Positions 1-64,000 of a stretch of DNA of 64,000 nucleotides are shown here, one piece after another. The stretch lies in contig CAYMGD010000005.1 in assembly GCA_964389905.1 (NCBI GenBank), positions 6,842 through 70,841 on the forward strand, given 5' to 3'. Below the pieces are notes generated by a model. That model saw nothing but the letters and a program-made list of their open reading frames with translations. It searched no databases and was not told the origin of the DNA. This stretch comes from an uncultured Coprobacillus sp. GTDB taxonomy: Bacteria; Bacillota_I; Bacilli_A; ML615J-28; CAG-698. How positions within the stretch are numbered: the first letter of the stretch is position 1; the number at the start of each line of letters is the position of its first letter. The translations under genes and the position numbers were made by a program.

Positions 1-2249
1 AAGTTGTACGTATTGTTACCCCTGGAACAGTTACAGAAGGTACAACTTTAGACGATAATGATTATAATTTCATCACAACAGTTTCCTTTTATAAAGAAAG
101 ATTTATTTTGGCTTATTGCGACTTAACAACGGGTGAAAATTTCTTAACAAGTTTACCTACAAGTGAAGATATATTAATTGCTGAATTATTGAAATTAAAA
201 ACCAAAGAAGTAGTTATTTCTTCATCAAGTAATAAAAATATTTTCAATAAAATGAAAAATGTTGTTTCACTTACTGTTTCAGTTTTTGATGATGTTTCAG
301 AAATAAGTTATATGTCGAAAATATTTGAAGATTTAGATAAAGAAGAAAAAGAAACCTTTTTGCGTCTATTGAACTATATAGTTTTAACACAAAAGAAGGT
401 TTTGGTCCATATGCAAAAAGTTAATAAGTATAATATTCAAGGCTTTATGCGTATAGATTTATCTTCACGAAGGAATCTAGAAATACTAGAAACATTAAGA
501 TTTCAAAACAAAAAGAACACTTTGTTATCAGTATTAGATAAATGCTCAACAGCTATGGGAAGCAGATACTTAAAAAAAACTTTAACTTTCCCTCTTGTTG
601 AAAAAGATAAACTTTTAAAACGATATGAAATAATTCAAAAAATGTTAAAAAAGTTTATTGAAGTGACGGAACTAAGAACCAAGTTAGAAGCAGTTTATGA
701 CTTAGAAAGAATTGTAGGGAAGGTTTCATACGAAAGTGCAAATCCTAAAGACTTATTACACTTGCGTAACTCATTACAGGTATTACCAGAAATTGTAAAT
801 CTAATAAATAAAATAAAAATTAATGATTACTTTAATATTCGTGAAGATATTAATGATTTTCGTGTATTATATGATTTATTAAACAATGCAATATCAGATG
901 ATGCTCCTTTCTCCGCTAAAGATCGAGGAATAATAAAAAAAGGATATAGTCAAGAACTTGATGAACTAAATGAAATAAATCTTTCAGGTAAAGATTATCT
1001 TCTAACAATCGAAAAAGCTGAACGTGAAAAAACTGGAATTAAAACATTAAAAATAGGATATAATCGTGTCTTTGGATATTTTATTGAAGTACCTAAAGGT
1101 AGTATTGATATGGTTAAAGAAGAATATGGTTATGTTCGTAAACAAACAATATCGACAGCTGAAAGATATATAACTCAAGAATTAAAGGAAAAAGAATCAT
1201 TAATTTTAAGAGCTGAAGAAAAAGCAAGTGAGCTTGAGTATCAACTCTTCACAGCGATTCGTGAAAGTGTTAAGGGATATGCTGATAAATTACAAAACTT
1301 GGCTAGAGTTATATCAGAACTTGATATGATGCAAAGCTTTGCTAAAGTAAGCAATGAGAATAATTACATAAAACCAGAAATCAACGATGAACATATTATT
1401 GATATTAAAAATGGTAGGCATCCAGTTATTGAATTAATGGCTAGTGATTATGTACCTAATGATGTTAAACTAGACAAAGATGATTGCATTTTATTAATTA
1501 CTGGCCCAAACATGAGTGGTAAATCAACATATATGCGTGAACTTGCTTTGATTGCTGTAATGGCCCAAATTGGATGCTATGTTCCAGCGAGTTTTTGTAA
1601 TATTCCAATATTTGATGCTATCTATACAAGAATCGGAGCTGCTGATGATATTGTAAGCGGTCAATCTACTTTTATGGTTGAAATGAGTGAAGTGAATAAT
1701 GCTTTATCATTTGCTACGCAAAACTCTTTAATTCTTTTTGATGAAATCGGAAGAGGAACAGCTACATACGATGGAATGGCCTTAGCTCAAGCAATTATTG
1801 AATACATTCATGAGAATATTAAATGTAAAACGTTGTTTTCTACTCATTATCATGAATTAACTGCTTTAGAAAATAATTTAAACAATCTAAAAAATGTTCA
1901 TGTTAGCTGTGAAGAAGTTAATGGTGATATTGTATTTATGCATAAGGTTTTAAAAGGAAGCGTTGACCAAAGTTATGGTATAAATGTCGCCAAACTTGCT
2001 AATATTCCTCTTGATGTAATTTTAAGAGCCAAAGATATTTTAATCAAATTAGAAGGTTTTGACTCACAAAGAAATAATAAGAAGGGTTTTGATTTATCAC
2101 TTTCAAATTATCAAGCACCGCTACTATATGATTCTAAAACTGAAAAAGAAACATATGTTTTAAATGAACTAAAACAAGCTAATTTATATACAATGAATCC
2201 AATAGATGCAATGAATTTCTTAAACGAACTACAGAAAAAACTAAAATAG
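1..2249 (+). CDS. mutS: DNA mismatch repair protein MutS (5' end lies upstream of the window)
   Basis: The frame is open from nt 3 (VVRIVTPGTVTEG...) and runs into track ORF 108..2249. Motifs: Walker A TGPNMSGKSTYMRE, STFMVEM, DEIGRGTATYDG, THYHEL. mutL follows directly. Confidence 0.95.
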   Translation, partial: VVRIVTPGTVTEGTTLDDNDYNFITTVSFYKERFILAYCDLTTGENFLTSLPTSEDILIAELLKLKTKEVVISSSSNKNIFNKMKNVVSLTVSVFDDVSEISYMSKIFEDLDKEEKETFLRLLNYIVLTQKKVLVHMQKVNKYNIQGFMRIDLSSRRNLEILETLRFQNKKNTLLSVLDKCSTAMGSRYLKKTLTFPLVEKDKLLKRYEIIQKMLKKFIEVTELRTKLEAVYDLERIVGKVSYESANPKDLLHLRNSLQVLPEIVNLINKIKINDYFNIREDINDFRVLYDLLNNAISDDAPFSAKDRGIIKKGYSQELDELNEINLSGKDYLLTIEKAEREKTGIKTLKIGYNRVFGYFIEVPKGSIDMVKEEYGYVRKQTISTAERYITQELKEKESLILRAEEKASELEYQLFTAIRESVKGYADKLQNLARVISELDMMQSFAKVSNENNYIKPEINDEHIIDIKNGRHPVIELMASDYVPNDVKLDKDDCILLITGPNMSGKSTYMRELALIAVMAQIGCYVPASFCNIPIFDAIYTRIGAADDIVSGQSTFMVEMSEVNNALSFATQNSLILFDEIGRGTATYDGMALAQAIIEYIHENIKCKTLFSTHYHELTALENNLNNLKNVHVSCEEVNGDIVFMHKVLKGSVDQSYGINVAKLANIPLDVILRAKDILIKLEGFDSQRNNKKGFDLSLSNYQAPLLYDSKTEKETYVLNELKQANLYTMNPIDAMNFLNELQKKLK

Positions 2250-2261
2250 GAGACATATTAC

Positions 2262-4136
2262 ATGGGAAAAATTAAAGTTCTTGATGAGCACTTAATAAAT
2301 TTAATCGCTGCTGGAGAAGTAATAGAAAGAATCTCAAGCGTTGTCAAAGAACTTGTGGAGAATAGTATAGATGCTGGAGCAACTAGCATCTCTATTTCAC
2401 TTGTTGATTCAGGTTTAAAAGAGATAACAGTACTTGATAATGGTACAGGAATGGATGAAGTGGAGATGAAAACAGCAATCCTACCTCATGCTACAAGTAA
2501 AATAAATGACGAAAAAGATTTATTTTCTATCCATACTTTAGGATTTCGTGGGGAAGCACTAGCCTCAATTGTCGCAATATCTAATATGAAAATAAAAAGC
2601 TCAACGGGCTCGGGAAAAGGTTTTATGATGGGTTTAAAAGCTGGTGTAATCACTGGTCAAGCATACATTGGTCATCCTCAAGGAACAGAAATACAAGTTC
2701 GTGATTTGTTTTTTAATACTCCTGCAAGATTACAAAATCTTAAGAGCATCCAAGCAGAACTAAGCTATGTTACTGACTTCGTAACCAAGATTGCTCTGGC
2801 AAATCCCCACATAGCTTTTAAACTAACAAATAATGATAATAAAATATTTCAATCTTTTGGTAATGGTAATCGATTAGAAGTTTTAAATGCAATTTATGAC
2901 GTTAATGTTTGTAAAAACATGTTAACAATTGCTAGTAGCAATAATTTATTTAAAGTATATGGCTTAATATCTAATCTTTCAATAACTCGTTCATCACGAA
3001 ATAATATGACAATAATCGTTAATGGTCGTGTTGTTAGAAATAATAATATTACTAATGCCATAATTGAAGCCTATAAAACCATGCTGACAGTTGGTAGATA
3101 TCCTATTTGCGTAATCGAAATATCTGTTGACTACGCTTTAGTTGATGTTAATGTTCATCCAACAAAGGCAGAAGTACGATTTAGTGATGAAGAAAAACTA
3201 CTTACTTTGATAAAAGAAACCATTTCTTCAAAACTGCTACAAAGTAATTTGATTGTTAATAAAGATGTTTCTTATGAAACAAATCCTTTTGATTTAATTA
3301 ATGATGAGGAAATAGAAGAAAACTTAACAATCGAAAATAAAACGGAAGAGAATATTAATCCAATCAATTATTTTGATGGAATATCACAAATTGATGTGTC
3401 AAATGAACAAATATTTGAAGAAAAAGAAATTGCTTTCGAAGAAGTAAGTAAACCTATAGAAAATGAAACAAAACAAGAAGAAAAAGAGCCTAAGTTTGTT
3501 CAATCTACATTTGATTTTTCTAATCAAAAAATAATCGAAGAAAAAGAAATTGATAAAATTACCGAACTTCATTATGTTGGTCAACTTTTTGGAACATATA
3601 TTCTTGCACAAAACGATGAATTTTTTTATATGATAGATCAGCACGCAGCAAATGAAAGAATCAATTATGAGAAAATTGTTAAAGAATTACAAAATGAAAA
3701 AATTGTTAAATATGATTTATTATTACCAATAAAACTAACTTTTACGCAATCTGAATCAATACTCATTGAAGAAAAAAAAGAAACAATTAATTCTTTAGGG
3801 ATAGAGTTTGAAAGTTTTGGTGGAACAAGTTTTATTGTTCGTAGTGTACCATTATGGATTAACCAAACTATAGCTAATGATTATATAGAAGATATTTTTA
3901 TGCAAGTGATAAGAGATAAGAAATCAACAAAAATGGAATTTTTAGATAATTTATCGAAAAGTTTAGCTTGTAAGAGAAGTATAAAAGGGAACGAATTCAT
4001 TGGCAGAAATCAAATAGAATTCCTTCTTGAAGATTTAATCAAATGCTCTAATCCATATACTTGTCCTCATGGTAGACCAATTATAATTAAATATTCAAAG
4101 TATCAAGTTGAAAAATGGTTTAAGAGAGTACAATAA
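2262..4136 (+). CDS. mutL: DNA mismatch repair protein MutL
   Basis: GHKL ATPase motifs ELVENSIDAG, DNGTGM and LGFRGEAL. C-terminal motifs QHAANERI and CPHGRP. Lies downstream of mutS. Confidence 0.95.
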   Translation: MGKIKVLDEHLINLIAAGEVIERISSVVKELVENSIDAGATSISISLVDSGLKEITVLDNGTGMDEVEMKTAILPHATSKINDEKDLFSIHTLGFRGEALASIVAISNMKIKSSTGSGKGFMMGLKAGVITGQAYIGHPQGTEIQVRDLFFNTPARLQNLKSIQAELSYVTDFVTKIALANPHIAFKLTNNDNKIFQSFGNGNRLEVLNAIYDVNVCKNMLTIASSNNLFKVYGLISNLSITRSSRNNMTIIVNGRVVRNNNITNAIIEAYKTMLTVGRYPICVIEISVDYALVDVNVHPTKAEVRFSDEEKLLTLIKETISSKLLQSNLIVNKDVSYETNPFDLINDEEIEENLTIENKTEENINPINYFDGISQIDVSNEQIFEEKEIAFEEVSKPIENETKQEEKEPKFVQSTFDFSNQKIIEEKEIDKITELHYVGQLFGTYILAQNDEFFYMIDQHAANERINYEKIVKELQNEKIVKYDLLLPIKLTFTQSESILIEEKKETINSLGIEFESFGGTSFIVRSVPLWINQTIANDYIEDIFMQVIRDKKSTKMEFLDNLSKSLACKRSIKGNEFIGRNQIEFLLEDLIKCSNPYTCPHGRPIIIKYSKYQVEKWFKRVQ

Positions 4137-5095
4137 TGAATAATATTAACGATACTAAAACTGACAAAGTAAAAAATAACAAAGTAAAAAACAACAAAGT
4201 TGTTTTGATTGTTGGTCCAACAGGAATCGGCAAAACAGAAATATCATTAACGCTTTGTGAACGTTTCGATGGTGAAATAATAAATTGTGATGCTTCCCAA
4301 ATGAAAAAAGAATTAAATATTGGTACAGCTAAAATAGATTTAGCACAAACGAATATAAAACATCATTTGATTGATATAATTGAACCAGAAGAAAAATTTT
4401 CTTGCGCAACATTTCAAAAAGAAGCTCGAAAGCTAATAGAAGAAATTGGAAACAGAAAAAAAATACCATTTATTGTTGGTGGTACTGGTTTATATGCTTC
4501 TGTTGCTATTTATGATTATGAACTTGACGATTCAGAAAAACAAATCATTGATGAAAGTAAATATGAAACATTGTCAAATATAGAACTATACAATATACTT
4601 CAAGAAAAAGATCCTGAAACTGCTGAAAAAATTCATCCTAACAATCGAATTAGAGTTATTCGGGCAATTGAGTGTGCAAATAATGGTTCATTTATAAGTC
4701 AAAAAAAAGGAAAAAAGGATTTGGTCTATGATGCACTAATAATATGTTTATGTACAAGTAGACATATTTTGTATCAAAGAATTAACCAACGTGTTGATAA
4801 AATGATTGAAGATGGATTTGTTGAGGAAGTTAAAGATTTGATGAGAAGAGGATATGATCCTTTTAAGTTTCCTGATATAGGCTATCGAGAAATAGCAACA
4901 TATCTTGTTGAAGAATTTCCTATTGAACAAATTAAAGAAGAAATTCGTAAAGAAACAAGACATTACGCTAAAAGACAAATGACATGGTTTAGAAATCAAA
5001 TGGATTGTGTATTTGTTGATGTTAATTACAATTATCCAGAAGAAACAATTGATGATATATCAAATATAATAAATAAGTTCTTAAGTCAAAAATAA
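4136..5095 (+). CDS. miaA: tRNA dimethylallyltransferase
   Basis: P-loop GPTGIGKTE, GGTGLY, and the mutS-mutL-miaA gene order. Its ATG overlaps the mutL stop by 1 nt. Confidence 0.9.
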   Translation: MNNINDTKTDKVKNNKVKNNKVVLIVGPTGIGKTEISLTLCERFDGEIINCDASQMKKELNIGTAKIDLAQTNIKHHLIDIIEPEEKFSCATFQKEARKLIEEIGNRKKIPFIVGGTGLYASVAIYDYELDDSEKQIIDESKYETLSNIELYNILQEKDPETAEKIHPNNRIRVIRAIECANNGSFISQKKGKKDLVYDALIICLCTSRHILYQRINQRVDKMIEDGFVEEVKDLMRRGYDPFKFPDIGYREIATYLVEEFPIEQIKEEIRKETRHYAKRQMTWFRNQMDCVFVDVNYNYPEETIDDISNIINKFLSQK

Positions 5096-5111
5096 TTAGA
5101 AAGGTTAAATA

Positions 5112-6314
5112 TTGATGAGTGGTAAATGGGTAAAAAAAAGGCATAATATTATATTTTCAATATTATGTTTAATTGTTACACCGATAATAATACTAATATA
5201 TGGATTCAAGAAAAAAAAGTATAAATTAAAAAAGAATCAAGGATATTTTATAATATCAAATCATCAAACTCTACTTGATCCATTATTTTTATCTATATCT
5301 TTTAATAAACCAATATATTTTATTGCTACAGATACCCTTTTTTCAAACAGAATTACTTCGAAACTTTTGGAATATGCTTTTGCGCCTATTCCAAAAAGAA
5401 AAGGAGAACTTGATATTACTTGTATCAAAAATAGTTTAAAAGTAGCTCGTGAAAATGGAACAATTTGCTTATTTGTAGAGGGGAATAGATCTTATGCTGA
5501 TTTTCAGTTTTACATTTCCCCAGCAATTGTAAAGTTTATTAGAAAAATAAATTTACCAGTCGTTTTATATAATTTTAAAGGTGGATATGGGATAAATCCT
5601 CGCTGGGGAGGAAAAAGAAGAAAAGGAAAATTTGAAGGAGGTGTTAGTGAGATTATTTCTTTAGATGATATCAGAATAACTGATGATGAAACATTATATC
5701 AAAAAATAAAAAATGGTATTAAGATTATTGACTCAGAACTTAATGAAAATTATAAATCATCAAGAAAAGCAGAATATCTTGAAAGATTACTATTTATTTG
5801 TCCTAAGTGTGGTAAGATGGAAAGTCTTTATTCTAAAGGTAATTATATTTATTGTAAATCTTGTGGATTTAAAGCTGAATATTTAGAAAATTTACATATT
5901 AGGACTAATGATTTAAATCATAATTATGATAAACTTGTTGAATGGTATCAATATCAATTAGAATATATTAAGAATTACAAAATAACAGATGATATTATTT
6001 TTAAAGATAAAAAAATAAAATTATATAATCTTCAAACAAAAAAACCTAAAAAGTTAATAACAAAAGGTAACCTTATATTTACTAAAGATTATTTATTAAT
6101 TAATAATCATAAAATATTTGTTAATGAAATAACTTCAGTCTCTCCAGTTGGAGGAATTAAGTTATTAATTAATACTACTAATAATTGTTATATGATTAAA
6201 GGAAATAAACGCTTCAATCCCGTAAAGTTTTGTTTATTTCTTAATATCTTAGAAGGACCAATAAAGAATGGTAAAGGAGAAAAATATTATGACCTTAATA
6301 TCTACAACTTATAA
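5112..6314 (+). CDS. PlsC-like lysophospholipid acyltransferase with C-terminal CxxC...CxxC zinc-ribbon domain
   Basis: N-terminal TM helix, H(X)4D motif NHQTLLDP, VEGNRS, and ICPKCG...YCKSCG. Paralogous to the C-terminal half of 59902..62037. Confidence 0.7.
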   Translation: MMSGKWVKKRHNIIFSILCLIVTPIIILIYGFKKKKYKLKKNQGYFIISNHQTLLDPLFLSISFNKPIYFIATDTLFSNRITSKLLEYAFAPIPKRKGELDITCIKNSLKVARENGTICLFVEGNRSYADFQFYISPAIVKFIRKINLPVVLYNFKGGYGINPRWGGKRRKGKFEGGVSEIISLDDIRITDDETLYQKIKNGIKIIDSELNENYKSSRKAEYLERLLFICPKCGKMESLYSKGNYIYCKSCGFKAEYLENLHIRTNDLNHNYDKLVEWYQYQLEYIKNYKITDDIIFKDKKIKLYNLQTKKPKKLITKGNLIFTKDYLLINNHKIFVNEITSVSPVGGIKLLINTTNNCYMIKGNKRFNPVKFCLFLNILEGPIKNGKGEKYYDLNIYNL

Positions 6315-7656
6315 TTCGTTTGCTGATAACGTTGTATGGAGTATTCTTATACAAATTTTTATTCTTGTAGGTGCATTACTCATAGGAAATATGATTCGCC
6401 GAAAAATACCTTTTATAAGAAGAAGTTTAATTCCAACATCTTTGATTGGAGGATTAATAATACTTATTTTAAAATTAATTCCTCAAGTGAATAATTATAT
6501 CGATGAAGGTTTTATGGAAATAATAACTTATCACTCTTTAGGAATAGGCTTTATAGCATTAGCTTTTAAAACTGCAAAAGACTCACAAAAAACCAATACC
6601 AAAACAGTTGTTGAGACAGGACTATTAACAGGTGCTGTATATTTACTTCAAGCAGCATTAGGTCTTTGTGTAACAATTGTAATGGTTTTATTAGCTTTTG
6701 ATAGTGTAATACCAGGCGGTGGTGTTTTGCTTGCGTTGGGATTTGGTCAAGGAACTGGACAAGCATTAAACTATGGAAAGTTATACGAAAGTAATTATGG
6801 TTTTGTTGGTGGCACTACATTTGGATTAACTATTGCCACAATAGGCTTTATTGTTGCCAGTGTCGTTGGTGTTGTTTATATGAATATTCTTAGAAAAAAA
6901 GGAAAACTTAAAATTGCTGGTGAGAATGAAAGAAAAGCAGAAGTTCTCAGTGATTATGTTGAAGAAAATGAAATTCCTAACACTGAATCTGTCGATAAGT
7001 TCACTATTAATATTTCATTAGTATTAGTCGTTTATGCCTTAGTTTATCTTTTTATGAAACTTGTCAATGTTGATTTAATATGGGGCTTCAATTTCTTGCT
7101 TGGAACTATCTTTGCGGCCTTCTTCCGTAAATGTTTTAAAGTTTTGAAAAAAGCAAAATTAATGCATCGAGATTTAACAAATAATTATTTATTAGATAGA
7201 ATAAGTGGTTTTATGTTTGATATTATGATTATCGCTGGCGTTGCCGCAATCGATCTAACACAATTATCAAACTTAATAGTACCATTATTAATAATAGCAG
7301 TACTAGGAACTGTAGGAACATTTATTTATATACGTATTGCATCTGATCATTTATATAAAGGCTTTGAAAACGAAATGTTTTTCGCAATGTTTGGAATGTT
7401 AACTGGTACAGCTTCTAATGGTATGATACTTCTAAGAGAAATTGATCCGAAGTTCGAAACACCTGCCGCAACAACTCTAGTACTCCAAGGCTTACCAGCT
7501 ATTGCTTTCGGAGGAGGTTTATTGCTGCTATTAGGATATTGTCCTAAAGGCTTAAAAGAAGCAATTATTACTCTTATTATTGCATTTGTAGCATTAATTG
7601 TTTACACATTTGTAATATTTAGAAAAAAGATTTTTAAGAAAAAAATTAAAACATAA
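6289..7656 (+). CDS. gltS: sodium/glutamate symporter family protein
   Basis: Polytopic membrane protein. Segments IPTSLIGGL, GFGQGTGQA and GTASNGM align by eye with my recollection of E. coli GltS. Start moved to ATG 6289, behind the RBS AAAGGAGA. Confidence 0.7.
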   Translation: MTLISTTYNSFADNVVWSILIQIFILVGALLIGNMIRRKIPFIRRSLIPTSLIGGLIILILKLIPQVNNYIDEGFMEIITYHSLGIGFIALAFKTAKDSQKTNTKTVVETGLLTGAVYLLQAALGLCVTIVMVLLAFDSVIPGGGVLLALGFGQGTGQALNYGKLYESNYGFVGGTTFGLTIATIGFIVASVVGVVYMNILRKKGKLKIAGENERKAEVLSDYVEENEIPNTESVDKFTINISLVLVVYALVYLFMKLVNVDLIWGFNFLLGTIFAAFFRKCFKVLKKAKLMHRDLTNNYLLDRISGFMFDIMIIAGVAAIDLTQLSNLIVPLLIIAVLGTVGTFIYIRIASDHLYKGFENEMFFAMFGMLTGTASNGMILLREIDPKFETPAATTLVLQGLPAIAFGGGLLLLLGYCPKGLKEAIITLIIAFVALIVYTFVIFRKKIFKKKIKT

Positions 7657-7746
7657 TAAAGATGTTAATATTTTAATCAGTCAATAAGAGTATACAAGAA
7701 ATTATTATAAAAATAAAGTAGCATATTTATATCACTTTAAAAATTA

Positions 7747-7783
7747 AAGATGAAGCTGTATTACAATAGTTTCATCTTTTCTT
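7747..7783 (+). terminator. rho-independent terminator after gltS
   Basis: AAAGATGAA...TTCATCTTT stem followed by a T-run. Confidence 0.6.
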
Positions 7784-7881
7784 ACTATAAATTCTTAGGT
7801 ATATTTCAAAAATCTTAAATGCGTAGTTTTTAATATTTTACCTTAATAGTTATGACTTAATAACTTTTTATAATTTCATAA

Positions 7882-7908
7882 TCAAAAAGGTCCCTATAGT
7901 TGGGGACC
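7882..7908 (-). terminator. rho-independent terminator of the beta-helix gene
   Basis: On the minus strand: GGTCCCC-loop-GGGACC followed by TTTTT. Confidence 0.65.
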
Positions 7909-7935
7909 ACAAGTAGTAATTTATAGAAGTGAGTA

Positions 7936-8775
7936 TTACTTCTTTATAATTTCAATTCCTTCATCACGAAAGTTATCATCTAATATTATTTCATCACATT
8001 CTTCATATATTATTTTTCCCTTTAATGGATTCTTTATTGAATCAATCTTACCAATTATAGTTGCATCAACTTCACTATATTCAAAGGCTAAATCACAATC
8101 TATCATTTTACAATTTTCTAGTTTAAGTCCTTTACAGTAGCATAAAGGTTGAGTACCAATTATTGTGCAGTTAATCAAATGCAAGTTTTCAGAGTACCAT
8201 GCAAAATACTCACCTTTGATTGTTGAATTGATTACAGTAACATTTTTAGCTTCCCAAAGGGAATCTTTAGTATCAAAAGAAGAGTTTTTTATAATCACAT
8301 TATCACAGTATTGAAAAGAGTATTTACCTAATATATTAAGAACATCAACTGTTATTTCTCTGCTCATTAAAAAGGGATATTCAGAATTTAGTTTTGTGTC
8401 AATAATGTTAATTTTAGAGCACTTCCAAAAAGCTTCTTTAGAATCAATTTCACATTTAGAGATTATAATATTATTACATTCTCTAAAAACTTTTATACCA
8501 TTGAATTTACAATTGTTAATCTTTATATTGTTAGAATACCAAAGAGGAGCACGACAGTTTTCGGTTTGAATTGAGTTATTAATTGTAAGATTAGTATCAT
8601 GCCAGCAAGGATATCTTAAATTAAAAGTGCAATTATCGATTATTATATTAGTTGCTTCTTTAAAAGCTGACTCACCATCATTATCTCCACTAATTACACA
8701 ATTTATGAATTTAGTATCTTTAGAGGCATAAAAAGCTCTCTCTAAGTCTGTTGTTACGTTTTCGATTATTTTCAT
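7936..8775 (-). CDS. right-handed beta-helix repeat protein (resembles the DUF3737 family)
   Basis: Periodic N/C-rich ~22-aa repeats (NCxF, INNC, IxNS). The size and N-terminus MKIIEN... fit my recollection of DUF3737. Confidence 0.5.
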   Translation of the reverse strand: MKIIENVTTDLERAFYASKDTKFINCVISGDNDGESAFKEATNIIIDNCTFNLRYPCWHDTNLTINNSIQTENCRAPLWYSNNIKINNCKFNGIKVFRECNNIIISKCEIDSKEAFWKCSKINIIDTKLNSEYPFLMSREITVDVLNILGKYSFQYCDNVIIKNSSFDTKDSLWEAKNVTVINSTIKGEYFAWYSENLHLINCTIIGTQPLCYCKGLKLENCKMIDCDLAFEYSEVDATIIGKIDSIKNPLKGKIIYEECDEIILDDNFRDEGIEIIKK

Positions 8776-8889
8776 ATTTTCACCTCAATTAAATTATATA
8801 TTCTTTTCGATTTATTTACAAGTTTAAAATAAACAATTTGTCATAGATTATTAAAAATATGGATATTATTTAATAAGGAGTGTTTATTT

Positions 8890-9903
8890 ATGAAAATAAT
8901 AAGACGTATATTGATTTTTATTTTAATTTGTTTTTCTTGTGTAGCTCTAAAAGCCGAAAAATTAGTATATGCTAATGGATATATTTTAATGGAAGCAAGC
9001 AGCAAACGCATTTTAGAGGGAGAAAATATCAACAAAAGATATTTAACTGCTTCGATTTGTAAAATCCTTACAGCAATCATTACTATCGAAAATACAAATA
9101 TCGATGAGTATGTTTTAATTACTAAAGATGGAATTAATCAAACTGGTTCGTCAATTTATATGAAAGAAAATGATATGCTTACTATTAGAGACTTATTATA
9201 TGGTTTAATGTTACGAAGTGGTAATGATTGTGCATATATAATTGCAAACCATGTTGCAGGTTCAAGTAATAATTTTGCTATTATGATGAATAATTATGCC
9301 AAAATGATAGGAATGAAAAATTCAACTTTTTCTAATCCCTCTGGTCTAGACGAAACATCTTATAATTATTCAACTCCTTATGATATGGCACTTTTAATGG
9401 CTTATGCAATGGAAAATAAAGTTTTTCGGGAAATAGTTGGGTCTAAAAAATACTATACCAAAAGTTTAGATAATCAAAATTTCTATTTTTACAATAAACA
9501 TAAATTAGTGCAAAAATATGATTATATTATTGGTGGTAAAACAGGTTACACAGAACTTGCTGGAAGAACATTAGTAAGTTACGCCAGTAAAGATGGTATG
9601 GATTTAATATGTGTAACTTTTAAATCTAGTAATGATTGGAATGAACACATAAGTTTATTTGAAATGGGCTTTAAAAATTATACTTTAAAAACCGTTCTAA
9701 CAAAAGGAATTATTCAAACTAATAACAATTATAAATTTACTCCTTATCTAGAAAATGATATTTACTTGCCACTTACAAAAACTGAAAAAACAGAAATTGA
9801 TATATATTTACTGAACAATCCTTTAGATAAGTACTTAGGAAAAGTTGTTATTAGTATTAATGGACAAGAAGTAGTTACAGAAAGATTGGTTAAGTATTAT
9901 TAA
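8890..9903 (+). CDS. dacB: D-alanyl-D-alanine carboxypeptidase (S11, sporulation-type DacB)
   Basis: Signal peptide, then SxxK (SICK), SGN (RSGND) and KTG (KTGYT) motifs. Followed by spmA-spmB, as in the B. subtilis dacB operon. Confidence 0.85.
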   Translation: MKIIRRILIFILICFSCVALKAEKLVYANGYILMEASSKRILEGENINKRYLTASICKILTAIITIENTNIDEYVLITKDGINQTGSSIYMKENDMLTIRDLLYGLMLRSGNDCAYIIANHVAGSSNNFAIMMNNYAKMIGMKNSTFSNPSGLDETSYNYSTPYDMALLMAYAMENKVFREIVGSKKYYTKSLDNQNFYFYNKHKLVQKYDYIIGGKTGYTELAGRTLVSYASKDGMDLICVTFKSSNDWNEHISLFEMGFKNYTLKTVLTKGIIQTNNNYKFTPYLENDIYLPLTKTEKTEIDIYLLNNPLDKYLGKVVISINGQEVVTERLVKYY

Positions 9904-10466
9904 TGAATAAAATATGGTTATTTATTATTATAATTTCTATTATTTTTGGTCTTATATCTGGAAATGTAGAGAAAATGGTTAATAGTCTTTTTGATGTTCC
10001 TAATGATGTCATAAAGACTCTTTTTAAAATAGGAAGTATGTTAGTTATTTATAATGGTATATTTAAAATAGCAATAAAAACTAATGTAATAGATAAACTT
10101 TCAATTGTTTTAAAAAAACCAATTAATAAAATATTTAAAGTCGATGAAGATTGTAAAAAACTAATTTCTACTTCTATAATTTGTAATTTATTAGGATTAG
10201 GACCAGCTAATATGACAATAGCTATAAAAGTTGTTGAGAGAATAAAAAGTACAAGGAATATGTTTTATAATCTTACAATGTATTTACTGATTAACATAAG
10301 TTCTTTATGTCTTTTACCTTTAAGTCTTTTAACCTTAAGAAACTCTTTAGGGGCTAGACATAATATTTCATTTATTTTTATTATTTTTATCTCTTCACTT
10401 GTAACAACACTAATAGCAATTATCTTTGTTAGAATCTTTTGTAAGAAAGAAGATAACGATGAGTAA
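9903..10466 (+). CDS. spmA: spore maturation protein A
   Basis: Membrane protein of the nucleoside-recognition (Gate) type, positioned in dacB-spmA-spmB. Confidence 0.75.
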   Translation: MNKIWLFIIIISIIFGLISGNVEKMVNSLFDVPNDVIKTLFKIGSMLVIYNGIFKIAIKTNVIDKLSIVLKKPINKIFKVDEDCKKLISTSIICNLLGLGPANMTIAIKVVERIKSTRNMFYNLTMYLLINISSLCLLPLSLLTLRNSLGARHNISFIFIIFISSLVTTLIAIIFVRIFCKKEDNDE

Positions 10467-10959
10467 TTACTTAATAATAATTATTTTTCTAATAGTTTTG
10501 TTGCTTGGCTATTTTCAAAAAGTAAACTGCTTTGAGACTTTTTTAGAAGGTAGTAAGGAGGGACTTAAAACAGCAGTTAATATGTTTAGTAGTTTATTAA
10601 CATTCACCATTGCAATCTCATTATTTTTTTCGTCAGGACTAATTGATAAATTACAAGAGATTATATCTTTTGATTATGGTATTATTCTTATTCAAGTAAT
10701 TATAAGACCTTTATCAAGTTCATCTTCATTATCTATCTTAATGAAATGCTATGAAGCTTATGGTGTTGACTCTTTTATTTCATTAATTAGTACAGGTATT
10801 CATTATATTAGCGATGCTTCCTTTTACATCATTCCTTTCTATTGTTCTCTTTATAACATCAAAAAATATGAAAAGATATTATTATTAGGATTAATTATCA
10901 ATATAATAAGTTACATAATTGTAATTATAGTAATAACAATTTTTTATTTCCTCTTTTGA
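10459..10959 (+). CDS. spmB: spore maturation protein B
   Basis: Membrane protein directly after spmA. The ATG at 10459 overlaps the spmA stop. Confidence 0.75.
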   Translation: MSNYLIIIIFLIVLLLGYFQKVNCFETFLEGSKEGLKTAVNMFSSLLTFTIAISLFFSSGLIDKLQEIISFDYGIILIQVIIRPLSSSSSLSILMKCYEAYGVDSFISLISTGIHYISDASFYIIPFYCSLYNIKKYEKILLLGLIINIISYIIVIIVITIFYFLF

Positions 10960-10979
10960 TTTTCTATCTATATATTTTT

Positions 10980-11037
10980 AATGTTTGTCTTTTCGTGAAA
11001 ATAAAGAAATAAAATGTTTGTCTTTTCGTGAAAATAA
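10980..11037 (+). repeat. two 25-bp direct repeats AATGTTTGTCTTTTCGTGAAAATAA (10980-11004 and 11013-11037)
   Basis: Exact duplication read directly from the sequence. Confidence 0.9.
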
Positions 11038-11039
11038 TT

Positions 11040-11225
11040 GAGCAAAATATTTGTCAAATGGAAAAACGAATCAAATGGAAGTACCGCCATTTTGATTGAT
11101 GGTGCAAGACGTGTCGGAAAAAGTTTTCTTCAAAAATAGGAAATAGTTATATATTATATTCTAAAGACGTAATGATAAAAGATGGAATAATATATTTACC
11201 ATTTTATATGGCTATGTTTTTGTAA
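11040..11225 (+). pseudogene. internally deleted remnant of an AAA ATPase (DUF4143-type) gene
   Basis: The N-terminal fragment KWKNESNGSTAILIDGARRVGKSFLQK* carries a Walker A motif. The C-terminal fragment is DGIIYLPFYMAMFL*. The two are only ~90 nt apart. Confidence 0.55.
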
Positions 11226-11243
11226 TTGTTATACTTTATTAAT

Positions 11244-11308
11244 ACTGATTAACATAAGTTCTTTATGTCTTTTACCTTTAAACCTTTTAGCCTTAAGGAA
11301 CTCTTTGT
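11244..11308 (+). repeat. ectopic ~62-nt copy of an internal spmA segment (original at about 10277-10340)
   Basis: TACTGATTAACATAAGTTCTTTATGTCTTTTACCTTTAA... recurs with about 5 substitutions. Confidence 0.85.
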
Positions 11309-11377
11309 GAACAAATTTTATTTCATACTGAAAAATCACTTGAGTATTTAAAATTTATTGATGGAAAGGAAGTTTAA

Positions 11378-11614
11378 TTGATGAATAAACGAAGTTATGA
11401 AACGCTTTTATATCTTGTTACTTCTAGTGTTGTAAATAAACTTATCGAAATGCATAATTGGACAGAAGATGAAGCAATTGGAAAATTTGTTAGTTCAGAA
11501 CTTTATACATATTTAGAAAAAGAAGAGACTAAAGTGTGGCAATATAGTGCACTAATACTTGCTGAATTATTCAATGATGAATGTTCTGGAAAATTAGTAT
11601 TCCCTGAGGTGTAA
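11378..11614 (+). CDS. small DUF3791-like protein
   Basis: 78-aa helical protein (…EDEAIGKFVSSELYTYLEKEETKVWQYS…), paired with a second DUF3791-like ORF. Confidence 0.45.
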   Translation: MMNKRSYETLLYLVTSSVVNKLIEMHNWTEDEAIGKFVSSELYTYLEKEETKVWQYSALILAELFNDECSGKLVFPEV

Positions 11615-11615
11615 G

Positions 11616-11822
11616 ATGAGTAAAACGTTAGCCTTTAAAGTATTTTGTTTTGAAGCTTATCGTGCTGAAAAAAACATTTCAGGGAAAGAAGCTATTAGTT
11701 TGTTTAAGGAATATGGTGTCTTTGATTACTTGAATGATTGCTTTGATGTATTACATACTACAGGAAGAGAATATATAATTGAAGATATTGATATGTTTAT
11801 AAATATTAGAAAAAAATCATAG
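11616..11822 (+). CDS. small DUF3791-like protein
   Basis: 68 aa. FKVFCFEAYRAEKNISGKEAISLFKEYGVFDYL...LHTTGREYIIEDI fits my recollection of DUF3791. Confidence 0.5.
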   Translation: MSKTLAFKVFCFEAYRAEKNISGKEAISLFKEYGVFDYLNDCFDVLHTTGREYIIEDIDMFINIRKKS

Positions 11823-11909
11823 TTGTTTTTCAATTATGTTTTTTTATTTCTTTTCTCAATATTGTTTATTTCCTTGTTTTGATGTATAATATTTTTAGAG
11901 GATAAAACA

Positions 11910-12806
11910 ATGAAAAAAGAAATATTAGAAGATCAATTATGTATGTATAAAGGCATATTATTTCATTCGCAAACATTTGCAAGTGAAGAAGATGATGAAA
12001 TTAATTATGACTTTAGTTGTAAAGAATTTACTATTTTAAAAGAAAAATACGATTTAGTTAATATTGCTGGTAAAGGTACTGATTTTCAAAAAGCAAAACG
12101 CTTATTACATTATTTAGCACCAAGATTATTTCATTCTTCATGGTATGATAATCATATTAATTGTAATGCTTTAGATTTACTTGAATATAGTTTAAATAAT
12201 AAAGAACAAGGAATTAACTGCTTAAACAAAGCCAAAATATTAGAAGAATGTTGTTTATCTTTAGGCATTTATGCTCGTAGAGTATGTATTATGCCTTACT
12301 CACCATATGATTTTGATAATCATGTTGTTACTGAAATATATGATAAAAAGTTAAAAAGTTGGATTATGCTTGATCCTACGACTGATGGATATTTTGTTGA
12401 TGAGAATAAGAATCCTTTATCATTATTACAAATACGTAATCTTTTCGCAAACGATGAGTTTGTAACATTTGTAAAAGCAACTGATACTTTAAAAGATTTA
12501 TCAAAACTTTATAATAAGTATTTAGAAACTAATGCGTATATTTGTAAGAATCTCTTTTTCTTTTACATTGATAAAGATTCAACCTTTGGTACAACTAATA
12601 ATACTTTAGTTTTTGCACCTATTAATTTTTCTATAAAAGAAAATTTGATAGCTAATATGAAATATCGCATTAATCATTTGCCTGAAGAATATATGGAATA
12701 TAAAAAAATATATGAATCTAATCTAAAGGAATTAGATAATTATATAGAAGAGAAAAAAACAAATATTCAAGTGATGAATGTTAGTCCAGATAAAATGTCT
12801 TTATGA
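11910..12806 (+). CDS. transglutaminase-like cysteine-peptidase-fold protein
   Basis: Candidate Cys-His-Asp triad: GINCLNKAKIL, DNHVVTEIY and MLDPTTDGYF. Confidence 0.55.
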   Translation: MKKEILEDQLCMYKGILFHSQTFASEEDDEINYDFSCKEFTILKEKYDLVNIAGKGTDFQKAKRLLHYLAPRLFHSSWYDNHINCNALDLLEYSLNNKEQGINCLNKAKILEECCLSLGIYARRVCIMPYSPYDFDNHVVTEIYDKKLKSWIMLDPTTDGYFVDENKNPLSLLQIRNLFANDEFVTFVKATDTLKDLSKLYNKYLETNAYICKNLFFFYIDKDSTFGTTNNTLVFAPINFSIKENLIANMKYRINHLPEEYMEYKKIYESNLKELDNYIEEKKTNIQVMNVSPDKMSL

Positions 12807-12854
12807 TTTCATAAGGATTTTTAGAAGATAATAAAATAAAAGAGGTATAAATAA

Positions 12855-13604
12855 ATGGAACGTTTACAGAAATATATTGCTAGTTGTGGTGTAACTTCCC
12901 GCCGCAAAGCTGAAGAATTAATTATATCAGGAAAAGTAAAAGTTAATGGGAAAATTGTTACGGAATTAGGTACTAAAGTCAGCGATAAAGATGTGATTTC
13001 TGTTGATGGTAAAATCATTAATACTGAGGAACATGTTTATTTGGCAATGAATAAACCTAGAGGAGTATTATCATCTGCAGTAGATGATTTAGGGCGTAAA
13101 ACAGTTTTAACTTTATTAGAAGAATCTCATTTAGGTAATAAGTATAAGAATAAACGACTTTTCCCTATTGGAAGATTAGATTATGATACTAAAGGAATTA
13201 TATTATTAACTAATGATGGTGAGTTTATGAATCATTTAGTAGGTCCACAATCAAATCTTGAAAAGGAGTACTTAGCACGTGTTGATGGTATTTTTACAAA
13301 AGAGCACCTTAAGAAGCTATGCTCTGGAATTAAAATTGATGATTTTAAAACTCGAAATTGTTATGGATATATTAAAGATACTGATACTAAAAACAATTCA
13401 ACGCTTGTTGGTTTAGTAATCAAAGAAGGAAAATACCATCAAGTGAAAAGAATGTTTCTAGCTTTAGGATTTAATGTGAAAAAACTTTCACGAATTAGAT
13501 TTGGGGAGATTACAACTGAAGGAATCAGGGAAGGTGAAGTGCGTGAGTTAACACTTCATGAAGTTAAGAGATTGTATGCACTTTCATTAGGAGGAAAGAA
13601 ATGA
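12855..13604 (+). CDS. rluB: 23S rRNA pseudouridine synthase (RsuA/RluB family)
   Basis: S4 domain MERLQKYIASCGVTSRRKAEELI and catalytic motif GRLDYDTKGIILLTNDG. Confidence 0.85.
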   Translation: MERLQKYIASCGVTSRRKAEELIISGKVKVNGKIVTELGTKVSDKDVISVDGKIINTEEHVYLAMNKPRGVLSSAVDDLGRKTVLTLLEESHLGNKYKNKRLFPIGRLDYDTKGIILLTNDGEFMNHLVGPQSNLEKEYLARVDGIFTKEHLKKLCSGIKIDDFKTRNCYGYIKDTDTKNNSTLVGLVIKEGKYHQVKRMFLALGFNVKKLSRIRFGEITTEGIREGEVRELTLHEVKRLYALSLGGKK

Positions 13605-14956
13605 ATATAGTAATAATTGGGGCAGGCAAATTAGGATCTTTACTGACCAAAAATTTATCACAGGAAAAGCATGATGTAGTCGTTATTGACAAGAATCCCC
13701 TTGCTGTGGATGAACTTGTTAATGAATATGATGTTAAAGGATATTATGGTAATGGCGCAAATTATGATACGCAAGTAGAAGCGGGTGTATCACAAGCAGA
13801 TTTAGTAATTTCTGTTGCTACGCTTGATGAGTTTAATATCTTTGCTTGTATGGTAGCTAGAAGATTAGGTGCTAAGAATACTATTGCAAGAGTGAGAAAT
13901 CCAGAATATTCTAAACAAATATCATTAATGAATCAAGATTTAGGTGTTAGTATGGCTTTAAATCCTGAACTTGAAACAGCTAATGAAATATCTCGTATGC
14001 TACGTTTTCCAAGTGCTTTGAAAGTTGAAACTTTTGCAAATGGTAAAGTTGATCTTGTAGAGATTAAAATAGATGAAAATTCGCCTTTAGTTGGAAGTTC
14101 TTTAATGTCTATTCACAATAAAACTAAAATTAGTATTCTAGTATGTGCTGTTAAACGTGGTGATGAAGTCATAATACCAAAAGGTGAGTTTGTAATCAAA
14201 CCTTTGGATAATATTTATGTTGCCGCAGAACCAAAAGAAATAATAAAGTTTTTCAAATATTTAAATATTATGAAAGAACGTTCTAAACGAATTATGATTG
14301 TTGGTGCAAGTCGTATCGCTTATTATCTTACAAAGCAACTTTCTGATTTAGGTCTTTATGTGAAAATTGTAGATAGTAATGCAAATGTTTGTCTAGAAAT
14401 GAGTGAGAAATTCCCTAAACTAACAATTATTAATGGTGATGCTACAAATCAAAAAATGATGCAAGAAGAAGGCATAAATACAATGGATGCTTTAATTTCT
14501 TTAACAGGAATGGATGAAACAAATATTATAATTTCATCTTATGCTAAAACATGTAATGTTGATAAAATCATTACTAAAGTTAATAATTCTAATTATAATC
14601 TTATTATTGACCAAATAGGCTTAAGTAGTGTTGTTTCTCCTAAAGAAATATCTTCAAACAACATTGTAAGATTTGTTAGAGGTCTTGAGTCAAGTCAAGG
14701 AAGTGAATTCATTACTTTGCATCGTTTTGTTGATAACAAAGTAGAAGCTTTAGAGTTCTTTATTCATACTGATACAGATTATACAAATATTCCTATTAAA
14801 GATTTGAAATTTAAAGATAATATTTTATTAGCTTGTATTATTAGAGATAATAAAGTCATAATTCCTCAAGGTAAAGATTCAATAAATAAATACGATGATG
14901 TTATTATTTTTACAACAAACCCATTTATAAAAGATGTAAAGGACATTTTAAGATAA
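13601..14956 (+). CDS. trkA: Trk potassium uptake system, NAD-binding subunit TrkA
   Basis: Two RCK halves with Rossmann motifs IIGAGKLG and IVGASRIA. Followed by trkH. Confidence 0.85.
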   Translation: MNIVIIGAGKLGSLLTKNLSQEKHDVVVIDKNPLAVDELVNEYDVKGYYGNGANYDTQVEAGVSQADLVISVATLDEFNIFACMVARRLGAKNTIARVRNPEYSKQISLMNQDLGVSMALNPELETANEISRMLRFPSALKVETFANGKVDLVEIKIDENSPLVGSSLMSIHNKTKISILVCAVKRGDEVIIPKGEFVIKPLDNIYVAAEPKEIIKFFKYLNIMKERSKRIMIVGASRIAYYLTKQLSDLGLYVKIVDSNANVCLEMSEKFPKLTIINGDATNQKMMQEEGINTMDALISLTGMDETNIIISSYAKTCNVDKIITKVNNSNYNLIIDQIGLSSVVSPKEISSNNIVRFVRGLESSQGSEFITLHRFVDNKVEALEFFIHTDTDYTNIPIKDLKFKDNILLACIIRDNKVIIPQGKDSINKYDDVIIFTTNPFIKDVKDILR

Positions 14957-14957
14957 T

Positions 14958-16457
14958 ATGAACAAAAAAATGATATTTTATCTAATGGGAAAGATTTTAA
15001 TTATCATTGGTTTATTAATGTTTTTACCATTAGCTGTTGCAATAATTTATTATTTTAAAGATAATGAAACAAATAACATTTTAGCTTTTGCGATTTCAAT
15101 TGCTTTAATGGTTGGTACTGGATTTTTACTAACTTTATTTAAACCTGAACGAAAGGAGTTTTTTGCTCGTGAAGGATTTGTGTTAGTTGGTCTTTCGTGG
15201 ATTGTTATATCAGTGTTTGGAGCGCTTCCTTTCGTTATCTCAGGAGCAATTCCTAATTTCATCGATGCTTTCTTTGAAACTGTATCTGGTTTTACAACAA
15301 CTGGAGCAAGTATATTAACTGGTGAAGAAATTGAAAAATTATCGCATAGTATGATTTTTTGGCGAAGTTTTACGCATTGGATTGGTGGAATGGGAATACT
15401 TGTCTTTGTATTAACATTCTTGCCATCAGAAGGTAAAAATATTCATATTATGAAAGCTGAATCGCCAGGTCCACAATTTGGTAAACTTGTTTCTAAAGTA
15501 AATTTTTCAGCTCGAATTCTTTATATTATTTATTTAGGTATTACTTTACTAGAAATAATATTACTGGTTTGTGGGAAAATGCCATTATTTGATGCAATAA
15601 CAAACTCTTTTGCTACAGCTGGTACAGGAGGATTTGCTATTAAGGCTGATGGTATAGCTTCCTATAACACATACTGCCAAATCGTGATTGCTATTTTTAT
15701 GCTCCTTTGTGGGATTAATTTTAATTTCTTTTTCTTAATATTAATTAGGAAATTCCGTCAAGCTTTTAAGATGGAAGAAGTACTTGTATATATTTTAATC
15801 ATTATCTTTTCCACAATCACAATTGCTTTAAATCTATATATAGTTACAAAAGAGTCATTTGGAATTATTCTTAAAGATTCCTTCTTCCAAGTATCTTCAA
15901 TTATCACCTCAACAGGCTTTTCAACAGTTGACTTTAACTTATGGCCAGAATTAAGTAAAACAATTTTAGTAATTTTAATGTTTATTGGAGCATGTGCTGG
16001 TTCAACTGGTGGAGGAATAAAAGTTAGCCGTTTTATAATATTAATTAAGAATATTAAAAGAACTTTCAAAAAATTAGTTCATCCTAAAAGTGTTTCAAAT
16101 ATTTCCTTTGAATCAAGTATCTTAGATGAAGAAACCATTTCAGGAGTTAGTAATTATTTTGCTTTGTTTATGATTATCTTTGCAATATTTGTTTTATTAT
16201 TATCATTTGATCCTTTTAATCTTAATGGTGTAACTATTCCTACTGAAGGAGTTTCCAAGTTTGTAACTAATTTTACAGCAGTAACAACATGCTTTAATAA
16301 TATTGGCCCAGGATTAAATTTAGTTGGACCAAGCGGCTCATTTGGCTTCTATTCTGATTTTTCAAAACTAGTCTTATCATTTGCTATGCTCTGCGGAAGA
16401 TTAGAAATATATCCAGTATTATTACTTTTTACACCAAAAGTATGGCTTAATAAATAA
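14958..16457 (+). CDS. trkH: Trk/Ktr potassium transporter membrane subunit TrkH
   Basis: Polytopic membrane protein with selectivity-filter-like motifs GFTTTGAS, TAGTGGF, STGFST and GSTGGGIKV. Confidence 0.85.
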   Translation: MNKKMIFYLMGKILIIIGLLMFLPLAVAIIYYFKDNETNNILAFAISIALMVGTGFLLTLFKPERKEFFAREGFVLVGLSWIVISVFGALPFVISGAIPNFIDAFFETVSGFTTTGASILTGEEIEKLSHSMIFWRSFTHWIGGMGILVFVLTFLPSEGKNIHIMKAESPGPQFGKLVSKVNFSARILYIIYLGITLLEIILLVCGKMPLFDAITNSFATAGTGGFAIKADGIASYNTYCQIVIAIFMLLCGINFNFFFLILIRKFRQAFKMEEVLVYILIIIFSTITIALNLYIVTKESFGIILKDSFFQVSSIITSTGFSTVDFNLWPELSKTILVILMFIGACAGSTGGGIKVSRFIILIKNIKRTFKKLVHPKSVSNISFESSILDEETISGVSNYFALFMIIFAIFVLLLSFDPFNLNGVTIPTEGVSKFVTNFTAVTTCFNNIGPGLNLVGPSGSFGFYSDFSKLVLSFAMLCGRLEIYPVLLLFTPKVWLNK

Positions 16458-16576
16458 ATTATGTAGAAAAACTTATGCAGAATGCATTTATTTTGTGTAA
16501 GTTTTTTTATGTATAAATAGTTTATGCCCAAAATAAACATTTATTAAAAAAATATCGTTAATAAATAAAAAAATAT

Positions 16577-16605
16577 TTGATATTGAAATAATTATATGTT
16601 ATAAT
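16577..16605 (+). promoter_or_regulatory. sigma-A-type promoter of cmk/rpsA
   Basis: TTGATA (16577-16582), 17-nt spacer, TATAAT (16600-16605), with TG at -15/-14. Confidence 0.55.
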
Positions 16606-16633
16606 TATTTCTGTATGTTTTGAGGTGTATTTT

Positions 16634-18802
16634 ATGGGATGGCAAATTGCAATTGATGGTCCTGCCGCAAGCGGAAAAAGTACCGTTGCCAAGGGATTAG
16701 CAAAAAAACTGGGATTTGAATATCTTGATACAGGAGCAATGTATCGTGCAGTTACTTTAAAGGCACTAAATCTTAAAATAAACTTAGAAGACGAAGATGA
16801 GTATAGTTTCTTAGAAAATACGAAAATTGATTTCGTTGATAACAATATTAATTTAGATAATGTTGATGTCAGCAAAGAAATTAGAAGTATTGAAGTAACT
16901 AATAATGTTTCATTAGTTTCTAAATTTAAATATGTTCGTGATAAAATGGTAGCTGCCCAGAGAGAACTTTCTAAATCTAAAAATATTATTCTTGATGGTC
17001 GAGACATCGGAACAGTTGTTTTACCTAAGGCAAACTTGAAAATCTTCTTATATGCTAATGTGGAAACAAGAGCAAAAAGAAGAATGAAAGAGCGTGAAGA
17101 AGCAGGTGTATATTTAGATTTAAAAGAAACTATGGAAGAGATAGAAGCTCGTGATTATAAAGATAGTCACCGTGAAATAAGCCCACTTACACAAGCTGAT
17201 GATGCAATATTTTTAGACACATCAGAGTTTACCGTTGAAGAAGTGATTAATGAAATCACAAGACTAGCATTGAAAAGAGGTTACAGTATGGAAGATTTAG
17301 AACAAAAGAACGTAAACGTTGAAGAAGAAAAAGAAGAACAAAAGGAAGAAGCTGAAGTAGAAGAAATCGCCGCAGCTTTACCTGAAGAACCAGAACAAGC
17401 TGAAAAAGCAGGTTACAAAGAAATGCAAATTGTTACAGGAACAGTAGTTGAAGTACAAGATGCGCAAGAGGAAAGAAAATATGGAAACAAAGTGATTAAA
17501 GCTAAAGAAGAAAGAGTTTTAATTGAATTACCTGATGGACAAGAAGGTTTTCTATTCCGTAAAGATTGTGTAAATATCGATGCTGATGAAGCATTATTTG
17601 ACCAATTTATCGAAGGCGATGAAATAACTGTTGCAATCAAAAAAATATTCCCTGATGGTGGAAAATTTATTTTCTCACAAATCCTTGTTGAGAGATATAA
17701 TAAGTTAAAAGAATTTGAAGCAACAATTAAAGAACGTCCAATTATCAAAGCTAAAGTTATTAAGTTAGTTTCTGATTTTGGTTTACTAATGAAATATGAA
17801 GATTTCACATGTTTATTACCAACACAATTAGTAGTTACTAGCAAAGATAATGTTGCTGAATTAGTTGGCAAAGAATTAGAAGTTGTTCCAATTCGTATCG
17901 ACTCTGCAAGAATTAGAATCGTTGTATCTGAAGTTCACGCCGTTAGAAAGAAAGAAAAAGCTGAAAGAAAAGAATTTATTGGTCAATTAGAAGTTGGACA
18001 AGTTTACGATGGAATAGTTAAAAACATTGAACCTTATGGCGTATTTGTTGAATTACATAAAGATGTTGAAGGCTTATTACATATTTCTGAATTTGATCAT
18101 AACCGTGTTCAAAAAATTGAAAAAGTTCTAAATCCTGGCGATACTGTTAAAGTACAAGTTATAAAAATCGAAAAAGATCACATTGGCTTATCTCGTAAAG
18201 CATTACTTCCAAATCATTGGGCAAACTACTTTGCAGATAAGAAAGTTGATGACGTTGTAAAAGCAGAAGTTTTAGAAATCAAGAGTTCAGGTATTCGTGT
18301 TAAACTTGCTGAAGAACTTGAAGGATTTATTCCAAAGAGTGAATTCTCATGGAATCGTGATGCAGTTTTAGAAAATGCTGTAAAAGTTGGCGATGAAATT
18401 GAATGTAAGATTATCGAAACTGAAAAATATAAGAGACGTATCATCCTTTCTGTTAAACAACTAACTGTTAACCCTTGGTCTGTTACTGATTTAGAAGTTG
18501 GAAGCATTATCAATGTTAAAGTCGTTGAAGTTCTTGAAAACGGATATAAAGTTGATTATCAAGATGTTAATGGATATATGGCAAAAGGTGCTGTTAAACC
18601 TTCTGAAATGGATAAAGTTATTCCTGATGCTGAAATAAAAGTTAAAGTTCGCGTTTTCGATGCTGATAAACAAAGATTAATCGTTAGCATGAGAGATGCT
18701 GAAGAAAAAATCGAAAAAGAGAATTATAACAAATATAAGAGCACTGATAAGATGAGCAATACTTTCGGTGATTATTTAAACGAAATTAAAAAGAATAAAT
18801 AA
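16634..18802 (+). CDS. cmk-rpsA: fusion protein: cytidylate kinase plus ribosomal protein S1 (four S1 domains)
   Basis: The N-terminus (IAIDGPAASGKST, DGRDIGT) is Cmk. An acidic linker EEEKEEQKEEAEVEE follows, then repeated S1 motifs (G.V..I.PYGVFVEL...EGLLHISE). The reading frame is continuous. Confidence 0.85.
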   Translation: MGWQIAIDGPAASGKSTVAKGLAKKLGFEYLDTGAMYRAVTLKALNLKINLEDEDEYSFLENTKIDFVDNNINLDNVDVSKEIRSIEVTNNVSLVSKFKYVRDKMVAAQRELSKSKNIILDGRDIGTVVLPKANLKIFLYANVETRAKRRMKEREEAGVYLDLKETMEEIEARDYKDSHREISPLTQADDAIFLDTSEFTVEEVINEITRLALKRGYSMEDLEQKNVNVEEEKEEQKEEAEVEEIAAALPEEPEQAEKAGYKEMQIVTGTVVEVQDAQEERKYGNKVIKAKEERVLIELPDGQEGFLFRKDCVNIDADEALFDQFIEGDEITVAIKKIFPDGGKFIFSQILVERYNKLKEFEATIKERPIIKAKVIKLVSDFGLLMKYEDFTCLLPTQLVVTSKDNVAELVGKELEVVPIRIDSARIRIVVSEVHAVRKKEKAERKEFIGQLEVGQVYDGIVKNIEPYGVFVELHKDVEGLLHISEFDHNRVQKIEKVLNPGDTVKVQVIKIEKDHIGLSRKALLPNHWANYFADKKVDDVVKAEVLEIKSSGIRVKLAEELEGFIPKSEFSWNRDAVLENAVKVGDEIECKIIETEKYKRRIILSVKQLTVNPWSVTDLEVGSIINVKVVEVLENGYKVDYQDVNGYMAKGAVKPSEMDKVIPDAEIKVKVRVFDADKQRLIVSMRDAEEKIEKENYNKYKSTDKMSNTFGDYLNEIKKNK

Positions 18803-18814
18803 GGAGTTTAAATA

Positions 18815-20125
18815 ATGCGTGGAGTTGTAGCTATCGTTGGTAGACCTAATGTCGGCAAATCAAGTTTGTTTAATCGTATTGCTGGCGAAAGGAAATCAAT
18901 TACAGATGATGTCAGTGGAATTACTAGAGATCGTATTTATGCTAAAGCTTCATGGCTAAATCAAGAATTTAGAATAATCGATACAGGAGGGATCATCTTA
19001 AAAGATGAGCCCTTTTCTAAAGAAATTCGTGCCCAAGCTTATTTGGCAATCGATGAAGCAGATGTTATAATTATGGTCGTTAATGTTAGAAATTCTGTAA
19101 CAACTGAAGATGAAGATGTTTTCAACATCTTAGTTAAATCAGGAAAACCAATTATCGTTGCCGCAAACAAAGTAGACGATAATTCGTTTATGAATGAAAT
19201 ATATGATTTTTATTCATTAGGCTGTGAAGAAGTTGTTGCTGTTAGTGCTTTACATGGCATTGGCGTTGGAGATTTATTAGATAAAGTTGTAGCACTTTTA
19301 CCGAATAATAAGAAAAATGAATATGATGATGAGACAATTAAATTCTGTCTTATCGGTCAGCCTAATGTTGGCAAATCAACTCTTTCTAATGCTATAATAG
19401 GTGAAAATCGTTCAATTATCTCAAATGTTCCTGGAACAACAAGAGATGCTATTGATTCTCTTTTTACCAGAAATGGCAAGAAATATGTTGTTATTGATAC
19501 AGCAGGAATTAGAAAGCAAGGTAAGATATATGAAAATGCAGAAAAGTATAGCGTTTTAAGGGCCTTAAAGGCTTTAGAGAGATCTGATATTGCCATACTT
19601 GTTTTAGATGGTACTTTAGAACTAAATGAACAAGACAAACGAATTGCAGGTTTTGCTCGTGAAAATAATCGTCCTATGATTATTGTAATTAATAAATGGG
19701 ATATTGTTGAAAAAGATGATAAGACAATGAAAAAAATTGAAGAAAAGATTAAAACGCAAATGCCTTTTTTAGATTTTGCTCCAGTTATCTTCTTATCAGC
19801 ACTACACTCATCACGAGTTGCAAAACTTCTTGATGAGATAGATTTCGTTTATGAAAACTATTCTCGTAGAGTTAGTACAAGTGTACTAAATGATATAATT
19901 ATGGATGCGATTTTACTAAATCAACCTCCCGTATTTAATGGTAATCGTTTAAGGATTAATTATGCAACTCAAGAAGATACTTGTCCACCATCATTTGTTT
20001 TCTTTGTGAACGATGAAAGACATATGCATTTCTCATATCTTCGTTACTTAGAAAACAAAATACGTGAAAACTTTGAGTTTACGGGAACTCCAATTAAGTT
20101 TACTTTACGAAAGAAAGATATATAA
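18815..20125 (+). CDS. der: ribosome-associated GTPase Der (EngA)
   Basis: Two GTPase domains: GRPNVGKSSLFN/DTGG/NKVD and GQPNVGKSTLSN/DTAG/NKWD. Confidence 0.95.
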   Translation: MRGVVAIVGRPNVGKSSLFNRIAGERKSITDDVSGITRDRIYAKASWLNQEFRIIDTGGIILKDEPFSKEIRAQAYLAIDEADVIIMVVNVRNSVTTEDEDVFNILVKSGKPIIVAANKVDDNSFMNEIYDFYSLGCEEVVAVSALHGIGVGDLLDKVVALLPNNKKNEYDDETIKFCLIGQPNVGKSTLSNAIIGENRSIISNVPGTTRDAIDSLFTRNGKKYVVIDTAGIRKQGKIYENAEKYSVLRALKALERSDIAILVLDGTLELNEQDKRIAGFARENNRPMIIVINKWDIVEKDDKTMKKIEEKIKTQMPFLDFAPVIFLSALHSSRVAKLLDEIDFVYENYSRRVSTSVLNDIIMDAILLNQPPVFNGNRLRINYATQEDTCPPSFVFFVNDERHMHFSYLRYLENKIRENFEFTGTPIKFTLRKKDI

Positions 20126-20195
20126 AAGAAATACTTTTAAAAATCTAGCTTTTTAAAAGTATTAAAATAATTATCACTTCATATACTTTTATGAG

Positions 20196-20441
20196 GTGAT
20201 TTTTTTGAATTTTGGAAAATTATTAAATTTAATAACAGAAAATAACATCAATCCTGATGATGTTTTTAAACTTGTTGAAAAGGTTAAAACGATGGACTTA
20301 AAAGATGAAAACAATATTAGGGAAATAATTCATGAAGTATCCAAAATAGCTAATAAACCAATAGACATTGAAAAAGAAAATAATCTTGTCCGAAAAATAA
20401 TGGCTGATGGTTTAAATGAAGATTTAATAAATTTAATATAA
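20196..20441 (+). CDS. small SpoVIF-like sporulation protein (tentative)
   Basis: ~80-aa acidic helical protein. DLKDENNIREIIHEVSKIANKPI resembles my recollection of the Spo_VIF family. It lies next to spoIVA. The true start may be TTG 20205. Confidence 0.35.
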   Translation: MIFLNFGKLLNLITENNINPDDVFKLVEKVKTMDLKDENNIREIIHEVSKIANKPIDIEKENNLVRKIMADGLNEDLINLI

Positions 20442-20504
20442 AATAATAGTCATATTTTTATATTAAACTTAATATTCTTTATTGAATGGAGTAAAGGTGA
20501 AAAA

Positions 20505-21983
20505 ATGAAAAATGATGTGATACGCGACGTTGTTTTTAGAACAAATGGAGAACTTTATATTGGTGTTGTTGGTTCAGTTAGATCTGGTAAATCAACATTC
20601 ATTAGAAAGTTTATTGAAACTAAAGTATCGCCTTATGTAATGAACGAAGAGTTAAAGAATAAACTTATTGATGATTTACCTCAAAGCAGTGACGGTAAAA
20701 CCATAATGACAGTTGAGCCTAAGTTTGTTCCCTCTAGTCCAGTTTATATAAGTGTTGATGAAGAAATCAACTTAAATGTTAGATTAGTTGATTGTGTTGG
20801 TTATATTATTCCTTCCTCAAAAGGGTACATTAACGAAGATGGTAGCCCACGTTTGGTGAAAACACCATGGAAAGTCGAAAGCATACCTTTTGAAGAAGCA
20901 GCAACTTTAGGCACTAAAAAAGTTATTGAAAATCATTCACATATCGGAATACTATTAACTAGTGATGGATCATTTGGTGAGTTTTCAAGAGAAGAATATG
21001 AACTTGTTGAAGAGAAACTAGTCGAGGAAATGAAAGAATTAGAAAAACCTTTCGTAATAGTTATTAACACAACAAACCCTAATTCTGAAGAAACAAATAA
21101 TCTTGTAACTGAACTAAATGATAAATATGATGTAAATGTCTTAGCAATTAATGCTAATGAATTAACTGAAGATGATATTGATACTATTCTTCAAAAAGCT
21201 TTAGAAGAATTTGAAATAACCAAATTAGATTTAAATGTGCCTAATTGGATAAAAGAATTAGATAATTCATTTGATATAAAGAAAGAATTCAATGATGTCT
21301 TAGATAATGTTACAATTGAATATCGTAAGTTTAAACATATCAATAAACTACGAGATACTTTAAAAGAGTCTAATTTATTTGAATCAGTAACAATAACAGA
21401 TTTAAATAGTGGAACAGGAGAAGTAACGATTGATTTAACATGTAGTGATGAACTATTTAATGATATTTTAAAAATGTTACTTGGTGAAATGATGGATGAT
21501 AGAGGTAAATTCATAAAGTTTATTCAAGAATCTATTATTTCTAATAAAGAATATGCTTATTATAAAGAAGCTTTAGAGTTTTCTAAAAAAACTGGATACG
21601 GAATTTCAATGCCTACAACTAGTGAAATGACATTGAGTACGCCAGAAATAATTAAACAAGGTAATAGATATGGTATAAAACTAAAAGCAATTGCCCCTTC
21701 AATTCATATGATAAAAGTAGATGTCGAATCGTCTTTTGAACCAATAATAGGATCAGAAGAACAATCCAAGATTTTATTAGAAAAAATAATGAAAGATTAT
21801 GAAACTGATCCTCAAGCATTATGGAATAGTGAAATATTTGGAAGAAAGTTATGTGATGTTGTTAATGATGGCATAAAAGGTAAATTATTTTTATTAAATG
21901 ATCAAACACAATACAAATTTAGAGAGAGTTTAGAAAAAGTAGTAAATAAGGGACATGGAGGACTATTAGCTATAATCCTTTAA
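20505..21983 (+). CDS. spoIVA: stage IV sporulation protein A (spore coat morphogenetic ATPase)
   Basis: N-terminus IYIGVVGSVRSGKSTFIRKFIE matches SpoIVA Walker A. Length is 492 aa. der...spoIVA-hup gene order. Confidence 0.9.
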   Translation: MKNDVIRDVVFRTNGELYIGVVGSVRSGKSTFIRKFIETKVSPYVMNEELKNKLIDDLPQSSDGKTIMTVEPKFVPSSPVYISVDEEINLNVRLVDCVGYIIPSSKGYINEDGSPRLVKTPWKVESIPFEEAATLGTKKVIENHSHIGILLTSDGSFGEFSREEYELVEEKLVEEMKELEKPFVIVINTTNPNSEETNNLVTELNDKYDVNVLAINANELTEDDIDTILQKALEEFEITKLDLNVPNWIKELDNSFDIKKEFNDVLDNVTIEYRKFKHINKLRDTLKESNLFESVTITDLNSGTGEVTIDLTCSDELFNDILKMLLGEMMDDRGKFIKFIQESIISNKEYAYYKEALEFSKKTGYGISMPTTSEMTLSTPEIIKQGNRYGIKLKAIAPSIHMIKVDVESSFEPIIGSEEQSKILLEKIMKDYETDPQALWNSEIFGRKLCDVVNDGIKGKLFLLNDQTQYKFRESLEKVVNKGHGGLLAIIL

Positions 21984-21988
21984 TATAT

Positions 21989-22028
21989 AAAAACGGTGAT
22001 TTTTACTATGGTAAATTTTACCGTTTTT
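21989..22028 (+). terminator. rho-independent terminator after spoIVA
   Basis: AAAACGGT...ACCGTTTT stem followed by a T-run. Confidence 0.65.
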
Positions 22029-22074
22029 TATATCATTTTTAGATAAAAAGTAGTATAATTAACTTGGTGATTTT

Positions 22075-22353
22075 ATGTTAAAAAAAGAATATAGCAAAAA
22101 AATAAGTGAAAAATTAGGAGTTCCTCAAATACTTGTAAATAGTATAGTCGATGAGTTTATTAATGAGTTATCAGAAACACTATCAAATAAAGATAAAGTA
22201 TGCATAACAAACTTTGGAACATTTCAAAAAAGTTACATCCAAGCTAAAAATCAATTTTCACCAATTGATGGTAGTAAAGCTAAAACTAATAGTTATTATC
22301 GTATATCATTTGTTTGTTCTAAAGAATTAATAAAAAAACTAAAAAAAGAATAA
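22075..22353 (+). CDS. hup: HU/IHF-family DNA-binding protein
   Basis: 92 aa with the HU fold signature (…FINELSETL…ITNFGTF…). Sits in the position of hbs next to spoIVA. Confidence 0.7.
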   Translation: MLKKEYSKKISEKLGVPQILVNSIVDEFINELSETLSNKDKVCITNFGTFQKSYIQAKNQFSPIDGSKAKTNSYYRISFVCSKELIKKLKKE

Positions 22354-22381
22354 TTTAAAATTATATTAAATATAATTTAGT

Positions 22382-22846
22382 ATGGGTGCATTAAAAAATT
22401 TATATTTGTTCTTAATTTTTCTTTTTAGCATTGGAATATTTACATTTGTTGTCTTCTATGATGAGGATGTAAAATATAATGTTCATTATGTTGATGAACT
22501 TGAAAGTGATAGTAATACTATCAATATTTATCTTTTAAATGAAAATAATGAAATCAAACCATTAAAAGTAAATGTTGAAGATAAAAATGATTATCAAGAA
22601 ATATTTAGTTATTATAATGAAAAAATGAATAGTTTTGAAGTTGGATATAATAGTCCCTTAGTTTTTTCAACAGAGACAAAAAGTGTAGAATGTTTAGATA
22701 ATATACTAACTATAAGAATAGATAAATTATCTTCTGAATCTGACAACGAGAAATTAATGGAATGTTTACTAAAAACATATAATGAATTAGGTGTTAGCGC
22801 AATAACTTTAGAAGCGGGGAAAAGCACATTATATATTTCTTCATAA
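22382..22846 (+). CDS. membrane-anchored GerM-like (Germane-domain) protein (tentative)
   Basis: N-terminal TM anchor plus a ~130-aa domain. Lies immediately upstream of rdgB, where gerM sits near rph/rdgB in B. subtilis. Confidence 0.35.
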   Translation: MGALKNLYLFLIFLFSIGIFTFVVFYDEDVKYNVHYVDELESDSNTINIYLLNENNEIKPLKVNVEDKNDYQEIFSYYNEKMNSFEVGYNSPLVFSTETKSVECLDNILTIRIDKLSSESDNEKLMECLLKTYNELGVSAITLEAGKSTLYISS

Positions 22847-22925
22847 AAGCCTTTTCGAAGGTTTTTTTATACTTGCATTTACACAGAAAAAGTGATAAAA
22901 TATTTAAACAATATAGGTGCTATTT

Positions 22926-23537
22926 ATGAAAAAAATAATTGTTGCTACAAATAATAAACATAAGTTAATAGAACTTAAAGAAATGCTTAAAGATGTCTGC
23001 GAACTAACATCCTTAAGAGATTTAAATGAAATAACCGAACCGAAAGAAGATGGTTTAACATTTGCAGAGAATGCTTATAAAAAAGCAAAATATTATTATG
23101 ATATATATAAATTACCAATTATTGCTGATGATACTGGACTTGTAGTTCCAGCCTTAAATGGAATGCCTGGTATTTATTCAGCGCGATATGCTAGTTTAGG
23201 TCTATGTAAAGAATTTCATGATGACTTTCTTAATAGAAAAAAACTATTAAAGGAGTTAGAAAATGCAACAGATCGAAATGCATATTTTGAATGTACAATA
23301 TGTTACATCGATAGTGATGTTACAAAATATTTTACAGGAAAAACATATGGACATATCATATTACCAAACGAAGTAGATGATACTCAAATAAATGGTTTTG
23401 GATATGATAGATTATTTTATTCAGATGATTTAAATAAAACATTTGGTGAAGCCACAGAAGAAGAAAAAAATAGCGTTTCTCATCGTGGCCGAGCAGTAAA
23501 TAAATTAAAGGAGTATTTGTTAAATGATAGAAAATAA
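22926..23537 (+). CDS. rdgB: non-canonical purine NTP pyrophosphatase (RdgB/HAM1)
   Basis: ATNNKHKLIE, ADDTGL, FGYD and SHRG motifs. ATG 22926 lies behind AGGTG. Confidence 0.85.
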   Translation: MKKIIVATNNKHKLIELKEMLKDVCELTSLRDLNEITEPKEDGLTFAENAYKKAKYYYDIYKLPIIADDTGLVVPALNGMPGIYSARYASLGLCKEFHDDFLNRKKLLKELENATDRNAYFECTICYIDSDVTKYFTGKTYGHIILPNEVDDTQINGFGYDRLFYSDDLNKTFGEATEEEKNSVSHRGRAVNKLKEYLLNDRK

Positions 23538-24387
23538 AGTATTAGAAGTAGCTCAAAATGTTCTTGGAACAGAATGTAAAATTGAAAAAAGACTATTAGG
23601 TGGTATGAGCAATTATACATATGTTGTGTCATATAATGATAAACTTTACACAGTAAGAATCCCTGGTGAAAATTCTGAAAAGTTTTCTAATAGAGAAGAA
23701 GAAAAAATAGGAATTGATATATTTGAATCACTTTCTCTAACAACAAAAACCATTTATTTCGATAAAGCAACAGGAATTAAAGTATCTGAATATGTAGATG
23801 GTGATGTCTTAAATACTTTGGATAATATTGATTATCAAGAAGTTAGTAATTTACTTCATAAAGTTCATGATAGTAATATTCAATGTGATGTTGATTATGA
23901 TGCTTTTAATCGTTTGAATTATTATGAAAGTCATTTAGATGGCAATGAAAGATTCATAAATAATCATTATTTAGAAATAAAGAATAAACTATTCAGTTAT
24001 CAAGAATATCTTGAAAAACAACCAAAGGTATTTTGCCATAATGACTGTCAACCATCAAACTTTATTCTTACAAAAAATGAATTAAAAATTGTTGATTTTG
24101 AATTTGTTGGTAACAATGATTATTTATATGATATTGCATGCTTTGGAAATAACGATTTTGAAGAAGCATTAAAGTTATTAAAAGTTTATGAAAAAAATAT
24201 TAATGATAATATCTATAAACGTTTAAACTTATGGAGAGCATTCCAATGCTTACAATGGTATCTTGTTGCTAGTTTTAAAGATATTACTGGAATGAGTGAA
24301 AAACTTAAAATAGACTTTAAGGCAGTTGGTGAGATGTATCTTGATTTAGCTTTGAAACATATTACAATTTCTGAAAAATACAATTAA
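23524..24387 (+). CDS. choline/ethanolamine-kinase-family (APH-fold) phosphotransferase
   Basis: Catalytic-loop motif FCHNDCQPSNFIL, IVDFEF, and an N-terminal GGMSN nucleotide loop. Confidence 0.65.
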   Translation: MIENKVLEVAQNVLGTECKIEKRLLGGMSNYTYVVSYNDKLYTVRIPGENSEKFSNREEEKIGIDIFESLSLTTKTIYFDKATGIKVSEYVDGDVLNTLDNIDYQEVSNLLHKVHDSNIQCDVDYDAFNRLNYYESHLDGNERFINNHYLEIKNKLFSYQEYLEKQPKVFCHNDCQPSNFILTKNELKIVDFEFVGNNDYLYDIACFGNNDFEEALKLLKVYEKNINDNIYKRLNLWRAFQCLQWYLVASFKDITGMSEKLKIDFKAVGEMYLDLALKHITISEKYN

Positions 24388-24423
24388 TAAGATAAATAAA
24401 AAGAAAATAAGATAAAAAATCGC

Positions 24424-24450
24424 AGGTATTTTAAAAAAATACCTTGATTT
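24424..24450 (+). terminator. terminator hairpin after the kinase gene
   Basis: AGGTATTT / AAATACCT stem followed by TGATTTTT. Confidence 0.5.
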
Positions 24451-24472
24451 TTAAAATGATTAATGCTATAAT
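24444..24472 (+). promoter_or_regulatory. sigma-A-type promoter of rpsU
   Basis: TTGATT (24444-24449), 17-nt spacer, extended -10 TGCTATAAT (24464-24472). Confidence 0.6.
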
Positions 24473-24509
24473 ATACTAGACTTATGTGTGTGAAAGGAGG
24501 GACAAAAAA

Positions 24510-24698
24510 ATGCCAAAAACCATAGTTAGAGAAAATGAATCAATTGAAGATACTCTTAAACGTTTCAAACGTGATGTGTCAAGAAGTGGTACCCTTCAAG
24601 AAGCACGTAAAAGAGAACACTTTTTAAAGCCAAGTGACATTAAAAAGATGAAAAAAAGAGCAGCTAAAAAGAATCAATATCGTCGTAATAATTACTAG
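24510..24698 (+). CDS. rpsU: 30S ribosomal protein S21
   Basis: [27 protein letters not shown]...[24 protein letters not shown]. The track ORF begins 24 nt too early. Confidence 0.95.
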
Positions 24699-24714
24699 AT
24701 ATATTCTTAGAATA

Positions 24715-24740
24715 AATTGGGTTAATTCCCAATTTTTTTT
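24715..24740 (+). terminator. rho-independent terminator after rpsU
   Basis: AATTGGG-loop-CCCAATT followed by T8. Confidence 0.75.
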
Positions 24741-24796
24741 ATGCTTTTATGTATTTTATTATTATTTATAATCATATAATTATATTAGGTGATAAT

Positions 24797-25003
24797 ATGT
24801 TTAATGATAATAAAATAATTATAACCAATAATAAAATATCAATATTTAGTTATGATGAACTAAAAGAAATAAACACAGATTATATAACTATAGATAATGT
24901 ATGTATTTATGGTAAGTTCTTAAGGATTGAGGAAATGGATGAATATTTTATAATTATTTGTGGAGAAATTGCAAAGGTTGTTTTTGATGAAGAAAATCAA
25001 TAA
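24797..25003 (+). CDS. yqfC: YabP/YqfC-family sporulation protein
   Basis: 68-aa protein in the rpsU-yqfC-yqfD position. ATG 24797 lies behind AGGTGA. Confidence 0.65.
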   Translation: MFNDNKIIITNNKISIFSYDELKEINTDYITIDNVCIYGKFLRIEEMDEYFIIICGEIAKVVFDEENQ

Positions 25004-26063
25004 ATATTTTGTAAGGACGAAAAATACTGATATTAGTTCATTAAACAAAAGGAAAATATACAACTTTAAAAAAGAAAATGATGAGATTTCTTTTTATACC
25101 AATAATATTAGTGATTTAGATGAATCATATGTTATAACAAATTTATATAAAAATAATATTATTAAATTCTTTAAAAATTATTCAATAACTATTATAGGGA
25201 TATTAATTTTAATTTTATGTTCATATATTATTAGTAAATCAATAACCGATATTGAATTTGCCCAAAGCATTCATGATGAAGATGTATATCAGTATGTCTC
25301 AAATGAAATAAAATACTATGGGAAAATAGGATTTTTAAAAAGAAATATAATAGATATAAATAAAGATTTACGTAAAACATATTATATGTATCAATGGATA
25401 AATATTGAAAAGAAAGGAACCTTAATACGTATTAATCTTTCAAAAGCTGATACTGATGATTTTATTAATGATGGAACTACAAAAGATTATTTAATTTCTC
25501 ATTATGATGCATATATTAAAGGTTATTATGTTAAGAAAGGTAAAATATTAGTTTCACTTAATACAACTGTATCAAAAGGTGATAACCTTATTTCAGGTTA
25601 TATACCTATATATGGTGGCGAAGAAAATAAAGTTGAACCTGAAGGATATGTTATTGGTGAAGTAAGTTATCTTAAAACAATTTCACTTGAAAACAATAAA
25701 ATCGTTTTTGAGAAAAGTGGAAAAATAAAGAAAAAGAGAATATATGTTTTGTTTAATAAAGAAAAAGACTTAAAGTGTGATTTTTTTGATGAATATGAAA
25801 TAGAGCGAAAAGAAGTTTTGTCATTTGGTAAATTTTTAAAAGTATATGATATTTATTACTATGAAATTGTCGAAAGTAAAATTTCTTATACTGAGTGTAG
25901 TGCTATTACATATGGCAAAAGTTTAATTTATAGTGAATTTGATGAAAAGAAAAAGTATGATTTTGAAAAAATAATTTCTATTGAAGTAAATAATATTACT
26001 TTTGATAATAATATAAATATAACTTTTACTATAAATATGATTAAAGACATAACAAGAGATTAA
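24987..26063 (+). CDS. yqfD: sporulation protein YqfD
   Basis: ~360-aa protein with one central TM helix, directly after and overlapping yqfC and upstream of phoH. Confidence 0.65.
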   Translation: MKKINKYFVRTKNTDISSLNKRKIYNFKKENDEISFYTNNISDLDESYVITNLYKNNIIKFFKNYSITIIGILILILCSYIISKSITDIEFAQSIHDEDVYQYVSNEIKYYGKIGFLKRNIIDINKDLRKTYYMYQWINIEKKGTLIRINLSKADTDDFINDGTTKDYLISHYDAYIKGYYVKKGKILVSLNTTVSKGDNLISGYIPIYGGEENKVEPEGYVIGEVSYLKTISLENNKIVFEKSGKIKKKRIYVLFNKEKDLKCDFFDEYEIERKEVLSFGKFLKVYDIYYYEIVESKISYTECSAITYGKSLIYSEFDEKKKYDFEKIISIEVNNITFDNNINITFTINMIKDITRD

Positions 26064-26123
26064 TAAATGCTTTTATTTTTATAGTTTTAGTGTTATAATT
26101 ATTAAGCTATTGGAGAATAAAAT

Positions 26124-27086
26124 ATGAGTGAATTTATAAAAGTATATGAACTTAATTCAGAAATCAATGATATTGATTTGAGAGGAGCAAGTGACATATA
26201 TATTAAAGCAATTGAATCGTGTTTGAAAATAGAGATAGTTATAGATGAAAATAATATATATCTTAAGAACGAAGATATACATTTTCAAACTAAAGTATGT
26301 AATATTTTCGAAGCCATCGAAACATTGTTACTTAATAATATTTCCTTAAGTTTAGGTGATATTTATGGCTTAATAAATAATATTGATAGCGATAACTTAA
26401 AATCAATTGTTTCTTTGTATCTTAAAAAAGAAAATATTATAACAACAGTATCTGGAAAGACTATCTATCCTAAGACTTTAAATCAAAAGCTTTATATTAA
26501 AGCTTTAGAAGATAATGATATAGTTTTCGCAATCGGTCCAGCGGGAACAGGAAAAACATATTTAGGGGTAATGTATGCTTTAAAACTTTTAAAATCATTT
26601 AAAGTTCGCCGTATTGTTTTAGTTAGACCAATTGTTGAGGCTGGCGAAAAATTAGGGTTCTTGCCTGGCGATTTAAAAGAAAAAATTGATCCTTATTTGA
26701 TTCCTATTTATGATTCTTTATATGAAGCAATTGGTAAGGAACAAGTTACTAAACTGATTGAAAAGGGAACAATAGAAGTAGCTCCTCTTGCTTATATGCG
26801 TGGTAGAACTTTAGATAATGCAGTTATTATTCTTGATGAAGCACAAAATGCTACCTTAACACAAATGAAAATGTTTCTAACACGTTTAGGTTTTGGATCT
26901 AAAATGATTGTAACTGGTGACCTTTCACAAATCGATTTACCAACAAGAAATATTTCAGGAATGATTGAAGCGACAGATTTATTACAAGATATAGAAGGAA
27001 TAAAGATGGTCAAATTCCAACGTGAAGATGTTATGAGACATCCATTAGTCTTCAAAATAATAGAAAGGTACGACAATAAAAGATAA
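26124..27086 (+). CDS. phoH: PhoH-like ATPase
   Basis: [11 protein letters not shown]alker A, ILDEAQN Walker [12 protein letters not shown]. Confidence 0.9.
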
Positions 27087-27088
27087 AT

Positions 27089-27508
27089 ATGCTAATTAAT
27101 CTTTATAATAATTATCCTAATGAAATAGATTTTGATTTCAATAAAATCATTAAAGATATTGAAACATATGAAAGTAATGGAGAAATTGCTTTAATATTAG
27201 TTGATTTAGATGAAATACATAAAATTAATAAAGAATATCGTCACAAAGATTATCCAACAGATGTAATCTCTTTTGAATCAGATGATGAGGAAGATGAAAA
27301 TTATCGCGGTGAAATATTTTTGTGCGTTGATAAAGCTTATGAGCAGGCAAAAGCTTATGGGCATAGTGTAGAAAGAGAATTTGCTTTTCTCTTAATTCAT
27401 GGCGTTTTACATCTTCATGGTTATGATCACCTTACACCAGAAGAAGAAAAAGTAATGTTTACAAAGCAAGAAGAAATATTAACTAATTTAAATTACATAA
27501 GGAGATAA
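27089..27508 (+). CDS. ybeY: rRNA maturation endoribonuclease YbeY
   Basis: Zinc motif [11 protein letters not shown]. Confidence 0.9.
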
Positions 27509-27511
27509 CTA

Positions 27512-27946
27512 ATGATTCTAAAGGAAAATCCATTATTAGAAGAAAAATTTTTAGAAATGTATGAAGCAGCATTGACTGGTTATAAAAATGCTTATACACC
27601 ATATTCTAATTTTAAAGTAGGTGCAAGCCTTTTATTAAAAAATGGTAAAATAATATATGGTTGTAACGTTGAAAATTCATCATACGGCTTAACAAATTGT
27701 GCTGAAAGAACAACTCTTTTTAAGGCAGTTTCTGAAGGTTATTCAAAAGATGACTTTGTTGCTTTTATGATAATTGCAAAAACAAATGAACCTGTTTCCC
27801 CTTGTGGCGCGTGCAGACAAGTGATGAGAGAACTAATGCATCCTCAAACACCAGTTATCCTTACAAATTTGGATAAGAAAATAAAAGAAACAACTGTTGA
27901 AAAATTATTACCATATTCTTTTACAGGAGATAATTTAAATGAATAA
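27512..27946 (+). CDS. cdd: cytidine deaminase
   Basis: CAERTTLF and PCGACRQVM zinc ligands. Confidence 0.9.
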   Translation: MILKENPLLEEKFLEMYEAALTGYKNAYTPYSNFKVGASLLLKNGKIIYGCNVENSSYGLTNCAERTTLFKAVSEGYSKDDFVAFMIIAKTNEPVSPCGACRQVMRELMHPQTPVILTNLDKKIKETTVEKLLPYSFTGDNLNE

Positions 27947-28850
27947 ATTCAAATCAGGCTTTGTGGCAATTATAGGGAGACCAAATGTTGGAAAATCAAC
28001 ATTTCTAAACTATTGTTTAGGCAAAAAAATATCGATAATAAGCCCTAAACCTCAAACAACTAGAAACAAACTACAAGGCATTTATACAACAGATGAAATG
28101 CAGATAATATTTATTGATACTCCAGGTATTCATAAAACCCAAAATAAGTTAGGCGATTATATGAACAAAGAAGCATTTTCCACATTAGATGATGCTGATT
28201 ATATTATGCTAATAACTGATAGTACTCAAGACTTTGGAAGTGGAGATTCATTTGTTTTAGATGTTTTAAAAAAAGCCCATGCTCCAATAATTTTATTAAG
28301 AAATAAAATAGATTTAATAAAATCATTAGAAAGTTTTAACGAAAATACTAATAAATTTATTGAATATTTTAATAATAACTCGAAGTCTTTTTCAAAGATT
28401 ATTAATATTAGTTCTGTAACAGGTGAAAATATAAATGAATTATTAGATTATTTCCAAAATAATCTTCCTTTAGGTCCAATGTATTTTCCTAAAGACCAAA
28501 TCTCTGATCATCCTGAAGAATTTATAATTTCAGAAATAATACGTGAAAAAGTCTTACTATTAACTAAAGAAGAAGTTCCACACTCAATTGCTTGTGTTGT
28601 TGAAAGGATGAAAATTGATGAAGAAAACGAAAATCTTATAAACATTAATGCAGTTATTGTTGTTGAGAGAGATTCTCAAAAAAAGATAATTATTGGTAAA
28701 AATGGTCAAATGATAAAGAAAATTGGAACTTTAGCTAGGAAAGAAATAGTTATGTTTTTAGGAATGAAAGTATACTTAGAAATATGGGTTAGAGTTGAAG
28801 AAAAATGGCGTGACAACACCAACAAATTGAAAAAATTGGGATATCAATAA
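27939..28850 (+). CDS. era: GTPase Era
   Basis: GRPNVGKSTFLN, DTPG and NKID, with a C-terminal KH domain. Confidence 0.95.
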   Translation: MNKFKSGFVAIIGRPNVGKSTFLNYCLGKKISIISPKPQTTRNKLQGIYTTDEMQIIFIDTPGIHKTQNKLGDYMNKEAFSTLDDADYIMLITDSTQDFGSGDSFVLDVLKKAHAPIILLRNKIDLIKSLESFNENTNKFIEYFNNNSKSFSKIINISSVTGENINELLDYFQNNLPLGPMYFPKDQISDHPEEFIISEIIREKVLLLTKEEVPHSIACVVERMKIDEENENLININAVIVVERDSQKKIIIGKNGQMIKKIGTLARKEIVMFLGMKVYLEIWVRVEEKWRDNTNKLKKLGYQ

Positions 28851-28906
28851 ACATCTATAAAAGAATAAATTCACCAAAAAAAGAAAAAATATAAATGGTG
28901 AATGAA

Positions 28907-29062
28907 ATGAATAATATAAACAAGAAAAGAAATAAACTTTATCAAAAGTTTACGGAAACAGGGAAAATAAGTGATTACTTATTATATGCGAAAGAAAAAA
29001 ATAATGATGTAAGAGGAAGAAGCAATGGAACTCATCGAGGGAATAGTTCTAAATACTCGTAA
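28907..29062 (+). CDS. small YqzL-like protein (not in the supplied ORF track; tentative)
   Basis: 51-codon ORF between era and recO. KLYQKFTETGKISDYLLYAKEK resembles the YqzL motif as I recall it. No strong RBS. Overlaps the recO start by 38 nt. Confidence 0.4.
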   Translation: MNNINKKRNKLYQKFTETGKISDYLLYAKEKNNDVRGRSNGTHRGNSSKYS

Positions 29063-29774
29063 ATATCAAGAAAATTCTAAATTAATTTATGTTATAACTA
29101 AAGAATCATTAATGACGCTTTTAGTAAAAGCATCATGTTCGTTCACAAGCAAAAATTATGCTTGCGCTCAAGAACTAATTAAAATAAACTTTTCATATAG
29201 CGAAAGCAAAAGAAATAGTTTCAATACTCTTACGAGCTATGAAATTGTTGATACTTATAAGTTTGTAAAAGATAAATATAATGTTATAAAAGAAATATTA
29301 GATATATTAAATATTATATATCGCTATTATGAACATATTTCAGTAGAAAAAATTACAGATCGTAATAATGTTTATAATCTTTTGAACTTTTATTTAAATA
29401 AAATAAATTTACTTTATAGTGATGAATATAAAGATAATATAGATAAAATAGATTATTTACATAAAATGTATAAAATAATATTTTTAGAAAAAATGTTATA
29501 TTTATTGGGTGTTGGTCCAAATGTCTATAATTGTACTGTTTGCTCTTTACCGAATGCATATAATTTCTCTATCTCAAGCGGTGGTGTTGTTTGTGAGAAA
29601 TGCAAAACAAAAGATTCCTTTTCAGGAACCGTTGTAGGAGTTTTTAAAGTATTATATCTTGGTAAATTAGAAATATTCGACTATAAATGCCTTTTAGAAC
29701 TGCCAAATTGCGTAGAAGAACTACAAAAAATCATAAAATTATATTATGAAAGATATTTATCAATAAGAATTTAA
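29025..29774 (+). CDS. recO: DNA repair protein RecO
   Basis: OB-fold N-terminus, zinc finger CTVC...CEKC, and era-recO gene order. Confidence 0.8.
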   Translation: MELIEGIVLNTRKYQENSKLIYVITKESLMTLLVKASCSFTSKNYACAQELIKINFSYSESKRNSFNTLTSYEIVDTYKFVKDKYNVIKEILDILNIIYRYYEHISVEKITDRNNVYNLLNFYLNKINLLYSDEYKDNIDKIDYLHKMYKIIFLEKMLYLLGVGPNVYNCTVCSLPNAYNFSISSGGVVCEKCKTKDSFSGTVVGVFKVLYLGKLEIFDYKCLLELPNCVEELQKIIKLYYERYLSIRI

Positions 29775-29800
29775 AGCTATTTATTCATAGCTTTTTATTT
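29773..29800 (+). terminator. rho-independent terminator after recO
   Basis: AAAGCTAT-loop-ATAGCTTT followed by a T-run. Confidence 0.7.
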
Positions 29801-29887
29801 TAGGGGTAAAATAAATATTATCAAAAAGTTAAAAAGAGTACATTTAAAAGAAAAATGTCGATAAATGTAGAAAAATAAAGGAGTTTT

Positions 29888-30214
29888 ATGAATAATTACC
29901 ATTTTTATTATAATTATATTATTCAACCACTATTATTATTTGTTATACAAATGTTATTATTTAATTATTCAATTATTACAAAAAATATAATCAGCATATT
30001 AATATTATTTTTATTTGATTTATTTATATTAATTGACTATTCAATTTTTGATTATTTATTAAAAATGATATTATATATTATTTACTTCATAATTGTTTTA
30101 ATTTTTAGTAACAATCTATTATTTAATATTTATACAGATTATTTTTCTTTTGTTTTAGTAATATTTATAAATTATACTTTTAATATATTTTATTCTTATA
30201 AAAGAGTTACATGA
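29888..30214 (+). CDS. small hydrophobic membrane protein (I/L/F/Y-rich), hypothetical
   Basis: Strong RBS AAGGAG 7 nt upstream of the ATG. Three predicted TM segments. No recognisable family. Confidence 0.45.
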   Translation: MNNYHFYYNYIIQPLLLFVIQMLLFNYSIITKNIISILILFLFDLFILIDYSIFDYLLKMILYIIYFIIVLIFSNNLLFNIYTDYFSFVLVIFINYTFNIFYSYKRVT

Positions 30215-30259
30215 TACGGTAACTTTTTTTATATTTTGCAAATTGTAAAAACAAGCATA

Positions 30260-30288
30260 TTGACAAATTGACAAATGAATGTTAAAAT
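30260..30288 (+). promoter_or_regulatory. sigma-A-type promoter of glyQS
   Basis: TTGACA (30260-30265), 17-nt spacer, TAAAAT (30283-30288). Confidence 0.55.
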
Positions 30289-30331
30289 ATAATGATACCA
30301 AAAGTGTTTATAAAATGAAGGAGCGAAAAAT

Positions 30332-31702
30332 ATGGAAAAATCAATGGAAAAGTTTGTTTCGTTTTTGAAAAGTCAAGGATTTGTCTTTCAAGGAAGTGAA
30401 ATATATGGCGGTTTAGCAAACGCTTGGGATTATGGCCCATTAGGAGTTGAACTTTTAAATAATATAAAAAATGCTTGGTGGAAGAAATTTGTTCAAGAGT
30501 CACCATATAATGTAGGAATGGATAGTGCTATTCTTATGAATCCCAATGTATGGGTTGCAAGTGGTCACGTTGGAGGTTTTAGTGATCCTTTAACTGATTG
30601 TAAGAAGTGTGGAGCTCGTCATCGCGCTGATAAATTAATTGAAGATTTCACAAATGGTGAAATAACTGGTGATGGAATGAGCAATGAAGAAATAATGGAA
30701 TTTATTAGCAAAAATAATATTACTTGTCCTAAGTGTGGTGCAAGTGATTTTACACCAATAAGAAAATTTAATCTAATGTTTAAAACTAATCAAGGTGTAA
30801 TTGAAGATGAAAAGAATGCAGTTTATTTAAGACCAGAAACTGCTCAAGGTATTTTTGTTAATTTTAAGAATGTTCAAAGAACAACAAGAAAAAAGATTCC
30901 TTTTGGAATTGGTCAAATTGGCAAGAGTTTTCGTAATGAAATCACTCCTGGAAACTTTATTTTCCGTACTCGTGAATTTGAACAAATGGAATTAGAATTC
31001 TTCTGCAAACCTGGAACAGATTTAGAATGGTTTGATTACTGGAAAAAATATTGCTTAGATTTCTTAAGTTATATAGGTTTAAGAAGTGAATTAATAAGAT
31101 TTAGAGATCATTCACCTGAAGAATTATGTTTCTATTCAAAAGCTACTACAGACATCGAATTTAAGTTTTTCTTTGGCTGGGGTGAACTATGGGGTATAGC
31201 AGATAGAACTGATTATGATTTATCAACTCATATGAAACATTCAGGAGAAAGTCTAGAATATTTTGAAACAGAAACTAATACTAAATATATTCCATATGTT
31301 ATTGAACCATCATTAGGAGCTGGAAGATTATTCTTAGCTCTTCTAACAAGTGCTTATGAAGAAGAAGTTTTACCAAATGGTGAAACTCGTGAAGTGCTTC
31401 ATATTAAGCCTAGTTTAGCGCCTAAGAAAGTTGCTGTTTTGCCTTTGGTTAACAAATTATCAGCTGAGGCATTAAAAGTATATGAAACTCTTAACAAGGA
31501 ATTTGCTTGTGATTACGACACAAGTGGTCAAATTGGAAAGAGATATCGTCGTCAAGATGCTTGTGGAACTCCATTCTGTGTTACATTCGATTATGATTCA
31601 TTAGAAGATAACTGTGTAACGGTTAGAGAAAGAGATTCAATGACACAAGAAAGAGTTAAAATTGACGAATTAGTTGATTATATTACTAAAAAACTAAAAT
31701 AA
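30332..31702 (+). CDS. glyQS: glycine--tRNA ligase (alpha2 type)
   Basis: Class II motifs [21 protein letters not shown] and SLGAGRL. Length 456 aa. Confidence 0.95.
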
Positions 31703-31719
31703 AATAGGAGATATTTTTT

Positions 31720-33501
31720 ATGGATGTTTCACAAAACGATAATTTACATGATTCACTTACCAAAAAAGTTCTTGAAAATTGTGATATAGTTCAAATAATT
31801 AGTGAATACATCACCTTAGAAAAGAAAGGAAATGATTATAAGGGACTTTGTCCATTTCATAATGATTCAAATCCTTCTTTATCTGTATCTCCTCAAAAAA
31901 AAGTGTTTAAATGTTTTAGTTGTAATACTGCAGGCAACGCTATAAACTTTGTACAAAAAATTGAAAATATTTCTTATTTTGATGCTTTGAAAAAAGTTGC
32001 TGAAAAAAGTGGCATAAAACTTGATATTAAAGAAAATCCACAAGAACAAAAAAAGAAAAAATATTACAAAATATTAGATGATGCTACATCTACTTATGAA
32101 TTTTTCTTAAAAAATACGACTGAAGGACAAAAAGCCTTAGAATACTTGCATAAAAGAAATATTACCGATGATATAATAAAAAGATTTAGAATTGGTTTAT
32201 CAAGTCATAATGATAATATTTTGTCTAAAGTATTACTTGAACAAAAAAAATATTTGCCATTAGACTTGAAAGAACTGGGATTAATTGATGATGCTAATAA
32301 AGACCTTTTCCACGGAAGAATAATGTTTCCAATTACCAACTTAAAAGGAAATATTGTTGGTTTTAGTGGACGTATTTATGATCGTGAATCAAATTCTAAA
32401 TATATGAATACGAAAGAAAATGAAATATTCAAGAAAAAAGATATTTTATTTAATTACTTTGATGCTCTAAATGATATTAAACTGAAAAATCATGTTTATA
32501 TCTTTGAAGGTTTTATGGATGTTATTGCCGCATATAGAGCAGGAATCAATAATGCAATAGCAACTATGGGTACTGCTTTAACTGAAAGCCAAATAGATAT
32601 CATCAAAGGACAAACAAATAATATTACAATTTGTTATGATGGAGATAATCCTGGAATAGAAGCAACTAAAAGAGCCATAAATTTATTTGCGAAGAAAGGC
32701 ATTGCTGTCTCAACGATTATCCTTCCTGAAGGATTAGACCCAGATGATTACATTAACAAAAAAGGTAAAGAAGCTTTTTGTGAATTATTAGAAAAACATC
32801 AAGTTAATTATCTTGATTATCTATATGAAATTGCAAAAAGAAAGTTAGATCGCAATAATCCTAATTCAATATTACAATTTCAAAAAGAAATTTATCAAAT
32901 TATTAAAGATTTAAAAAATGAGTCTTTGAAGACATATTTACTTAATAAATTAGAAATTGATTTATCCATTAATAGAAATAAATTAGAAATTGATTTAAAT
33001 AATTATAACAATAGTAATGTTGTTATTGAGCGAATCCGTAATGAGAATAAATCTCATAAGCAAACATTTGAAAAGAAAAATTATGAAGAAGCAGAAAAAG
33101 GGATAGTTTATTTATCATTTTACAACCGTGATGTTTGTCTTAAAGTTCAAAAGAAATTGGGAATTGATGAATTTATAAATTCTATTAATCGTAATATTCT
33201 TTTTGCTTTATATGAATATTATAATTTATCAAATGAAATGAATAAAGATGAATTTCTAAAATCACTAGAGCCTTTAGAATTAGACACTTTAAATACAATA
33301 ATTAACAGTTGCCAATTTTATACAGTAAAGTGTTTAGATGATTTCATAACTTATATGAAAAATGCTAATAACTATAAAACCGATATTTATTTGCGAAAAA
33401 AAATAAAAGATGAAACAAATAGTGAAAAATATCAACAATTCCTTGAAGAATTTGTGAGAAATAAAAAGAATCTAATCAAAGTTAAAAAGAATAAGGAGTG
33501 A
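31720..33501 (+). CDS. dnaG: DNA primase
   Basis: Zinc finger CPFHNDSNPSLSVSPQKKVFKCFSC. TOPRIM motifs EGFMDV and DGDNPG. Confidence 0.95.
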   Translation: MDVSQNDNLHDSLTKKVLENCDIVQIISEYITLEKKGNDYKGLCPFHNDSNPSLSVSPQKKVFKCFSCNTAGNAINFVQKIENISYFDALKKVAEKSGIKLDIKENPQEQKKKKYYKILDDATSTYEFFLKNTTEGQKALEYLHKRNITDDIIKRFRIGLSSHNDNILSKVLLEQKKYLPLDLKELGLIDDANKDLFHGRIMFPITNLKGNIVGFSGRIYDRESNSKYMNTKENEIFKKKDILFNYFDALNDIKLKNHVYIFEGFMDVIAAYRAGINNAIATMGTALTESQIDIIKGQTNNITICYDGDNPGIEATKRAINLFAKKGIAVSTIILPEGLDPDDYINKKGKEAFCELLEKHQVNYLDYLYEIAKRKLDRNNPNSILQFQKEIYQIIKDLKNESLKTYLLNKLEIDLSINRNKLEIDLNNYNNSNVVIERIRNENKSHKQTFEKKNYEEAEKGIVYLSFYNRDVCLKVQKKLGIDEFINSINRNILFALYEYYNLSNEMNKDEFLKSLEPLELDTLNTIINSCQFYTVKCLDDFITYMKNANNYKTDIYLRKKIKDETNSEKYQQFLEEFVRNKKNLIKVKKNKE

Positions 33502-33505
33502 TTTG

Positions 33506-34759
33506 ATGATTAATAATAACAAAGACTTGCAACAACTTTTTGAAGAAGGAAAGAAAAATGGCTTTGTAACTTTAAATAAGTTATTAAAAATTGTTGATGA
33601 GTCAAGTGAAGAATATGATGAATTTCTTGAAACATTAGATAATGAACAAATAGAATTGATTTCTGAAGAAGATGAAATTGCTACCAATTTAGATGATAGC
33701 GATAGTGATTTTGAGGGCTTCTTAGGAAAAATAGAAAACGATCCAGAGTTTGCTGAATTCTCTAATGAAATAGAAAATGAATTAAAAACTAAAGATATAG
33801 AAGATTTAGTTTCATCATCAACTATTATGTCTGCTGATGATCCAGTAAAAATGTATCTAAAAGAAATAGGTCAAATTCCTTTATTATCATCAACTAGAGA
33901 ACTAGAATTATCTCGTTCCATTCAAGAAGGTATATCAGCTGAAGAAATGCTTGCACAAATAAAAACGGGAAACAAAGAAGCTACACCTGAAGAAATTAAA
34001 AGATTAGAAGAAATTGAAACTGATGGTTTAGATGCCCAAGAAATACTTACAAATTCAAATTTGCGTTTAGTAGTAAGTATTGCTAAAAAATTTCTAGGAC
34101 GAGGTTTACCATTTGAAGATTTAATCCAAGAAGGTAATATGGGACTAATGAAAGCAGTAAAGAAATTCGATCCAACTAAAGGCTTTAAGTTTTCAACTTA
34201 TGCAACATGGTGGATTAAACAATCAATTACTCGTTCGATAGCTGACCAGTCACGTACAATTAGAATTCCTGTTCATATGGGAGAACAAATTAATCGTATG
34301 ATTAAAACGCAAAGACGCTTAACACAAGAGTTACAAAGAGAACCTACGGAGCAAGAACTTGCTGAAGCTTTAGGTGAAAAAGTTGAAAAAATTAGAAGAA
34401 TGCAAAAAGCAGCCCTTGAACCAGTTTCAACTGATAAAGCAATAGGTGAGGAAGAGGATTCAACACTACTTGACTTTTTCCCTGATACTGAAAATCTTAA
34501 TCCTTTAGAATATACAATGAATGAAAAATTTAAAGAAGAAATAGATAGTTTTCTTAAAGAATTACTTCCAAGAGAAGAAAAAGTTATCAGATTGCGTTAT
34601 GGTTTAGAAGATGGTCGTTCACACACATTAGAAGAAGTTGGTAAAGAATTTAATGTTACAAGAGAACGCATTAGACAAATTGAAGCTAAAGCAATTAGAA
34701 GATTACGCCATCCTTCACGACAAAGAAGACTGCGAAGTTTAAAAGGTTACACTGAATAA
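33506..34759 (+). CDS. sigA: RNA polymerase sigma-70 family, primary-type (copy 1)
   Basis: Regions 1.2-4.2 are present: [62 protein letters not shown]. dnaG-sigA gene order. Confidence 0.9.
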   Translation: MINNNKDLQQLFEEGKKNGFVTLNKLLKIVDESSEEYDEFLETLDNEQIELISEEDEIATNLDDSDSDFEGFLGKIENDPEFAEFSNEIENELKTKDIEDLVSSSTIMSADDPVKMYLKEIGQIPLLSSTRELELSRSIQEGISAEEMLAQIKTGNKEATPEEIKRLEEIETDGLDAQEILTNSNLRLVVSIAKKFLGRGLPFEDLIQEGNMGLMKAVKKFDPTKGFKFSTYATWWIKQSITRSIADQSRTIRIPVHMGEQINRMIKTQRRLTQELQREPTEQELAEALGEKVEKIRRMQKAALEPVSTDKAIGEEEDSTLLDFFPDTENLNPLEYTMNEKFKEEIDSFLKELLPREEKVIRLRYGLEDGRSHTLEEVGKEFNVTRERIRQIEAKAIRRLRHPSRQRRLRSLKGYTE

Positions 34760-34801
34760 AAATCTGACTTAATACAATAATAATAGTAAGGAGGAATTCA
34801 A

Positions 34802-36055
34802 ATGATTACTGATAACAAAGAATTGATAAAACTTGTTGAAGAAGCAAGACAGAATGGAGTAATCCAACTTGAAAAAGTTTTAAAAATAATCGATGAATCA
34901 AGCAATGAATATGATGAATTACTTGATTTACTTGACGCAGAAGAAATAGAAATTGTCTTTGATTCAGAAATGAACAATGAACTTGAAAGTATCGATGATG
35001 ATTTTGAAGGCTTCTTAGACAAACTAGAAAGCGATCCAGAATTTGCGGAATTTTCTAATGAAATAGAAAACGAATTAAAAACTAAAGACATAGAGGATTT
35101 AGTTTCTTCAACAATGATAATATCGGCTGATGATCCTGTTAAGATGTATCTTAAGGAAATCGGACAGATTCCTTTGTTATCAACAGCAAGAGAATTAGAA
35201 CTAGCTAGAGCAATTCATGAAGGTTTATCTGCTGAAGAAATGTTAAAAATGGCAGATGAAGGTTTGAAAGAAATTGATCCTGAATTAATGGAAAAATATA
35301 AAGTACTAGTTGATGAAGGTCATGATGCTGAAGAGATATTGATTAATTCAAATTTACGTTTAGTAGTAAGTATTGCTAAAAAATTCTTAGGACGTGGAAT
35401 GCATTTAGAAGACTTAATTCAAGAAGGCAATATGGGCTTAATGAAAGCAGTCAAAAAGTTCGATTCCACAAAAGGCTTTAAATTCTCTACATATGCTACT
35501 TGGTGGATAAAACAATCTATTACCAGAGCAATAGCTGACCAAGCACGTACTATAAGAATCCCTGTTCATATGGGAGAACAAATAAATAGAATGATTAGAA
35601 CGCAAAGAAAAATGGCTCAAGAGTTACAAAGAGAACCAACAGATGAAGAATTAGCTGCTGAGTTAGGTGAAAAAATCTCTAAAGTACGAATGATGCAAAA
35701 AGCAGCTTTGGAAACTATCTCAACAGATAAAGCTCGAGGTGAAGATGAAGATACCACATTACTAGATTTCTTCCCCGATAATGATACCTTAAACCCATTA
35801 GAATATACTATGAATCAAAAATTTAAGGAAGAAATGGATAAACTCTTAAGCGAACTTTCCCCAAGAGAAGAAAGAGTTTTGAAACTAAGATATGGTTTAG
35901 AAGATGGTAGAACACATACTCTTGAAGAAGTTGGCAAAGAATTTAATGTTACTAGAGAACGCATCAGACAAATTGAAGCTAAGGCTATTAGGCGCTTACG
36001 TCATCCATCAAAAAGAAATAGAATTAATATAATTAAAGGATATTTAAATAGTTAA
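34802..36055 (+). CDS. RNA polymerase sigma-70 family, primary-type (tandem paralogue, copy 2)
   Basis: Same domain set as copy 1, with identical region 2.4 and 4.2 recognition segments. Has its own RBS AAGGAGG. Confidence 0.9.
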
Positions 36056-36080
36056 ACTTTCCATAACGGAGAGTTTTTTA
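36054..36080 (+). terminator. rho-independent terminator after the second sigma gene
   Basis: AAACTTTCC-loop-GGAGAGTTT followed by a T-run. Confidence 0.6.
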
Positions 36081-36108
36081 TTGATTTTTTTTTTTTTTAG
36101 TTTATAAT
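36081..36108 (+). promoter_or_regulatory. sigma-A-type promoter whose spacer is a T14 homopolymer
   Basis: TTGATT (36081-36086), 16-nt spacer consisting of T12 followed by AGTT, TATAAT (36103-36108). The uninterrupted T-run spans 36085-36098. Confidence 0.5.
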
Positions 36109-36127
36109 TATAAGTGGAGGTAGAAAT

Positions 36128-37243
36128 ATGAAAAAATTATTATTAAATTATTTATTAATAGCGATTTGTCTTCACTTTTTATGTGTTGATTGGAGTGTAA
36201 TTTGTGAAGAAAAATTTTATGGGAATGATGAGATTGTTTCTGCACAATCACTAGGTTTTACTCCATATAATTCAGCAACAACAATGTATAGTTATTTCAA
36301 AAATTTAACAACAAACATTGGTAATAATGAAACTTCTTCATCGTGCGGATATGTTGCATTAGCAATGCTGTTAAATTATTATGATACGTTTTTAAACGAC
36401 AATATTGTTGAAGAGAAGTATGAGGTTGATGCAAACTTTAATGATGATACTGATAAATATTCAGTTAGTTCGCCAGGTACAAATTATGAAGCAAATTATG
36501 AACCAACTGATGATTATGATGTTGCAGGATATATGAATTATTTACGTACAAACTATGTTGATTCATCTTTACATGCAAAACTTGCACTAATTGGTACGAA
36601 TTCGTTAACAAGTAATCCTTCTAACTTAGGAACTTTTAGAGAAACATTTGGTACCACAAAGACAATTATTAACAATACAATTAATAATTACTTTGATCAG
36701 TTACCTACTTCAATTTCTTTTACAATTTCCCAAAAAACTCTTCCGAATAATGCAACTAATAATGACTATGAAGAACTTAATAGTTTTATTATATCGTGCA
36801 TAAATCAAGGGAAACCTGTTTTAGCTGGAATGAATAATGGTTTCAACGGTCACGCCGTTATAATATATGGATATAATAATTCAAAATTTGTTTATCATGA
36901 TGGATATTTAAATAGATCTGAAGTTGCTAGCATGTGGCCAACTTCTTCAACAATATTAGGAACAAATGTTTCTCGTATATCATATGCAATGTCGCTTGAT
37001 TTTAATCTAGAGCATAGCTGCTCATATCATTATTATAATTCGTCGAATGGCAATAGTTATTGTTATTGTGGACAATATATTCACAGTACTCACGTATATA
37101 CTGATTCATATGTTTACTATTCAAATAATTATCATAAAGCATGTTGCCATTGTGGCGAATATAAATTACAGCTTCATAATTATAGAGCAAATATTAATGT
37201 TGGAATAGATTGCCCGTGTGGTGCTGAAAATCCATTTATATAG
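36128..37243 (+). CDS. secreted papain-fold (C39-like) cysteine peptidase with Cys/His-rich C-terminal tail
   Basis: Signal peptide. Candidate nucleophile SSSCGYVALAMLLNYYD and candidate His NGHAVIIYGYN. The tail carries HxxY...CxCG...H repeats. Confidence 0.5.
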   Translation: MKKLLLNYLLIAICLHFLCVDWSVICEEKFYGNDEIVSAQSLGFTPYNSATTMYSYFKNLTTNIGNNETSSSCGYVALAMLLNYYDTFLNDNIVEEKYEVDANFNDDTDKYSVSSPGTNYEANYEPTDDYDVAGYMNYLRTNYVDSSLHAKLALIGTNSLTSNPSNLGTFRETFGTTKTIINNTINNYFDQLPTSISFTISQKTLPNNATNNDYEELNSFIISCINQGKPVLAGMNNGFNGHAVIIYGYNNSKFVYHDGYLNRSEVASMWPTSSTILGTNVSRISYAMSLDFNLEHSCSYHYYNSSNGNSYCYCGQYIHSTHVYTDSYVYYSNNYHKACCHCGEYKLQLHNYRANINVGIDCPCGAENPFI

Positions 37244-37254
37244 GAGGTAGAAAT

Positions 37255-38541
37255 ATGAAAAAAATAATATCTATTTTTATTTTATTAATAACAATATTTT
37301 TGTTTTCTGGATGTTCTGAAGAAACAATAAAAGTATGCTTTGAAACAAATGGTGGTAATGAAATTACTGCTATAGAATTAAAAAATAACAAATTAAATGA
37401 TTTTAGTTTACCAAATAATCCAGTTAAAGATGGCTATACATTTAAAGGTTGGTATTTAGATAGTGATTTTAAAGAAGAATTTAAATCATTAGATGATATG
37501 AATAAAGATGTTACATTATATGCTAAGTGGGAAGAAATAAAGGAGTATACAATTACATTAATTGATGGGGATAACTGTCAATACCTTAAGATTAAAGAAG
37601 GTGAAAAATTAGCAGAACCTAAAGTAACTGAAAGTAAAGAATATGAATTCTTTGGTTGGTATAATGATGAAATAAAATTTGATTTTGATTCTATTATTAC
37701 AAGTGATTTAACGTTAAATGCAAAATGGGGTACCATTTTAACTCCATTTAATGAAAATAAAACAATAGTTGATAAAGATTACATAACTAAATATTCTGAA
37801 GGAAATGTATTAAAAATCAATAAGCTAATTAAAATAATTTATTCATCAGATATTAATTCCTCTAATGTAAAAAAAATATATTTTGAAGGGACAGAAGAAG
37901 ATTTTCGAAATATAGAAATTATTAGTGCATTTAATGATGATATTCAAATTTATATCAATAATGAACCGATTAATTTTTCTATTGTTTCATCAGAATCTAT
38001 AGCCGAGGAAAATGTAAATATAAAAATAATCATTTATTTAAATAATGACTATCAAAATGAAAATACATATGTTTTACCTAAAAATAGTAAAGTAACTTAT
38101 GATTATTTTGATGAAATAATACATAATGCCCCAGTATTTCACAGTTTCAATGATCTAGGAAATACAACATTTGAATTTTATGAAGATGAACAAAAGAACA
38201 AAAAAATAGATTTTAGTTTCTTTAATAATCTAACTGATGATGCAACGATTTATGTATTCTTTGAAGAAGAAGCTGACTTTTTACAAAATATGCAAGGAAT
38301 ATTAAAATCGTATAATGGTGATGAATGCATAATTAATGATTGTGAGATAACTATTTTAGGTAAAACATATTCTTTAGAAGCTAATTCTTGGGGAAAAAAT
38401 GTAATTACTTATCAATATTATGATGAATTTATTTTTTTAACTTTAGGGGTATATTTTGTTAATCAAAAAAATTGTTTAAGCATAATGATATTTGATAATA
38501 AAAATGAAGAAATACAATTTAATTATTTCTTTTTAGAATAA
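37255..38541 (+). CDS. lipoprotein with Listeria-Bacteroides (InlB B-repeat-like) repeats
   Basis: Lipobox LFSGC. Repeats DGYTFKGWYLDSDFKEEF and EYEFFGWYNDE. Confidence 0.6.
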   Translation: MKKIISIFILLITIFLFSGCSEETIKVCFETNGGNEITAIELKNNKLNDFSLPNNPVKDGYTFKGWYLDSDFKEEFKSLDDMNKDVTLYAKWEEIKEYTITLIDGDNCQYLKIKEGEKLAEPKVTESKEYEFFGWYNDEIKFDFDSIITSDLTLNAKWGTILTPFNENKTIVDKDYITKYSEGNVLKINKLIKIIYSSDINSSNVKKIYFEGTEEDFRNIEIISAFNDDIQIYINNEPINFSIVSSESIAEENVNIKIIIYLNNDYQNENTYVLPKNSKVTYDYFDEIIHNAPVFHSFNDLGNTTFEFYEDEQKNKKIDFSFFNNLTDDATIYVFFEEEADFLQNMQGILKSYNGDECIINDCEITILGKTYSLEANSWGKNVITYQYYDEFIFLTLGVYFVNQKNCLSIMIFDNKNEEIQFNYFFLE

Positions 38542-38551
38542 TTTAGAATTT

Positions 38552-38580
38552 AAGAGGTAGAACTTTTCTATCTCTTTTTA
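38552..38580 (+). terminator. rho-independent terminator after the lipoprotein gene
   Basis: 10-bp stem AAGAGGTAGA/TCTATCTCTT followed by a T-run. Confidence 0.7.
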
Positions 38581-38662
38581 TGACTCTTTTTATTAAAAAT
38601 CACTTTAAAATTATTAAATTATATGATATTATATTTACATTAAAACTTATTAGGAGGTTATT

Positions 38663-39994
38663 ATGAGTCAAAAATTAACTAATCAATTCTTTAATAAAAG
38701 TATGGAAAAATACCAAAAATGTTGTAAAAATGATGTTTTAAGACACGCTCTTTCAAAGAGTCAAATTAATAATATTGTTAGAAGTCAAGATAATCTATTT
38801 GATACAAATTATGCATTTTCCATCGATATTCCTACAATGTCTTGTGCAAACCAAAAATCTTCTGGTCGTTGTTGGATTTTTGCAGGTTTAAACGTTTTAA
38901 GAGAAATAGTTGCTAAAGAGTGTCAAATAAAAGAATTTGAATTATCACAAAGCTATGTAGCTTTTTATGATAAACTAGAAAAAATTAATTATAAATTAGA
39001 AGCCTTTATCAAACTTATTGATAAGAGCCCTGAAGATCGCACATATTCATTCCTTTTAAATTCAGGAATTGAAGATGGTGGACAATGGGATATGTTTGTT
39101 AATGTTATCAAAAAGTATGGCATTGTTCCTCAAAATGTTTTTCCTGAAACATATCAAAGCAGTAACACATATGCTTTAAATAGTTTAATTAATGTTGAAT
39201 TAAGAAAATTTGCTAGCATTTCTCAAAAGTTATACAAAGAATCAGGAATCGAAAAAGTTAGAGAATATAAAGATAATCTGTTAGAAAAACTTTATATTTT
39301 CTTAATTAATTGTTATGGTAAACCTGTAGAAAAGTTTGATTTTGAATATGTTGATAAAGATGGTAATCACCACTACGAAAAAGATTATACTCCTTTATCA
39401 TTCTTTGATAAATTTGTTGGTGAAAAAATTAATGATTATGTAAGTATAATTAATGCTCCAACTAAAGATAAACCATTCTATGAAACTTATACAATCGATT
39501 TCTTAGGAAATGTTATTGAAGGTAAAGAAATTTGTCACTTAAATCTTCCAATTGCAAGATTTAAAGAATTGGTTTTAGCACAATTAAAGAATAAAGAAGT
39601 TGTTTGGTTTGGTTGTGACTGTGGAAAGTATGCTGATCGAGAAGATTGCTTATGGGATATTGATTTATTCGATTATGCAACACCATTTGAACTTGATTAC
39701 AAAATAGCTAAAGAAGAGGCTTTGGATTATCATATTAGTACGATGGACCACGCAATGGTTTTCACAGGAGTTTCTTTAGATGGCGATAAACCTCTCAAGT
39801 GGAAAGTTGAGAACAGTTGGGGAACAGAAAAGGTAAACAAAGGATACTATGTAATGAAAGATTCTTGGTTTGATATGTATGTTTACCAAGCAGTTGTCAA
39901 TAAAAAATACTTTAGTGAGAAAGAATTAGCTGCATACGAAAAGAGAATTAATGTTCTTAAACCTTGGGATCCAATGGGATCTTTAGCAAAATAA
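38663..39994 (+). CDS. pepC: aminopeptidase C (bleomycin hydrolase family, C1B)
   Basis: NQKSSGRCWIFAGLN, DHAMVFTG and ENSWG. Confidence 0.9.
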   Translation: MSQKLTNQFFNKSMEKYQKCCKNDVLRHALSKSQINNIVRSQDNLFDTNYAFSIDIPTMSCANQKSSGRCWIFAGLNVLREIVAKECQIKEFELSQSYVAFYDKLEKINYKLEAFIKLIDKSPEDRTYSFLLNSGIEDGGQWDMFVNVIKKYGIVPQNVFPETYQSSNTYALNSLINVELRKFASISQKLYKESGIEKVREYKDNLLEKLYIFLINCYGKPVEKFDFEYVDKDGNHHYEKDYTPLSFFDKFVGEKINDYVSIINAPTKDKPFYETYTIDFLGNVIEGKEICHLNLPIARFKELVLAQLKNKEVVWFGCDCGKYADREDCLWDIDLFDYATPFELDYKIAKEEALDYHISTMDHAMVFTGVSLDGDKPLKWKVENSWGTEKVNKGYYVMKDSWFDMYVYQAVVNKKYFSEKELAAYEKRINVLKPWDPMGSLAK

Positions 39995-39995
39995 T

Positions 39996-40634
39996 ATGGA
40001 ACGTTTAAAGCGTATAGCAACATATTTATCGCCATATACGCACATTGCTGATATTGGCTGTGATCACGGCTACTTAATTATTGAAGCATACAAATTAAGA
40101 GATGATTTTAATTTTATAGCAATTGATAATAAAAAAGGTCCTTTAGAATCTTGCATTACAAATATTTCTCCCAAGCCTTATTTTGATAAAGTAAGATTTA
40201 GTCTTTCAAGTGGTATTAAAGATATTGATGACAAAACAGAAGTTGTTGTTTTAGCAGGAATGGGAGGAATGCTTGTTTGTGACATTCTAAAAGATAACTT
40301 GAGAAATGTAAAAAGAATTATTACTTGTGCTAATAGAGATAATTATGAAGTTCGTAAGTTTATTTCTTCATTAAGTTATAAAGTATCAAATGAAGAAATT
40401 GTTTATGATAAAAATAAATATTATCAGTTAATAGTATTTGATAAATGTAATAATTATCAAAACTATTCAGAAACAGAATTAACTTATGGACCTAAACTAT
40501 TATCTGAAAAAAATAAACTTTTTATTGATTATCTTACAAATGAATTAGAACAATTAGAAAAAATACCAGTTCAAACAGAAAAAAAACTAAATAAAATTAA
40601 TGTTATAAAAGGAATTTTATATGATTGTAAATAA
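39996..40634 (+). CDS. trmK: tRNA (adenine22-N1)-methyltransferase
   Basis: IADIGCDHGYL and LAGMGG motifs, followed by the Nif3-family gene as in B. subtilis yqfN-yqfO. Confidence 0.8.
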   Translation: MERLKRIATYLSPYTHIADIGCDHGYLIIEAYKLRDDFNFIAIDNKKGPLESCITNISPKPYFDKVRFSLSSGIKDIDDKTEVVVLAGMGGMLVCDILKDNLRNVKRIITCANRDNYEVRKFISSLSYKVSNEEIVYDKNKYYQLIVFDKCNNYQNYSETELTYGPKLLSEKNKLFIDYLTNELEQLEKIPVQTEKKLNKINVIKGILYDCK

Positions 40635-41418
40635 TATTATTGAGTACTTAGACGCTAGATTTCCTAAAACTGATGCGGAAGATTTTGATTTATCGAGAAT
40701 AGGCTTTTGTGCTGGAAGCAAAAATATTGAAGTAAAAAACATTATGTTAAGTTTAGACCTAACAATGGAAGTTTTAGATGAAGCAATAGAAAAGAATTGT
40801 AATATGATAATAACTCATCATCCTTTTATTTGGAATCCCATCAGTAAATTTATATTTGAAGATGAGAATACAAAAATAATTAAGAAATTATTAAATAATG
40901 AAATCTCTCTTTATTCAATGCATACAAATCTTGATGTGGCTTTAGGTGGTGTTAATGATACTTTAGCCGAAATACTAGGCTTAGAAAACATCAAAAACCG
41001 AAATAGAGAAAATAAAGGTAATTTTTTAAGATATGGTGATATTTCCGAAACAACTTTAAAAGAATTTTCAGAAAATGTAAAACTTGCTTTTGGCCTAAAT
41101 GGTGTTCGTGTATTAGGAGATTTAAATAAGAAAATAACTAAAGTAGGTATTATTGGAGGTTCTGGCGGTGGTATTTCAGAAATTGATGATGCTCTTTATC
41201 ATAACCTTGATTGTTATATAACTGGTGAAGTTCATTTAAACTGTGCTCAGTATGCCTATGTAAAAGGACTTGCAATAATTGAAGTGAAACATGGTGTTGA
41301 AAAACTTGTCTTTACATCCTTAATAGAAGAACTGAGAAAAGAATTTAAAGAATTATATGATTATAATAACAACATCTATATTTCCAAAGTTGAAACTGAT
41401 AAATTTACTTATCTATAA
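40621..41418 (+). CDS. Nif3-family dinuclear metal-centre protein (YqfO-like)
   Basis: ITHHPF and HTNLD motifs. Length 265 aa. Confidence 0.8.
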   Translation: MIVNNIIEYLDARFPKTDAEDFDLSRIGFCAGSKNIEVKNIMLSLDLTMEVLDEAIEKNCNMIITHHPFIWNPISKFIFEDENTKIIKKLLNNEISLYSMHTNLDVALGGVNDTLAEILGLENIKNRNRENKGNFLRYGDISETTLKEFSENVKLAFGLNGVRVLGDLNKKITKVGIIGGSGGGISEIDDALYHNLDCYITGEVHLNCAQYAYVKGLAIIEVKHGVEKLVFTSLIEELRKEFKELYDYNNNIYISKVETDKFTYL

Positions 41419-41424
41419 AAAATA

Positions 41425-41470
41425 AAAAGACGTGTATCACATCTATAAATGTGATTTATCACGTCTTTTA
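41425..41470. terminator. bidirectional terminator between the Nif3 gene and the ferredoxin gene
   Basis: AAAAGACGTG.ATCACAT-loop-ATGTGAT..CACGTCTTTT. Confidence 0.7.
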
Positions 41471-41477
41471 TCATTTG

Positions 41478-41648
41478 CTATTTTTCAACTATAGCTTCTG
41501 CAGGGCATTGAGCTTCACAAGCTCCACAATCGATGCATTGATCTTCATCGATAACATATTGTCCATCACCTTCACTAATACAAGAAACTGGACAAATTTC
41601 AGCACATGCACCACAAGAAACACATTGATCAGTAATAAATCTTGGCAT
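41478..41648 (-). CDS. fdx: 2x[4Fe-4S] ferredoxin (56 aa; missing from the ORF track)
   Basis: The reverse translation is MPRFITDQCVSCGACAEICPVSCISEGDGQYVIDEDQCIDCGACEAQCPAEAIVEK, with two CxxCxxCxxxCP motifs. RBS AGGAGG lies upstream. Confidence 0.85.
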   Translation of the reverse strand: MPRFITDQCVSCGACAEICPVSCISEGDGQYVIDEDQCIDCGACEAQCPAEAIVEK

Positions 41649-41800
41649 AGTATTCCTCCTTGTTATTTTGCATAACTATTTTATCACAATTTATCGAAAA
41701 GATAAAGTACTTTTACTAAATAATTTATATTAAAATAAATAAACAAATTATTTTAAAATGCTATAAAAATTAATTTTTTCATATTAGCTCTAATTTTTTA

Positions 41801-41829
41801 TTGATTTATTAATAAAAATATAGTAAAAT
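41801..41829 (+). promoter_or_regulatory. sigma-A-type promoter of yneF
   Basis: TTGATT, 17-nt spacer, TAAAAT. Confidence 0.5.
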
Positions 41830-41866
41830 AATAAAGTAATAAATCAATCAAAGGAGTTTTAAAATT

Positions 41867-42121
41867 ATGATTTTTATTGTTGCAAGATGGTCACTTCCTT
41901 TTTGGGCATGGATTTTAATATTATTAGGTATTTTAATTGCAGGATTTGTTGTGGGATTAATTGTATCTCGTAAAATCACTTCAAAGTATCTTCAAAAAAA
42001 TCCACCTATCAATGAACAAATGATTAGAGTTATGTATAAACAAATGGGAAGAACTCCAACTGAAAAACAAGTTAGACAAGTATTAGCTGCTGTTAATGCA
42101 CAATCAAATAATACAAAATAA
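41867..42121 (+). CDS. yneF: UPF0154 membrane protein YneF
   Basis: One TM helix followed by NPPINEQMIRVMYKQMGRTPTEKQV. Neighbour of plsY/parEC as in B. subtilis. Confidence 0.8.
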   Translation: MIFIVARWSLPFWAWILILLGILIAGFVVGLIVSRKITSKYLQKNPPINEQMIRVMYKQMGRTPTEKQVRQVLAAVNAQSNNTK

Positions 42122-42146
42122 AAGACCTTGAAGGTCTTTTTATTTT
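42117..42146. terminator. bidirectional terminator between yneF and plsY
   Basis: AAAGACC-TTGAA-GGTCTTT flanked by A- and T-runs. Confidence 0.75.
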
Positions 42147-42153
42147 ATAGTTT

Positions 42154-42795
42154 TTATTGAATTTTACTTACTGTATTTTCTGTTTTAGTAATCATTCTTT
42201 TAATATTAGGGATATGCTTAATTAATATTAAGGTATAAATCAAAACAGCTGAAATACCTACATAAAAATCAACATCCATTTTTAGAAGAGAATCATATGA
42301 AATAATAGCATAAACAATTGTAATAATAGTTAGCAGTAAGCCACTAATTAATGAACCTAAAGCTGATATCTTTGTTATTTTTACGATTATCACGAAAGCA
42401 AGAATAGATATTAGGGCCATTTGAGGGAAATAGGCAAATAAACATCCAGCGCCAGTAGCAACGGCTTTTCCACCTTTGAACTTCAAAAAGACAGGAAAAC
42501 AATGTCCAATACAAGCAAGAAGTCCATATAACGAAGGACTAAGGACCATATATTTGCTAGGGATAATATTATATCTAAATAGAACAACAAATAATGCTCC
42601 TTTAATCATATCGAAAATAAATGTTAAAATTGCATATTTTTTTCCTAAAACTCGGCCTGCATTAGCCGCTCCTATGTTATGACTTCCTTTTTCACGAAGA
42701 TCTGTTTTCTTTATTTTTGATATTATTAAACCAAAAGGAATTGAGCCAAATAGGTATGCAAGAAGGCAAAAGAGGACTTTTAAAAAAATTGTCAT
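42154..42795 (-). CDS. plsY: glycerol-3-phosphate acyltransferase PlsY
   Basis: GSHNIGAANAGR motif in a polytopic 213-aa protein. Confidence 0.9.
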   Translation of the reverse strand: MTIFLKVLFCLLAYLFGSIPFGLIISKIKKTDLREKGSHNIGAANAGRVLGKKYAILTFIFDMIKGALFVVLFRYNIIPSKYMVLSPSLYGLLACIGHCFPVFLKFKGGKAVATGAGCLFAYFPQMALISILAFVIIVKITKISALGSLISGLLLTIITIVYAIISYDSLLKMDVDFYVGISAVLIYTLILIKHIPNIKRMITKTENTVSKIQ

Positions 42796-43077
42796 AATTA
42801 ATTATTCTCCATAAAAAAATTAATCTTCTGAAAACTCGATTTTAGAAGTTAAATTGATACTTTATTATACAATATTTATCTTAATAATTCAATTAATTAT
42901 TTTGTCTTTTCTTCATATTTAGCTATTTTGTCATTTAAAAGTCATAAAAAATGCTTTAGAAAAAGTGTAAATTTCCTTTAGTTAATAAAAATTTAATTTT
43001 AATTTTTTATAAATATATAATTTGTTAATTGTATTCAATGATTTTTTTTGAACATATTTATTTTTAATAAATAGTTC

Positions 43078-43106
43078 TTTACTTTTTATTAAATATATGC
43101 TATAAT
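43078..43106 (+). promoter_or_regulatory. sigma-A-type promoter of parE-parC
   Basis: TTTACT, 17-nt spacer, extended -10 TGCTATAAT. Confidence 0.5.
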
Positions 43107-43129
43107 ATTTTTAATAAAGGAGCAGATTT

Positions 43130-45079
43130 ATGGCAAAAGAAAAGAAAAGTGTATATAGCTCAGATGAAATTCAAGTTTTAAAAGGATTAGAAGCAGTAAG
43201 AAAGCGTCCTGGTATGTATATTGGTTCAACCGATTCCCGTGGTTTGCATCATTTAGTATGGGAAATATTAGATAATGCTATGGATGAGGTTTTATCAGAT
43301 TATTGCGACAAAGTAATTTTACGAATTAAAAAAGGAAACATTGTCGAAGTAGAAGATAATGGCCGTGGCATTCCTATTACAATGCATAAAGAAGGCGTTC
43401 CTACACCACAAGTTGTTTTTTGTATGTTACATGCTGGTGGTAAGTTTGATGATTCTTCGTATAAGGTTGCAGGTGGACTTCATGGTGTTGGTTCAAGTGT
43501 GGTTAATGCTTTGAGTGAATGGTTAAAAATAACTATATATCGTGATGGTAAATGTTATACGCAAACTTTTTCTAATGGTGGTACGGTTATTGGTAAACCA
43601 AAGATTGTTGCAGATTCTTCGAAACGCCATGGTAGTATTGTTGAATTCAAACCTGATCCTTCGATTTTTTCAATTATTAATATTGATTATAAGCAGTGCG
43701 TTCAAAGACTTAAGGAAGCTGCTTTCTTAATCAAAGGATTATGCGTCGAAACATTTGATGAAAGACATGGTCTTCATGATAAATACAAATTTGATGAAGG
43801 TATTGTTGAATATATAAAAGATATAAATACGGGAAAAGAAGTTCTTCATGAGCCTATTTTTATTAGTGGCGTATGTAATGATATTACAATTGAAGCTGCT
43901 ATTCAATATACTAATAACCCTTATACAGAAAATATAATTTCCTTTGTAAATAATATTCGTACTCGTGATGGAGGAACACATGAAATGGGTTTCCGTTCAG
44001 CAATTACTAAATCATTTAATGAATATGCTCGAATGAAAAAACTATTGAAAGAAAAGGATCCAAACCTTGATGGCTGTGATGTTCGTGATGGTATAAATGC
44101 TATTCTTTCGATTAGAGTTCCAGAACGCATTTTACAATTTGAAGGTCAAACAAAAGGTAAGTTGGGATCAGCTGAAGCAAAAGTAGCTGTTGAACAGTTT
44201 GTAATGGAAAAGCTTAAATTCTTTTTATCAGAAAATGCTAACATAGCTGATATTTTAGTTAACAACGCTATTCGTTCATTTAAGAATCGTGAAGCTGCTA
44301 AAAAAATAAAAGAAGAAACGAAAGATATTAAAAATAAAATCAATAAAAATGTAAATATGAACGGTAAATTATCTCCTGTTCAAGTAAAAGATCCTAAAAC
44401 TAACGAACTATTTATCGTCGAAGGAGATTCAGCTGGTGGGTCAGCTAAACAAGGCCGAGATAGACGTTATCAAGCAATCTTACCACTTCGTGGTAAAGTG
44501 TTAAACTCTGAAAAGACAAAAATTGATGAATTATTAAAGAATGAAGAAATTCGTTCTATAATATATACAATTGGTACAGGCGTTGGAGAAGACTTTAATA
44601 TTAATAAATGTAATTATAATAAGATAATTATAATGACCGATGCCGATGATGATGGAGCTCATATTCAAATTCTATTATTAACATTTTTCTTTAGACATAT
44701 GCGTGGTTTAATCGAAAATGGTAAAGTTTATTTGGCTTTACCACCACTATACAAAATAGCTTCGAAGAATAATTTTGTATATGCTTGGACAAATGATGAG
44801 TTAAAAGAAAAAACATCAGCAATGCGTAATTATGAAATCCAAAGATTTAAAGGTTTGGGTGAAATGAATTATGAACAATTGTGGGAGACAACAATGAATC
44901 CTGCAACAAGAACTTTAATAAGAGTAGATATTGAAGATATGAGTGATGCTGAAGCAAGAATAACAACTTTAATGGGTGATGATGTTATTCCTCGTCGAAA
45001 ATGGATTGAACAAAATGTATCATTTGATAATACAGATGATTTTGACTTAGTAACAGATGAAGGTGAAGAAGATGAGTAA
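43130..45079 (+). CDS. parE: type IIA topoisomerase ATPase subunit, assigned as topoisomerase IV ParE
   Basis: [49 protein letters not shown] and DADDDGAHI. The plsY-parE-parC gene order supports topo IV rather than gyrase. Confidence 0.8.
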
Positions 45080-47540
45080 AAAGAAATCATTAATCGATAA
45101 AATTGCTGGTTTTGCTACTGAAAAGATTCTCCAAGAAAATATTGAAAACTTATTTGGGGAAAGGTTTGGAAGATATTCTAAATATATAATTCAAGATAGA
45201 GCCCTTCCAGACTGCCGTGATGGCTTAAAGCCAGTTCAACGAAGAATATTATATGCAATGTACAAATTAGGAATGTTTCCTAAAACTCCTTACAAAAAAT
45301 CAGCTCGTATAGTTGGTGAAGTAATCGGTAAATATCATCCTCATGGTGATACATCAGTTTATGAAGCAATGGTAAGAATGAGTCAATCATTTAAAATGCT
45401 ATTACCTTTAATTGATATGCATGGTAATAATGGTAGTATCGATGGCGATGGCGCTGCCGCAATGCGTTATACTGAAGCAAGACTATCAATTTACGCTGAT
45501 TACCTTTTACGTGATTTAAACAAACACACGGTAAATTTTGTTCCTAACTTTGATGATGAAGAGCTAGAACCTGTCGTTTTACCTTCACGATTTCCTAATT
45601 TATTAGTTAATGGTGCTACAGGTATTGCTGCGGGATACGCAACAGAAATGCCTCCTCACAATATAGGGGAAATAATTAATGCTATTATCTATCGTATTAA
45701 TAAACCTGATTGTAACTTAAACGAAATAATGACAATCGTTCAAGGTCCTGATTTTCCAACTGGAGGAATCGTTCAAGGAATTGATGAAATCAAAAAAGCT
45801 TTTAAAACTGGGCGTGGAAAAATTGTAGTTAAGTCACGTACTGAAATTATTGAAAATAATAATATTAGACAAATAATTATCAGTGAAATACCATATGGCG
45901 TAAATAAAGCTCAACTTGTAAAAAAGATGACAGATGTTGTTTCAGAAAAAGCTGTAGATGGTGTTATTGATATCCGTGATGAATCAGACCGAGAAGGTTT
46001 AAGAATTGTAATAGATGTAAAAAAAGATGCTAATGCTGAAGACATAAGAAACTTTTTCTTCCGCAGCACTGATTTACAAATAAATTATTCTTATAACAAT
46101 GTTTGTATTTATAATAAAAGACCTGTTTTAATGGGCTTAATCGAATTAATTGATGCTTTTATTGAACATCAAAAAGAAATTGTTACTAATCGTAGTAATT
46201 ACGATTTAGCAATTGCTAAAAAGAGATTACATATTGTTGAAGGATTGATAACAATGGTATCAATTCTTGATGCAGTTATTCAAACAATAAGATCATCAGC
46301 TAATAAAAAAGATGCTAAAGAAAATATAATGGCAAATTACCATTTTACTGAAGAACAAGCTGAAGCAATTGTAATGTTACAATTATATCGTTTAACAAAT
46401 ACTGATATTGTTGCTTTAATGAAAGAAAAAGATGAATTAAATCAAACAATAGCAGAACTTAACGAAATTTTATCAAATGAAAATTCTTTACTAAAAGAAA
46501 TCAAAAATGAATTAATTGCTACATTAAAAGAAATTGACTTACCACGTAAAACAACTATTGAACACAAAATAGATGAAACCGTAAAACAAGTTGATGTAAA
46601 AGTATTAATTGCTAAAGAAGATGCCGTTATTATTATAACAAAAGATGGTTACATTAAGAGAATGAGTCCAAAAGTATACAACTCTGATGAAGAAAATAAA
46701 TTAAAAGAAGAGGATTTTGTTGTTGCAAAATATGATGTAACTACTCTTGATACGCTTTTATTCTTCACTGACAAAGGAAGTTACGTATACTTACCAGTAC
46801 AAAACATTCCTGAATCTCGTCCTAAAGACTTAGGAAGAAATATTGCCGTAATGGCAACAATTCCTCCAGAGGAAAAAATTATTTTCTCTGTTCCAGTTAA
46901 TGACTTTGAAGCTGACCGTTACGTTCTCTTCACAACCAGAAACGGCTTGACAAAACGAACTCATATCCGCGAATTAGTTGCCACTCGTTACTCTAAAGCC
47001 TTAAAAGCAACAAAACTAAGAGATGGCGATGAAGTAGTAAGTGTCGATATATGTAATGGTGAAGATCACGAAGTTATGGTCGTTACTAAAGAAGGATATA
47101 TGCTTCGTTATAATGCGAGTGAAATCAGTTTATTTGCGTTACCATCATATGGTGTAAAAGCAATCGAACTCAAAAATAGACCAACTGATGAAGTATTAGG
47201 AGCATTCTATGTTTCTCAAAAAGATACCCTTTTAGTGCTTAACGAAAAAGGTGGAATTAGGAAATTCAAATCAACTGATGTTCCTAAAGGCAAAAAGATT
47301 CACGTTGGAAAACTTTGTGTAAACGTTGCTAAGCCAAATGGTTATTTAATTGATTTTGAAGTATTACATGAAAAATGCGAAAACACAAAATGTTATTTAG
47401 TTGGAGATATTTCTTCTAAAGAAATTAACTTAGATGAAGATGCAAAAGGATTAAACGTTAAAAAACTCCCATCCCTCACAACAAAGGTTGGAGAACCAAT
47501 TTGTTTAATACCAGCTCATACATCTCAAGATTTTGAATAG
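45072..47540 (+). CDS. parC: type IIA topoisomerase subunit A, assigned as topoisomerase IV ParC
   Basis: [18 protein letters not shown] and [10 protein letters not shown] (catalytic Tyr). No GyrA-box (QRRGGKG) is visible in the C-terminal domain. ATG 45072 overlaps the parE stop (ATGAGTAA). Confidence 0.8.
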
Positions 47541-47548
47541 GTGAAAAT

Positions 47549-48553
47549 ATGAATTGTTTATTAAATATTGACCATTATGTTATTCCTAACGATATTGTTG
47601 TGAAATTAGCAACAATATATAGATACATTGGAAACAATGATTTCTACCTAAATTCCTTAGGTAATGATATAAATAAAGTTATTGACCTAACAGTGGAAAA
47701 AGACGCTTACTTTTTATCGAAGATTTTAGACCTTGATATATCAGAAGCCCGTGCTAAACTTATTATTACAAAAAACTCTTCACCACGAAACAAAGAAGAA
47801 ACAACCCTAGCCAATATTAAGGAGTTACTATCAGGTATCCAACAAAAATATCATACCTTAAAACTTAAAAGTAATGATTTATATAATATGATAAATTATG
47901 TTTATTCCCATTATAGTAGCATTAAGTTTGGGATGTATGAAGGAAAAAGATCTGTGCTCCAATCACAAAGCATGGAAAGTAAAAGAAAAATTCTTGATGA
48001 AATGAGTGATCTTGTTGATAAATATATAACAAATAACTTATATGAAAAGATTATTTTATATATTCATTATTTTATAGATTTATCCAATCTTTCACCATTT
48101 GAATCAAAAAATGCAACAATTGCTTATCTCACACTTTACCAATTAATTTTATCTGCTGACTTAAATGCTTTCAAATATGTAAGTTTCTTTGAAATGCTTT
48201 ACAACAATTATTACAATTTTTCTAATGAACTTTGTAAAGCAAGTGTTAACTGGAAAGAGGGCTACGCCCAAACAACAGAATTTGTAAGATACTTTTTAGC
48301 CCTTATTGAAAAAGCATATAATAGTACAGATCAAATAATTAAAAATTATCAATATGATAAAACAAATAAAAAATATGAAAACATTGAAAGTTCAATTCTC
48401 TCAATGAAAACCATCTTTACAAAAGATGAAATAAGACAAATGTATCCTTATGTTAGTGAATCAACCATAAATAGAGCATTAGTCAGTCTTCGTGATATGG
48501 GATTAATTGAACCACTAGGAAAGGGTAGATCTGCAAAATGGACGAGGAAATAA
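47549..48553 (+). CDS. Fic-fold-like protein with degenerate active-site motif and C-terminal winged-helix domain
   Basis: SPFESKNATIAY sits where Fic proteins carry HPFx[DE]GNGRxxR. The C-terminus STINRALVSLRDMGLIEPLGKGRSAKW looks like a wHTH. Starts 9 nt after parC. Confidence 0.45.
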   Translation: MNCLLNIDHYVIPNDIVVKLATIYRYIGNNDFYLNSLGNDINKVIDLTVEKDAYFLSKILDLDISEARAKLIITKNSSPRNKEETTLANIKELLSGIQQKYHTLKLKSNDLYNMINYVYSHYSSIKFGMYEGKRSVLQSQSMESKRKILDEMSDLVDKYITNNLYEKIILYIHYFIDLSNLSPFESKNATIAYLTLYQLILSADLNAFKYVSFFEMLYNNYYNFSNELCKASVNWKEGYAQTTEFVRYFLALIEKAYNSTDQIIKNYQYDKTNKKYENIESSILSMKTIFTKDEIRQMYPYVSESTINRALVSLRDMGLIEPLGKGRSAKWTRK

Positions 48554-48577
48554 AGACATTTCCTATTTAAGTGTCAT

Positions 48578-48606
48578 AGAGTCTTTCTTGATAAAGACTC
48601 TTTTTT
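48578..48606 (+). terminator. rho-independent terminator after the Fic-like gene
   Basis: AGAGTCTTT-loop-AAAGACTCT followed by T6. Confidence 0.8.
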
Positions 48607-48646
48607 GATGTATAATATTAATAATAAATAATATAAGGTGGAAGAT

Positions 48647-49453
48647 ATGAAAAAAGTTAGATTATTTGTCTCTATCATATCATTTTTTCTCATTAGTTTT
48701 ATAATGACAATATCAATATGCTATGATTTAGACTCAACAAATTCTTTAGTTTTATCATTAATGATTATATTAATAGCTTACTTAAACTTATGCTTAAGAA
48801 GACAAGAAATAAACGAAATAAAAAGAATAATATTATCCTTTACTGAATCATGTGATTCTGATAAATGTCTTCAAGAATTAAATAAATTTATGAAATCATG
48901 CTTTTTTACAAAAAAACAAAAAAAATCATTTAATTTATATTTAGCAACAGTTTATATCGATAAAGGTGATTTAGAAACTGCAAAGGATTTACTATTAGAT
49001 ATTGATACAGTTAATTATGCCTTCAACAAATTAACAAAATTTGTATATCTAAAAAACTGGTGTGATTATTTCTTTTACAAACGACAAGATGAAAAAATGA
49101 AATATACGCTTTTAAAAATGAAAGATATAATCGATTTACTTCCAAACAATCGTACTAAATTTCAATTTATTCAAGTATATCAAAACGTTTCCGCAAAGTA
49201 TGCAATTTTGATATCAGAAAATCTTAACGAAGTTTATACCTACATAAAAGCACAAAGCGTATATGAAAACTCAAATTTCCAAAAACTGAATACATCATAT
49301 ATTACTGCTTTAATCGACCTCAGAAAAGGTGATACTGAGGCTGGCATAGAAAAATTAAAAACATTAGCTAAGGCTAATAAAAACCTATTTATTTGTGATG
49401 ATTCAAAAAGATTAATAAAAAAATATGAAGAAGAAGTCTTAAAATTAAATTAA
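48647..49453 (+). CDS. membrane protein with two N-terminal TM helices and a TPR-like helical domain, hypothetical
   Basis: RBS AAGGTGG in front of ATG 48647. No recognisable catalytic motif. Confidence 0.5.
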   Translation: MKKVRLFVSIISFFLISFIMTISICYDLDSTNSLVLSLMIILIAYLNLCLRRQEINEIKRIILSFTESCDSDKCLQELNKFMKSCFFTKKQKKSFNLYLATVYIDKGDLETAKDLLLDIDTVNYAFNKLTKFVYLKNWCDYFFYKRQDEKMKYTLLKMKDIIDLLPNNRTKFQFIQVYQNVSAKYAILISENLNEVYTYIKAQSVYENSNFQKLNTSYITALIDLRKGDTEAGIEKLKTLAKANKNLFICDDSKRLIKKYEEEVLKLN

Positions 49454-49466
49454 GGCTCTTTTTTTC
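49435..49466 (+). terminator. rho-independent terminator, last '+' transcription unit before the terminus gap
   Basis: AGTCTTA-loop-TAAGGCT (one G-U pair) followed by T7. Confidence 0.55.
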
Positions 49467-49589
49467 ATTTTATATCGATTCAAATTAATTAAACAGTTAA
49501 ATACTAAGAAAGAAATAAAATCGATTCTAAGTTAAATTTCAGTCATTAATATTATAAAAGATTTAAAAGAAAATATAGCATCTAAAATC

Positions 49590-50245
49590 AACTTATGAGA
49601 AGATTAATTATTATCTTGTTAAGAGTTATCAATAATATTATTTTAAAATTATTATTAAAGAGATTATATTATGATTCCATTAAAGAATTTATTTTAAGTA
49701 TTTATAAGTCTAGTATTAAAGTTTTTTAATTCATGAATTATTTTTATATAACTAATTTACAATCAATTTATGAGAAGATTAATTTCACCAGGTTAATAAC
49801 TATAAATAATCTTTTTCTAAATCACTTTTAGAGAAGATTATTTTTTATTATTATCCAATCATTAATAAAATATTAATAATTCTTATTACAAATCTATAAA
49901 TAATCGTATCAATAAAGAATTACTCAAAATATCAAATAAACAAAATATTTAGCTGCACTATATAGCATTATTTAAAATGAATTAAATAATCATTTTGTGA
50001 GAAGATTAATTATTATCTTGTTAAGAGTTTAATATTCTTTTAAAATTATTATTAAAGAGATTTTATAATGATTCCATTAAAGAATTTATTTTTAGTTTTA
50101 TAAGTATTAGTATTAAAGTTTTTTAATTCATGAATTATTTTTATATAACTGATTTTATAGATCAATTTATGAGATGATTAATTATGTGTTGGTTAATAAC
50201 TATAAATAATCTTTTTCTAAATCACTTTTAGAGAAGAAAAATTTT
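49590..50245 (+). repeat. left block: two tandem ~402-bp higher-order repeat units (A, B), each built from three sub-modules that begin with (T)GAGAAGATTA
   Basis: Exact TGAGAAGATTAATT at 49596, 49771 and 49998. Variants at 49831, 50170 and 50231. Unit B carries small indels relative to A. Confidence 0.9.
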
Positions 50246-50388
50246 TCTTATTAGCACAACAGATAATAAGTAACATATTAGTAGAACTGGTAAAATTTTT
50301 CTGATGATATAAGAATAGTTATTAACATCTAATAACTGAAAAGAAGTATTTATTAACTTTTCATAGCAGTATTTTAAATAGTGTTTTA

Positions 50389-50416
50389 ACTTCCTATAAT
50401 ATATATTATGTTAAAT
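50389..50416 (+). other. dif: dif site (XerC/XerD chromosome dimer resolution site)
   Basis: ACTTCCTATAATATATATTATGTTAAAT matches 25/28 positions of B. subtilis dif as I recall it (ACTTCCTAGAATATATATTATGTAAACT). The right arm TTATGTTAAAT is identical to the E. coli XerD arm. Confidence 0.85.
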
Positions 50417-50922
50417 AAAATATATAAACGGTGGGCGTTTTTATAATAAAATCAAGTGTATAAGTTTATAAATATAATTTTCAGTGGAAAATTATTAAAT
50501 TATTTACTTGTGGATAATTTATTGTTTTTTATATAAATTTCTTTTTAAATCGATTTTTAAAAAGATTAAAGATTTTTTATTAATATTTATAAATTGAAAT
50601 TATGCGAAATTTTATTTTTATGATGTTTTTTTTGTTTAAATTAAAATAAAAAAAATAATTATCTTCTTAGACAATTATTTTTAGAAATATAATTTTAAAA
50701 AGTTTTTAAAAGTTATCAACAATTATTAATTGTTAATAAATGATTAGTTATTAATATTATTTATTTAAATAAAATGTTTTAATTCTTTCAAAAAAGCTTT
50801 TAATTCTTCTTTTGTTGTGTTTTTTGTTTACTAATTAATAAATTACTATTAGCTAAATTAAATCGATTAAAACTCAAATTTGAGACTCATTTATTTAATA
50901 CTTTTACACTTATTGAAATTTC

Positions 50923-51405
50923 TATTTGTGAGAAGTTTATTATTTATCTTGTTAAGAGTTATCAATAATATTATTTTAAAATTATTATTAAAGAGATCAT
51001 ATTATGATTCCATTAAAGAATTTATTTTTAGTGTTTATAAGTCTAGTTTTAAAGTTTTTTCAATTCATGAATTATTTTTATATAACTAATTTACAATCAA
51101 TTTATGAGAAGATTAATTCTGTTTGGTTAATAACTATAAATGATCTTTTTTTAAATCACTTTTAGAAAAGATTATTTTTTATTATTATCCAATCATTAAT
51201 AAAATGTTAATAATTCTTATTACAAATCTATAAGTAATCGTATCAATAAAGAATTACTCAAAATATCAAATAAACAAAATTCTTATCTGAACTATAAGAA
51301 TTATTTAAAATGGATGAATTAAATATCATTTTATGAGAAGATTAATTATTATCTTGTTAAGAGTTATCAATAACATTCTTTTAAAAATATTTATTAGAAA
51401 GATTT
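50923..51405 (+). repeat. right block: repeat unit C plus the first ~70 nt of unit D, a direct repeat of 49590-50062
   Basis: Exact 14-mer at 51105 and 51334, and a variant TGAGAAGTTTATT at 50929. The offset from the left block is 1333-1336 bp. Confidence 0.9.
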
Positions 51406-51475
51406 AATTATTGAGTATTAAGAAAATTACTAATAATAGTTCTAATAAAGTCAATTTCAATTTGTTTTAATTTAT

Positions 51476-52060
51476 TAATTCTTTTTATAAGATGATTAAT
51501 TTTATTGGATTAAGAATCAATAAATAAACTTCATAAAAAATGTTTTAGAAAAATAATTTTATATCTATTCTCTTATATAAATTTTAAATACAGAAACTGA
51601 AATGAACCTAATTTATAGATGATTATTTTTTTAACATTTATTTTTTTAAGTTTGTAATTAGTTAATTTTATCAATTGATATTCTTCATCAGATTATGTAA
51701 TAAATGATTTACCTGATATAAAATTAATAAAGTTTTACAAGATGATTTATAATTTATTATTACAATTATTAATAAAATAAGATCTTTAAACAAAAATTTT
51801 AACCTCTTTTTTCATTTTTAATCTATTATTAATATTTTGTTTATAAATTAGTCATATAAAGTTTAAATCAATTGTAAAGTAAATTTAAGGATAATACTTA
51901 ATAAAGAAAATAATGAACTATAATCAATTTTATTATGATTAATTAAATTTATAAGATTTTTATAATAAATTAAGTTAACAATTGAAAAAAAAGAAATTTT
52001 ATAATTTTATTTTAAAATATAGTCACAGAAATAATTAAAAAGCCTCTCTAATGAGAAGCT
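51476..52060 (+). repeat. trail of degenerate head-motif copies (ATAAGATGATTAATT, ATAGATGATTATT, ACAAGATGATTTAT, ATAAGATTTTTAT, ATGAGAAGCTTAT)
   Basis: Read by eye at about 51486, 51613, 51737, 51950 and 52050, all on the '+' strand. Confidence 0.5.
52036..52060 (-). terminator. candidate terminator of the minus-strand hydrolase-deoB-xerD unit
   Basis: On the minus strand: AGCTTCTC-ATTA-GAGAGGCT followed by TTTTAATT. Confidence 0.45.
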
Positions 52061-52234
52061 TATGTAATTAATCATATTCATTTTATTTTGTTGAATACAA
52101 ATATTTTATGATAAAAATTGTAAAAATTTGTAATTTTTTTATTTATTATTCATCATTTTTACTGTTTTTTATCTAAAAATTAACGTTTTTTTATTATTTT
52201 TTTATTTAATTTAATAAATAAAATTATTATAAAG

Positions 52235-53146
52235 TTATTTTATATTGTTTATTAGAAGCCAATTTAATATATAATTATGTATTTCTTGTTTGTTTTTTTC
52301 TAATAAAATCTCATGTCTACAATCGTCAAATAGTTTTAAAGTAATATTTTGACGATGCATTTTCTTGCAAAGTTTCAATGTTCCTTTTCCCATTCCACCT
52401 ACAGGATCGCTTTTACCAGAAACAATTAGTATAGGTAAATCTTTAGGAGTTTTCTTGTAGTTTTTATTTAGTTTTTTAGTGCCTTTGAAGAAGTATTTAA
52501 AGTATGCTAGAGTGAATATTCCTCCGCAAAAGTCATCTGATATGTATTTGTCAACTTCTTCTTCATCACGATTTAACCAATCGTAAGGGGTTCTGTTTGG
52601 TTTGAAGTTTTTGTTGTAGGATCCAAATGTCATTTTATCAATTAGTTTACTACGATGTTTTCGACCTTTAAAGGCTATTAATATTGATGAAATGGCGCTT
52701 GCTAATGTAAGTAATAAATTAGAATTATATCCGCTCCCACAAAGTATTAATCCATCAATTTTGTTACCGTGAAGTTGAGAATATCTGTTTGAAACAAATG
52801 AACCCATACTATGAGCAAATATAATTATTTTTTTGTTTTCTTCATGTAATTTTACAAAATCAATCACGTAATCTAGATCTTTGACTAAATAATCAAAATT
52901 ATCTTCATCACCCATATAGCCATAGTTTTCTTTTCCATCAGTTGGAAAATGTCCACGATGACTATATGCGTATACTTTATAGCCTGAATTAATCAAATTA
53001 TTAGCAAATTCTTCATATCTTTCAATGTGTTCAGCCATACCATGAGCAATCACTACAACACTTTCATAATTTGTATTTTTTGATGCATATGTTAGTAATT
53101 TTTTACTATCAAAAGATGTTATAAACATTTTTGAAAAGTTTTCCAT
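52235..53146 (-). CDS. alpha/beta hydrolase (lysophospholipase/monoacylglycerol-lipase-like)
   Basis: HGMAEHIERY and nucleophile elbow AHSMGS. Length 303 aa. Confidence 0.75.
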   Translation of the reverse strand: MENFSKMFITSFDSKKLLTYASKNTNYESVVVIAHGMAEHIERYEEFANNLINSGYKVYAYSHRGHFPTDGKENYGYMGDEDNFDYLVKDLDYVIDFVKLHEENKKIIIFAHSMGSFVSNRYSQLHGNKIDGLILCGSGYNSNLLLTLASAISSILIAFKGRKHRSKLIDKMTFGSYNKNFKPNRTPYDWLNRDEEEVDKYISDDFCGGIFTLAYFKYFFKGTKKLNKNYKKTPKDLPILIVSGKSDPVGGMGKGTLKLCKKMHRQNITLKLFDDCRHEILLEKNKQEIHNYILNWLLINNIK

Positions 53147-53170
53147 GTTGTTTCTCCTTTGATTTTTTCG

Positions 53171-54373
53171 TTATTTTGTTATTTCTTTTAAAAAACTTAT
53201 TCCTATTCCAGTATTATTTAAATCAAAATTATCGCAAATCGTGGCTCCAATATCAGCAAAAGTTTCTCTTGTGCCTAAATTTATGCCCTTTAAGTTTTTG
53301 TTATATACTAGTAACGGCACATATTCTCTAGTGTGATCTGTTCCTGTATGAGTTGGATCGTTTCCATGGTCAGCACAAATAATTAATAAGTCATCATCAT
53401 TTATGTATTTAAGTAAATTATTTAAATCATTGTCGAACTCTTCCAAACATTCTGCGTATCCTAAACTGTTACGACGATGACCATATAAAGCATCAAAGTC
53501 AACCAAATTTACAAAACAAAGACCTTTGAAGTCACGCTTTTCTGCGATTTCAATTGTTTTTATCATTCCATCATGATTTGAAGTAATCTTTTGAGTTTCT
53601 GTTACACCTTCACCATCAAATATATCATTAATTTTTCCAATTGCTAGAACATCTAAATTATTACTTTTTAGTATATCTAAAGTTGTTTTACCAAATGGTT
53701 TAACAGCGTAATCATGTCTTCTTGGCGTTCTAGTGAAGTTTTCTGGTGTTGTTCCAACAAATGGTCTGGCAATTATTCTCCCTACCATCCAATCAGGATT
53801 TTCTAAAGTTATTTTTCGCGCTATTTCACAAACACGATATAACTCTGGTACTGAAATTACATCTTCGTTTGCGGCAAGTTGTAAAACAGAATCAGCGGAA
53901 GTATAAATTATGATTTTTTTAGTTTTTATATGTTCTGGTCCTAATTCTTTAATTATTTCTGTGCCACTTGCAGCATAATTTCCAATAAATTTATGTCCCG
54001 ATTCGTTTTCTAGCTTGGAAATTAATTCTTCAGGAAAACCATTTTCGGTAAATGAAGGAAATTTTTTGGTAACCCTTAAGCCCATTATCTCAAAATGTCC
54101 TGTTAATGTGTCTTTACCAACACTAATTTCATGGCATTTACCATATGAAGCAAGGGGATTTTCAATTGCTTCAGTATTGTTAATATCTGTAATATTTCCT
54201 ATACCTAATTTCTTTAAAGTTGGAATAGAAAAATTAGATTTACTGTAGCTCAAATGTTTTAAAGTGTTTACTCCTTTATCACCATATAAAGGACTATCTG
54301 GCATTTCTCCGCAGCCAACAGAATCTATTACAATACAAAATATTCGTTTAAAATTTATTTTATTAGAATTCAT
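53171..54373 (-). CDS. deoB: phosphopentomutase
   Basis: IVIDSVGCGEMPD, ADHGNDP and TDHTREYVPLL. xerD-deoB gene order as for B. subtilis ripX-drm. Confidence 0.9.
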   Translation of the reverse strand: MNSNKINFKRIFCIVIDSVGCGEMPDSPLYGDKGVNTLKHLSYSKSNFSIPTLKKLGIGNITDINNTEAIENPLASYGKCHEISVGKDTLTGHFEIMGLRVTKKFPSFTENGFPEELISKLENESGHKFIGNYAASGTEIIKELGPEHIKTKKIIIYTSADSVLQLAANEDVISVPELYRVCEIARKITLENPDWMVGRIIARPFVGTTPENFTRTPRRHDYAVKPFGKTTLDILKSNNLDVLAIGKINDIFDGEGVTETQKITSNHDGMIKTIEIAEKRDFKGLCFVNLVDFDALYGHRRNSLGYAECLEEFDNDLNNLLKYINDDDLLIICADHGNDPTHTGTDHTREYVPLLVYNKNLKGINLGTRETFADIGATICDNFDLNNTGIGISFLKEITK

Positions 54374-54387
54374 TTTTATTTTCTCCT

Positions 54388-55290
54388 TTAATTTTTCTTA
54401 TTTGCATGAGGATGAGATTGTTCAAAAACCTCACGTATTTTGGCACTATTAATATGAGTATATATTTCGGTTGTGGAAATATCGGCATGGCCTAAAAGTT
54501 CCTGAATCAAACGTAAATCTAAGCCTCTTTCTAGCAAGTGAGTAGCAAAAGAATGTCTTAATTTATGTGGTGAAATTGGTTTTTGAATTCCAGCAGCTTT
54601 TGCTTTTTCCTTTATAACAATGAAAAACATTTGTCTTGTCATTTGTTCACCATTATGATTCAAAAACAAAAAATCATTAGGGCGAGGACTAGCAAGTTTA
54701 GGCCTTCCAAGTTCTAAATATTTTTTTATTAGTTCAATAGCTTTTGCACCAACTGGAACAATTCGTTCTTTGCTGCCTTTACCAACAACATCAATTATTC
54801 CCATTTGTAAATGAACGGAAGACAATTTTAAATTTATTAGTTCACTGACACGTAATCCACATGAATAAGTAAGTTCAACCATTGTTTTATTACGAAGTTC
54901 AATCGGTGTATCTTCGGTGAATGTTGCTAATAAATTATCAACTTCTTCTAGCGATAAAACCACAGGAAGTTTCTTTTCTTTTTTAGGATTAGTAATCAGT
55001 TTTGCAACATTTTGTTCAGTATAATGAAATTTAACTAAAAATGTATGAAATGATTTAATCGATGAAAGTTTTCGTGACAAACTGCTAGAAGAAAGGTTTT
55101 TTCGTTTAAGTGTTGCAAGATACGCTCTAATATCATTTACAGTTATATCTTGAGGCATTTTACAACTACGATATTTGCTTAAATAATTTAAATAATCTGA
55201 TATATCTTTTAAGTAATTATCACAAGTGTTTTTACTTAAACCTAGTTCAGTTGTTATATACATTTCATATTCAATCAAAAAATTATTCAT
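54388..55290 (-). CDS. xerD: tyrosine site-specific recombinase XerD
   Basis: Catalytic residues lie in CGLRVSEL, LRHSFATHLLE and LGHADISTTEIYTH. Lies ~4 kb from the dif site. Confidence 0.85.
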   Translation of the reverse strand: MNNFLIEYEMYITTELGLSKNTCDNYLKDISDYLNYLSKYRSCKMPQDITVNDIRAYLATLKRKNLSSSSLSRKLSSIKSFHTFLVKFHYTEQNVAKLITNPKKEKKLPVVLSLEEVDNLLATFTEDTPIELRNKTMVELTYSCGLRVSELINLKLSSVHLQMGIIDVVGKGSKERIVPVGAKAIELIKKYLELGRPKLASPRPNDFLFLNHNGEQMTRQMFFIVIKEKAKAAGIQKPISPHKLRHSFATHLLERGLDLRLIQELLGHADISTTEIYTHINSAKIREVFEQSHPHANKKN

Positions 55291-55319
55291 TGTTTTTCTC
55301 CTTTCTTAAATAAGTCTAA

Positions 55320-56444
55320 TTAGTCTAATAAATCTACAATGATACTATTAGAAATATATAATCTTTGAGGATTAATTCTTAAAATATTATTTTCTAATAT
55401 TAAATTGCCATTATTTATGTTTTTTTCTAAGTTTTTGAATTCAAAAATAGATTTATTGAATTTTTTTTCAAACTCCTTTATATCAATACCTTTAATAGTA
55501 CGTAGTTTCAACATTATCTCATTAAATATATTATCTTCATATGATACTTTTTCTTCTTCAAGATAAATAAGTTTATTTTCATCTATTCCTTGATAATATT
55601 TGTTTAAATTATTGATATTAGTATAACGAACATTATCAATGTAATAACTTGCCCCTGCACCACATGCTATATAATTTTCATTCATCCAATAAGTGTAATT
55701 ATGTTTGCTTTCTTTTCCCGAAAGAGCATAATTACTAACTTCATAGTGAATAAAATTATTATTTTCTAAATATGATGTTATATAATCATATATTAAAGCT
55801 TCATCATCATCTGATAAAGGTTTATAATTAAATTCTTGAATCATATGATTTAAGATTGTTTTTTCCTCAACAATCAAAGTATAACAAGAAATATGAGGAA
55901 TATGTAGTTCTAAAAGTATTTCTAAATCTTTTTTTATTAACTCTTTAGTATCAGTTGACAAACCATAAATAATATCACAATTAATATTATCAATATTGTT
56001 ATCTTGAAGTATTTTAATAGCTTTAATAATATCTTTATCAGTATGATTTCTTCTAAGAGTTTTAAGCTTTTCATTATTGAAAGATTGTACACCTAAACTA
56101 ATACGATTGACATTGTATTTTTTTAATAAACTTATTAAATCAAAATTAATATCTTTAGGATTACATTCAAAAGTAAATTCTTTTATACTATTTAAATCTA
56201 TTAATTCATTAAGTTTTTCAAATAATTTCTGTAAATCATTTAAACTAACTCTTGATGGTGTACCACCGCCTACATAAATTGTTTCTAAAGCACTAAAATA
56301 TTGTTTTTTCATCTCTAGTTCTTCAATCAAATAATTCATGTATTTATTTATTTCTTTTTCTTTGGCTATCATTTTATAAAAATCACAATAAATACAAATA
56401 TGGTCGCAAAAAGGAATATGGATATACAATGCTTTGACACTCAT
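55320..56444 (-). CDS. hemW: radical SAM heme chaperone HemW (HemN-like)
   Basis: CDHICIYCDF (CxxxCxxC). Lies downstream of lepA, as in B. subtilis. Confidence 0.85.
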   Translation of the reverse strand: MSVKALYIHIPFCDHICIYCDFYKMIAKEKEINKYMNYLIEELEMKKQYFSALETIYVGGGTPSRVSLNDLQKLFEKLNELIDLNSIKEFTFECNPKDINFDLISLLKKYNVNRISLGVQSFNNEKLKTLRRNHTDKDIIKAIKILQDNNIDNINCDIIYGLSTDTKELIKKDLEILLELHIPHISCYTLIVEEKTILNHMIQEFNYKPLSDDDEALIYDYITSYLENNNFIHYEVSNYALSGKESKHNYTYWMNENYIACGAGASYYIDNVRYTNINNLNKYYQGIDENKLIYLEEEKVSYEDNIFNEIMLKLRTIKGIDIKEFEKKFNKSIFEFKNLEKNINNGNLILENNILRINPQRLYISNSIIVDLLD

Positions 56445-56571
56445 TAGTTAATCACCTTATAATAAAATTATAATATTTATTTATTTTATAGTCAAATAAA
56501 AGATTTAATAAATTTAACTTTTTTTGTTTAAAAATGCTTTAATTTGAAATTTTTTATAAAAAAGTATATTT

Positions 56572-56600
56572 AAAATCGATTTCTGAGAAGATTAATTTTT
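56572..56600 (+). repeat. isolated copy of the terminus-array head motif (AAAATCGATTTCTGAGAAGATTAATT)
   Basis: Exact TGAGAAGATTAATT at 56584-56597, on the same strand as the array. Confidence 0.85.
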
Positions 56601-56630
56601 ATACAATAAACTTTTATTAATTAAATTCAT

Positions 56631-56664
56631 AAAAAAACTTACTCGAAATCGAATAAGTTTTTTA
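56631..56664 (-). terminator. terminator hairpin, copy 1 of a duplicated 30-nt element
   Basis: AAAAAACTTACTCGAAATCGAATAAGTTTT. On the minus strand the hairpin is followed by a T-run. Confidence 0.6.
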
Positions 56665-56703
56665 TAAAATCACTTAATTATGCTTTTATTCTTGTTACAA
56701 TAT

Positions 56704-56947
56704 TTATTCTTCAAAATTAATATGAATTATTATCGTTACATTAGGATTTATTATATATGTTCCAGTTAGTGTAGCAGTTCCTACTCCACTTGTTGTTAGA
56801 AAGCCATAATCATACATTGTAACTACTATAATTCATCCACATTCATTTCTAAATTTGTTTCACTTGCAAACACTAATGTATTAGCATTACAAAAAATAAT
56901 ACTAATGATGAAACTAAAGTAATGCGTTTTATTATTTTATTAATCAT
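56704..56947 (-). pseudogene. possible decayed small secreted-protein gene
   Basis: Signal-peptide-like MINKIIKRITLVSSLVLFFVMLIH* is followed in other frames by VFASETNLEMNVDEL* and MYDYGFLTTSGVGTATLTGTYIINPNVTIIIHINFEE*. Confidence 0.3.
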
Positions 56948-56956
56948 TCAAACCTA

Positions 56957-57550
56957 CTATTTTTCCCATTGTTCATGAATATCCTTTATTAAATTAATAT
57001 CTTCAACATTTAAAATTTCTTTTTTCATTATAGTCTCTACATCATACGAATTATCAAAAGAATAAAACGAATGTTCGTGCCATAATAATATTTCAAAATC
57101 TGAAGGATAATAGAAATTAATACCTTCTACATTAATATTTTTTTCAACATCGCCTGGTAATAAAATAAACATTACAACAGCTTTATTATAAATACCATAG
57201 CATCTAGCATTGGGATAAATTACATATCCATACTTTCCTTTATGTTCATAACTATTAAAATCTTCTATAATTGTTTTTTCAATTTCTTTCGTAAGTATAA
57301 CCTTATTAATTTGAGTCTCAACTTCTTCAATTATTTTGTTTTTTTCTTCTTTGACATTTTTTATTTTATCTACTGAATCAATTAAATTGGTTACATATTT
57401 CATATCATTTTTAATTAACTCCGATTTAGATAAATTATTAACATATTGTGTTAATTCATTTTTAATATTATCATTTTCTTGATTTCCATCACACCCAATT
57501 AGACACATTATTAAAATTAAACACATAAAAACAACAAATATCTTTTTCAT
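56957..57550 (-). CDS. lipoprotein, hypothetical
   Basis: Lipobox CLIGC after a signal peptide. Inserted between lepA and hemW. Confidence 0.6.
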   Translation of the reverse strand: MKKIFVVFMCLILIMCLIGCDGNQENDNIKNELTQYVNNLSKSELIKNDMKYVTNLIDSVDKIKNVKEEKNKIIEEVETQINKVILTKEIEKTIIEDFNSYEHKGKYGYVIYPNARCYGIYNKAVVMFILLPGDVEKNINVEGINFYYPSDFEILLWHEHSFYSFDNSYDVETIMKKEILNVEDINLIKDIHEQWEK

Positions 57551-57852
57551 TTTCCTTCACTCCTTTCCAAATTAATTCTTTCTTAATACTCAAAGATAAT
57601 CACCATATTAATTAAATAAGTCTTTTTCATGTATAACTCCTCCTATTATTATATTATATGTTCTTAATACAAAAAACTCACATTTTGAAAAGAGTTCAAT
57701 AAATGTCTTTAAAGTTAAAATATTCATATTATAGTCTAATTATTGTAGCCACCTTAGAATATAAATTTTCCATACAATTAAATTATACCAAATGCTATTA
57801 TTTATGTCAACGTTTTTATTTTTTTATCAATTTTTAATAATTCTTTATAAAG

Positions 57853-57884
57853 CAAAAAACTTACTCGAAATCGAATAAGTTTTC
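57853..57884 (-). terminator. lepA terminator, copy 2 of the duplicated 30-nt element
   Basis: Same 30-mer as 56632-56661. On the minus strand the hairpin is followed by TTTTTT. Confidence 0.7.
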
Positions 57885-57920
57885 TTAAGTTACAGAAAAT
57901 GTGCTTTTCTAGAAAGTAAA

Positions 57921-59735
57921 TTAATCATCTATATCTAATACAGCTAAGAATGCTGATTGAGGGATATCAACATTACCAACAGCTTTCATTCTTTTTTTAC
58001 CTGCTCTTTGCTTTTCAAGAAGCTTCTTCTTACGAGATATATCTCCGCCATAGCATTTCGCAAGAACATCTTTTCTTAAAGCTTTAACATTTGTTCTTGC
58101 AATTATCTTTCCACCGATTGCTGCTTGAATTGCAACTTCAAACATTTGTCTTGGAATTAGTTCTTTTAGTTTACTTGTGATTTGGCAACCACGTCTGTAT
58201 GCGTTGTCACGATGAACAATACAGCTAAGAGCATCAACTCTTTCACCAGCTACTAAAATATCCATTTTAACAAGATTGGAAGCTTTATATTCAGATAATT
58301 GATAATCAAATGAAGCATAACCACGAGTTTGAGATTTTAGTTTATCGAAGAAATCAAAAATAACTTCGGATAGTGGTAATTCATACTCTAAGGTTACTCG
58401 ATTAGTATCGATATATTCCATTGTTTTGTATCGTCCTCTTTTGCCTTGGCATAATTCCATAATTGGGCCAATGTATTCTGAAGGTGTCATAATTGTTGCA
58501 TTAACATATGGTTCTTCGATGAATTTTATTTCACTTGGATCAGGCATAAAAGCTGGGTTATCGACCATTTTTTCTGTTCCATTTGTAAGTATTACTTTAT
58601 AACTTACACTTGGACAAGTAGCAATTAAGTCAAGTTTAAATTCTCTTTCAATTCTTTCTTGAATTACATCCATATGAAGTAATCCTAAAAATCCTACTCT
58701 AAAACCAAAGCCTAAAGCTTGGGAATTTTCAGGTTCAAAGACTAAAGAGGCGTCGTTTAGTTTTAGTTTTTCCAAAGCTTCTTTTAATTCGCTATATTTG
58801 GCATTGTCAATTGGATACATCCCGCAAAATACCATTGGATTAAGTTTGCGATATCCAGGCAAAGGATTACTTGCTGGTTTATCAACATAAGTTATTGTAT
58901 CACCAACTCTAATAAAGCTGATATCTTTTATTGACGCGGAAAGAAAACCTACATCACCAGGTTTTAAAGAATCTTTGATTATTTCTTTTGGAGTATATGT
59001 ACCAACCTCAATAACTTCAAAAGTTGTATTTGTGCTCATTGTTTTAAGCATATCACCTTTTTTTATTGTACCATTAATAACTCTTATTAGAGGTATTACC
59101 CCGCGATATGAGTCATAATACGAATCAAATATTAAAGCTTGCAAAGGTTCATTTTCATCGCCATTTGGAGAAGGAATAACTTTTATTATTCGTTCTAAGA
59201 TTTGGTCAACGCCAACTCCTGTTTTAGCGCTACATAAAATAGCATCCTTAGCATCAATTCCAATGACATTCTCGATTTCTTCTTTAACCATTTCAGGATC
59301 TGCGCTTGGCAAATCTATTTTATTAATAACTGGTATTATTTCTAAATTATTGTCTAAAGCTAAATAAACATTAGCCAGAGTTTGAGCTTCTATTCCTTGA
59401 GTAGCATCTATAACTAGAATTGCTCCTTCACAGGCAGCAAGAGAACGTGAAACCTCATATGTGAAGTCAACATGCCCTGGAGTATCAATAAGATGAAAAA
59501 CATAATCTTCACCAGCATGCGACTTATAATTAAGTTCCACAGCATTAAGTTTAATCGTAATCCCTCTTTCACGTTCTAAATCCATTGAATCAAGGATTTG
59601 ACTCTTCATTTCTCGCTCTTCAACAGCTCCCGTTAGCTGCAAAATTCTATCAGCAAGAGTACTTTTCCCATGGTCAATATGAGCAATAATCGAAAAGTTA
59701 CGAATATTTTTTTGTATATTATTATTTTTATTCAT
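57921..59735 (-). CDS. lepA: translation elongation factor 4 (LepA)
   Basis: [22 protein letters not shown] and NKIDL. Start moved to MNKNNN..., behind GTGGAG. Confidence 0.95.
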
Positions 59736-59901
59736 ATAAACTCCACTAATTAACATTTTATCTAAAATATTATATCATGTTTTAAAAAAAATAAAAAGAA
59801 ATTTTTGACTTTGAAAAAGAAAATTGTTATTTTTTATTAACATTTTATAATTAATATGATAAAATATTTTATTGAAATTAATCGTCTTATATGAGGTCTA
59901 T

Positions 59902-62037
59902 ATGAAAAAGAAAAAACTAATATTTAATATTATTACAACTATTACAATATTATCATTTGTATTAATATTTGCCTATATCATATATGATTTATTTAATCCT
60001 CTTAAGGAACTTCTAATAAATGGTAATGATAAAGAATTTACTGAAACAATTAAATCATATGGTATATGGAAATATGTATTTATGATTTTATTTAGTACTT
60101 TCCAAATATTTATGACAATTATGCCTGGTGAACCAATACAAGTCTTATCAGGAATAATTTGTGGACCATTCCTAGGTGTTTTAGTGTGCATGATAGGTGT
60201 TGCAATTGGTAACCTTTGTATGTTTCTTTTAGTGCGAACAATTCATTTTGAAATTGACCAAGATCGTTATAAGAAAAAAGGTTATTCAACAAACATAGAT
60301 GAAAGTAAAACAGAAGATAAAAAAGCATTTACATGGTTTATTTTAGGTTTATACTTTGCCCCAGTTATTCCTGATGGTGTTATAGCATATACAGCCGCAA
60401 AAAACAAAAAAATGAGTTTTCTAAGATACATCCTTGTAACAACATTAGGAACTCTTCCTCAAATTGTCTTATGTATCACTGCTGGAACACTTTTCATGAA
60501 ATATTCTACCGAAATATTTAAATTAACTGAAATGCTTCCTTTATTAATAGGTGGTTTAGTAATCTTTATTATTATTTTCTTAATAATAAAATATAAGAAA
60601 AATATCATAAATCATATTTTAAATAGAAGCATTAGAGCTACAGCAATATGGGTATTTCCTTTTATTGTTATAACTTTAGTTGATTTATCATTGTTAGTAT
60701 CTCATAAGTATTTGGCTTGTGCAATTATTTTAGGAATAATGATAATATACATAATTATGTATATTATATTTGACAAAAGATTATCTAAAATCTTTACGAA
60801 AAAGAAAATGAATGATTTTAAAAATGATATTTATTTAAAGCCTAGCAAACTAGTAACTTATCCATTAATTTATATTTTCAAGCTCTTCTTTCATCCAAAA
60901 TTCAATTTAAAAGTTGACAAAAATGGAATTGATAAAATTAATAAACCAGCTGTAGTATTATTTAATCATCAATCAGCCATAGATTTTATTAATATTGTTC
61001 CTCAATTTTATCCTGAAGGAGTTAACGTTGTAACTGCTTATTATTACTTTTGTAATTATCACTTGGGACGAATACTAAATAAATGCGGATGTTTTCCAAA
61101 ATTCCTTTATCAGCCTGATATAAGTGCAATAAAGAATATGCATAAAGTTGTAAAAAATAATGGCATTCTACTTCTTTCTCCTGAGGGAAGATTATCTGCA
61201 TATGGTGAAATGGAATCATATATTCCTAGTACAATAAAGTTTTTGAAAAAGGAAAAATGTGATGTTTATCTAATGAAAAGTTATGGTGCATACTTTACAA
61301 AACCAAAGTGGGCCAAAACTTACCGAAAAGGACGCATTGATTTAAAATATGAACACATCTTTACTAAAGAATCATTAGAAATTCTTTCATACGAAGAAAT
61401 ATATAAGATACTATATGATAAATTATATTATAATGAATATGATTGGATGGAGAAAAATAAAGTTCCTTTCAAAGGGAAAAAATTTGCCGAGGGATTGGAA
61501 CAAATACTATACATATGTCCTGTTTGTGGGAAAGAATTTACATATGTTTCTAAAAACAGTAAAATGGAATGCACACATTGCCATACAGTAGTAAAACTTA
61601 ACAAGTTTTATGGCTTAGAAAGTGAAAATCCTTCTATTCCTCATACAATAAGAGATTGGTATCTTTACCAAAAGAATATTGAAAGAAAAAGAATTAAAGA
61701 TTCTAATTACAAATATACTAGTAATGTTACCTTAAAACTACCTGATCCAAAAGGAAATGGATTTACCATAGTAGGTAAAGGTGTATGTACTCTAACTAAT
61801 GATGGAGTTAGATACGTTGGAACAATAAATAACGAGGAAAAAGATATTCTCTTCAAATTAGAGAATATGCCAGCTATTCCATTTGGTGTGAAGGAAGATT
61901 TCGAAATATATCACAACCAAACACTTTATTATTTTGTTCCTGATAATATCAGAGAATGCGTAAAATGGTCAGTTGTTGAAGAGCAAATGTATGAAGAATA
62001 CATAGAAGTCAATAACAAGAAACCTTGGGATTTTTAA
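59902..62037 (+). CDS. fusion of a VTT/TVP38-type (DedA-like) membrane domain with a PlsC-like acyltransferase and zinc ribbon
   Basis: The N-terminal half is polytopic (…MPGEPIQVLSGIICGPFLG…). The C-terminal half has NHQSAIDF (H(X)4D), SPEGRLS and CPVCG...CTHCH. Confidence 0.65.
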   Translation: MKKKKLIFNIITTITILSFVLIFAYIIYDLFNPLKELLINGNDKEFTETIKSYGIWKYVFMILFSTFQIFMTIMPGEPIQVLSGIICGPFLGVLVCMIGVAIGNLCMFLLVRTIHFEIDQDRYKKKGYSTNIDESKTEDKKAFTWFILGLYFAPVIPDGVIAYTAAKNKKMSFLRYILVTTLGTLPQIVLCITAGTLFMKYSTEIFKLTEMLPLLIGGLVIFIIIFLIIKYKKNIINHILNRSIRATAIWVFPFIVITLVDLSLLVSHKYLACAIILGIMIIYIIMYIIFDKRLSKIFTKKKMNDFKNDIYLKPSKLVTYPLIYIFKLFFHPKFNLKVDKNGIDKINKPAVVLFNHQSAIDFINIVPQFYPEGVNVVTAYYYFCNYHLGRILNKCGCFPKFLYQPDISAIKNMHKVVKNNGILLLSPEGRLSAYGEMESYIPSTIKFLKKEKCDVYLMKSYGAYFTKPKWAKTYRKGRIDLKYEHIFTKESLEILSYEEIYKILYDKLYYNEYDWMEKNKVPFKGKKFAEGLEQILYICPVCGKEFTYVSKNSKMECTHCHTVVKLNKFYGLESENPSIPHTIRDWYLYQKNIERKRIKDSNYKYTSNVTLKLPDPKGNGFTIVGKGVCTLTNDGVRYVGTINNEEKDILFKLENMPAIPFGVKEDFEIYHNQTLYYFVPDNIRECVKWSVVEEQMYEEYIEVNNKKPWDF

Positions 62038-62051
62038 TTAATAAATGTAAT

Positions 62052-62116
62052 AAAAAGCTATTATTTGACTATACAAAACTATTTAGTTTATGTATAATTT
62101 GAATAATAGCTTTTTT
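62052..62116. terminator. long-range hairpin between convergent genes
   Basis: AAAAAGCTATTATT...AATAATAGCTTTTT. Confidence 0.5.
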
Positions 62117-62143
62117 ATTAATTATTTTTTTAGTTAATGAATA

Positions 62144-64000
62144 CTAATCAACTAAGTTAATTTGGCTTTTTGAATCAACTATAACATTCATAATTTGATA
62201 TAAAATAGCCCATGATCCTTCTTCAAATGTAACACTTTTCATCAAATAGTTATCTTGATTGACTAAAATTTTGCCAGAAGAATTATTGGATTTAAGATGC
62301 CAACTGTAAGTTAAATTATCCACATTATAAGGTAAACCATTAATATTATACTTATTAATATCAATAGTATTGTCAATATAACCAAAAGTTTCTATGTTTT
62401 TAGAAGAAATTCTAGTACCTTCGCTTTCATTTGATTCATAGAAATATAAAGCTGCTTCTCCTATTTTGGAAGCCGTAAATTCAGTACTTAATTTATTTCT
62501 AAAAAGCTGATAAATCATATATTTATTATCATCACTCTTTATTATGTAATATCCCATAGAGTAAGTGCATTCACCTGAAGTTTCAGCAACAAAATCGCTT
62601 AAGTCTTTAATAGTTTCATCTTCTGCAATATATTTTACATATATATAGTCAGTATTACCAGAACTAACAGCCCACTGATAAGTCTTATATTCTTTTTTCA
62701 AATTTAAAGTTGAATTTAAAACATTAAGTTTTGCATTATAATTATATAACAAGTTGACAGGAGCAAAATCAGCATTAACAGTAAGATCTTTAAATGTAAC
62801 TGTTGTATTTTTTTGTGTTGCAATAATTGCAGAATCTAAAATTTCTAATCTTCCATTTAAGTTAAGAGTTCCATTACGAATTTTTAAATGGCCATATACG
62901 TCTATCCCTTTTTCAGATATTAAATCACCACAATTAATAGTTAAAATATGATTATTCAAATCTAAATCAATTGCATAAATTGTTGTAACATTATTTTTTG
63001 TTGAAGAATCCTCAATACCACCTATTGTTCCATCTCCATATACCCAGCTTGGCGCTGTTTTGCTACCAAATGCAGCTAAAAAATCTTCTGGAGTACATGT
63101 AATATTATCAGTTAAACGAACTATAATTGCATCTCTACCTCGGTCTTGATCTTTCCAATCAATATCAGATAATGATGAAATGTTTACTATTGTTTCTTCT
63201 ATGTCATCTTTATAAACATGGCAACGCGTACATTGACCACGATCGTCAAAATCATGTAAATCAGGTGCTATAATTTGTGCGCCTTCAGTTATTTTTCCAC
63301 AACGTACACATATAGTTCCTGCTTCTTGTCCAGCAGTAATACATGTTGGTTCTATTTGCTCACCATGTGATATTTCTATGTGTCCTAAAGCATCTATTGT
63401 TTTGCTAACTAAATAGTTACATTCTTCAATAGTACATTTAATTTCTATTTTTCCTTCATTTTCACATGTTGGCATTACGTATTCAGTTTCAAATTTATGT
63501 ACATGTCCAGATTGTTCAGTAGTTCCATCATATTTACAGAATAAACATTTACCATTTTCATCTATATAATGCTCACCATATTTTGTTTCTTTATCACAAT
63601 CACAAGTATATTTATTACTACCTAAGTTTATAGTATCATTATCTTGATGGAATTTTGTTCCTTCTGATACTAGTTTTCCTGAGCTTATACTGCTTAAGTA
63701 AGCAACATACATTTCATGTAAATATACTTTACCATTAGCTTTAGTACTTCCTGAAAGTTCCACTTCATCACTATCTTTTGATGATAATGCAAAATATAAT
63801 GTATCAACTACACCATAACAATGTATTTCTGCTACAAAACTTGTTGTTAAAGCTAAATGTCCACGATTTAGTCTTACTTTAACATCCATGCTTGTATATA
63901 CAACTACTACTAGTTCTTGATCACTATATGTACCTTCATCAAAACCTACATACATATTTAATACGTTATCACTATCTTTAGCTGGTGACTTGCTTCCTGC
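62144..64000 (-). CDS. large secreted/surface protein with Cys/His-rich modules and a beta-helix-like region (N-terminus beyond the window)
   Basis: The frame stays open upstream of M63955 to the window edge. Modules have the form H.H.F......PTC...G.....C..C. The C-terminal half has N/T-rich beta-helix-like repeats. Confidence 0.6.
   Translation of the reverse strand, partial: AGSKSPAKDSDNVLNMYVGFDEGTYSDQELVVVVYTSMDVKVRLNRGHLALTTSFVAEIHCYGVVDTLYFALSSKDSDEVELSGSTKANGKVYLHEMYVAYLSSISSGKLVSEGTKFHQDNDTINLGSNKYTCDCDKETKYGEHYIDENGKCLFCKYDGTTEQSGHVHKFETEYVMPTCENEGKIEIKCTIEECNYLVSKTIDALGHIEISHGEQIEPTCITAGQEAGTICVRCGKITEGAQIIAPDLHDFDDRGQCTRCHVYKDDIEETIVNISSLSDIDWKDQDRGRDAIIVRLTDNITCTPEDFLAAFGSKTAPSWVYGDGTIGGIEDSSTKNNVTTIYAIDLDLNNHILTINCGDLISEKGIDVYGHLKIRNGTLNLNGRLEILDSAIIATQKNTTVTFKDLTVNADFAPVNLLYNYNAKLNVLNSTLNLKKEYKTYQWAVSSGNTDYIYVKYIAEDETIKDLSDFVAETSGECTYSMGYYIIKSDDNKYMIYQLFRNKLSTEFTASKIGEAALYFYESNESEGTRISSKNIETFGYIDNTIDINKYNINGLPYNVDNLTYSWHLKSNNSSGKILVNQDNYLMKSVTFEEGSWAILYQIMNVIVDSKSQINLVD

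Follow-up and report, generated by a model that had tools for sequence, protein, structure and literature searches.

Tandem primary-type sigma factor genes behind dnaG in an uncultured gut Bacilli genome: a likely old duplication with shared predicted promoter specificity

A single primary sigma factor is the norm in most bacteria. Group 2 sigma-70 factors, which include actinobacterial SigB beside SigA, Streptomyces HrdA/C/D, cyanobacterial SigB-E and RpoS, are primary-like and non-essential. They derive from primary sigma factors, read identical or almost identical promoters, evolve faster and are dispensable in some lineages. They usually have no recognisable region 1.1, diverged anciently and are under their own regulation. 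In C. difficile, the main vegetative sigma factor SigA1 (CD1455) is encoded after dnaG, and a second factor, SigA2 (CD1498), is primary-like (PMC7438776; bioRxiv 10.1101/2021.06.06.447298). These two C. difficile factors are the closest precedent for the pair of genes analyzed here. A literature search on duplicated housekeeping sigma paralogues gave nothing useful.

The window, i.e., the 64,000-nt stretch of DNA that was analyzed, carries two intact primary-type sigma genes behind dnaG. The preliminary description had reported them as a tandem pair, and this is borne out by two open reading frames arranged head to tail, both with RpoD/SigA matches. We refer to them as sigA1 and sigA2, and to the corresponding copies in other genomes as A1 and A2. 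The locus is composed of the following features:

30260..30288, + strand: candidate promoter 5' of glyQS, TTGACA-17-TAAAAT with TG, 11/12 consensus matches; a consensus match only
30332..31702, + strand: glyQS (glycyl-tRNA synthetase), first gene of the unit; ORF with 84-90% identity to the syntenic genes in relatives
31720..33501, + strand: dnaG (primase); ORF with the sigA1 ribosome binding site (RBS) inside its final codons
33506..34759, + strand: sigA1; 417 aa from ATG, or 418 aa from an in-frame TTG at 33503
34760..34801, + strand: spacer of 42 nt between sigA1 and sigA2, holding the sigA2 RBS
34802..36055, + strand: sigA2; 417 aa, the faster-evolving primary-like paralogue
36054..36083, + strand: intrinsic terminator directly 3' of the sigA2 stop codon; 9-bp stem, 5-nt loop and T-run, RNAfold -9.5 kcal/mol

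The candidate promoter was the top scorer of a sigma-70-type promoter scan over 10 kb, and a transcription unit glyQS-dnaG-sigA1-sigA2 likely starts there, as far as the sequence can tell. The glyQS orthologue in L152 has the Pfam domains tRNA-synt_2b/HGTP_anticodon. Each sigma gene has its own RBS, namely AAGGAG at 33493 with the ATG 7 nt downstream for sigA1, and AAGGAGG at 34789-34795 with the ATG 6 nt downstream for sigA2. Together with the absence of a terminator from the 42-nt spacer, this agrees with what had been described previously. The dnaG/sigA1 junction, AAGGAGTGATTnGATG, is kept in three species, and the whole dnaG-A1-A2-terminator layout recurs in no fewer than three further species of this genus (G003, L152 and L158). 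In these, A1 and A2 are likewise separated by a short spacer without a terminator (29 nt, 56 nt and 47 nt, respectively) and A2 is followed by a matching hairpin, which is also present 3' of the lone sigA in L154 and L156. One glyQS-dnaG-sigA1-sigA2 message would carry both sigma factors, each translated from its own strong RBS.

No convincing promoter, of either sigma-70 or SigH type, was found ahead of sigA2, including the spacer. An AAAGG...GAAT pair at the 3' end of sigA1 was rejected as an internal SigH-type promoter because its elements lie much too close together. A shared transcription unit that contains no internal promoter-like site speaks against independent transcription of the kind known for C. 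difficile sigA2. This layout also bears on whether the two copies are split by growth phase or sporulation in the C. difficile style, with SigA1 working during exponential growth and SigA2 in stationary phase or early sporulation. A Spo0A gene (307.7 bits, cut-off 200) is present in the genome, as are genes for SigE, SigG, SigK and a SigF-like factor, and C. difficile sigA2 counts as a stationary-phase factor with a SigH promoter (PMC7438776), all of which would fit such a split. However, the shared unit with its 42-nt spacer means that any differential control would need to be post-transcriptional, and no SigH orthologue scored above the cut-off in this genome (best 37.7 against 294.8 bits). 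Moreover, the window pair is not orthologous to the C. difficile pair because the duplication arose within this genus. We therefore regard a split by growth phase or sporulation as very unlikely. The candidate C33 was rejected as SigH, as it resembles a sigma-like HTH protein.

The proteins of sigA1 and sigA2 share 73% of their residues over 415 aa, the nucleotide identity is 74%, and both proteins match RpoD models. On TIGR02393 (RpoD_Cterm), sigA1 scores 361.9 bits against the curated cut-off of 354 and sigA2 scores 352.9 bits, which is 1.1 below it. Both copies had been described as carrying regions 1.1 to 4.2. This holds for regions 1.2, 2, 3 and 4, for which both proteins pass the gathering thresholds of the Pfam models (PF00140, PF04542, PF04539 and PF04545), but region 1.1 has a Pfam match only in sigA1, where the N-terminus scores 27.6-29.5 bits on PF03979 (cut-off 22.5); the N-terminus of sigA2 gave no match to this model even at E=10. 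The sigA2 region 1.1 nevertheless aligns with that of sigA1 without gaps at 48% identity, and the net charge of the first 111 residues is similar (-27 in sigA2, -25 in sigA1). The AF2 model of sigA2 is folded, with a mean pLDDT of 75.6, and within it residues 1-52 are folded (pLDDT 67-82) and followed by a disordered acidic linker. On NF041931, the model for MzaA of the MZA anti-phage system (cut-off 800 bits), the copies score only 338 and 331, which is generic sigma-70 similarity only. sigA1 is a slowly evolving, conservative housekeeping-type RpoD/SigA.

The promoter-recognition segments, of 14 and 30 residues, are without difference between the copies, as the preliminary description had stated. 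The residues that read the -10, extended -10 and -35 elements (YATWW..Q..TR; region 3.0 H..E; RERIRQ) are the same in both copies and agree with those of single-copy relatives. Thus, in sigA2, the core-binding residues of region 2.2 and the promoter-reading residues of regions 2.4, 3.0 and 4.2 are unchanged, and region 4 as a whole is nearly identical to that of sigA1. The divergence had been placed in region 1.1, in the insert between regions 1.2 and 2, and at the C-terminal end, and the region-wise identities agree, being lowest in the C-terminal tail (31%) and in the insert between regions 1.2 and 2.1 (39%). Region 3.0-3.1 is also divergent, with 76% identity.

sigA2 is probably a primary-like second sigma factor that acts on the same promoters as sigA1 with altered initiation or regulatory properties. 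Both sigma factors would load onto one core polymerase and bind identical promoters, and the sigA2 holoenzyme would differ after recognition, for example in how it binds the initiating nucleotide, in abortive initiation, in promoter escape or in the stability of the open complex. Its response to proteins with a binding site on region 1.1 or on the non-conserved insert might be different as well. With such a pair, the main sigma factor of the cell would exist as two isoforms, kinetic or regulatory.

As the differences fall in protein-contact regions (region 1.1, the 1.2-2.1 insert and the tail) and not in DNA-reading residues, sigA2 could alternatively be a decoy or "hijack-proof" sigma factor, which would sustain host transcription when sigA1 is put out of action by a phage or an anti-sigma protein. 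In another genome, an A2-type copy is found among AAA_14/DUF4143 and WYL genes, which would be in line with such a role. However, region 4 is where known sigma-binding phage proteins usually attach, and since this region is almost the same in the window pair, an inhibitor directed against it would not distinguish the copies. Defence genes are also absent from the flanks of the locus, and we consider this explanation most improbable.

The A2 copies are recognised by five residue states that split all A2 from all A1 at otherwise near-invariant positions. Four of these states are derived in A2, while the fifth (A249, in DQAR) is the ancestral state retained by A2; here, DQAR in A2 against DQSR in A1 distinguishes the copies. 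The remaining four lie in two segments of sigA2:

35192..35212, + strand: sigA2 region 1.2, ELELARA, with the A2-clade Ser-to-Ala change at site 136
35726..35758, + strand: 11-residue segment of sigA2 region 3.2 (the "sigma finger") with the hallmarks R312, D315 and T318

The sigA1 counterpart of the first segment (33899-33919) reads ELELSRS, and the finger counterpart (34433-34465) has I313, E316 and S319 opposite R312, D315 and T318. Across four lineages, the A2 copies have R, D and T/S at the finger positions, whereas every A1 copy has I, E and S. In single-copy relatives, the first position is V (14/15) or I, the second is E and the third is S.

Mapped onto E. coli by motif alignment and alignment offsets, the finger changes fall at the equivalents of I511R, D514 and S517T. 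Finger residues D514, D516, S517 and F522 touch the template strand, and finger mutations lead to a higher Km for initiating NTPs and to changed abortive synthesis and escape (PMC3985618). The finger is further reported to control how stable rRNA promoter complexes are (PMC6265461). A more specific reading is that sigA2 is an adaptive "kinetic isoform", whose finger Arg/Asp/Thr and altered region 1.2 would affect, at the same promoters, how the initiating nucleotide is sensed, how abortive cycling proceeds or how stable the promoter complex is. If so, co-translation from one message would set a fixed ratio of the isoforms. We find this specific reading quite unlikely. Single alanine substitutions of E. 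coli finger residues were of little effect (PMC3985618), and the proposed kinetic difference between A1 and A2 may be small.

The duplication had been suggested to be recent, and this did not hold up. The dN between sigA1 and sigA2 is 0.205 and the dS is ~1.07, which is saturated (dN/dS 0.19), the pair occurs in other species, and the A2 residues are common across them. Additionally, the sharing patterns of A1 and A2 are mirrored. The numbers of residues shared exclusively are 23 for G003-L152, 7 for window-G003 and 3 for window-L152 among the A1 copies, and 17, 5 and 9, respectively, among the A2 copies, so that both paralogues yield the same species order. As the A2 copies share derived residues that are absent from every A1, one ancestral duplication is indicated. 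In quartet tests, the "cross" topology was rejected and a single A2 clade was compatible with the data (AU p 0.19-0.33). The sequences thus point to a single ancestral duplication followed by modest homogenisation in this genome.

Taken as a whole, we consider it fairly likely that an old single duplication in the ancestor of a sub-clade was selectively kept, with sigA1 as the housekeeping factor and sigA2 as an isoform for the same promoters, both on one message and with occasional later conversion. The tandem duplication of the housekeeping sigma gene would have happened once, in the ancestor of a sub-clade of this genus, and selection would have retained the duplicate pair in several descendant species.

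Maximum-likelihood trees instead pair window A2 with window A1 (support 73/52 to 81/91), apart from the other A2 copies. This would be expected from an independent younger duplication, in which the window sigA2 was copied from the window sigA1 after the split from G003/L152 and the shared A2 residues are convergent. The dS of the window pair is the lowest of all comparisons (1.07 against 1.35-1.70), and window A2 is equally close to window A1 (72.6% identity) and to G003 A1 (72.1%); sigA1 itself is 82% identical to its G003 orthologue. Tandem sigA duplications have also arisen several times in the order (G040, G038, G042 and G005). However, a younger duplication needs five near-invariant sites to have changed or reverted in parallel (S136A, S249A, I313R, E316D and S319T), and it has to be reconciled with a position and operon layout of sigA2 that match those in other species, with the mirrored sharing patterns, and with a single A2 clade that survives the AU tests. 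We find it unlikely. If true, it would be the more interesting case, as the same finger changes would have evolved twice and such convergence would imply adaptation. Gut Firmicutes would then use repeated sigA duplication as a general way to tune initiation kinetics or resist sigma-targeting factors with specificity unchanged.

For gene conversion, the preliminary description had pointed to one stretch of high identity, whose copies are:

33739..33816, + strand: 78-nt high-identity stretch, copy 1; encodes most of a conserved 26-residue linker motif
35032..35109, + strand: second copy of this 78-nt stretch, with the register corrected

The 7 mismatches reported for this stretch are correct, but the pairing was off by 1 nt, as 33739-33816 pairs with 35032-35109 and not with 35033-35110. 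Its third-position identity of 0.73-0.76, against a background of ~0.55, is not significant when allowing for many windows. With synonymous identity just mildly raised, we rejected the stretch as a recent conversion tract. Identical runs of 29 nt and 23 nt were likewise rejected as a conversion signal, as they are about what is expected from saturated AT-biased codons over ~300 conserved codons. The proposed gene conversion nevertheless retains modest support from the exclusive residues shared within the window pair, which number 9 against ~4 for between-genome A1/A2 pairs, and from its low dS. Occasional gene conversion in this genome would have left the window pair more alike than the pairs of sister species.

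Two chimeric A1/A2 proteins, P0022 and P0023, were rejected as evidence of recombination, as their junction coincides with the only 32-nt identical run of G003 A1/A2, and assembly at k=31 probably produced these chimeras. For the window pair, an assembly artefact was rejected because the copies are 26% diverged in DNA, their longest identical run is 29 nt, and the layout has been assembled independently in other species.

A2 evolves ~3-4x faster than A1 and is still under purifying selection. The tree branches of the window pair are 0.14-0.15 for sigA1 and 0.44-0.58 for sigA2, and in G003 the A2 branch is >10x the A1 branch. Rough three-point estimates, made by hand from pairwise values, put omega at ~0.3 for the A2 branch and ~0.1 for the A1 branch. 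A2 is probably dispensable in some lineages, since it is absent from L154, translocated in P0122 with degenerate -35 helix and RIPVHM motif, and strongly degenerated in L158, where regions 1.1 and 1.2 are gone. Such losses, the faster evolution of A2 everywhere and the marginally low RpoD_Cterm score of window A2 might suggest that sigA2 is a redundant spare drifting to loss, with no function apart from that of sigA1 and kept by dosage or chance. Even so, we regard a mere spare as unlikely. The dN/dS of 0.19 is maintained over saturated dS, the frames are intact in the window, in L152 and in G003, whose A2 type makes up a cluster of 38 sequences at 90% identity, and all DNA-contact and core-binding residues of window A2 are unchanged. 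Furthermore, the A2-defining substitutions are themselves kept across species. In the protein collection, the species of the window is represented by one single contig.

The genus consists of uncultured low-GC gut Bacilli, with "Bacilli bacterium" and "Acholeplasmataceae bacterium" as public names. Two or more RpoD-type genes are present in 21/250 genomes of the class sample (~8%) and in 7/29 of the order (~24%), which makes a duplicate primary sigma factor uncommon yet recurrent in these small-genome gut bacteria. A related-locus search of genome contigs returned only distant relatives, with ~50% identity. The present locus is a clean early-stage example, in which A2 has the full domain set, unchanged reading residues and a few conserved changes in the finger and region 1.2. 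It is thereby a convenient natural experiment on how a primary-like second sigma factor starts to diverge and on the effects of finger substitutions, and both questions are approachable in vitro with purified proteins.

Among known systems, extra sigA copies are present in G040, G038, G042 and G005 from the same order. As here, they lie at the dnaG-sigA-trmK locus, keep the -35 helix TRER(I/V)RQ(I/L)E and include a faster-evolving second copy. By the tree, however, these duplications are events independent of the one in this genus, and the finger Arg that marks its A2 clade is absent from their copies. The likeness to C. difficile lies in two group-1-type SigA genes in one spore-former-type Firmicute genome, one of them behind dnaG. 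There, ~40 genes separate the copies and sigA2 is transcribed from a SigH-dependent promoter of its own, whereas the window copies are adjacent and predicted to be co-transcribed without an internal promoter; the window sigA2 thus has no SigH promoter that would detach it from the dnaG-sigA1 operon, as one does for C. difficile SigA2, and follows within the same unit after 42 nt. With group 2 factors, window A2 shares the derivation from a primary sigma factor, the same predicted promoters and the faster evolution, and A2 shares the probable dispensability in some lineages. It differs from them in being just 27% diverged from A1, in its full-length acidic N-terminus and in sharing the transcript of A1. 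Collectively, sigA2 shows the group 2 trait of a paralogue with the same predicted promoter specificity beside a more conserved primary copy, and the arrangement is a rare but already known kind and not a new kind of system.

The window carries two primary-type sigma factor genes, sigA1 and its tandem paralogue sigA2 (A1 and A2), directly behind dnaG, and the pair is real. The locus contains the following features:

29025, recO, upstream of glyQS
30260-30288, promoter-like site TTGACA-17-TAAAAT with TG, 44 nt before glyQS, the top site in 10 kb
30332-31702, glyQS, before dnaG
31720-33501, dnaG, directly before the RpoD-type pair
33493, AAGGAG, RBS of sigA1, inside the final dnaG codons
33503/33506-34759, sigA1, RpoD-type ORF, first of the pair
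34789, AAGGAGG, RBS of sigA2, inside the 42-nt sigA1-sigA2 spacer
34802-36055, sigA2, RpoD-type ORF, second of the pair
36054-36076, terminator, 9-bp hairpin and T-run, starting at the sigA2 stop codon

As the preliminary description had reported, each copy has its own RBS. No terminator-like site was found when the dnaG/sigA1/sigA2 junctions were scanned. Three other species (G003, L152 and L158) follow the same plan, with a short terminator-free spacer holding an RBS and a terminator directly after the second gene. L154 and L156, relatives with one copy, have the terminator after their lone sigA. We conclude that sigA1 and sigA2 are, as judged from sequence, co-transcribed. With the glyQS promoter only about 44 nt upstream of the start codon, there is no space for a T-box leader. 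A very hydrophobic 108-aa ORF (29888-30214) lies between recO and glyQS, and L152 has a 107-aa gene in the same place. Just past the sigA2 terminator, a TTGATT-16-TATAAT promoter (36081-36108), its spacer filled by a 14-T run, precedes two secreted/lipoprotein genes (36128-37243 and 37255-38541), which are missing at the equivalent position in G003, L152, L154 and L156.

Over 415 residues, with one 1-residue gap, the proteins share 73% identity, and the genes are 74% identical. RpoD models are the best profile matches of both (TIGR02393, cut-off 354: sigA1 361.9 bits, sigA2 352.9 bits, just short of the cut-off). The observation of two RpoD-type ORFs in tandem holds. Both had also been credited with regions 1.1 to 4.2; Pfam finds regions 1.2, 2, 3 and 4 in both, but region 1.1 in sigA1 only, although that of sigA2 is acidic and predicted to fold. 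Identity between the copies is highest in region 2 (90%), region 4 (85%), region 1.2 and the linker motif (84% each), region 3.2 (80%) and region 3.0-3.1 (76%), and falls to 48% in region 1.1, 39% in the insert between 1.2 and 2.1 and 31% in the C-terminal tail, the same three places where divergence had been noticed by eye. The recognition segments quoted at that stage are identical in the two proteins. Unchanged in A2 are region 2.2 (an 18-residue segment), the melting and -10 residues (12 residues), the H/E of region 3.0 and the -35 helix TRERIRQIE; altered are region 1.1, the insert, parts of region 3.1, the sigma finger (region 3.2) and the tail. The 78-nt stretch singled out earlier does have 7 mismatches, but its second coordinate was one base off, as 33739-33816 pairs with 35032-35109. 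A 26-residue linker motif between regions 1.1 and 1.2 (33740-33817 and 35033-35110) is kept across the family, with 84-91% conservation against 48-52% for region 1.1.

With the copies 26% diverged in DNA, neither their creation nor their collapse can be the work of an assembler, and an assembly artefact is rejected; the longest identical run between them is 29 nt. Nei-Gojobori estimates for the pair are dN 0.205, dS 1.07 and dN/dS 0.19. At synonymous sites the pair is practically saturated, and purifying selection acts on the proteins, so the idea of a recent duplication did not survive. A rough three-point decomposition by hand puts omega at about 0.3 for the A2 branch and about 0.1 for the window A1 branch; with dS saturated, both values are approximate.

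An RpoD match was found in 58 of 61 relatives, 12 of which have two. At least two RpoD_Cterm matches at E<=1e-80 occur in 21 of 250 genomes of a class-level sample and in 7 of 29 in the order. Within the genus, G003 has dnaG-A1(417 aa)-A2(397 aa)-pepC, G004 and G006 have one copy each, and in G005 a single copy follows dnaG and a full-length extra gene, 47% identical, sits between recO and glyQS. Further lineages came from protein searches and contig look-ups: L152 (A1 419 aa, A2 399 aa), L158 (A1 415 aa and a degenerate 367-aa A2 lacking regions 1.1 and 1.2), the single-copy L154 and L156, and P0122. The 90%-identity cluster of the G003-type A2 has 38 member sequences. For the window's A1, as for its A2, one contig is the sole source. 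The other family of the order has an independent tandem pair in G040, and second copies within 2-5 kb in G038 and G042.

P0122 (L153, 4001-5191), an A2-type gene with 81% identity to G003 A2, is found not next to dnaG but among AAA_14/DUF4143, HTH_3/DUF3990 and WYL genes, with a damaged -35 helix (TRETIRQTE) and RIPVHM changed to KIPFNI; it is a relocated, decaying or repurposed copy. The second sigma of L158 (3825-4928), with an Asn-rich low-complexity N-terminus and an altered DQAR motif (GNMAS), is an advanced divergence stage of a tandem copy. The extra full-length RpoD-like gene of G005 (L117, 3464-4711) and G042 (L120), upstream of a normal dnaG-sigA and 47% identical to sigA1, has a heavily altered finger. 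An RpoD-like clade of divergent proteins, about 370-400 aa long (L124-L130; genera g9, g12 and g14, and G023), in which FSTYASNWIRK replaces an 11-residue segment, stands beside a canonical sigA in three genera and is the sole RpoD-type match in the 1.0-Mb genome of G023.

On the number of duplications, the trees are equivocal. Every A1 and A2 of the window, G003 and L152 falls, with L154 and P0122, into one clade (99/94), inside which G003-A2, P0122 and L152-A2 form a clade of their own (86/96). The window A2 groups with the window A1 (81/91), as an independent younger duplication in the window lineage would predict. The 'cross' quartet topology is rejected (p 0.0003), a single A2 clade is not rejected (AU p 0.19-0.33), and site-wise likelihoods alternate along the gene between the two surviving topologies. 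Slow sites are more telling. Five states are common to the window A2 and the other A2 copies and absent in every A1: A136 in region 1.2 (ELSR to ELAR), A249 (DQAR in A2; an unusual DQSR in all A1 and the nearest single-copy genes), and R313, D316 and T319 in the finger, where a 10-residue segment replaces DKAIGEEEDST. The residues of single-copy relatives at the five sites are S, A, V (in 14 of 15) or I, E and S. Exclusive residue sharing also gives the same species order from A1 and A2 (G003-L152 23 and 17, window-G003 7 and 5, window-L152 3 and 9), as a single pre-split duplication predicts. Both observations speak against the younger duplication, which we regard as unlikely. The window A1 and A2 share 9 exclusive residues (between-genome A1/A2 pairs 0-5, mean about 4) and have the lowest dS of the comparisons, a sign of modest homogenisation within this genome; gene conversion, proposed earlier, may have occurred. 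We consider it likely that the gene was duplicated once in an ancestor, that some lineages later lost, moved or degraded a copy, and that gene conversion has acted to a limited extent here.

A 14-residue segment at 34238-34279 is found in all A1-type and nearest single-copy sigA of the sub-genus, while more distant single-copy relatives, G004 and G005 included, have DQAR, and A2 copies keep the canonical Ala. To our knowledge, DQAR is the near-universal state of this motif. Two proteins on Logan contigs of a G003-like species (P0022/P0023), with an A1 N-terminus and an A2 C-terminus, were rejected as real recombinants and are probably chimeras of assembly at k=31, since A1 passes into A2 precisely at the sole 32-nt run that is identical in the two G003 genes.

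By motif alignment, with consistent offsets, A2 R312, D315 and T318 (sites 313, 316 and 319 above) match positions I511, D514 and S517 of E. coli. D514, D516, S517 and F522 touch template bases immediately upstream of the active centre, and finger mutations raise the Km for the initiating NTP and alter abortive synthesis, escape and pausing, with single alanine changes being mild (PMC3985618). How stable rRNA promoter complexes are is likewise set by the finger (PMC6265461). Given these effects and the changed finger residues, an A2 holoenzyme would use the same promoters as A1 and may behave differently after recognition.

A sporulation-linked role for sigA2 would be possible in principle, since the genome encodes Spo0A (307.7 bits, cut-off 200), neighbouring SigG and SigE, SigK and a SigF-like factor; no match to SigH above cut-off was found in the genome. 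The predicted shared transcript and lack of an internal promoter would speak against an arrangement like that of C. difficile (PMC7438776). SigA1/SigA2 of C. difficile are the nearest precedent, and the group 2 primary-like sigmas are the broader class; compared with both, the window pair is adjacent, apparently co-transcribed, little diverged and independently derived. This kind of arrangement is already known, and the window adds a tidy example of it.

Follow-up and report, generated by a model that had tools for sequence, protein, structure and literature searches.

How is the replication terminus marked in gut Bacilli with reduced genomes, and is a repeated DNA motif around their dif site part of the answer? 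Terminus marking is known in detail in relatives of Escherichia coli (MatP/matS and Tus/Ter) and in Bacillus subtilis (RTP/Ter and XerD/XDS); to our knowledge, no such mark has been described for the majority of other lineages. The question is raised by a 64,000-nt stretch of DNA (the window) from an uncultured Coprobacillus sp., in which a sequence-only reading had described a same-strand array of a ~50-nt module around dif. Three explanations had been offered: a terminus-specific protein-binding array, a family of small RNAs or promoters, and relics of elements integrated at dif. As a whole, that interpretation is supported in part. The element is a lineage-specific DNA motif, and here we weigh what it may do.

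The array lies in a non-coding gap with 15% GC (49454–52234, neither strand), delimited by the list of open reading frames, base composition and Pfam. The neighbours of the gap, a gene for a 271-aa protein (+) and an alpha/beta hydrolase gene (−), are the last convergent genes; the motif reaches its highest density in this AT-rich gap, which separates the last convergent genes of both replichores. The same gap holds dif, the XerC/D chromosome dimer resolution site, at 50389–50416 on the + strand (ACTTCCTATAATATATATTATGTTAAAT, with arms ACTTCCTATAA and TTATGTTAAAT around TATATA), which we take to resemble the dif sites of B. subtilis and E. coli. Its identification from the letters alone holds: GC skew changes sign and genes converge there, both as at a terminus. 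An identical 28-mer is found in the syntenic loci L031, L040, L068 and L070; the dif of L074 has one mismatch to that of the window, and that of L047 is cut by a contig end. Assemblies break at or near dif. A GC hairpin with a T-run lies 10 nt past dif in the window and in L070, and a perfect, conserved DnaA box (TTATCCACA) lies at +120 from dif. When features of an iteron-type replication origin are compared, AT-rich DNA and a DnaA box are present; the repeats are irregularly spaced (59 to 506 nt), and the gap has no rep gene. A xerD-like gene, assigned by Pfam, is located 4 kb from the array. The conserved neighbour genes encode a Fido/Fic protein, which includes a wHTH, and the 271-aa protein, which has no family match; neither is an obvious DNA binder for the motif.

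The motif was first recognized by a 14-mer, TGAGAAGATTAATT, which occurs exactly six times (49596, 49771, 49998, 51105, 51334 and 56584), always on the + strand, where none is expected (100 shuffles). These positions agree with the earlier claim. Core variants are located at 49830, 50170, 50230, 50929 and 51164, three of which (49830, 50230 and 51164) had been placed one nucleotide off. The AAATC(A/G)NTTT prefix and both types of tail were found as described, with the TTAATAAC tail following the 14-mer after 8 nt, rather than the 10–11 nt claimed. Together, these elements form a module. Its core is 26 nt long (TAAATCRNTTTYTGAGAAGATTAWTT) and has sharp edges, with the consensus TAAATC(R)NTTT(Y)TGAGAAGATTA(W)TT; on the 3′ side of the core is a looser extension of ~36 nt, with the form TTA..(T)TATCRATAAAAT. 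A profile search (nhmmer) finds 12 copies within the 2.8-kb dif gap and two solo copies outside it, at 56570–56630 (+) and 42790–42845 (−). The second of these, in the leader of plsY, is the single profile match in the ~45 kb left of the gap, and because of it, the claim that every copy is on the + strand does not hold for the window as a whole. A trail of decayed copies had been said to run to 52.05 kb; past 51476–51534, there is no significant profile match. The match at 52052 falls on the terminator hairpin of the hydrolase gene (52040–52061), of which it is the 3′ arm. Degenerate copies are located at the equivalent position in L068 and L074.

The array itself is real, but what repeats is a larger unit, ~400 bp long and made up of three modules, rather than the ~50-nt module. 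Repeat families and blastn define unit A (49588–49985, +), which consists of modules A1 (49582–49644; core TGAGAAGATTAATT at 49596, tail GTTAAGAGTTATCAATAAT; nhmmer E 1.8e-11, a training seed), A2 (49757–49818; core at 49771, tail GGTTAATAACTATAAATAAT; E 2.4e-10) and A3 (49817–49875; variant core AGAGAAGATTATTT at 49830; E 2.2e-7), all on the + strand. Unit B (49985–50253, +) is truncated and 89% identical to A; nhmmer places its modules at 49985–50040 (B1), 50157–50218 (B2) and 50217–50237 (B3, a stub), also on the + strand. To the right of dif, at a distance of 156 nt, repeat families identify a decayed module remnant (50545–50569, +), with a weak nhmmer match (E 2.2). Unit C (50921–51326, +) is 92–93% identical to A, with nhmmer modules C1 (50921–50976), C2 (51091–51152) and C3 (51150–51209) on the same strand. 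Unit D (51326 to ~51560, +) is decaying, with D1 at 51320–51382 (exact core at 51334) and D2 at 51476–51534. The order is therefore A, B, dif, C, D. The block at 49593–50145 (A and B) is 87% identical to the block at 50926–51489 (C and D), which argues that the expansion is recent. Presumably, a three-module unit of 400 bp would first have been duplicated, from A to B, and the two-unit block would then have been copied over dif onto a pre-existing module at +530, giving rise to C and D. C1 is at +532 from dif in the window, and single modules are found at +525 in L068 and +568 in L070. The shared strand within arrays would then be an outcome of growth by tandem duplication.

The two solo modules have different surroundings. 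The copy at 56570–56630 (+) is located upstream of hemN, divergent from it, and adjoins a bidirectional terminator hairpin (56630–56665). The copy in the plsY leader (42790–42845, −; core TCAGAAGATTAATT; nhmmer E 3.9e-4, not a training seed) lies between a promoter-like site (TTGAAT-17-TATAAT) and the ribosome-binding site, 22 nt from the ATG. No copy is present at the plsY position in L047 or L068.

In at least six further lineages, one of them with 45% GC, the same 26-nt core adjoins a dif that is identical to that of the window or nearly so. There are four modules left of dif in L047/L048, five left copies and one or two right copies in L040 and L068, and two left copies and one right copy in L070/L071, where all three share an identical 25-mer and have different flanks. 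The core is found beside dif in L031/L020, immediately past a gene's terminator in L054–L058, and, as AAAACCATTTTCTGAGAAGATTAT, 304 nt from dif in L074/L075, the relative with 45% GC. The number of copies per species varies from 1 to 12. Many copies are <30 nt from an intrinsic terminator. When 16 pairs of copies are compared, the core has an identity of 0.86, the 3′ extension one of 0.57 and the flanks 0.36–0.40, and lineages that keep a perfect core span 24–45% GC. This pattern of conservation shows that purifying selection maintains the core throughout a clade of gut Bacilli known from uncultured members. Some copies are positional orthologues: those after mutS2 in L006 and L020, those near hemN in the window and, degenerate, in L068 (7662–7715), and those at +525 to +570 from dif in the window, L068 and L070. 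Three more distant relatives whose 271-aa protein is 33–37% identical (L050, L052 and L059) differ in synteny and have no dif or modules at that locus. A cultured relative appears to exist; scaffold FZPS01000015.1 (GCA_900198705.1), which is interrupted by an N-gap at the dif region, encodes a DeoB identical to that of L074. Because the core is kept beside the same dif in other species, a protein-binding array is a stronger option than the sequence-only reading could know.

In a scan of a genome collection covering 185,579 species, true copies were found in two metagenome-assembled genomes (MAGs) only, both labelled Coprobacillus sp. One of them, binchicken_co370_253, was scanned whole: a single contig has both strict matches, whose positions relative to dif are +0.3 and +9.3 kb, and a variant copy lies at −1.2 kb, so that all three known copies are near dif. 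The genome-wide scope of this result is that one MAG, of unknown completeness, and the strict pattern, which there falls only on the dif-bearing contig rather than being scattered through the genome. All placeable copies are within ~10 kb of dif, in loci that were mostly chosen for nearness to dif. The motif is concentrated within about 10 kb of dif. Eight matches in other Bacilli MAGs are inside the rplE coding sequence and are coincidental, and the matches in L038/L045 belong to an organism that is not related. Among viral contigs, the motif has two single matches, and one of these contigs is also an isolated metagenome match. In blastn searches with the ~440-bp unit, nothing was found in phages, and plasmids gave three marginal Borreliella matches; the unit therefore resembles neither to any meaningful degree. 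The two checks that the sequence-only reading had set as refuting, one for scatter through the genome and one for fragments of a known element, were both carried out, and neither went against the idea.

We favour, tentatively, the possibility that the modules are non-polar putative sites for a protein that marks the dif region, with a role like that of MatP/matS, XerD/XDS or TrmBL2. The copies would bind a sequence-specific DNA-binding protein, and an array of this protein flanking dif would mark or insulate the dimer-resolution region. There are two ways in which this could work. First, the bound array could stall or unload SMC complexes. Second, it could hold the dif region in place for FtsK/Xer at division. 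In either case, binding would be non-polar. Among the explanations offered earlier, a terminus-specific protein-binding array is the best supported; the analogy that had been drawn to Ter/RTP fails on orientation, and the one to matS holds for role but not for sequence. Two observations sit uneasily with binding sites of this kind: the copy in the plsY leader and a copy in L006, ~65 nt before a start codon, would suit a transcriptional role, and the proximity of many copies to terminators is left unaccounted for. An asymmetric motif with roughly fixed spacing to its 3′ extension is also what a promoter would look like.

An alternative that we consider rather unlikely, and that had also been raised from the letters alone, is that the modules are promoters or operators. 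Here, an activator, repressor or alternative sigma factor would bind the core, and a weak −10 element (the AATAAAAT box) would follow closely downstream. Solo copies would control the genes nearby, and the arrays would fire nested non-coding transcripts toward dif, ending at the hairpin and T-run just past dif, which are indeed present in the window and L070. Many copies have an A/T-rich, TAnAAT-like box ~30–42 nt past GAGAAG, with a perfect TATAAT in copy 1 of L070. The L006 copy precedes a start codon that has a ribosome-binding site, and first copies come after the upstream gene's terminator, a place in which a new promoter is expected. However, sigma-70-like sites, with −35 and −10 hexamers spaced 16–18 nt apart, are not above chance in the gap, at 30 against 38 ± 6 expected, a test weakened by the AT-rich background, and the best −10-like hexamer moves between copies, from index 25–30 to 37–42. 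The position of several copies is also difficult to reconcile with promoters: the plsY copy is inside a leader, downstream of a good promoter, and the hemN and hydrolase copies point into terminators or the 3′ ends of convergent genes. There are no terminators between modules within arrays, and a promoter gives no reason for a regulon within 10 kb of dif. By-eye comparison with operator or promoter consensus sequences for CodY, sigma-H, WalR, LytTR, ComK, IHF, Fur/Zur and DnaA, useful for leads only, gave none that fitted.

Selfish or relic DNA is less probable still. In that case, a small mobile element would have the motif as its recognition end, or the motif would be left over from elements integrated at dif by XerCD (IMEX), and such elements would pile up in an insertion-tolerant terminus gap before local duplication. 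The strong variation in copy number between species, the recent duplications in the window genome (87–93% identity), the plsY copy without a counterpart in L047 or L068, and the assembly breaks at or near dif could all be read this way. Terminators are a target preference of some mobile elements, and several copies abut terminators. The single orientation within the array resembles stacked IMEXs; indeed, IMEX arrays of the CTX/TLC type share with this one tandem units in the same orientation directly beside dif, and variable copy number. By contrast, IMEXs are gene-carrying elements with dif-like sites as their boundaries, whereas the units here are non-coding and only the 26-nt core is conserved. 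An IMEX needs two dif-like sites; dif alone was found within 7 mismatches among 28-mers in the 64 kb of the window, and words like the XerD arm are not above chance. Outside the 26-nt core, identity is at chance, the opposite of what young element copies would show, relics would not hold a perfect core across lineages of 24–45% GC, and certain copies occupy orthologous positions in different species. The modules lack inverted terminal repeats and a conserved hairpin, the unit resembles no phage or plasmid in any meaningful way, the motif has only two single matches among viral contigs, and no transposase or recombinase was found among the open reading frames of the gap. The relics of dif-integrated elements proposed earlier are therefore poorly supported, given the single dif-like site, the restriction of identity to 26 nt and the positional orthologues. 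A dispersed repeat of the MITE or REP type was rejected on related grounds: RNAalifold finds 0 consensus pairs, identity outside the core is at chance, and strict matches in the one MAG are only near dif.

It is very unlikely that the modules are polar devices, either Ter-like fork barriers that form a trap or guide sequences for FtsK/SpoIIIE. The terminus location suits such devices, and in L031/L020 and L074 the left copies are on the + strand and the right copies on the − strand, converging on dif. The core also contains GAGAAG, the six bases with which the SRS of B. subtilis (GAGAAGGG) begins, and which resemble KOPS-type words. Against this, left and right copies run in one direction in the window, L068, L040 and L070, and the window copy at −7.5 kb is inverted. 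The species thus disagree in how their copies are oriented relative to dif, and this speaks against both a fork trap and an FtsK guide; under no single polarity rule would every species have a trap, or be guided to dif. A Ter/RTP or Ter/Tus trap has two opposed groups of sites, an arrangement seen in L031/L020 and L074 but not in the window, L068, L040 or L070. As for KOPS/SRS guide words, GAGAAGAT occurs only once per side outside the gap, and right-hand copies lead away from dif; the words skewed toward dif are instead AAGAAGAA (28:0) and GAAGAAG (35:5), and a conserved site of 26 nt is far longer than a translocase guide word.

Least probable of all, and already largely refuted, is a family of small structured RNAs or small hydrophobic peptides (type I toxins), one per unit: unit A has a 44-codon ORF, unit C has a 69-codon ORF that includes the same sequence, and some single copies fold well (49800–49880, z −4.15; L031 2620–2750, z −4.9), but, as had been argued for non-coding DNA, the ORF has no ribosome-binding site and is broken in units B and D, its ATG is unconserved (CTG, TTG, TAG or AAA in other species), Rfam 15 gives no match at E ≤ 1 in 48000–58000, RNAalifold finds 0 pairs on 23 copies, and most single folds are no better than shuffles (z +0.2 to −1.2). 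The two boxes as arms of a hairpin were dropped on the same RNAalifold result. The earlier pairing of small RNAs with promoters therefore separates, with promoters or operators retained as a rival and structured RNAs set aside.

We return to the modules as putative sites for a protein that marks the dif region. A broader form of this view, which we put forward with somewhat more reserve, is a terminus-organising system of a Firmicutes lineage, in which a dedicated protein would recognise a 26-nt word, arrayed left and right of dif and also present in a few places up to 10 kb away, and the nucleoprotein block so formed would insulate or position the dimer-resolution site; the system would parallel MatP/matS, XerD/XDS and TrmBL2 in function and be unrelated to them in sequence and layout. 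The locus is a sequence-defined candidate for a terminus mark: a 26-nt word under strong purifying selection, present essentially only around dif, in gut Bacilli of a clade with reduced genomes. Should a protein bind this word, it would be an independent solution to terminus marking, of a kind not yet described in these bacteria, and the motif is a ready bait for a pull-down. If the modules are promoters, operators or relics, the outcome is more ordinary, yet they would still be helpful for locating the dif region in these genomes, and even then the array accounts for the assembly breaks there.

Comparison with known systems places the array between several of them. Ter sites (RTP/Tus) are likewise a handful of asymmetric sites of ~20–30 bp clustered at the terminus. 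They form two opposed, fork-trapping groups, whereas orientation here is species-dependent, with no consistent trap, and the motif is presumably unrelated in sequence to the Ter consensus. The matS site is a 13-bp palindrome, GTGACRNYGTCAC, with about 23 sites over ~800 kb. A palindrome of the GTGACRNYGTCAC type is absent from the aligned core. MatP/matS is a system in which non-polar protein sites, of a motif restricted to the terminus, lie around dif and MukBEF is kept out (PMC11894783). The array shares with it a terminus-restricted motif around dif; by contrast, the core here is 26 nt long, asymmetric, unrelated in sequence and found in Bacilli, and its copies are packed densely at distances of up to ~1 kb from dif, apart from a few outlying ones as much as 10 kb away.

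XerD unloads SMC in B. subtilis at XDS (Karaboja et al. 2021, as cited in PMC11840125), terminus-specific sites, described as dif-like, that act on Smc-ScpAB independently of recombination. The present array also consists of terminus-specific sites in a Firmicute, with a xerD-like gene nearby. Its modules are not dif-like, and this sets them apart from XDS as described there. Words within two mismatches of the XerD arm (TATTATGTTAAAT) number 31, against 28 expected, with none inside the module core. The reverse complement of the core fits the XerC arm at 7–8 of 11 positions (CTTC..A.AA), with nothing beyond and no XerD arm, and a dif- or XDS-like core was rejected.

The closest likeness in layout is archaeal. 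In Thermococcus kodakarensis, an AT-rich convergent gap of ~1.9 kb holds dif, with TrmBL2 on both sides and SMC stalled, and the function of this gap is independent of the 28-bp dif (PMC11840125). The same arrangement is found here, with dif in a convergent gap of 2.8 kb and 15% GC; the likeness is one of layout only. TrmBL2 is an archaeal nucleoid protein with many genome-wide sites, which follows the shape of A-tract DNA rather than a long motif, whereas the array here is built on a discrete, conserved 26-nt word. If a protein is bound to that word, the array would be a bacterial counterpart of the protein-bound, AT-rich surroundings of dif in archaea.

The XerC/D site dif, a canonical 28-mer (ACTTCCTATAA-TATATA-TTATGTTAAAT) already recognized in the sequence-only reading, lies at 50389–50416. 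This is a genuine terminus, given that the cumulative GC skew of the window reaches its maximum at 50–52 kb, that the genes on both sides converge on dif, and that the gap between them (49454–52234) is non-coding, with ~15% GC. The genes to the left, on the + strand, are parE, parC, a 334-aa gene, and a 271-aa gene; those to the right, on the − strand, encode an alpha/beta hydrolase, DeoB, a XerD-like recombinase, HemN, and LepA.

The window holds six exact copies of the word TGAGAAGATTAATT (49596, 49771, 49998, 51105, 51334, and 56584), all on the + strand, with none expected from 100 dinucleotide-preserving shuffles. All six copies had been listed correctly in the sequence-only reading; its variant copies are likewise all present, some of them one base away from the reported positions. 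The repeat itself is not the ~50-nt module then described, being instead a ~400-bp unit that holds three related modules. Unit A (49588–49985) is followed by a truncated unit B (49985–50253; 89% identical to A), dif, unit C (50921–51326; 92–93% identical to A), and unit D (51326–~51560), and the block 49593–50145 shares 87% identity with 50926–51489. With identities of 87–93% between units and blocks, the array has therefore expanded recently in this genome, through tandem duplications and the copying of a block of two units to the other side of dif. A profile HMM of the module, run over the window, gave 12 matches in the gap and two solo modules, one upstream of hemN (56570–56630, +) and one, absent from the training set, in the plsY leader (42790–42845, −), between a promoter-like site (TTGAAT-17-TATAAT) and the ribosome-binding site. 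There was no further match in the remaining ~45 kb, and a copy formerly placed at 52052 belongs to the terminator hairpin of the hydrolase gene (52040–52061), of which it forms the 3′ arm.

A degenerate pattern, scanned against 185,579 species with one genome each, yielded 36 loci, the true relatives being two metagenome-assembled genomes (MAGs) labelled Coprobacillus sp.; one locus, L031, shares both synteny and an identical dif 28-mer with the window. Eight other Bacilli MAGs (L002, L012, L016, L021, L027, L028, L030, and L032) matched through ATCGATTTCTGAGAAGATTAATT, a 23-mer, or a form of it differing by one base, inside the coding sequence of ribosomal protein L5 (rplE); this match is coincidental, is maintained by conservation of the coding sequence, and can mislead motif searches. 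When the search was widened through homologues of the 271-aa protein and DeoB, the module was found next to dif in several further lineages. A module comes immediately after the gene's terminator in L054–L058. In L047/L048, the parC side holds four modules, between 958 and 115 nt from dif; L040 and L068 have five on that side, one or two on the opposite side, and a degenerate copy near hemN. L070/L071 have two copies left of dif and one right, all three containing the identical 25-mer TAAATCGATTTCTGAGAAGATTAA in completely different flanks. In L074/L075, a 45% GC relative whose DeoB is 70% identical, AAAACCATTTTCTGAGAAGATTATCTTT lies 304 nt from a dif with one mismatch; a second copy, further left, follows a terminator, and an inverted copy directly follows the hydrolase stop codon. 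Some relatives encode the hydrolase and DeoB as one fused, 700-aa protein (P0070).

These related copies in other lineages are, in our judgment, the decisive evidence. Their core, TAAATC(R)NTTT(Y)TGAGAAGATTA(W)TT, is 26 nt long and precedes a semi-conserved 3′ extension. Comparison of 16 pairs of copies, most of them from different species, gave identities of 0.86 for the core, 0.57 for the 36 nt after it, and 0.36–0.40 for the 60-nt flanks, the last being the chance level for AT-rich DNA. Positions are conserved too: copies after mutS2 (L006 and L020) and near hemN (the window and L068) are positionally orthologous, as are those found between +525 and +570 relative to dif in three lineages (the window, L068, and L070), and in four lineages the first copy comes after the terminator of the 271-aa gene. 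A sharp, long core with diverged flanks and conserved positions is the mark of a functional site held by purifying selection, rather than of a young selfish repeat or decaying relics.

Core copies cluster on both sides of dif, with a few at nearby sites, in either orientation relative to genes and dif. In the window they occupy the gap and two outlying positions, −7.5 kb and +6.2 kb; in the MAG to which L031 and L020 belong (adjacent 8-kb blocks of one 138-kb contig), they stand at −1.2, +0.3, and +9.3 kb. A strict pattern run genome-wide on that MAG, which is possibly incomplete, matched near dif only, with no further copies, and so gave no sign of the genome-wide scatter by which the sequence-only reading would have recognized a dispersed repeat. 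All placeable copies lie within ~10 kb of dif, in a survey that covered this one MAG with a strict pattern and other loci mostly fetched as near dif.

We tentatively favor a protein-bound block around dif, by analogy with terminus marks: the core would be the binding site of a putative sequence-specific DNA-binding protein, and the arrays would coat the surroundings of dif with it. This function, which we infer, outlasts the failed family tests. Defining sequence or layout features of matS, XDS, Ter, KOPS/SRS, IMEX, MITE/REP, and Rfam families were all looked for and found absent. A dif-like identity is ruled out, since no other site in the window matches dif with 7 or fewer mismatches and XerD-arm-like words occur at chance frequency (31 vs 28).

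It is doubtful that the copies are promoter or operator modules, which would leave the terminus restriction unexplained. An A/T-rich −10-like box does follow the core, one copy (L006) lies 65 nt upstream of a start codon, first copies come after terminators, and a small GC hairpin with a T-run stands just past dif. However, the offset of the box differs between copies, several of which face terminators or sit inside a leader, and no sigma-70 promoter array is visible (30 promoter-like sites vs 38 ± 6 in shuffles), in a comparison that the AT-rich background makes weak. Mobile-element ends or IMEX relics, to which the variable copy number, recent duplications, and sporadic occurrence of some copies would be suited, are improbable because conservation is limited to the core, copies are positionally orthologous, and dif-like boundaries are absent. 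By blastn, the unit found nothing among phages, a match to which the sequence-only reading would have taken as a refutation, and three marginal Borreliella matches among plasmids; a motif scan of viral contigs gave two single matches, one in a contig that is also an isolated metagenome match. As far as tested, the array is thus apparently neither phage nor plasmid DNA.

A polar terminus device is very unlikely. Within arrays, all copies occupy one strand, that on which dif reads ACTTCC...AAAT. Copies right of dif keep the orientation of those on the left in the window, L068, L040, and L070, and are inverted, converging on dif, in L031/L020 and L074; the window's copy at −7.5 kb is also inverted. 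No single polarity rule yields a fork trap, or guidance toward dif, in all species, and this inconsistency, together with the scarcity of GAGAAGAT outside the gap (once per side in the window), makes Ter-like and KOPS/SRS-like readings unlikely. The words most skewed toward dif (window 1–49453 and 52235–64000) are AAGAAGAA (28:0) and GAAGAAG (35:5), which resemble the A-rich guide word reported for FtsK in Lactococcus and which are better translocase-guide candidates than the core. An RNA or peptide can largely be dismissed: Rfam gave no match at E ≤ 1, RNAalifold predicted zero pairs over 23 copies from seven lineages despite a few strongly folding single copies (z −4 to −5; most +0.2 to −1.2), and coding is contradicted, in line with the sequence-only reading, by the lack of a ribosome-binding site, a 44-codon frame broken in units B and D, and an ATG replaced by CTG, TTG, TAG, or AAA in other species.

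Several features accompany dif and the gap. A perfect DnaA box (TTATCCACA, − strand) lies at 50509–50517, 120 nt from the dif start, and at +121 to +123 in L068, L040, and L070; its conserved position beside dif is unexpected. Between +318 and +324, the window (50713–50721) and the same three loci have a second DnaA-box-like word, TTATCAACA or TTATCCAAA; in L031, TTATCAACA occurs twice, at +95 and +111, and L074 has no DnaA-box words beside dif. The hairpin and T-run ~10 nt past dif (50427–50443, + strand; aacggtgggcgttttt), matched in L070 (~13353–13367; aacgctcagcgtttt), resemble a weak intrinsic terminator that would stop transcription coming through dif from the array. At the right edge of the gap, after the hydrolase gene, a degenerate or inverted module lies beside or within the terminator hairpin in three lineages (window 52040–52061, −; L068 12154–12173; L074 12159–12196, where the inverted core and a partial one in forward orientation make up an inverted repeat). 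An intrinsic terminator stands ≤30 nt from many of the solo or first copies, for which our model offers no explanation. Three independent metagenome contigs terminate within or at the dif 28-mer (listed: L047 11808–11835, L048 end, L069 9164–9195, and L073 ~12830), and an isolate scaffold (FZPS01000015.1; GCA_900198705.1) has an N-gap within the gap region, the probable cause being that dif forms an invariant hub whose hypervariable, repeat-rich flanks are common to co-occurring strains. In an unrelated, GC-richer genome, a 47.5-kb contig predicted to be viral has an identical dif 28-mer ~70 nt from its end (L067 8341–8368); this contig has no modules and may be a prophage abutting dif.

The 271-aa neighbor has no family match. 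The 334-aa gene (47549–48553, +), right after parE-parC, encodes a Fido/Fic-domain protein (PDB 8uqu_A, E 9e-16), and this Fic-type gene stays after parC in every relative looked at. By eye, its L031 homologue may have a winged-helix motif in a C-terminal stretch. FicT-type toxins modify GyrB and ParE, so the linkage may be meaningful.

To a specialist, the conservation and placement of the core are striking, and the motif is a direct bait for experiments, although its hosts are mostly uncultured and an ordinary regulatory role keeps some probability. The literature searches yielded no description of such an array next to dif. The finding would fit terminus-restricted DNA motifs that organize the dif region. 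MatP bound to matS keeps SMC complexes out of the terminus (PMC11894783), as does XerD on dif-like XDS sites (PMC11840125). In Thermococcus, dif lies in an AT-rich gap of ~1.9 kb between convergent genes, where TrmBL2 occupies the DNA on its two sides and stalls Smc-ScpAB without needing the 28-bp dif (PMC11840125). In layout the window comes close to this archaeal case, since its gap, 2.8 kb at 15% GC, lies between convergent genes and holds dif with sites to its left and right; the difference is that the array in the window uses a discrete, long motif.

Follow-up and report, generated by a model that had tools for sequence, protein, structure and literature searches.

Does the 28-bp sequence found where the genes of this stretch of DNA converge correspond to the dif site of the replication terminus, and does the DNA around it share in its function? 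The stretch that was analysed, called here the window (64,000 nt, C5:6842-70841), comes from an assembly of 73 contigs and 2.10 Mb (~2.1), with 28% G+C, 98.7% complete and read with code 11; an alternative genetic code was discarded, since the genes are unchanged when table 4 replaces table 11. The model that we propose combines two statements of different strength. The first is that the 28-mer would be the genuine and quite ordinary chromosomal dif, of the Firmicutes-type family, of a low-GC Bacilli genome, to which we give a probability of about 0.93. It follows from the similarity of the sequence to known dif sites, its uniqueness, the strand and skew switch at which it lies, the presence of the recombination machinery, the single copy in relatives and its roughly antipodal position in the closed ones. 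The second, far more tentative, is that in part of the clade dif may act together with a neighbouring array of DnaA-type boxes.

The site, its surroundings and its conservation

The features of the window that bear on the first statement are the following.

43130..47540, + strand: parE-parC (topoisomerase IV; TIGR01058 905 bits, TIGR01061 940 bits)
47549-48553, + strand: Fido-domain gene of 334 aa, directly after parC (PDB 8uqu_A, E 9e-16, full length)
48638-49453, + strand: last gene before the gap, 271 aa, hydrophobic N-terminus, no family match
49454..52234, no strand: gene-free terminus gap holding dif, 2781 nt, 15% G+C, no ORF of 90 aa or more
50389..50399, + strand: XerC-type (left) arm of dif, ACTTCCTATAA, with one difference (T for G) from the B. 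subtilis left arm
50400..50405, + strand: central region of dif, TATATA, 6 bp, the same as the B. subtilis dif spacer (PMC3025954)
50406..50416, + strand: XerD-type (right) arm of dif, TTATGTTAAAT, the same as the E. coli XerD arm
54388..55290, - strand: xerD (TIGR02225, 351.4 bits against a cutoff of 329.6)

The earlier note had recognized an 11-6-11 architecture, ACTTCCTATAA-TATATA-TTATGTTAAAT, at 50389-50416, and its coordinates are exact. Its comparison with B. subtilis dif, which gave three mismatches, holds against the published string, ACTTCCTAGAATATATATTATGTAAACT (Kono et al. 2011, PMC3025954), with 25/28 positions identical. The right arm, for its part, matches the XerD arm of the E. 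coli dif, GGTGCGCATAATGTATATTATGTTAAAT (Kono et al. 2011, PMC3025954), at 11/11 positions. The inner ends of the two arms, ATAA and TTAT, are symmetric (palindromic) around the 6-bp spacer, and a match to B. subtilis dif with at most 3 mismatches was obtained in 0/100 dinucleotide shuffles of the window. The search for further copies that had been suggested as a check was run on the 2.1-Mb assembly: the 28-mer occurs once, nothing is found at 1-5 mismatches, and the next best matches are four unrelated sites at 6. Uniqueness, palindromic arms and nearness to the skew shift, the marks by which dif sites are recognized in the literature (Kono et al. 2011, PMC3025954), are thus all found here, which supports the reading of the 28-mer as dif.

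The position of the site was equally well described at first reading. No ORF-free gap of the window is longer than the one that holds it, the runner-up measuring 950 nt, and the genes are carried by the + strand before this gap and by the - strand after it, with three exceptions. The GC skew, which is strong throughout the genome (about +/-0.17), passes on C5 from +0.16 left of dif to -0.12 right of it. The check on its cumulative curve, which had also been asked for, was run contig by contig in this 73-contig assembly; it puts the maximum of C5 at position 52722 of the window, 2.3 kb from dif, a distance that represents 0.11% of the genome and is made of DNA with 15% G+C and little skew signal. 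As for the other end of the replichores, dnaA (C3:46128-47537) adjoins a skew minimum (C3:46034) and perfect DnaA boxes. The interpretation of the 28-mer as the probable dif of the replication terminus is therefore supported.

The machinery expected to act on such a site is present. The xerD gene, said to lie about 4 kb away, is 3972 nt from dif and scores above the equivalog cutoff, and its linkage to dif is conserved, xerD being found within the retrieved dif loci of 51 species. A second Xer-type recombinase is encoded on another contig; its best model is XerC (333.6 bits for a cutoff of 335.15), and this XerC candidate thus stands 1.5 bits under the equivalog cutoff. The translocase is represented by an FtsK homologue of 752 aa (C11:8283-10541) with FtsK_alpha, FtsK_SpoIIIE and FtsK_gamma domains, the only full-length FtsK homologue of the genome, in which a membrane-anchored FtsK/SpoIIIE was not found. 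Its 260 N-terminal residues, as read from the sequence, are hydrophilic and hold no membrane segment, so that the protein resembles SftA. Two arrangements with a single recombinase were considered and rejected. A dedicated Xer module of the XerS/difSL or XerH/difH type combines one recombinase with an atypical site of at least 31 bp beside it, whereas the present site is of the classical type and measures 28 bp; the neighbouring recombinase obtains 124 bits on the XerS model for a cutoff of 267, and a second Xer recombinase is also encoded.

The search for motifs that could orient the translocase left the raw skew ranking alone as informative, the de novo search of polar motifs with a mononucleotide null being swamped by coding bias. 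In this ranking, GAAGAAG is the most strand-skewed of the frequent 7-mers of the genome (1260 leading : 132 lagging), and its distribution in the window (+ strand : - strand) flips at dif, from 32:4 on the left to 1:7 on the right. As coding bias contributes to this polarity, we take it as supportive evidence only. GAAGAAG is a candidate FtsK-orienting motif of the Lactococcus type, for which an A-rich heptamer has been reported (Nolivos 2012, as cited in PMC5357621).

By homology with the known systems, XerC would bind ACTTCCTATAA and XerD would bind TTATGTTAAAT, and the two recombinases would exchange strands across TATATA, thereby resolving chromosome dimers at the replication terminus. The FtsK/SftA-type translocase, with its gamma domain, would bring the two dif sites together, and its movement would probably be guided by strand-polar motifs that flip at dif, GAAGAAG being the best candidate for this role. 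Binding and recombination by the Xer proteins at this locus are thus proposed from homology; the sequence of dif, its uniqueness, its position at the strand and skew switch, its conservation and the presence of the machinery are directly established.

Conservation concerns both the site and its neighbourhood. Exactly one copy, with at most 3 mismatches, is present in 27/41 genomes of the same genus, family or order, and the reversed pattern, used as a control in these relatives, gave no matches. In the alignment of relatives, column conservation falls steeply at both edges of the 28-mer. When the sites are read from XerC to XerD, the skew is positive on the left and negative on the right in all the relatives that have 8 kb of flank on each side, and the flanking genes converge on dif in 74/100 loci with both neighbours callable. 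In three closed relatives, the single-copy dif is found at 44.8%, 48.6% and 48.7% of the circle from dnaA; in a fourth one, a shotgun genome, dif and dnaA are separated by 44.4% of a 3.8-Mb contig.

The gene order parE-parC-Fido gene / dif / deoB-xerD-hemW-lepA is family-wide, parE-parC being the last conserved leading-strand genes before dif. The 334-aa gene that follows parC has no Pfam or NCBIfam match and was recognized by PDB 8uqu_A, the record of which reads 'Fido domain-containing protein'; it bears a wHTH, and its homologues are present within the dif loci of 50 species, so that it belongs to the conserved synteny of the terminus. The 271-aa gene next to the gap is poorly conserved, with 26-37% identity in three family relatives and one further locus matched.

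The exact 26-nt core of dif was retrieved from more than 120 species, mostly MAGs labelled Bacilli, Izemoplasmatales, Anaeroplasmataceae, Acholeplasmatales or Mollicutes, together with a few Bacillaceae. The same core is also carried by contigs binned as Prevotella, Muribaculaceae, Planctomycetales, Omnitrophota and Bdellovibrionales (loci L074, L027, L041, L060 and similar). The flank of the 'Prevotella' locus L074 is near-identical to that of the Bacilli MAG L098, and some of these labels therefore look like the result of mis-binning and not of conservation across phyla.

The flanks of dif and the DnaA-type boxes

Around the 28-mer, five short elements of the gap call for attention.

50344..50352, + strand: left-flank motif AAGTATTTA, 45 nt before dif, semi-conserved in the dif-anchored alignment of the order
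50426..50440, + strand: G+C patch or weak hairpin, AAACG-GTGGG-CGTTT, the 15-mer of the gap richest in G+C
50455..50463, + strand: DnaA-box-like 9-mer AGTGTATAA, at +39 from the XerD arm, an offset class that ranks second by number across species
50483..50491, + strand: DnaA-box-like 9-mer AGTGGAAAA, offset +67
50509..50517, + strand: perfect DnaA box TGTGGATAA, reverse complement of TTATCCACA, offset +93

The hairpin at 50426-50440 had been presented as the sole GC-rich patch of the gap. It does exist and is the richest 15-mer (8/15 G+C), but two others reach 7/15, and that part of the claim has to be given up. It folds at -5.4 kcal/mol with a 5-bp stem comprising 2 G-C pairs, 6% of the shuffles fold equally well, and relatives do not conserve it: in 134 species, the 40 nt that follow dif fold no better than control segments. 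We have therefore rejected it as a functional element and, its stem being weak and the terminator scan making no call there, as an intrinsic terminator. On the other hand, the columns +14, +15 and +22 after dif, which bear G or C, are semi-conserved within the order, and AAG[TC]ATTTA occurs at the same offset (-45) in both families of the order in the dif-anchored alignment, so that the flanks are constrained, though in a form other than a hairpin. The meaningful neighbour of dif is not this hairpin; it is an array of DnaA-box-like sequences, which had been overlooked at first reading.

In the window, the array consists of the boxes at 50455, 50483 and 50509, which form the sole same-strand [AT]GTGNAWAA triple within 70 nt in the 2.1 Mb. 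One of the three is a perfect 9-mer (1/3), the box at 50509, which is one of the 21 perfect boxes of the genome; each of the others has two deviating positions, one of them position 1. Measured against the relaxed consensus (9-mers TTATCCACA / TTWTNCACA), AGTGTATAA and AGTGGAAAA deviate at position 1 only. The organism's own oriC uses AGTGGATAA too. The spacings of the three boxes, 28 and 26 nt, do not amount to whole turns of the helix; in relatives, offsets such as 47/58/68 are found.

It is in the flanks of the relatives that the array takes its full form. The pattern TGT[GT][GAT]A[AT]AA, looked for within +20 to +130 of dif, is present in 49/131 non-redundant species (37%) and in 3-6% for the seven control segments, which were taken from the other strand of this region, from both strands of the XerC side and from distal positions. 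It is on the XerD side that the boxes recur, without any change of strand; 14/20 genomes of the window's own order have the pattern, and 0/7 Bacillaceae. Counted from the end of the XerD arm, the offsets of the boxes form the classes 39, 48-49, 58-59, 68-69, 80, 91, 101, 122 and 132, with a periodicity peak at 10.5 bp (Rayleigh R = 0.80) that 0/5000 random sets of distinct offsets reached. The p value is ~0.015 when the offsets are collapsed by class and ~0.001 for the spacings within genomes, shared ancestry inflating these phasing statistics. The sequence feature itself, an array of DnaA-type boxes phased on the XerD side of dif, is real in this clade. Phased arrays of TACTA-N6, which were looked for as well, occur neither here nor in any of the 140 dif loci.

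Which protein would these boxes bind? The arrays that flank dnaA in this genome and in eight relatives are made of the variants TGTGGAAAA, TGTGGATAA, TGTTGATAA, TGTTAATAA and TGTTTATAA, disposed as same-strand series 11-12 bp apart, and these are the variants of the dif boxes. Furthermore, the perfect TGTGGATAA of the window also occurs beside dif in many Izemoplasmatales and Anaeroplasmataceae. Since the boxes of dif share their variants, their same-strand orientation and their 11-12-bp spacing with the dnaA-flanking arrays, DnaA is the most economical binder, and it is on these grounds the most likely one.

We have weighed against it the possibility that another protein, or no protein at all, binds the boxes: a dedicated terminus or Xer accessory factor, for instance, or XerD, through degenerate half-sites. 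The variants TGTTGATAA and TGTTAATAA, one or the other of which is present in many relatives, depart from the strict DnaA consensus at position 4, and a wHTH-bearing gene, that of the Fido-domain protein, is conserved beside dif. These points speak for such a binder, although we judge it unlikely. Indeed, it has to face the kinship with the dnaA-flanking arrays and the perfect boxes described above, and, in the case of XerD, the fact that extra half-sites are not enriched near dif, in the window or on the contig, for which reason additional XerD half-sites of the XDS type were also rejected. Some other short motifs were noted. Reverse-oriented GTTATTAAC (50318-50326) and GTTATCAAC (50712-50720) are found 71 nt to the left of dif and 296 nt to its right, respectively, and GTT[AG]ATAAC, with 5 copies in 2.8 kb, three of them inside repeat modules, has in the gap ~46 times its density in the genome. 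A cluster of GT[GT][AGT]ATAAC on contig C7 was set aside as probably due to chance, its members being dispersed inside genes.

With DnaA as the preferred binder, we propose that the dif of Acholeplasmatales, Izemoplasmatales and RFN20-like Bacilli might be composite. An array of DnaA boxes of the oriC type, all on the same strand and on one face of the helix, would stand at distances of 39 + n x 10.5 bp beyond the XerD arm, and DnaA, once bound, would act together with XerCD-dif. This proposal is drawn from the arrangement of the boxes, and we put it forward as a tentative one, with a little less than an even chance. Two roles of the array can be envisaged. In an architectural one, DnaA would be an accessory factor controlling when or how XerD gets activated. 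In the other, the array would be a DnaA sink located at the terminus, by which the initiator would be informed that replication is complete. In the searchable literature, no account of DnaA boxes next to dif was found.

The end of replication and the repeats of the gap

Could dif be real and replication nevertheless end elsewhere, at a switch on C21 (~26 kb) or at another place, the switch at dif being the product of a rearrangement? The assembly has two maxima of cumulative skew, on C5 and on C21, and dif sites are argued to lie near the termination point and not necessarily at it (Kono et al. 2011, PMC3025954). The second switch of gene orientation and skew, at ~25-26 kb of C21, is convergent and smaller, with 10 kb of negative skew up to the end of the contig. 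However, it has no dif-like site (best 8 mismatches) and is surrounded by ordinary metabolic genes, and it is possibly a local inversion or an effect of the contig end. An additional skew minimum, resembling an origin, is found at 23.5 kb of C8, at the gene of a large serine recombinase, beyond which the genes are transcribed divergently (a switch of the lysogeny type). The segment C8:21316-29199 encodes this recombinase (Resolvase + Recombinase + Zn_ribbon_recom), a small divergent regulator and DNA-metabolism genes. The recombinase and the lysogeny-type switch indicate a mobile element (prophage or integrative element) and no origin. Finally, wherever a relative of the family has long flanks to the left and right, the skew switches at dif and the synteny is the same, and dif is roughly opposite dnaA in the closed relatives. 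An end of replication away from dif is thus improbable.

The gap itself is filled, on both sides of dif (49581-51540 of the window), with direct-repeat modules, the head of which, TGAGAAGATTAATT, is present in six exact copies; these lie on the + strand of the terminus region, and the rest of the 2.1-Mb assembly has none. An outlying exact copy of TGAGAAGATTAATT lies on the same strand at 56584-56597, 6 kb from dif, between hemW and a small lipoprotein gene. Two copies of ~550 bp with 87% identity (49593-50145 and 50926-51489) bracket dif, so that recombination between them would delete it. Beyond dif itself, relatives share no more than a few tens of bases on each side (120 nt in a genome of the same genus), and the expansion of the modules is therefore specific to this genome. 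Being all on one strand on both sides of dif, the modules are not polar toward it and were dismissed as FtsK-orienting motifs. The same disposition, together with the lack of any RTP homologue (no PF02334 match in the genome), led us to reject an RTP/Ter fork trap. A structured RNA was likewise discarded, Rfam giving no match in the gap at E up to 1.

These repeats raise the question of a mobile origin, in which the 28-mer would be the attachment site or the scar of an IMEX or a phage, and the repeats and DnaA boxes of the gap the remnants of the element's replicon. The unusual length of the gap, the ~550-bp direct repeats around dif and the boxes, which are typical of plasmid and phage origins, could be read in this way. 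Yet genes of integrases, replication or phages are absent from the gap, as is a second dif-like site (best 8-9 mismatches), and the supposed decayed duplicate, which would stem from the tandem duplication of a 1334-nt unit, was rejected as no better than shuffles, its alignment score being below their mean. Moreover, the site, its orientation relative to the skew and the synteny are conserved across two families, and helically phased box offsets shared across orders do not fit sporadic integration. We hold this origin to be very improbable.

The last possibility, a chance AT-rich near-palindrome without function, could invoke the 85% A+T of the gap and the pure A/T composition of the spacer and inner arms, but the shuffles, the uniqueness of the site in 2.1 Mb, its one copy per relative against an empty reversed-pattern control and the sharp drop of conservation at its edges leave it hardly any room, and the conservation data have effectively refuted it.

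Relation to known systems and biological meaning

The dif of this genome is closest to that of B. subtilis, with its recombinases CodV (XerC) and RipX (XerD). The two sites share the 28-bp length, the 11-6-11 architecture, 25/28 bases and the TATATA spacer, and both are in single copy near a skew switch in genomes with two Xer recombinases. In the case of the translocases, SftA and SpoIIIE in B. subtilis, the sole full-length FtsK homologue found here is of the SftA kind, without a membrane N-terminus. The position of xerD next to deoB resembles the ripX-drm arrangement of B. subtilis. The differences are three bases of the site, an xerD that is only 4 kb from dif and, in the absence of an RTP homologue, no RTP/Ter fork trap. 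In contrast with the Bacillaceae, of which seven loci were sampled and none has boxes, a phased array resembling DnaA boxes follows the XerD arm. With the dif/XerCD/FtsK system of E. coli, the common points are an identical XerD arm, the FtsK gamma domain and polar motifs converging on the site; unlike in E. coli, the XerC arm is of the Firmicutes type and the candidate polar motif is GAAGAAG, not GGGNAGGG.

For the array, two comparisons suggest themselves. The plasmid Xer sites cer and psi have accessory DNA on the XerC side, which binds PepA with ArgR or ArcA, and its geometry relative to the core matters. The likeness is one of idea only, that of an Xer core joined to neighbouring DNA predicted to bind a protein; the array described here stands on the XerD side and resembles DnaA boxes, and a role as topological filter would be an analogy. 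The second comparison is with the arrays of oriC and the DnaA-titrating loci (datA of E. coli, the clusters of B. subtilis), to which the array is related by the same 9-mer family and the same-strand disposition. Furthermore, the ~11-bp spacing of the dif boxes of the clade is that of the arrays flanking dnaA in these genomes. It differs from them by its location at the terminus and its phased distance from dif, and neither an unwinding element nor a DnaA-trio was seen in the dif-side array. The DnaA-box clusters of which we know are origin-proximal. XerD-only sites (XDS), at which SMC is unloaded in the terminus of B. subtilis, were reportedly described by Karaboja et al. in 2021; such sites illustrate a function of XerD at the terminus beyond dimer resolution, while here no extra XerD half-sites are enriched.

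In conclusion, the 28-bp site taken alone is conceptually nothing new, dif having been predicted in most Firmicutes since 2011. It provides a firm terminus landmark in the fragmented genome of an uncultured lineage, and together with dnaA on C3 it allows contigs to be oriented by replichore. The potential importance of the locus lies in its flank, where a helically phased array with origin-type variants is fixed to the XerD side of dif in several orders of Mollicutes-related Bacilli. We know of no translocase that activates the Xer recombinases directly in Bacillus-type systems, and an architectural role of the array, if true, would matter where the only FtsK homologue is soluble. Could the start and the end of the chromosome cycle be physically linked in these bacteria, as they would be if dif were composite? 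If DnaA binds the array, it would offer a testable handle on the coupling of dimer resolution or termination to initiation.
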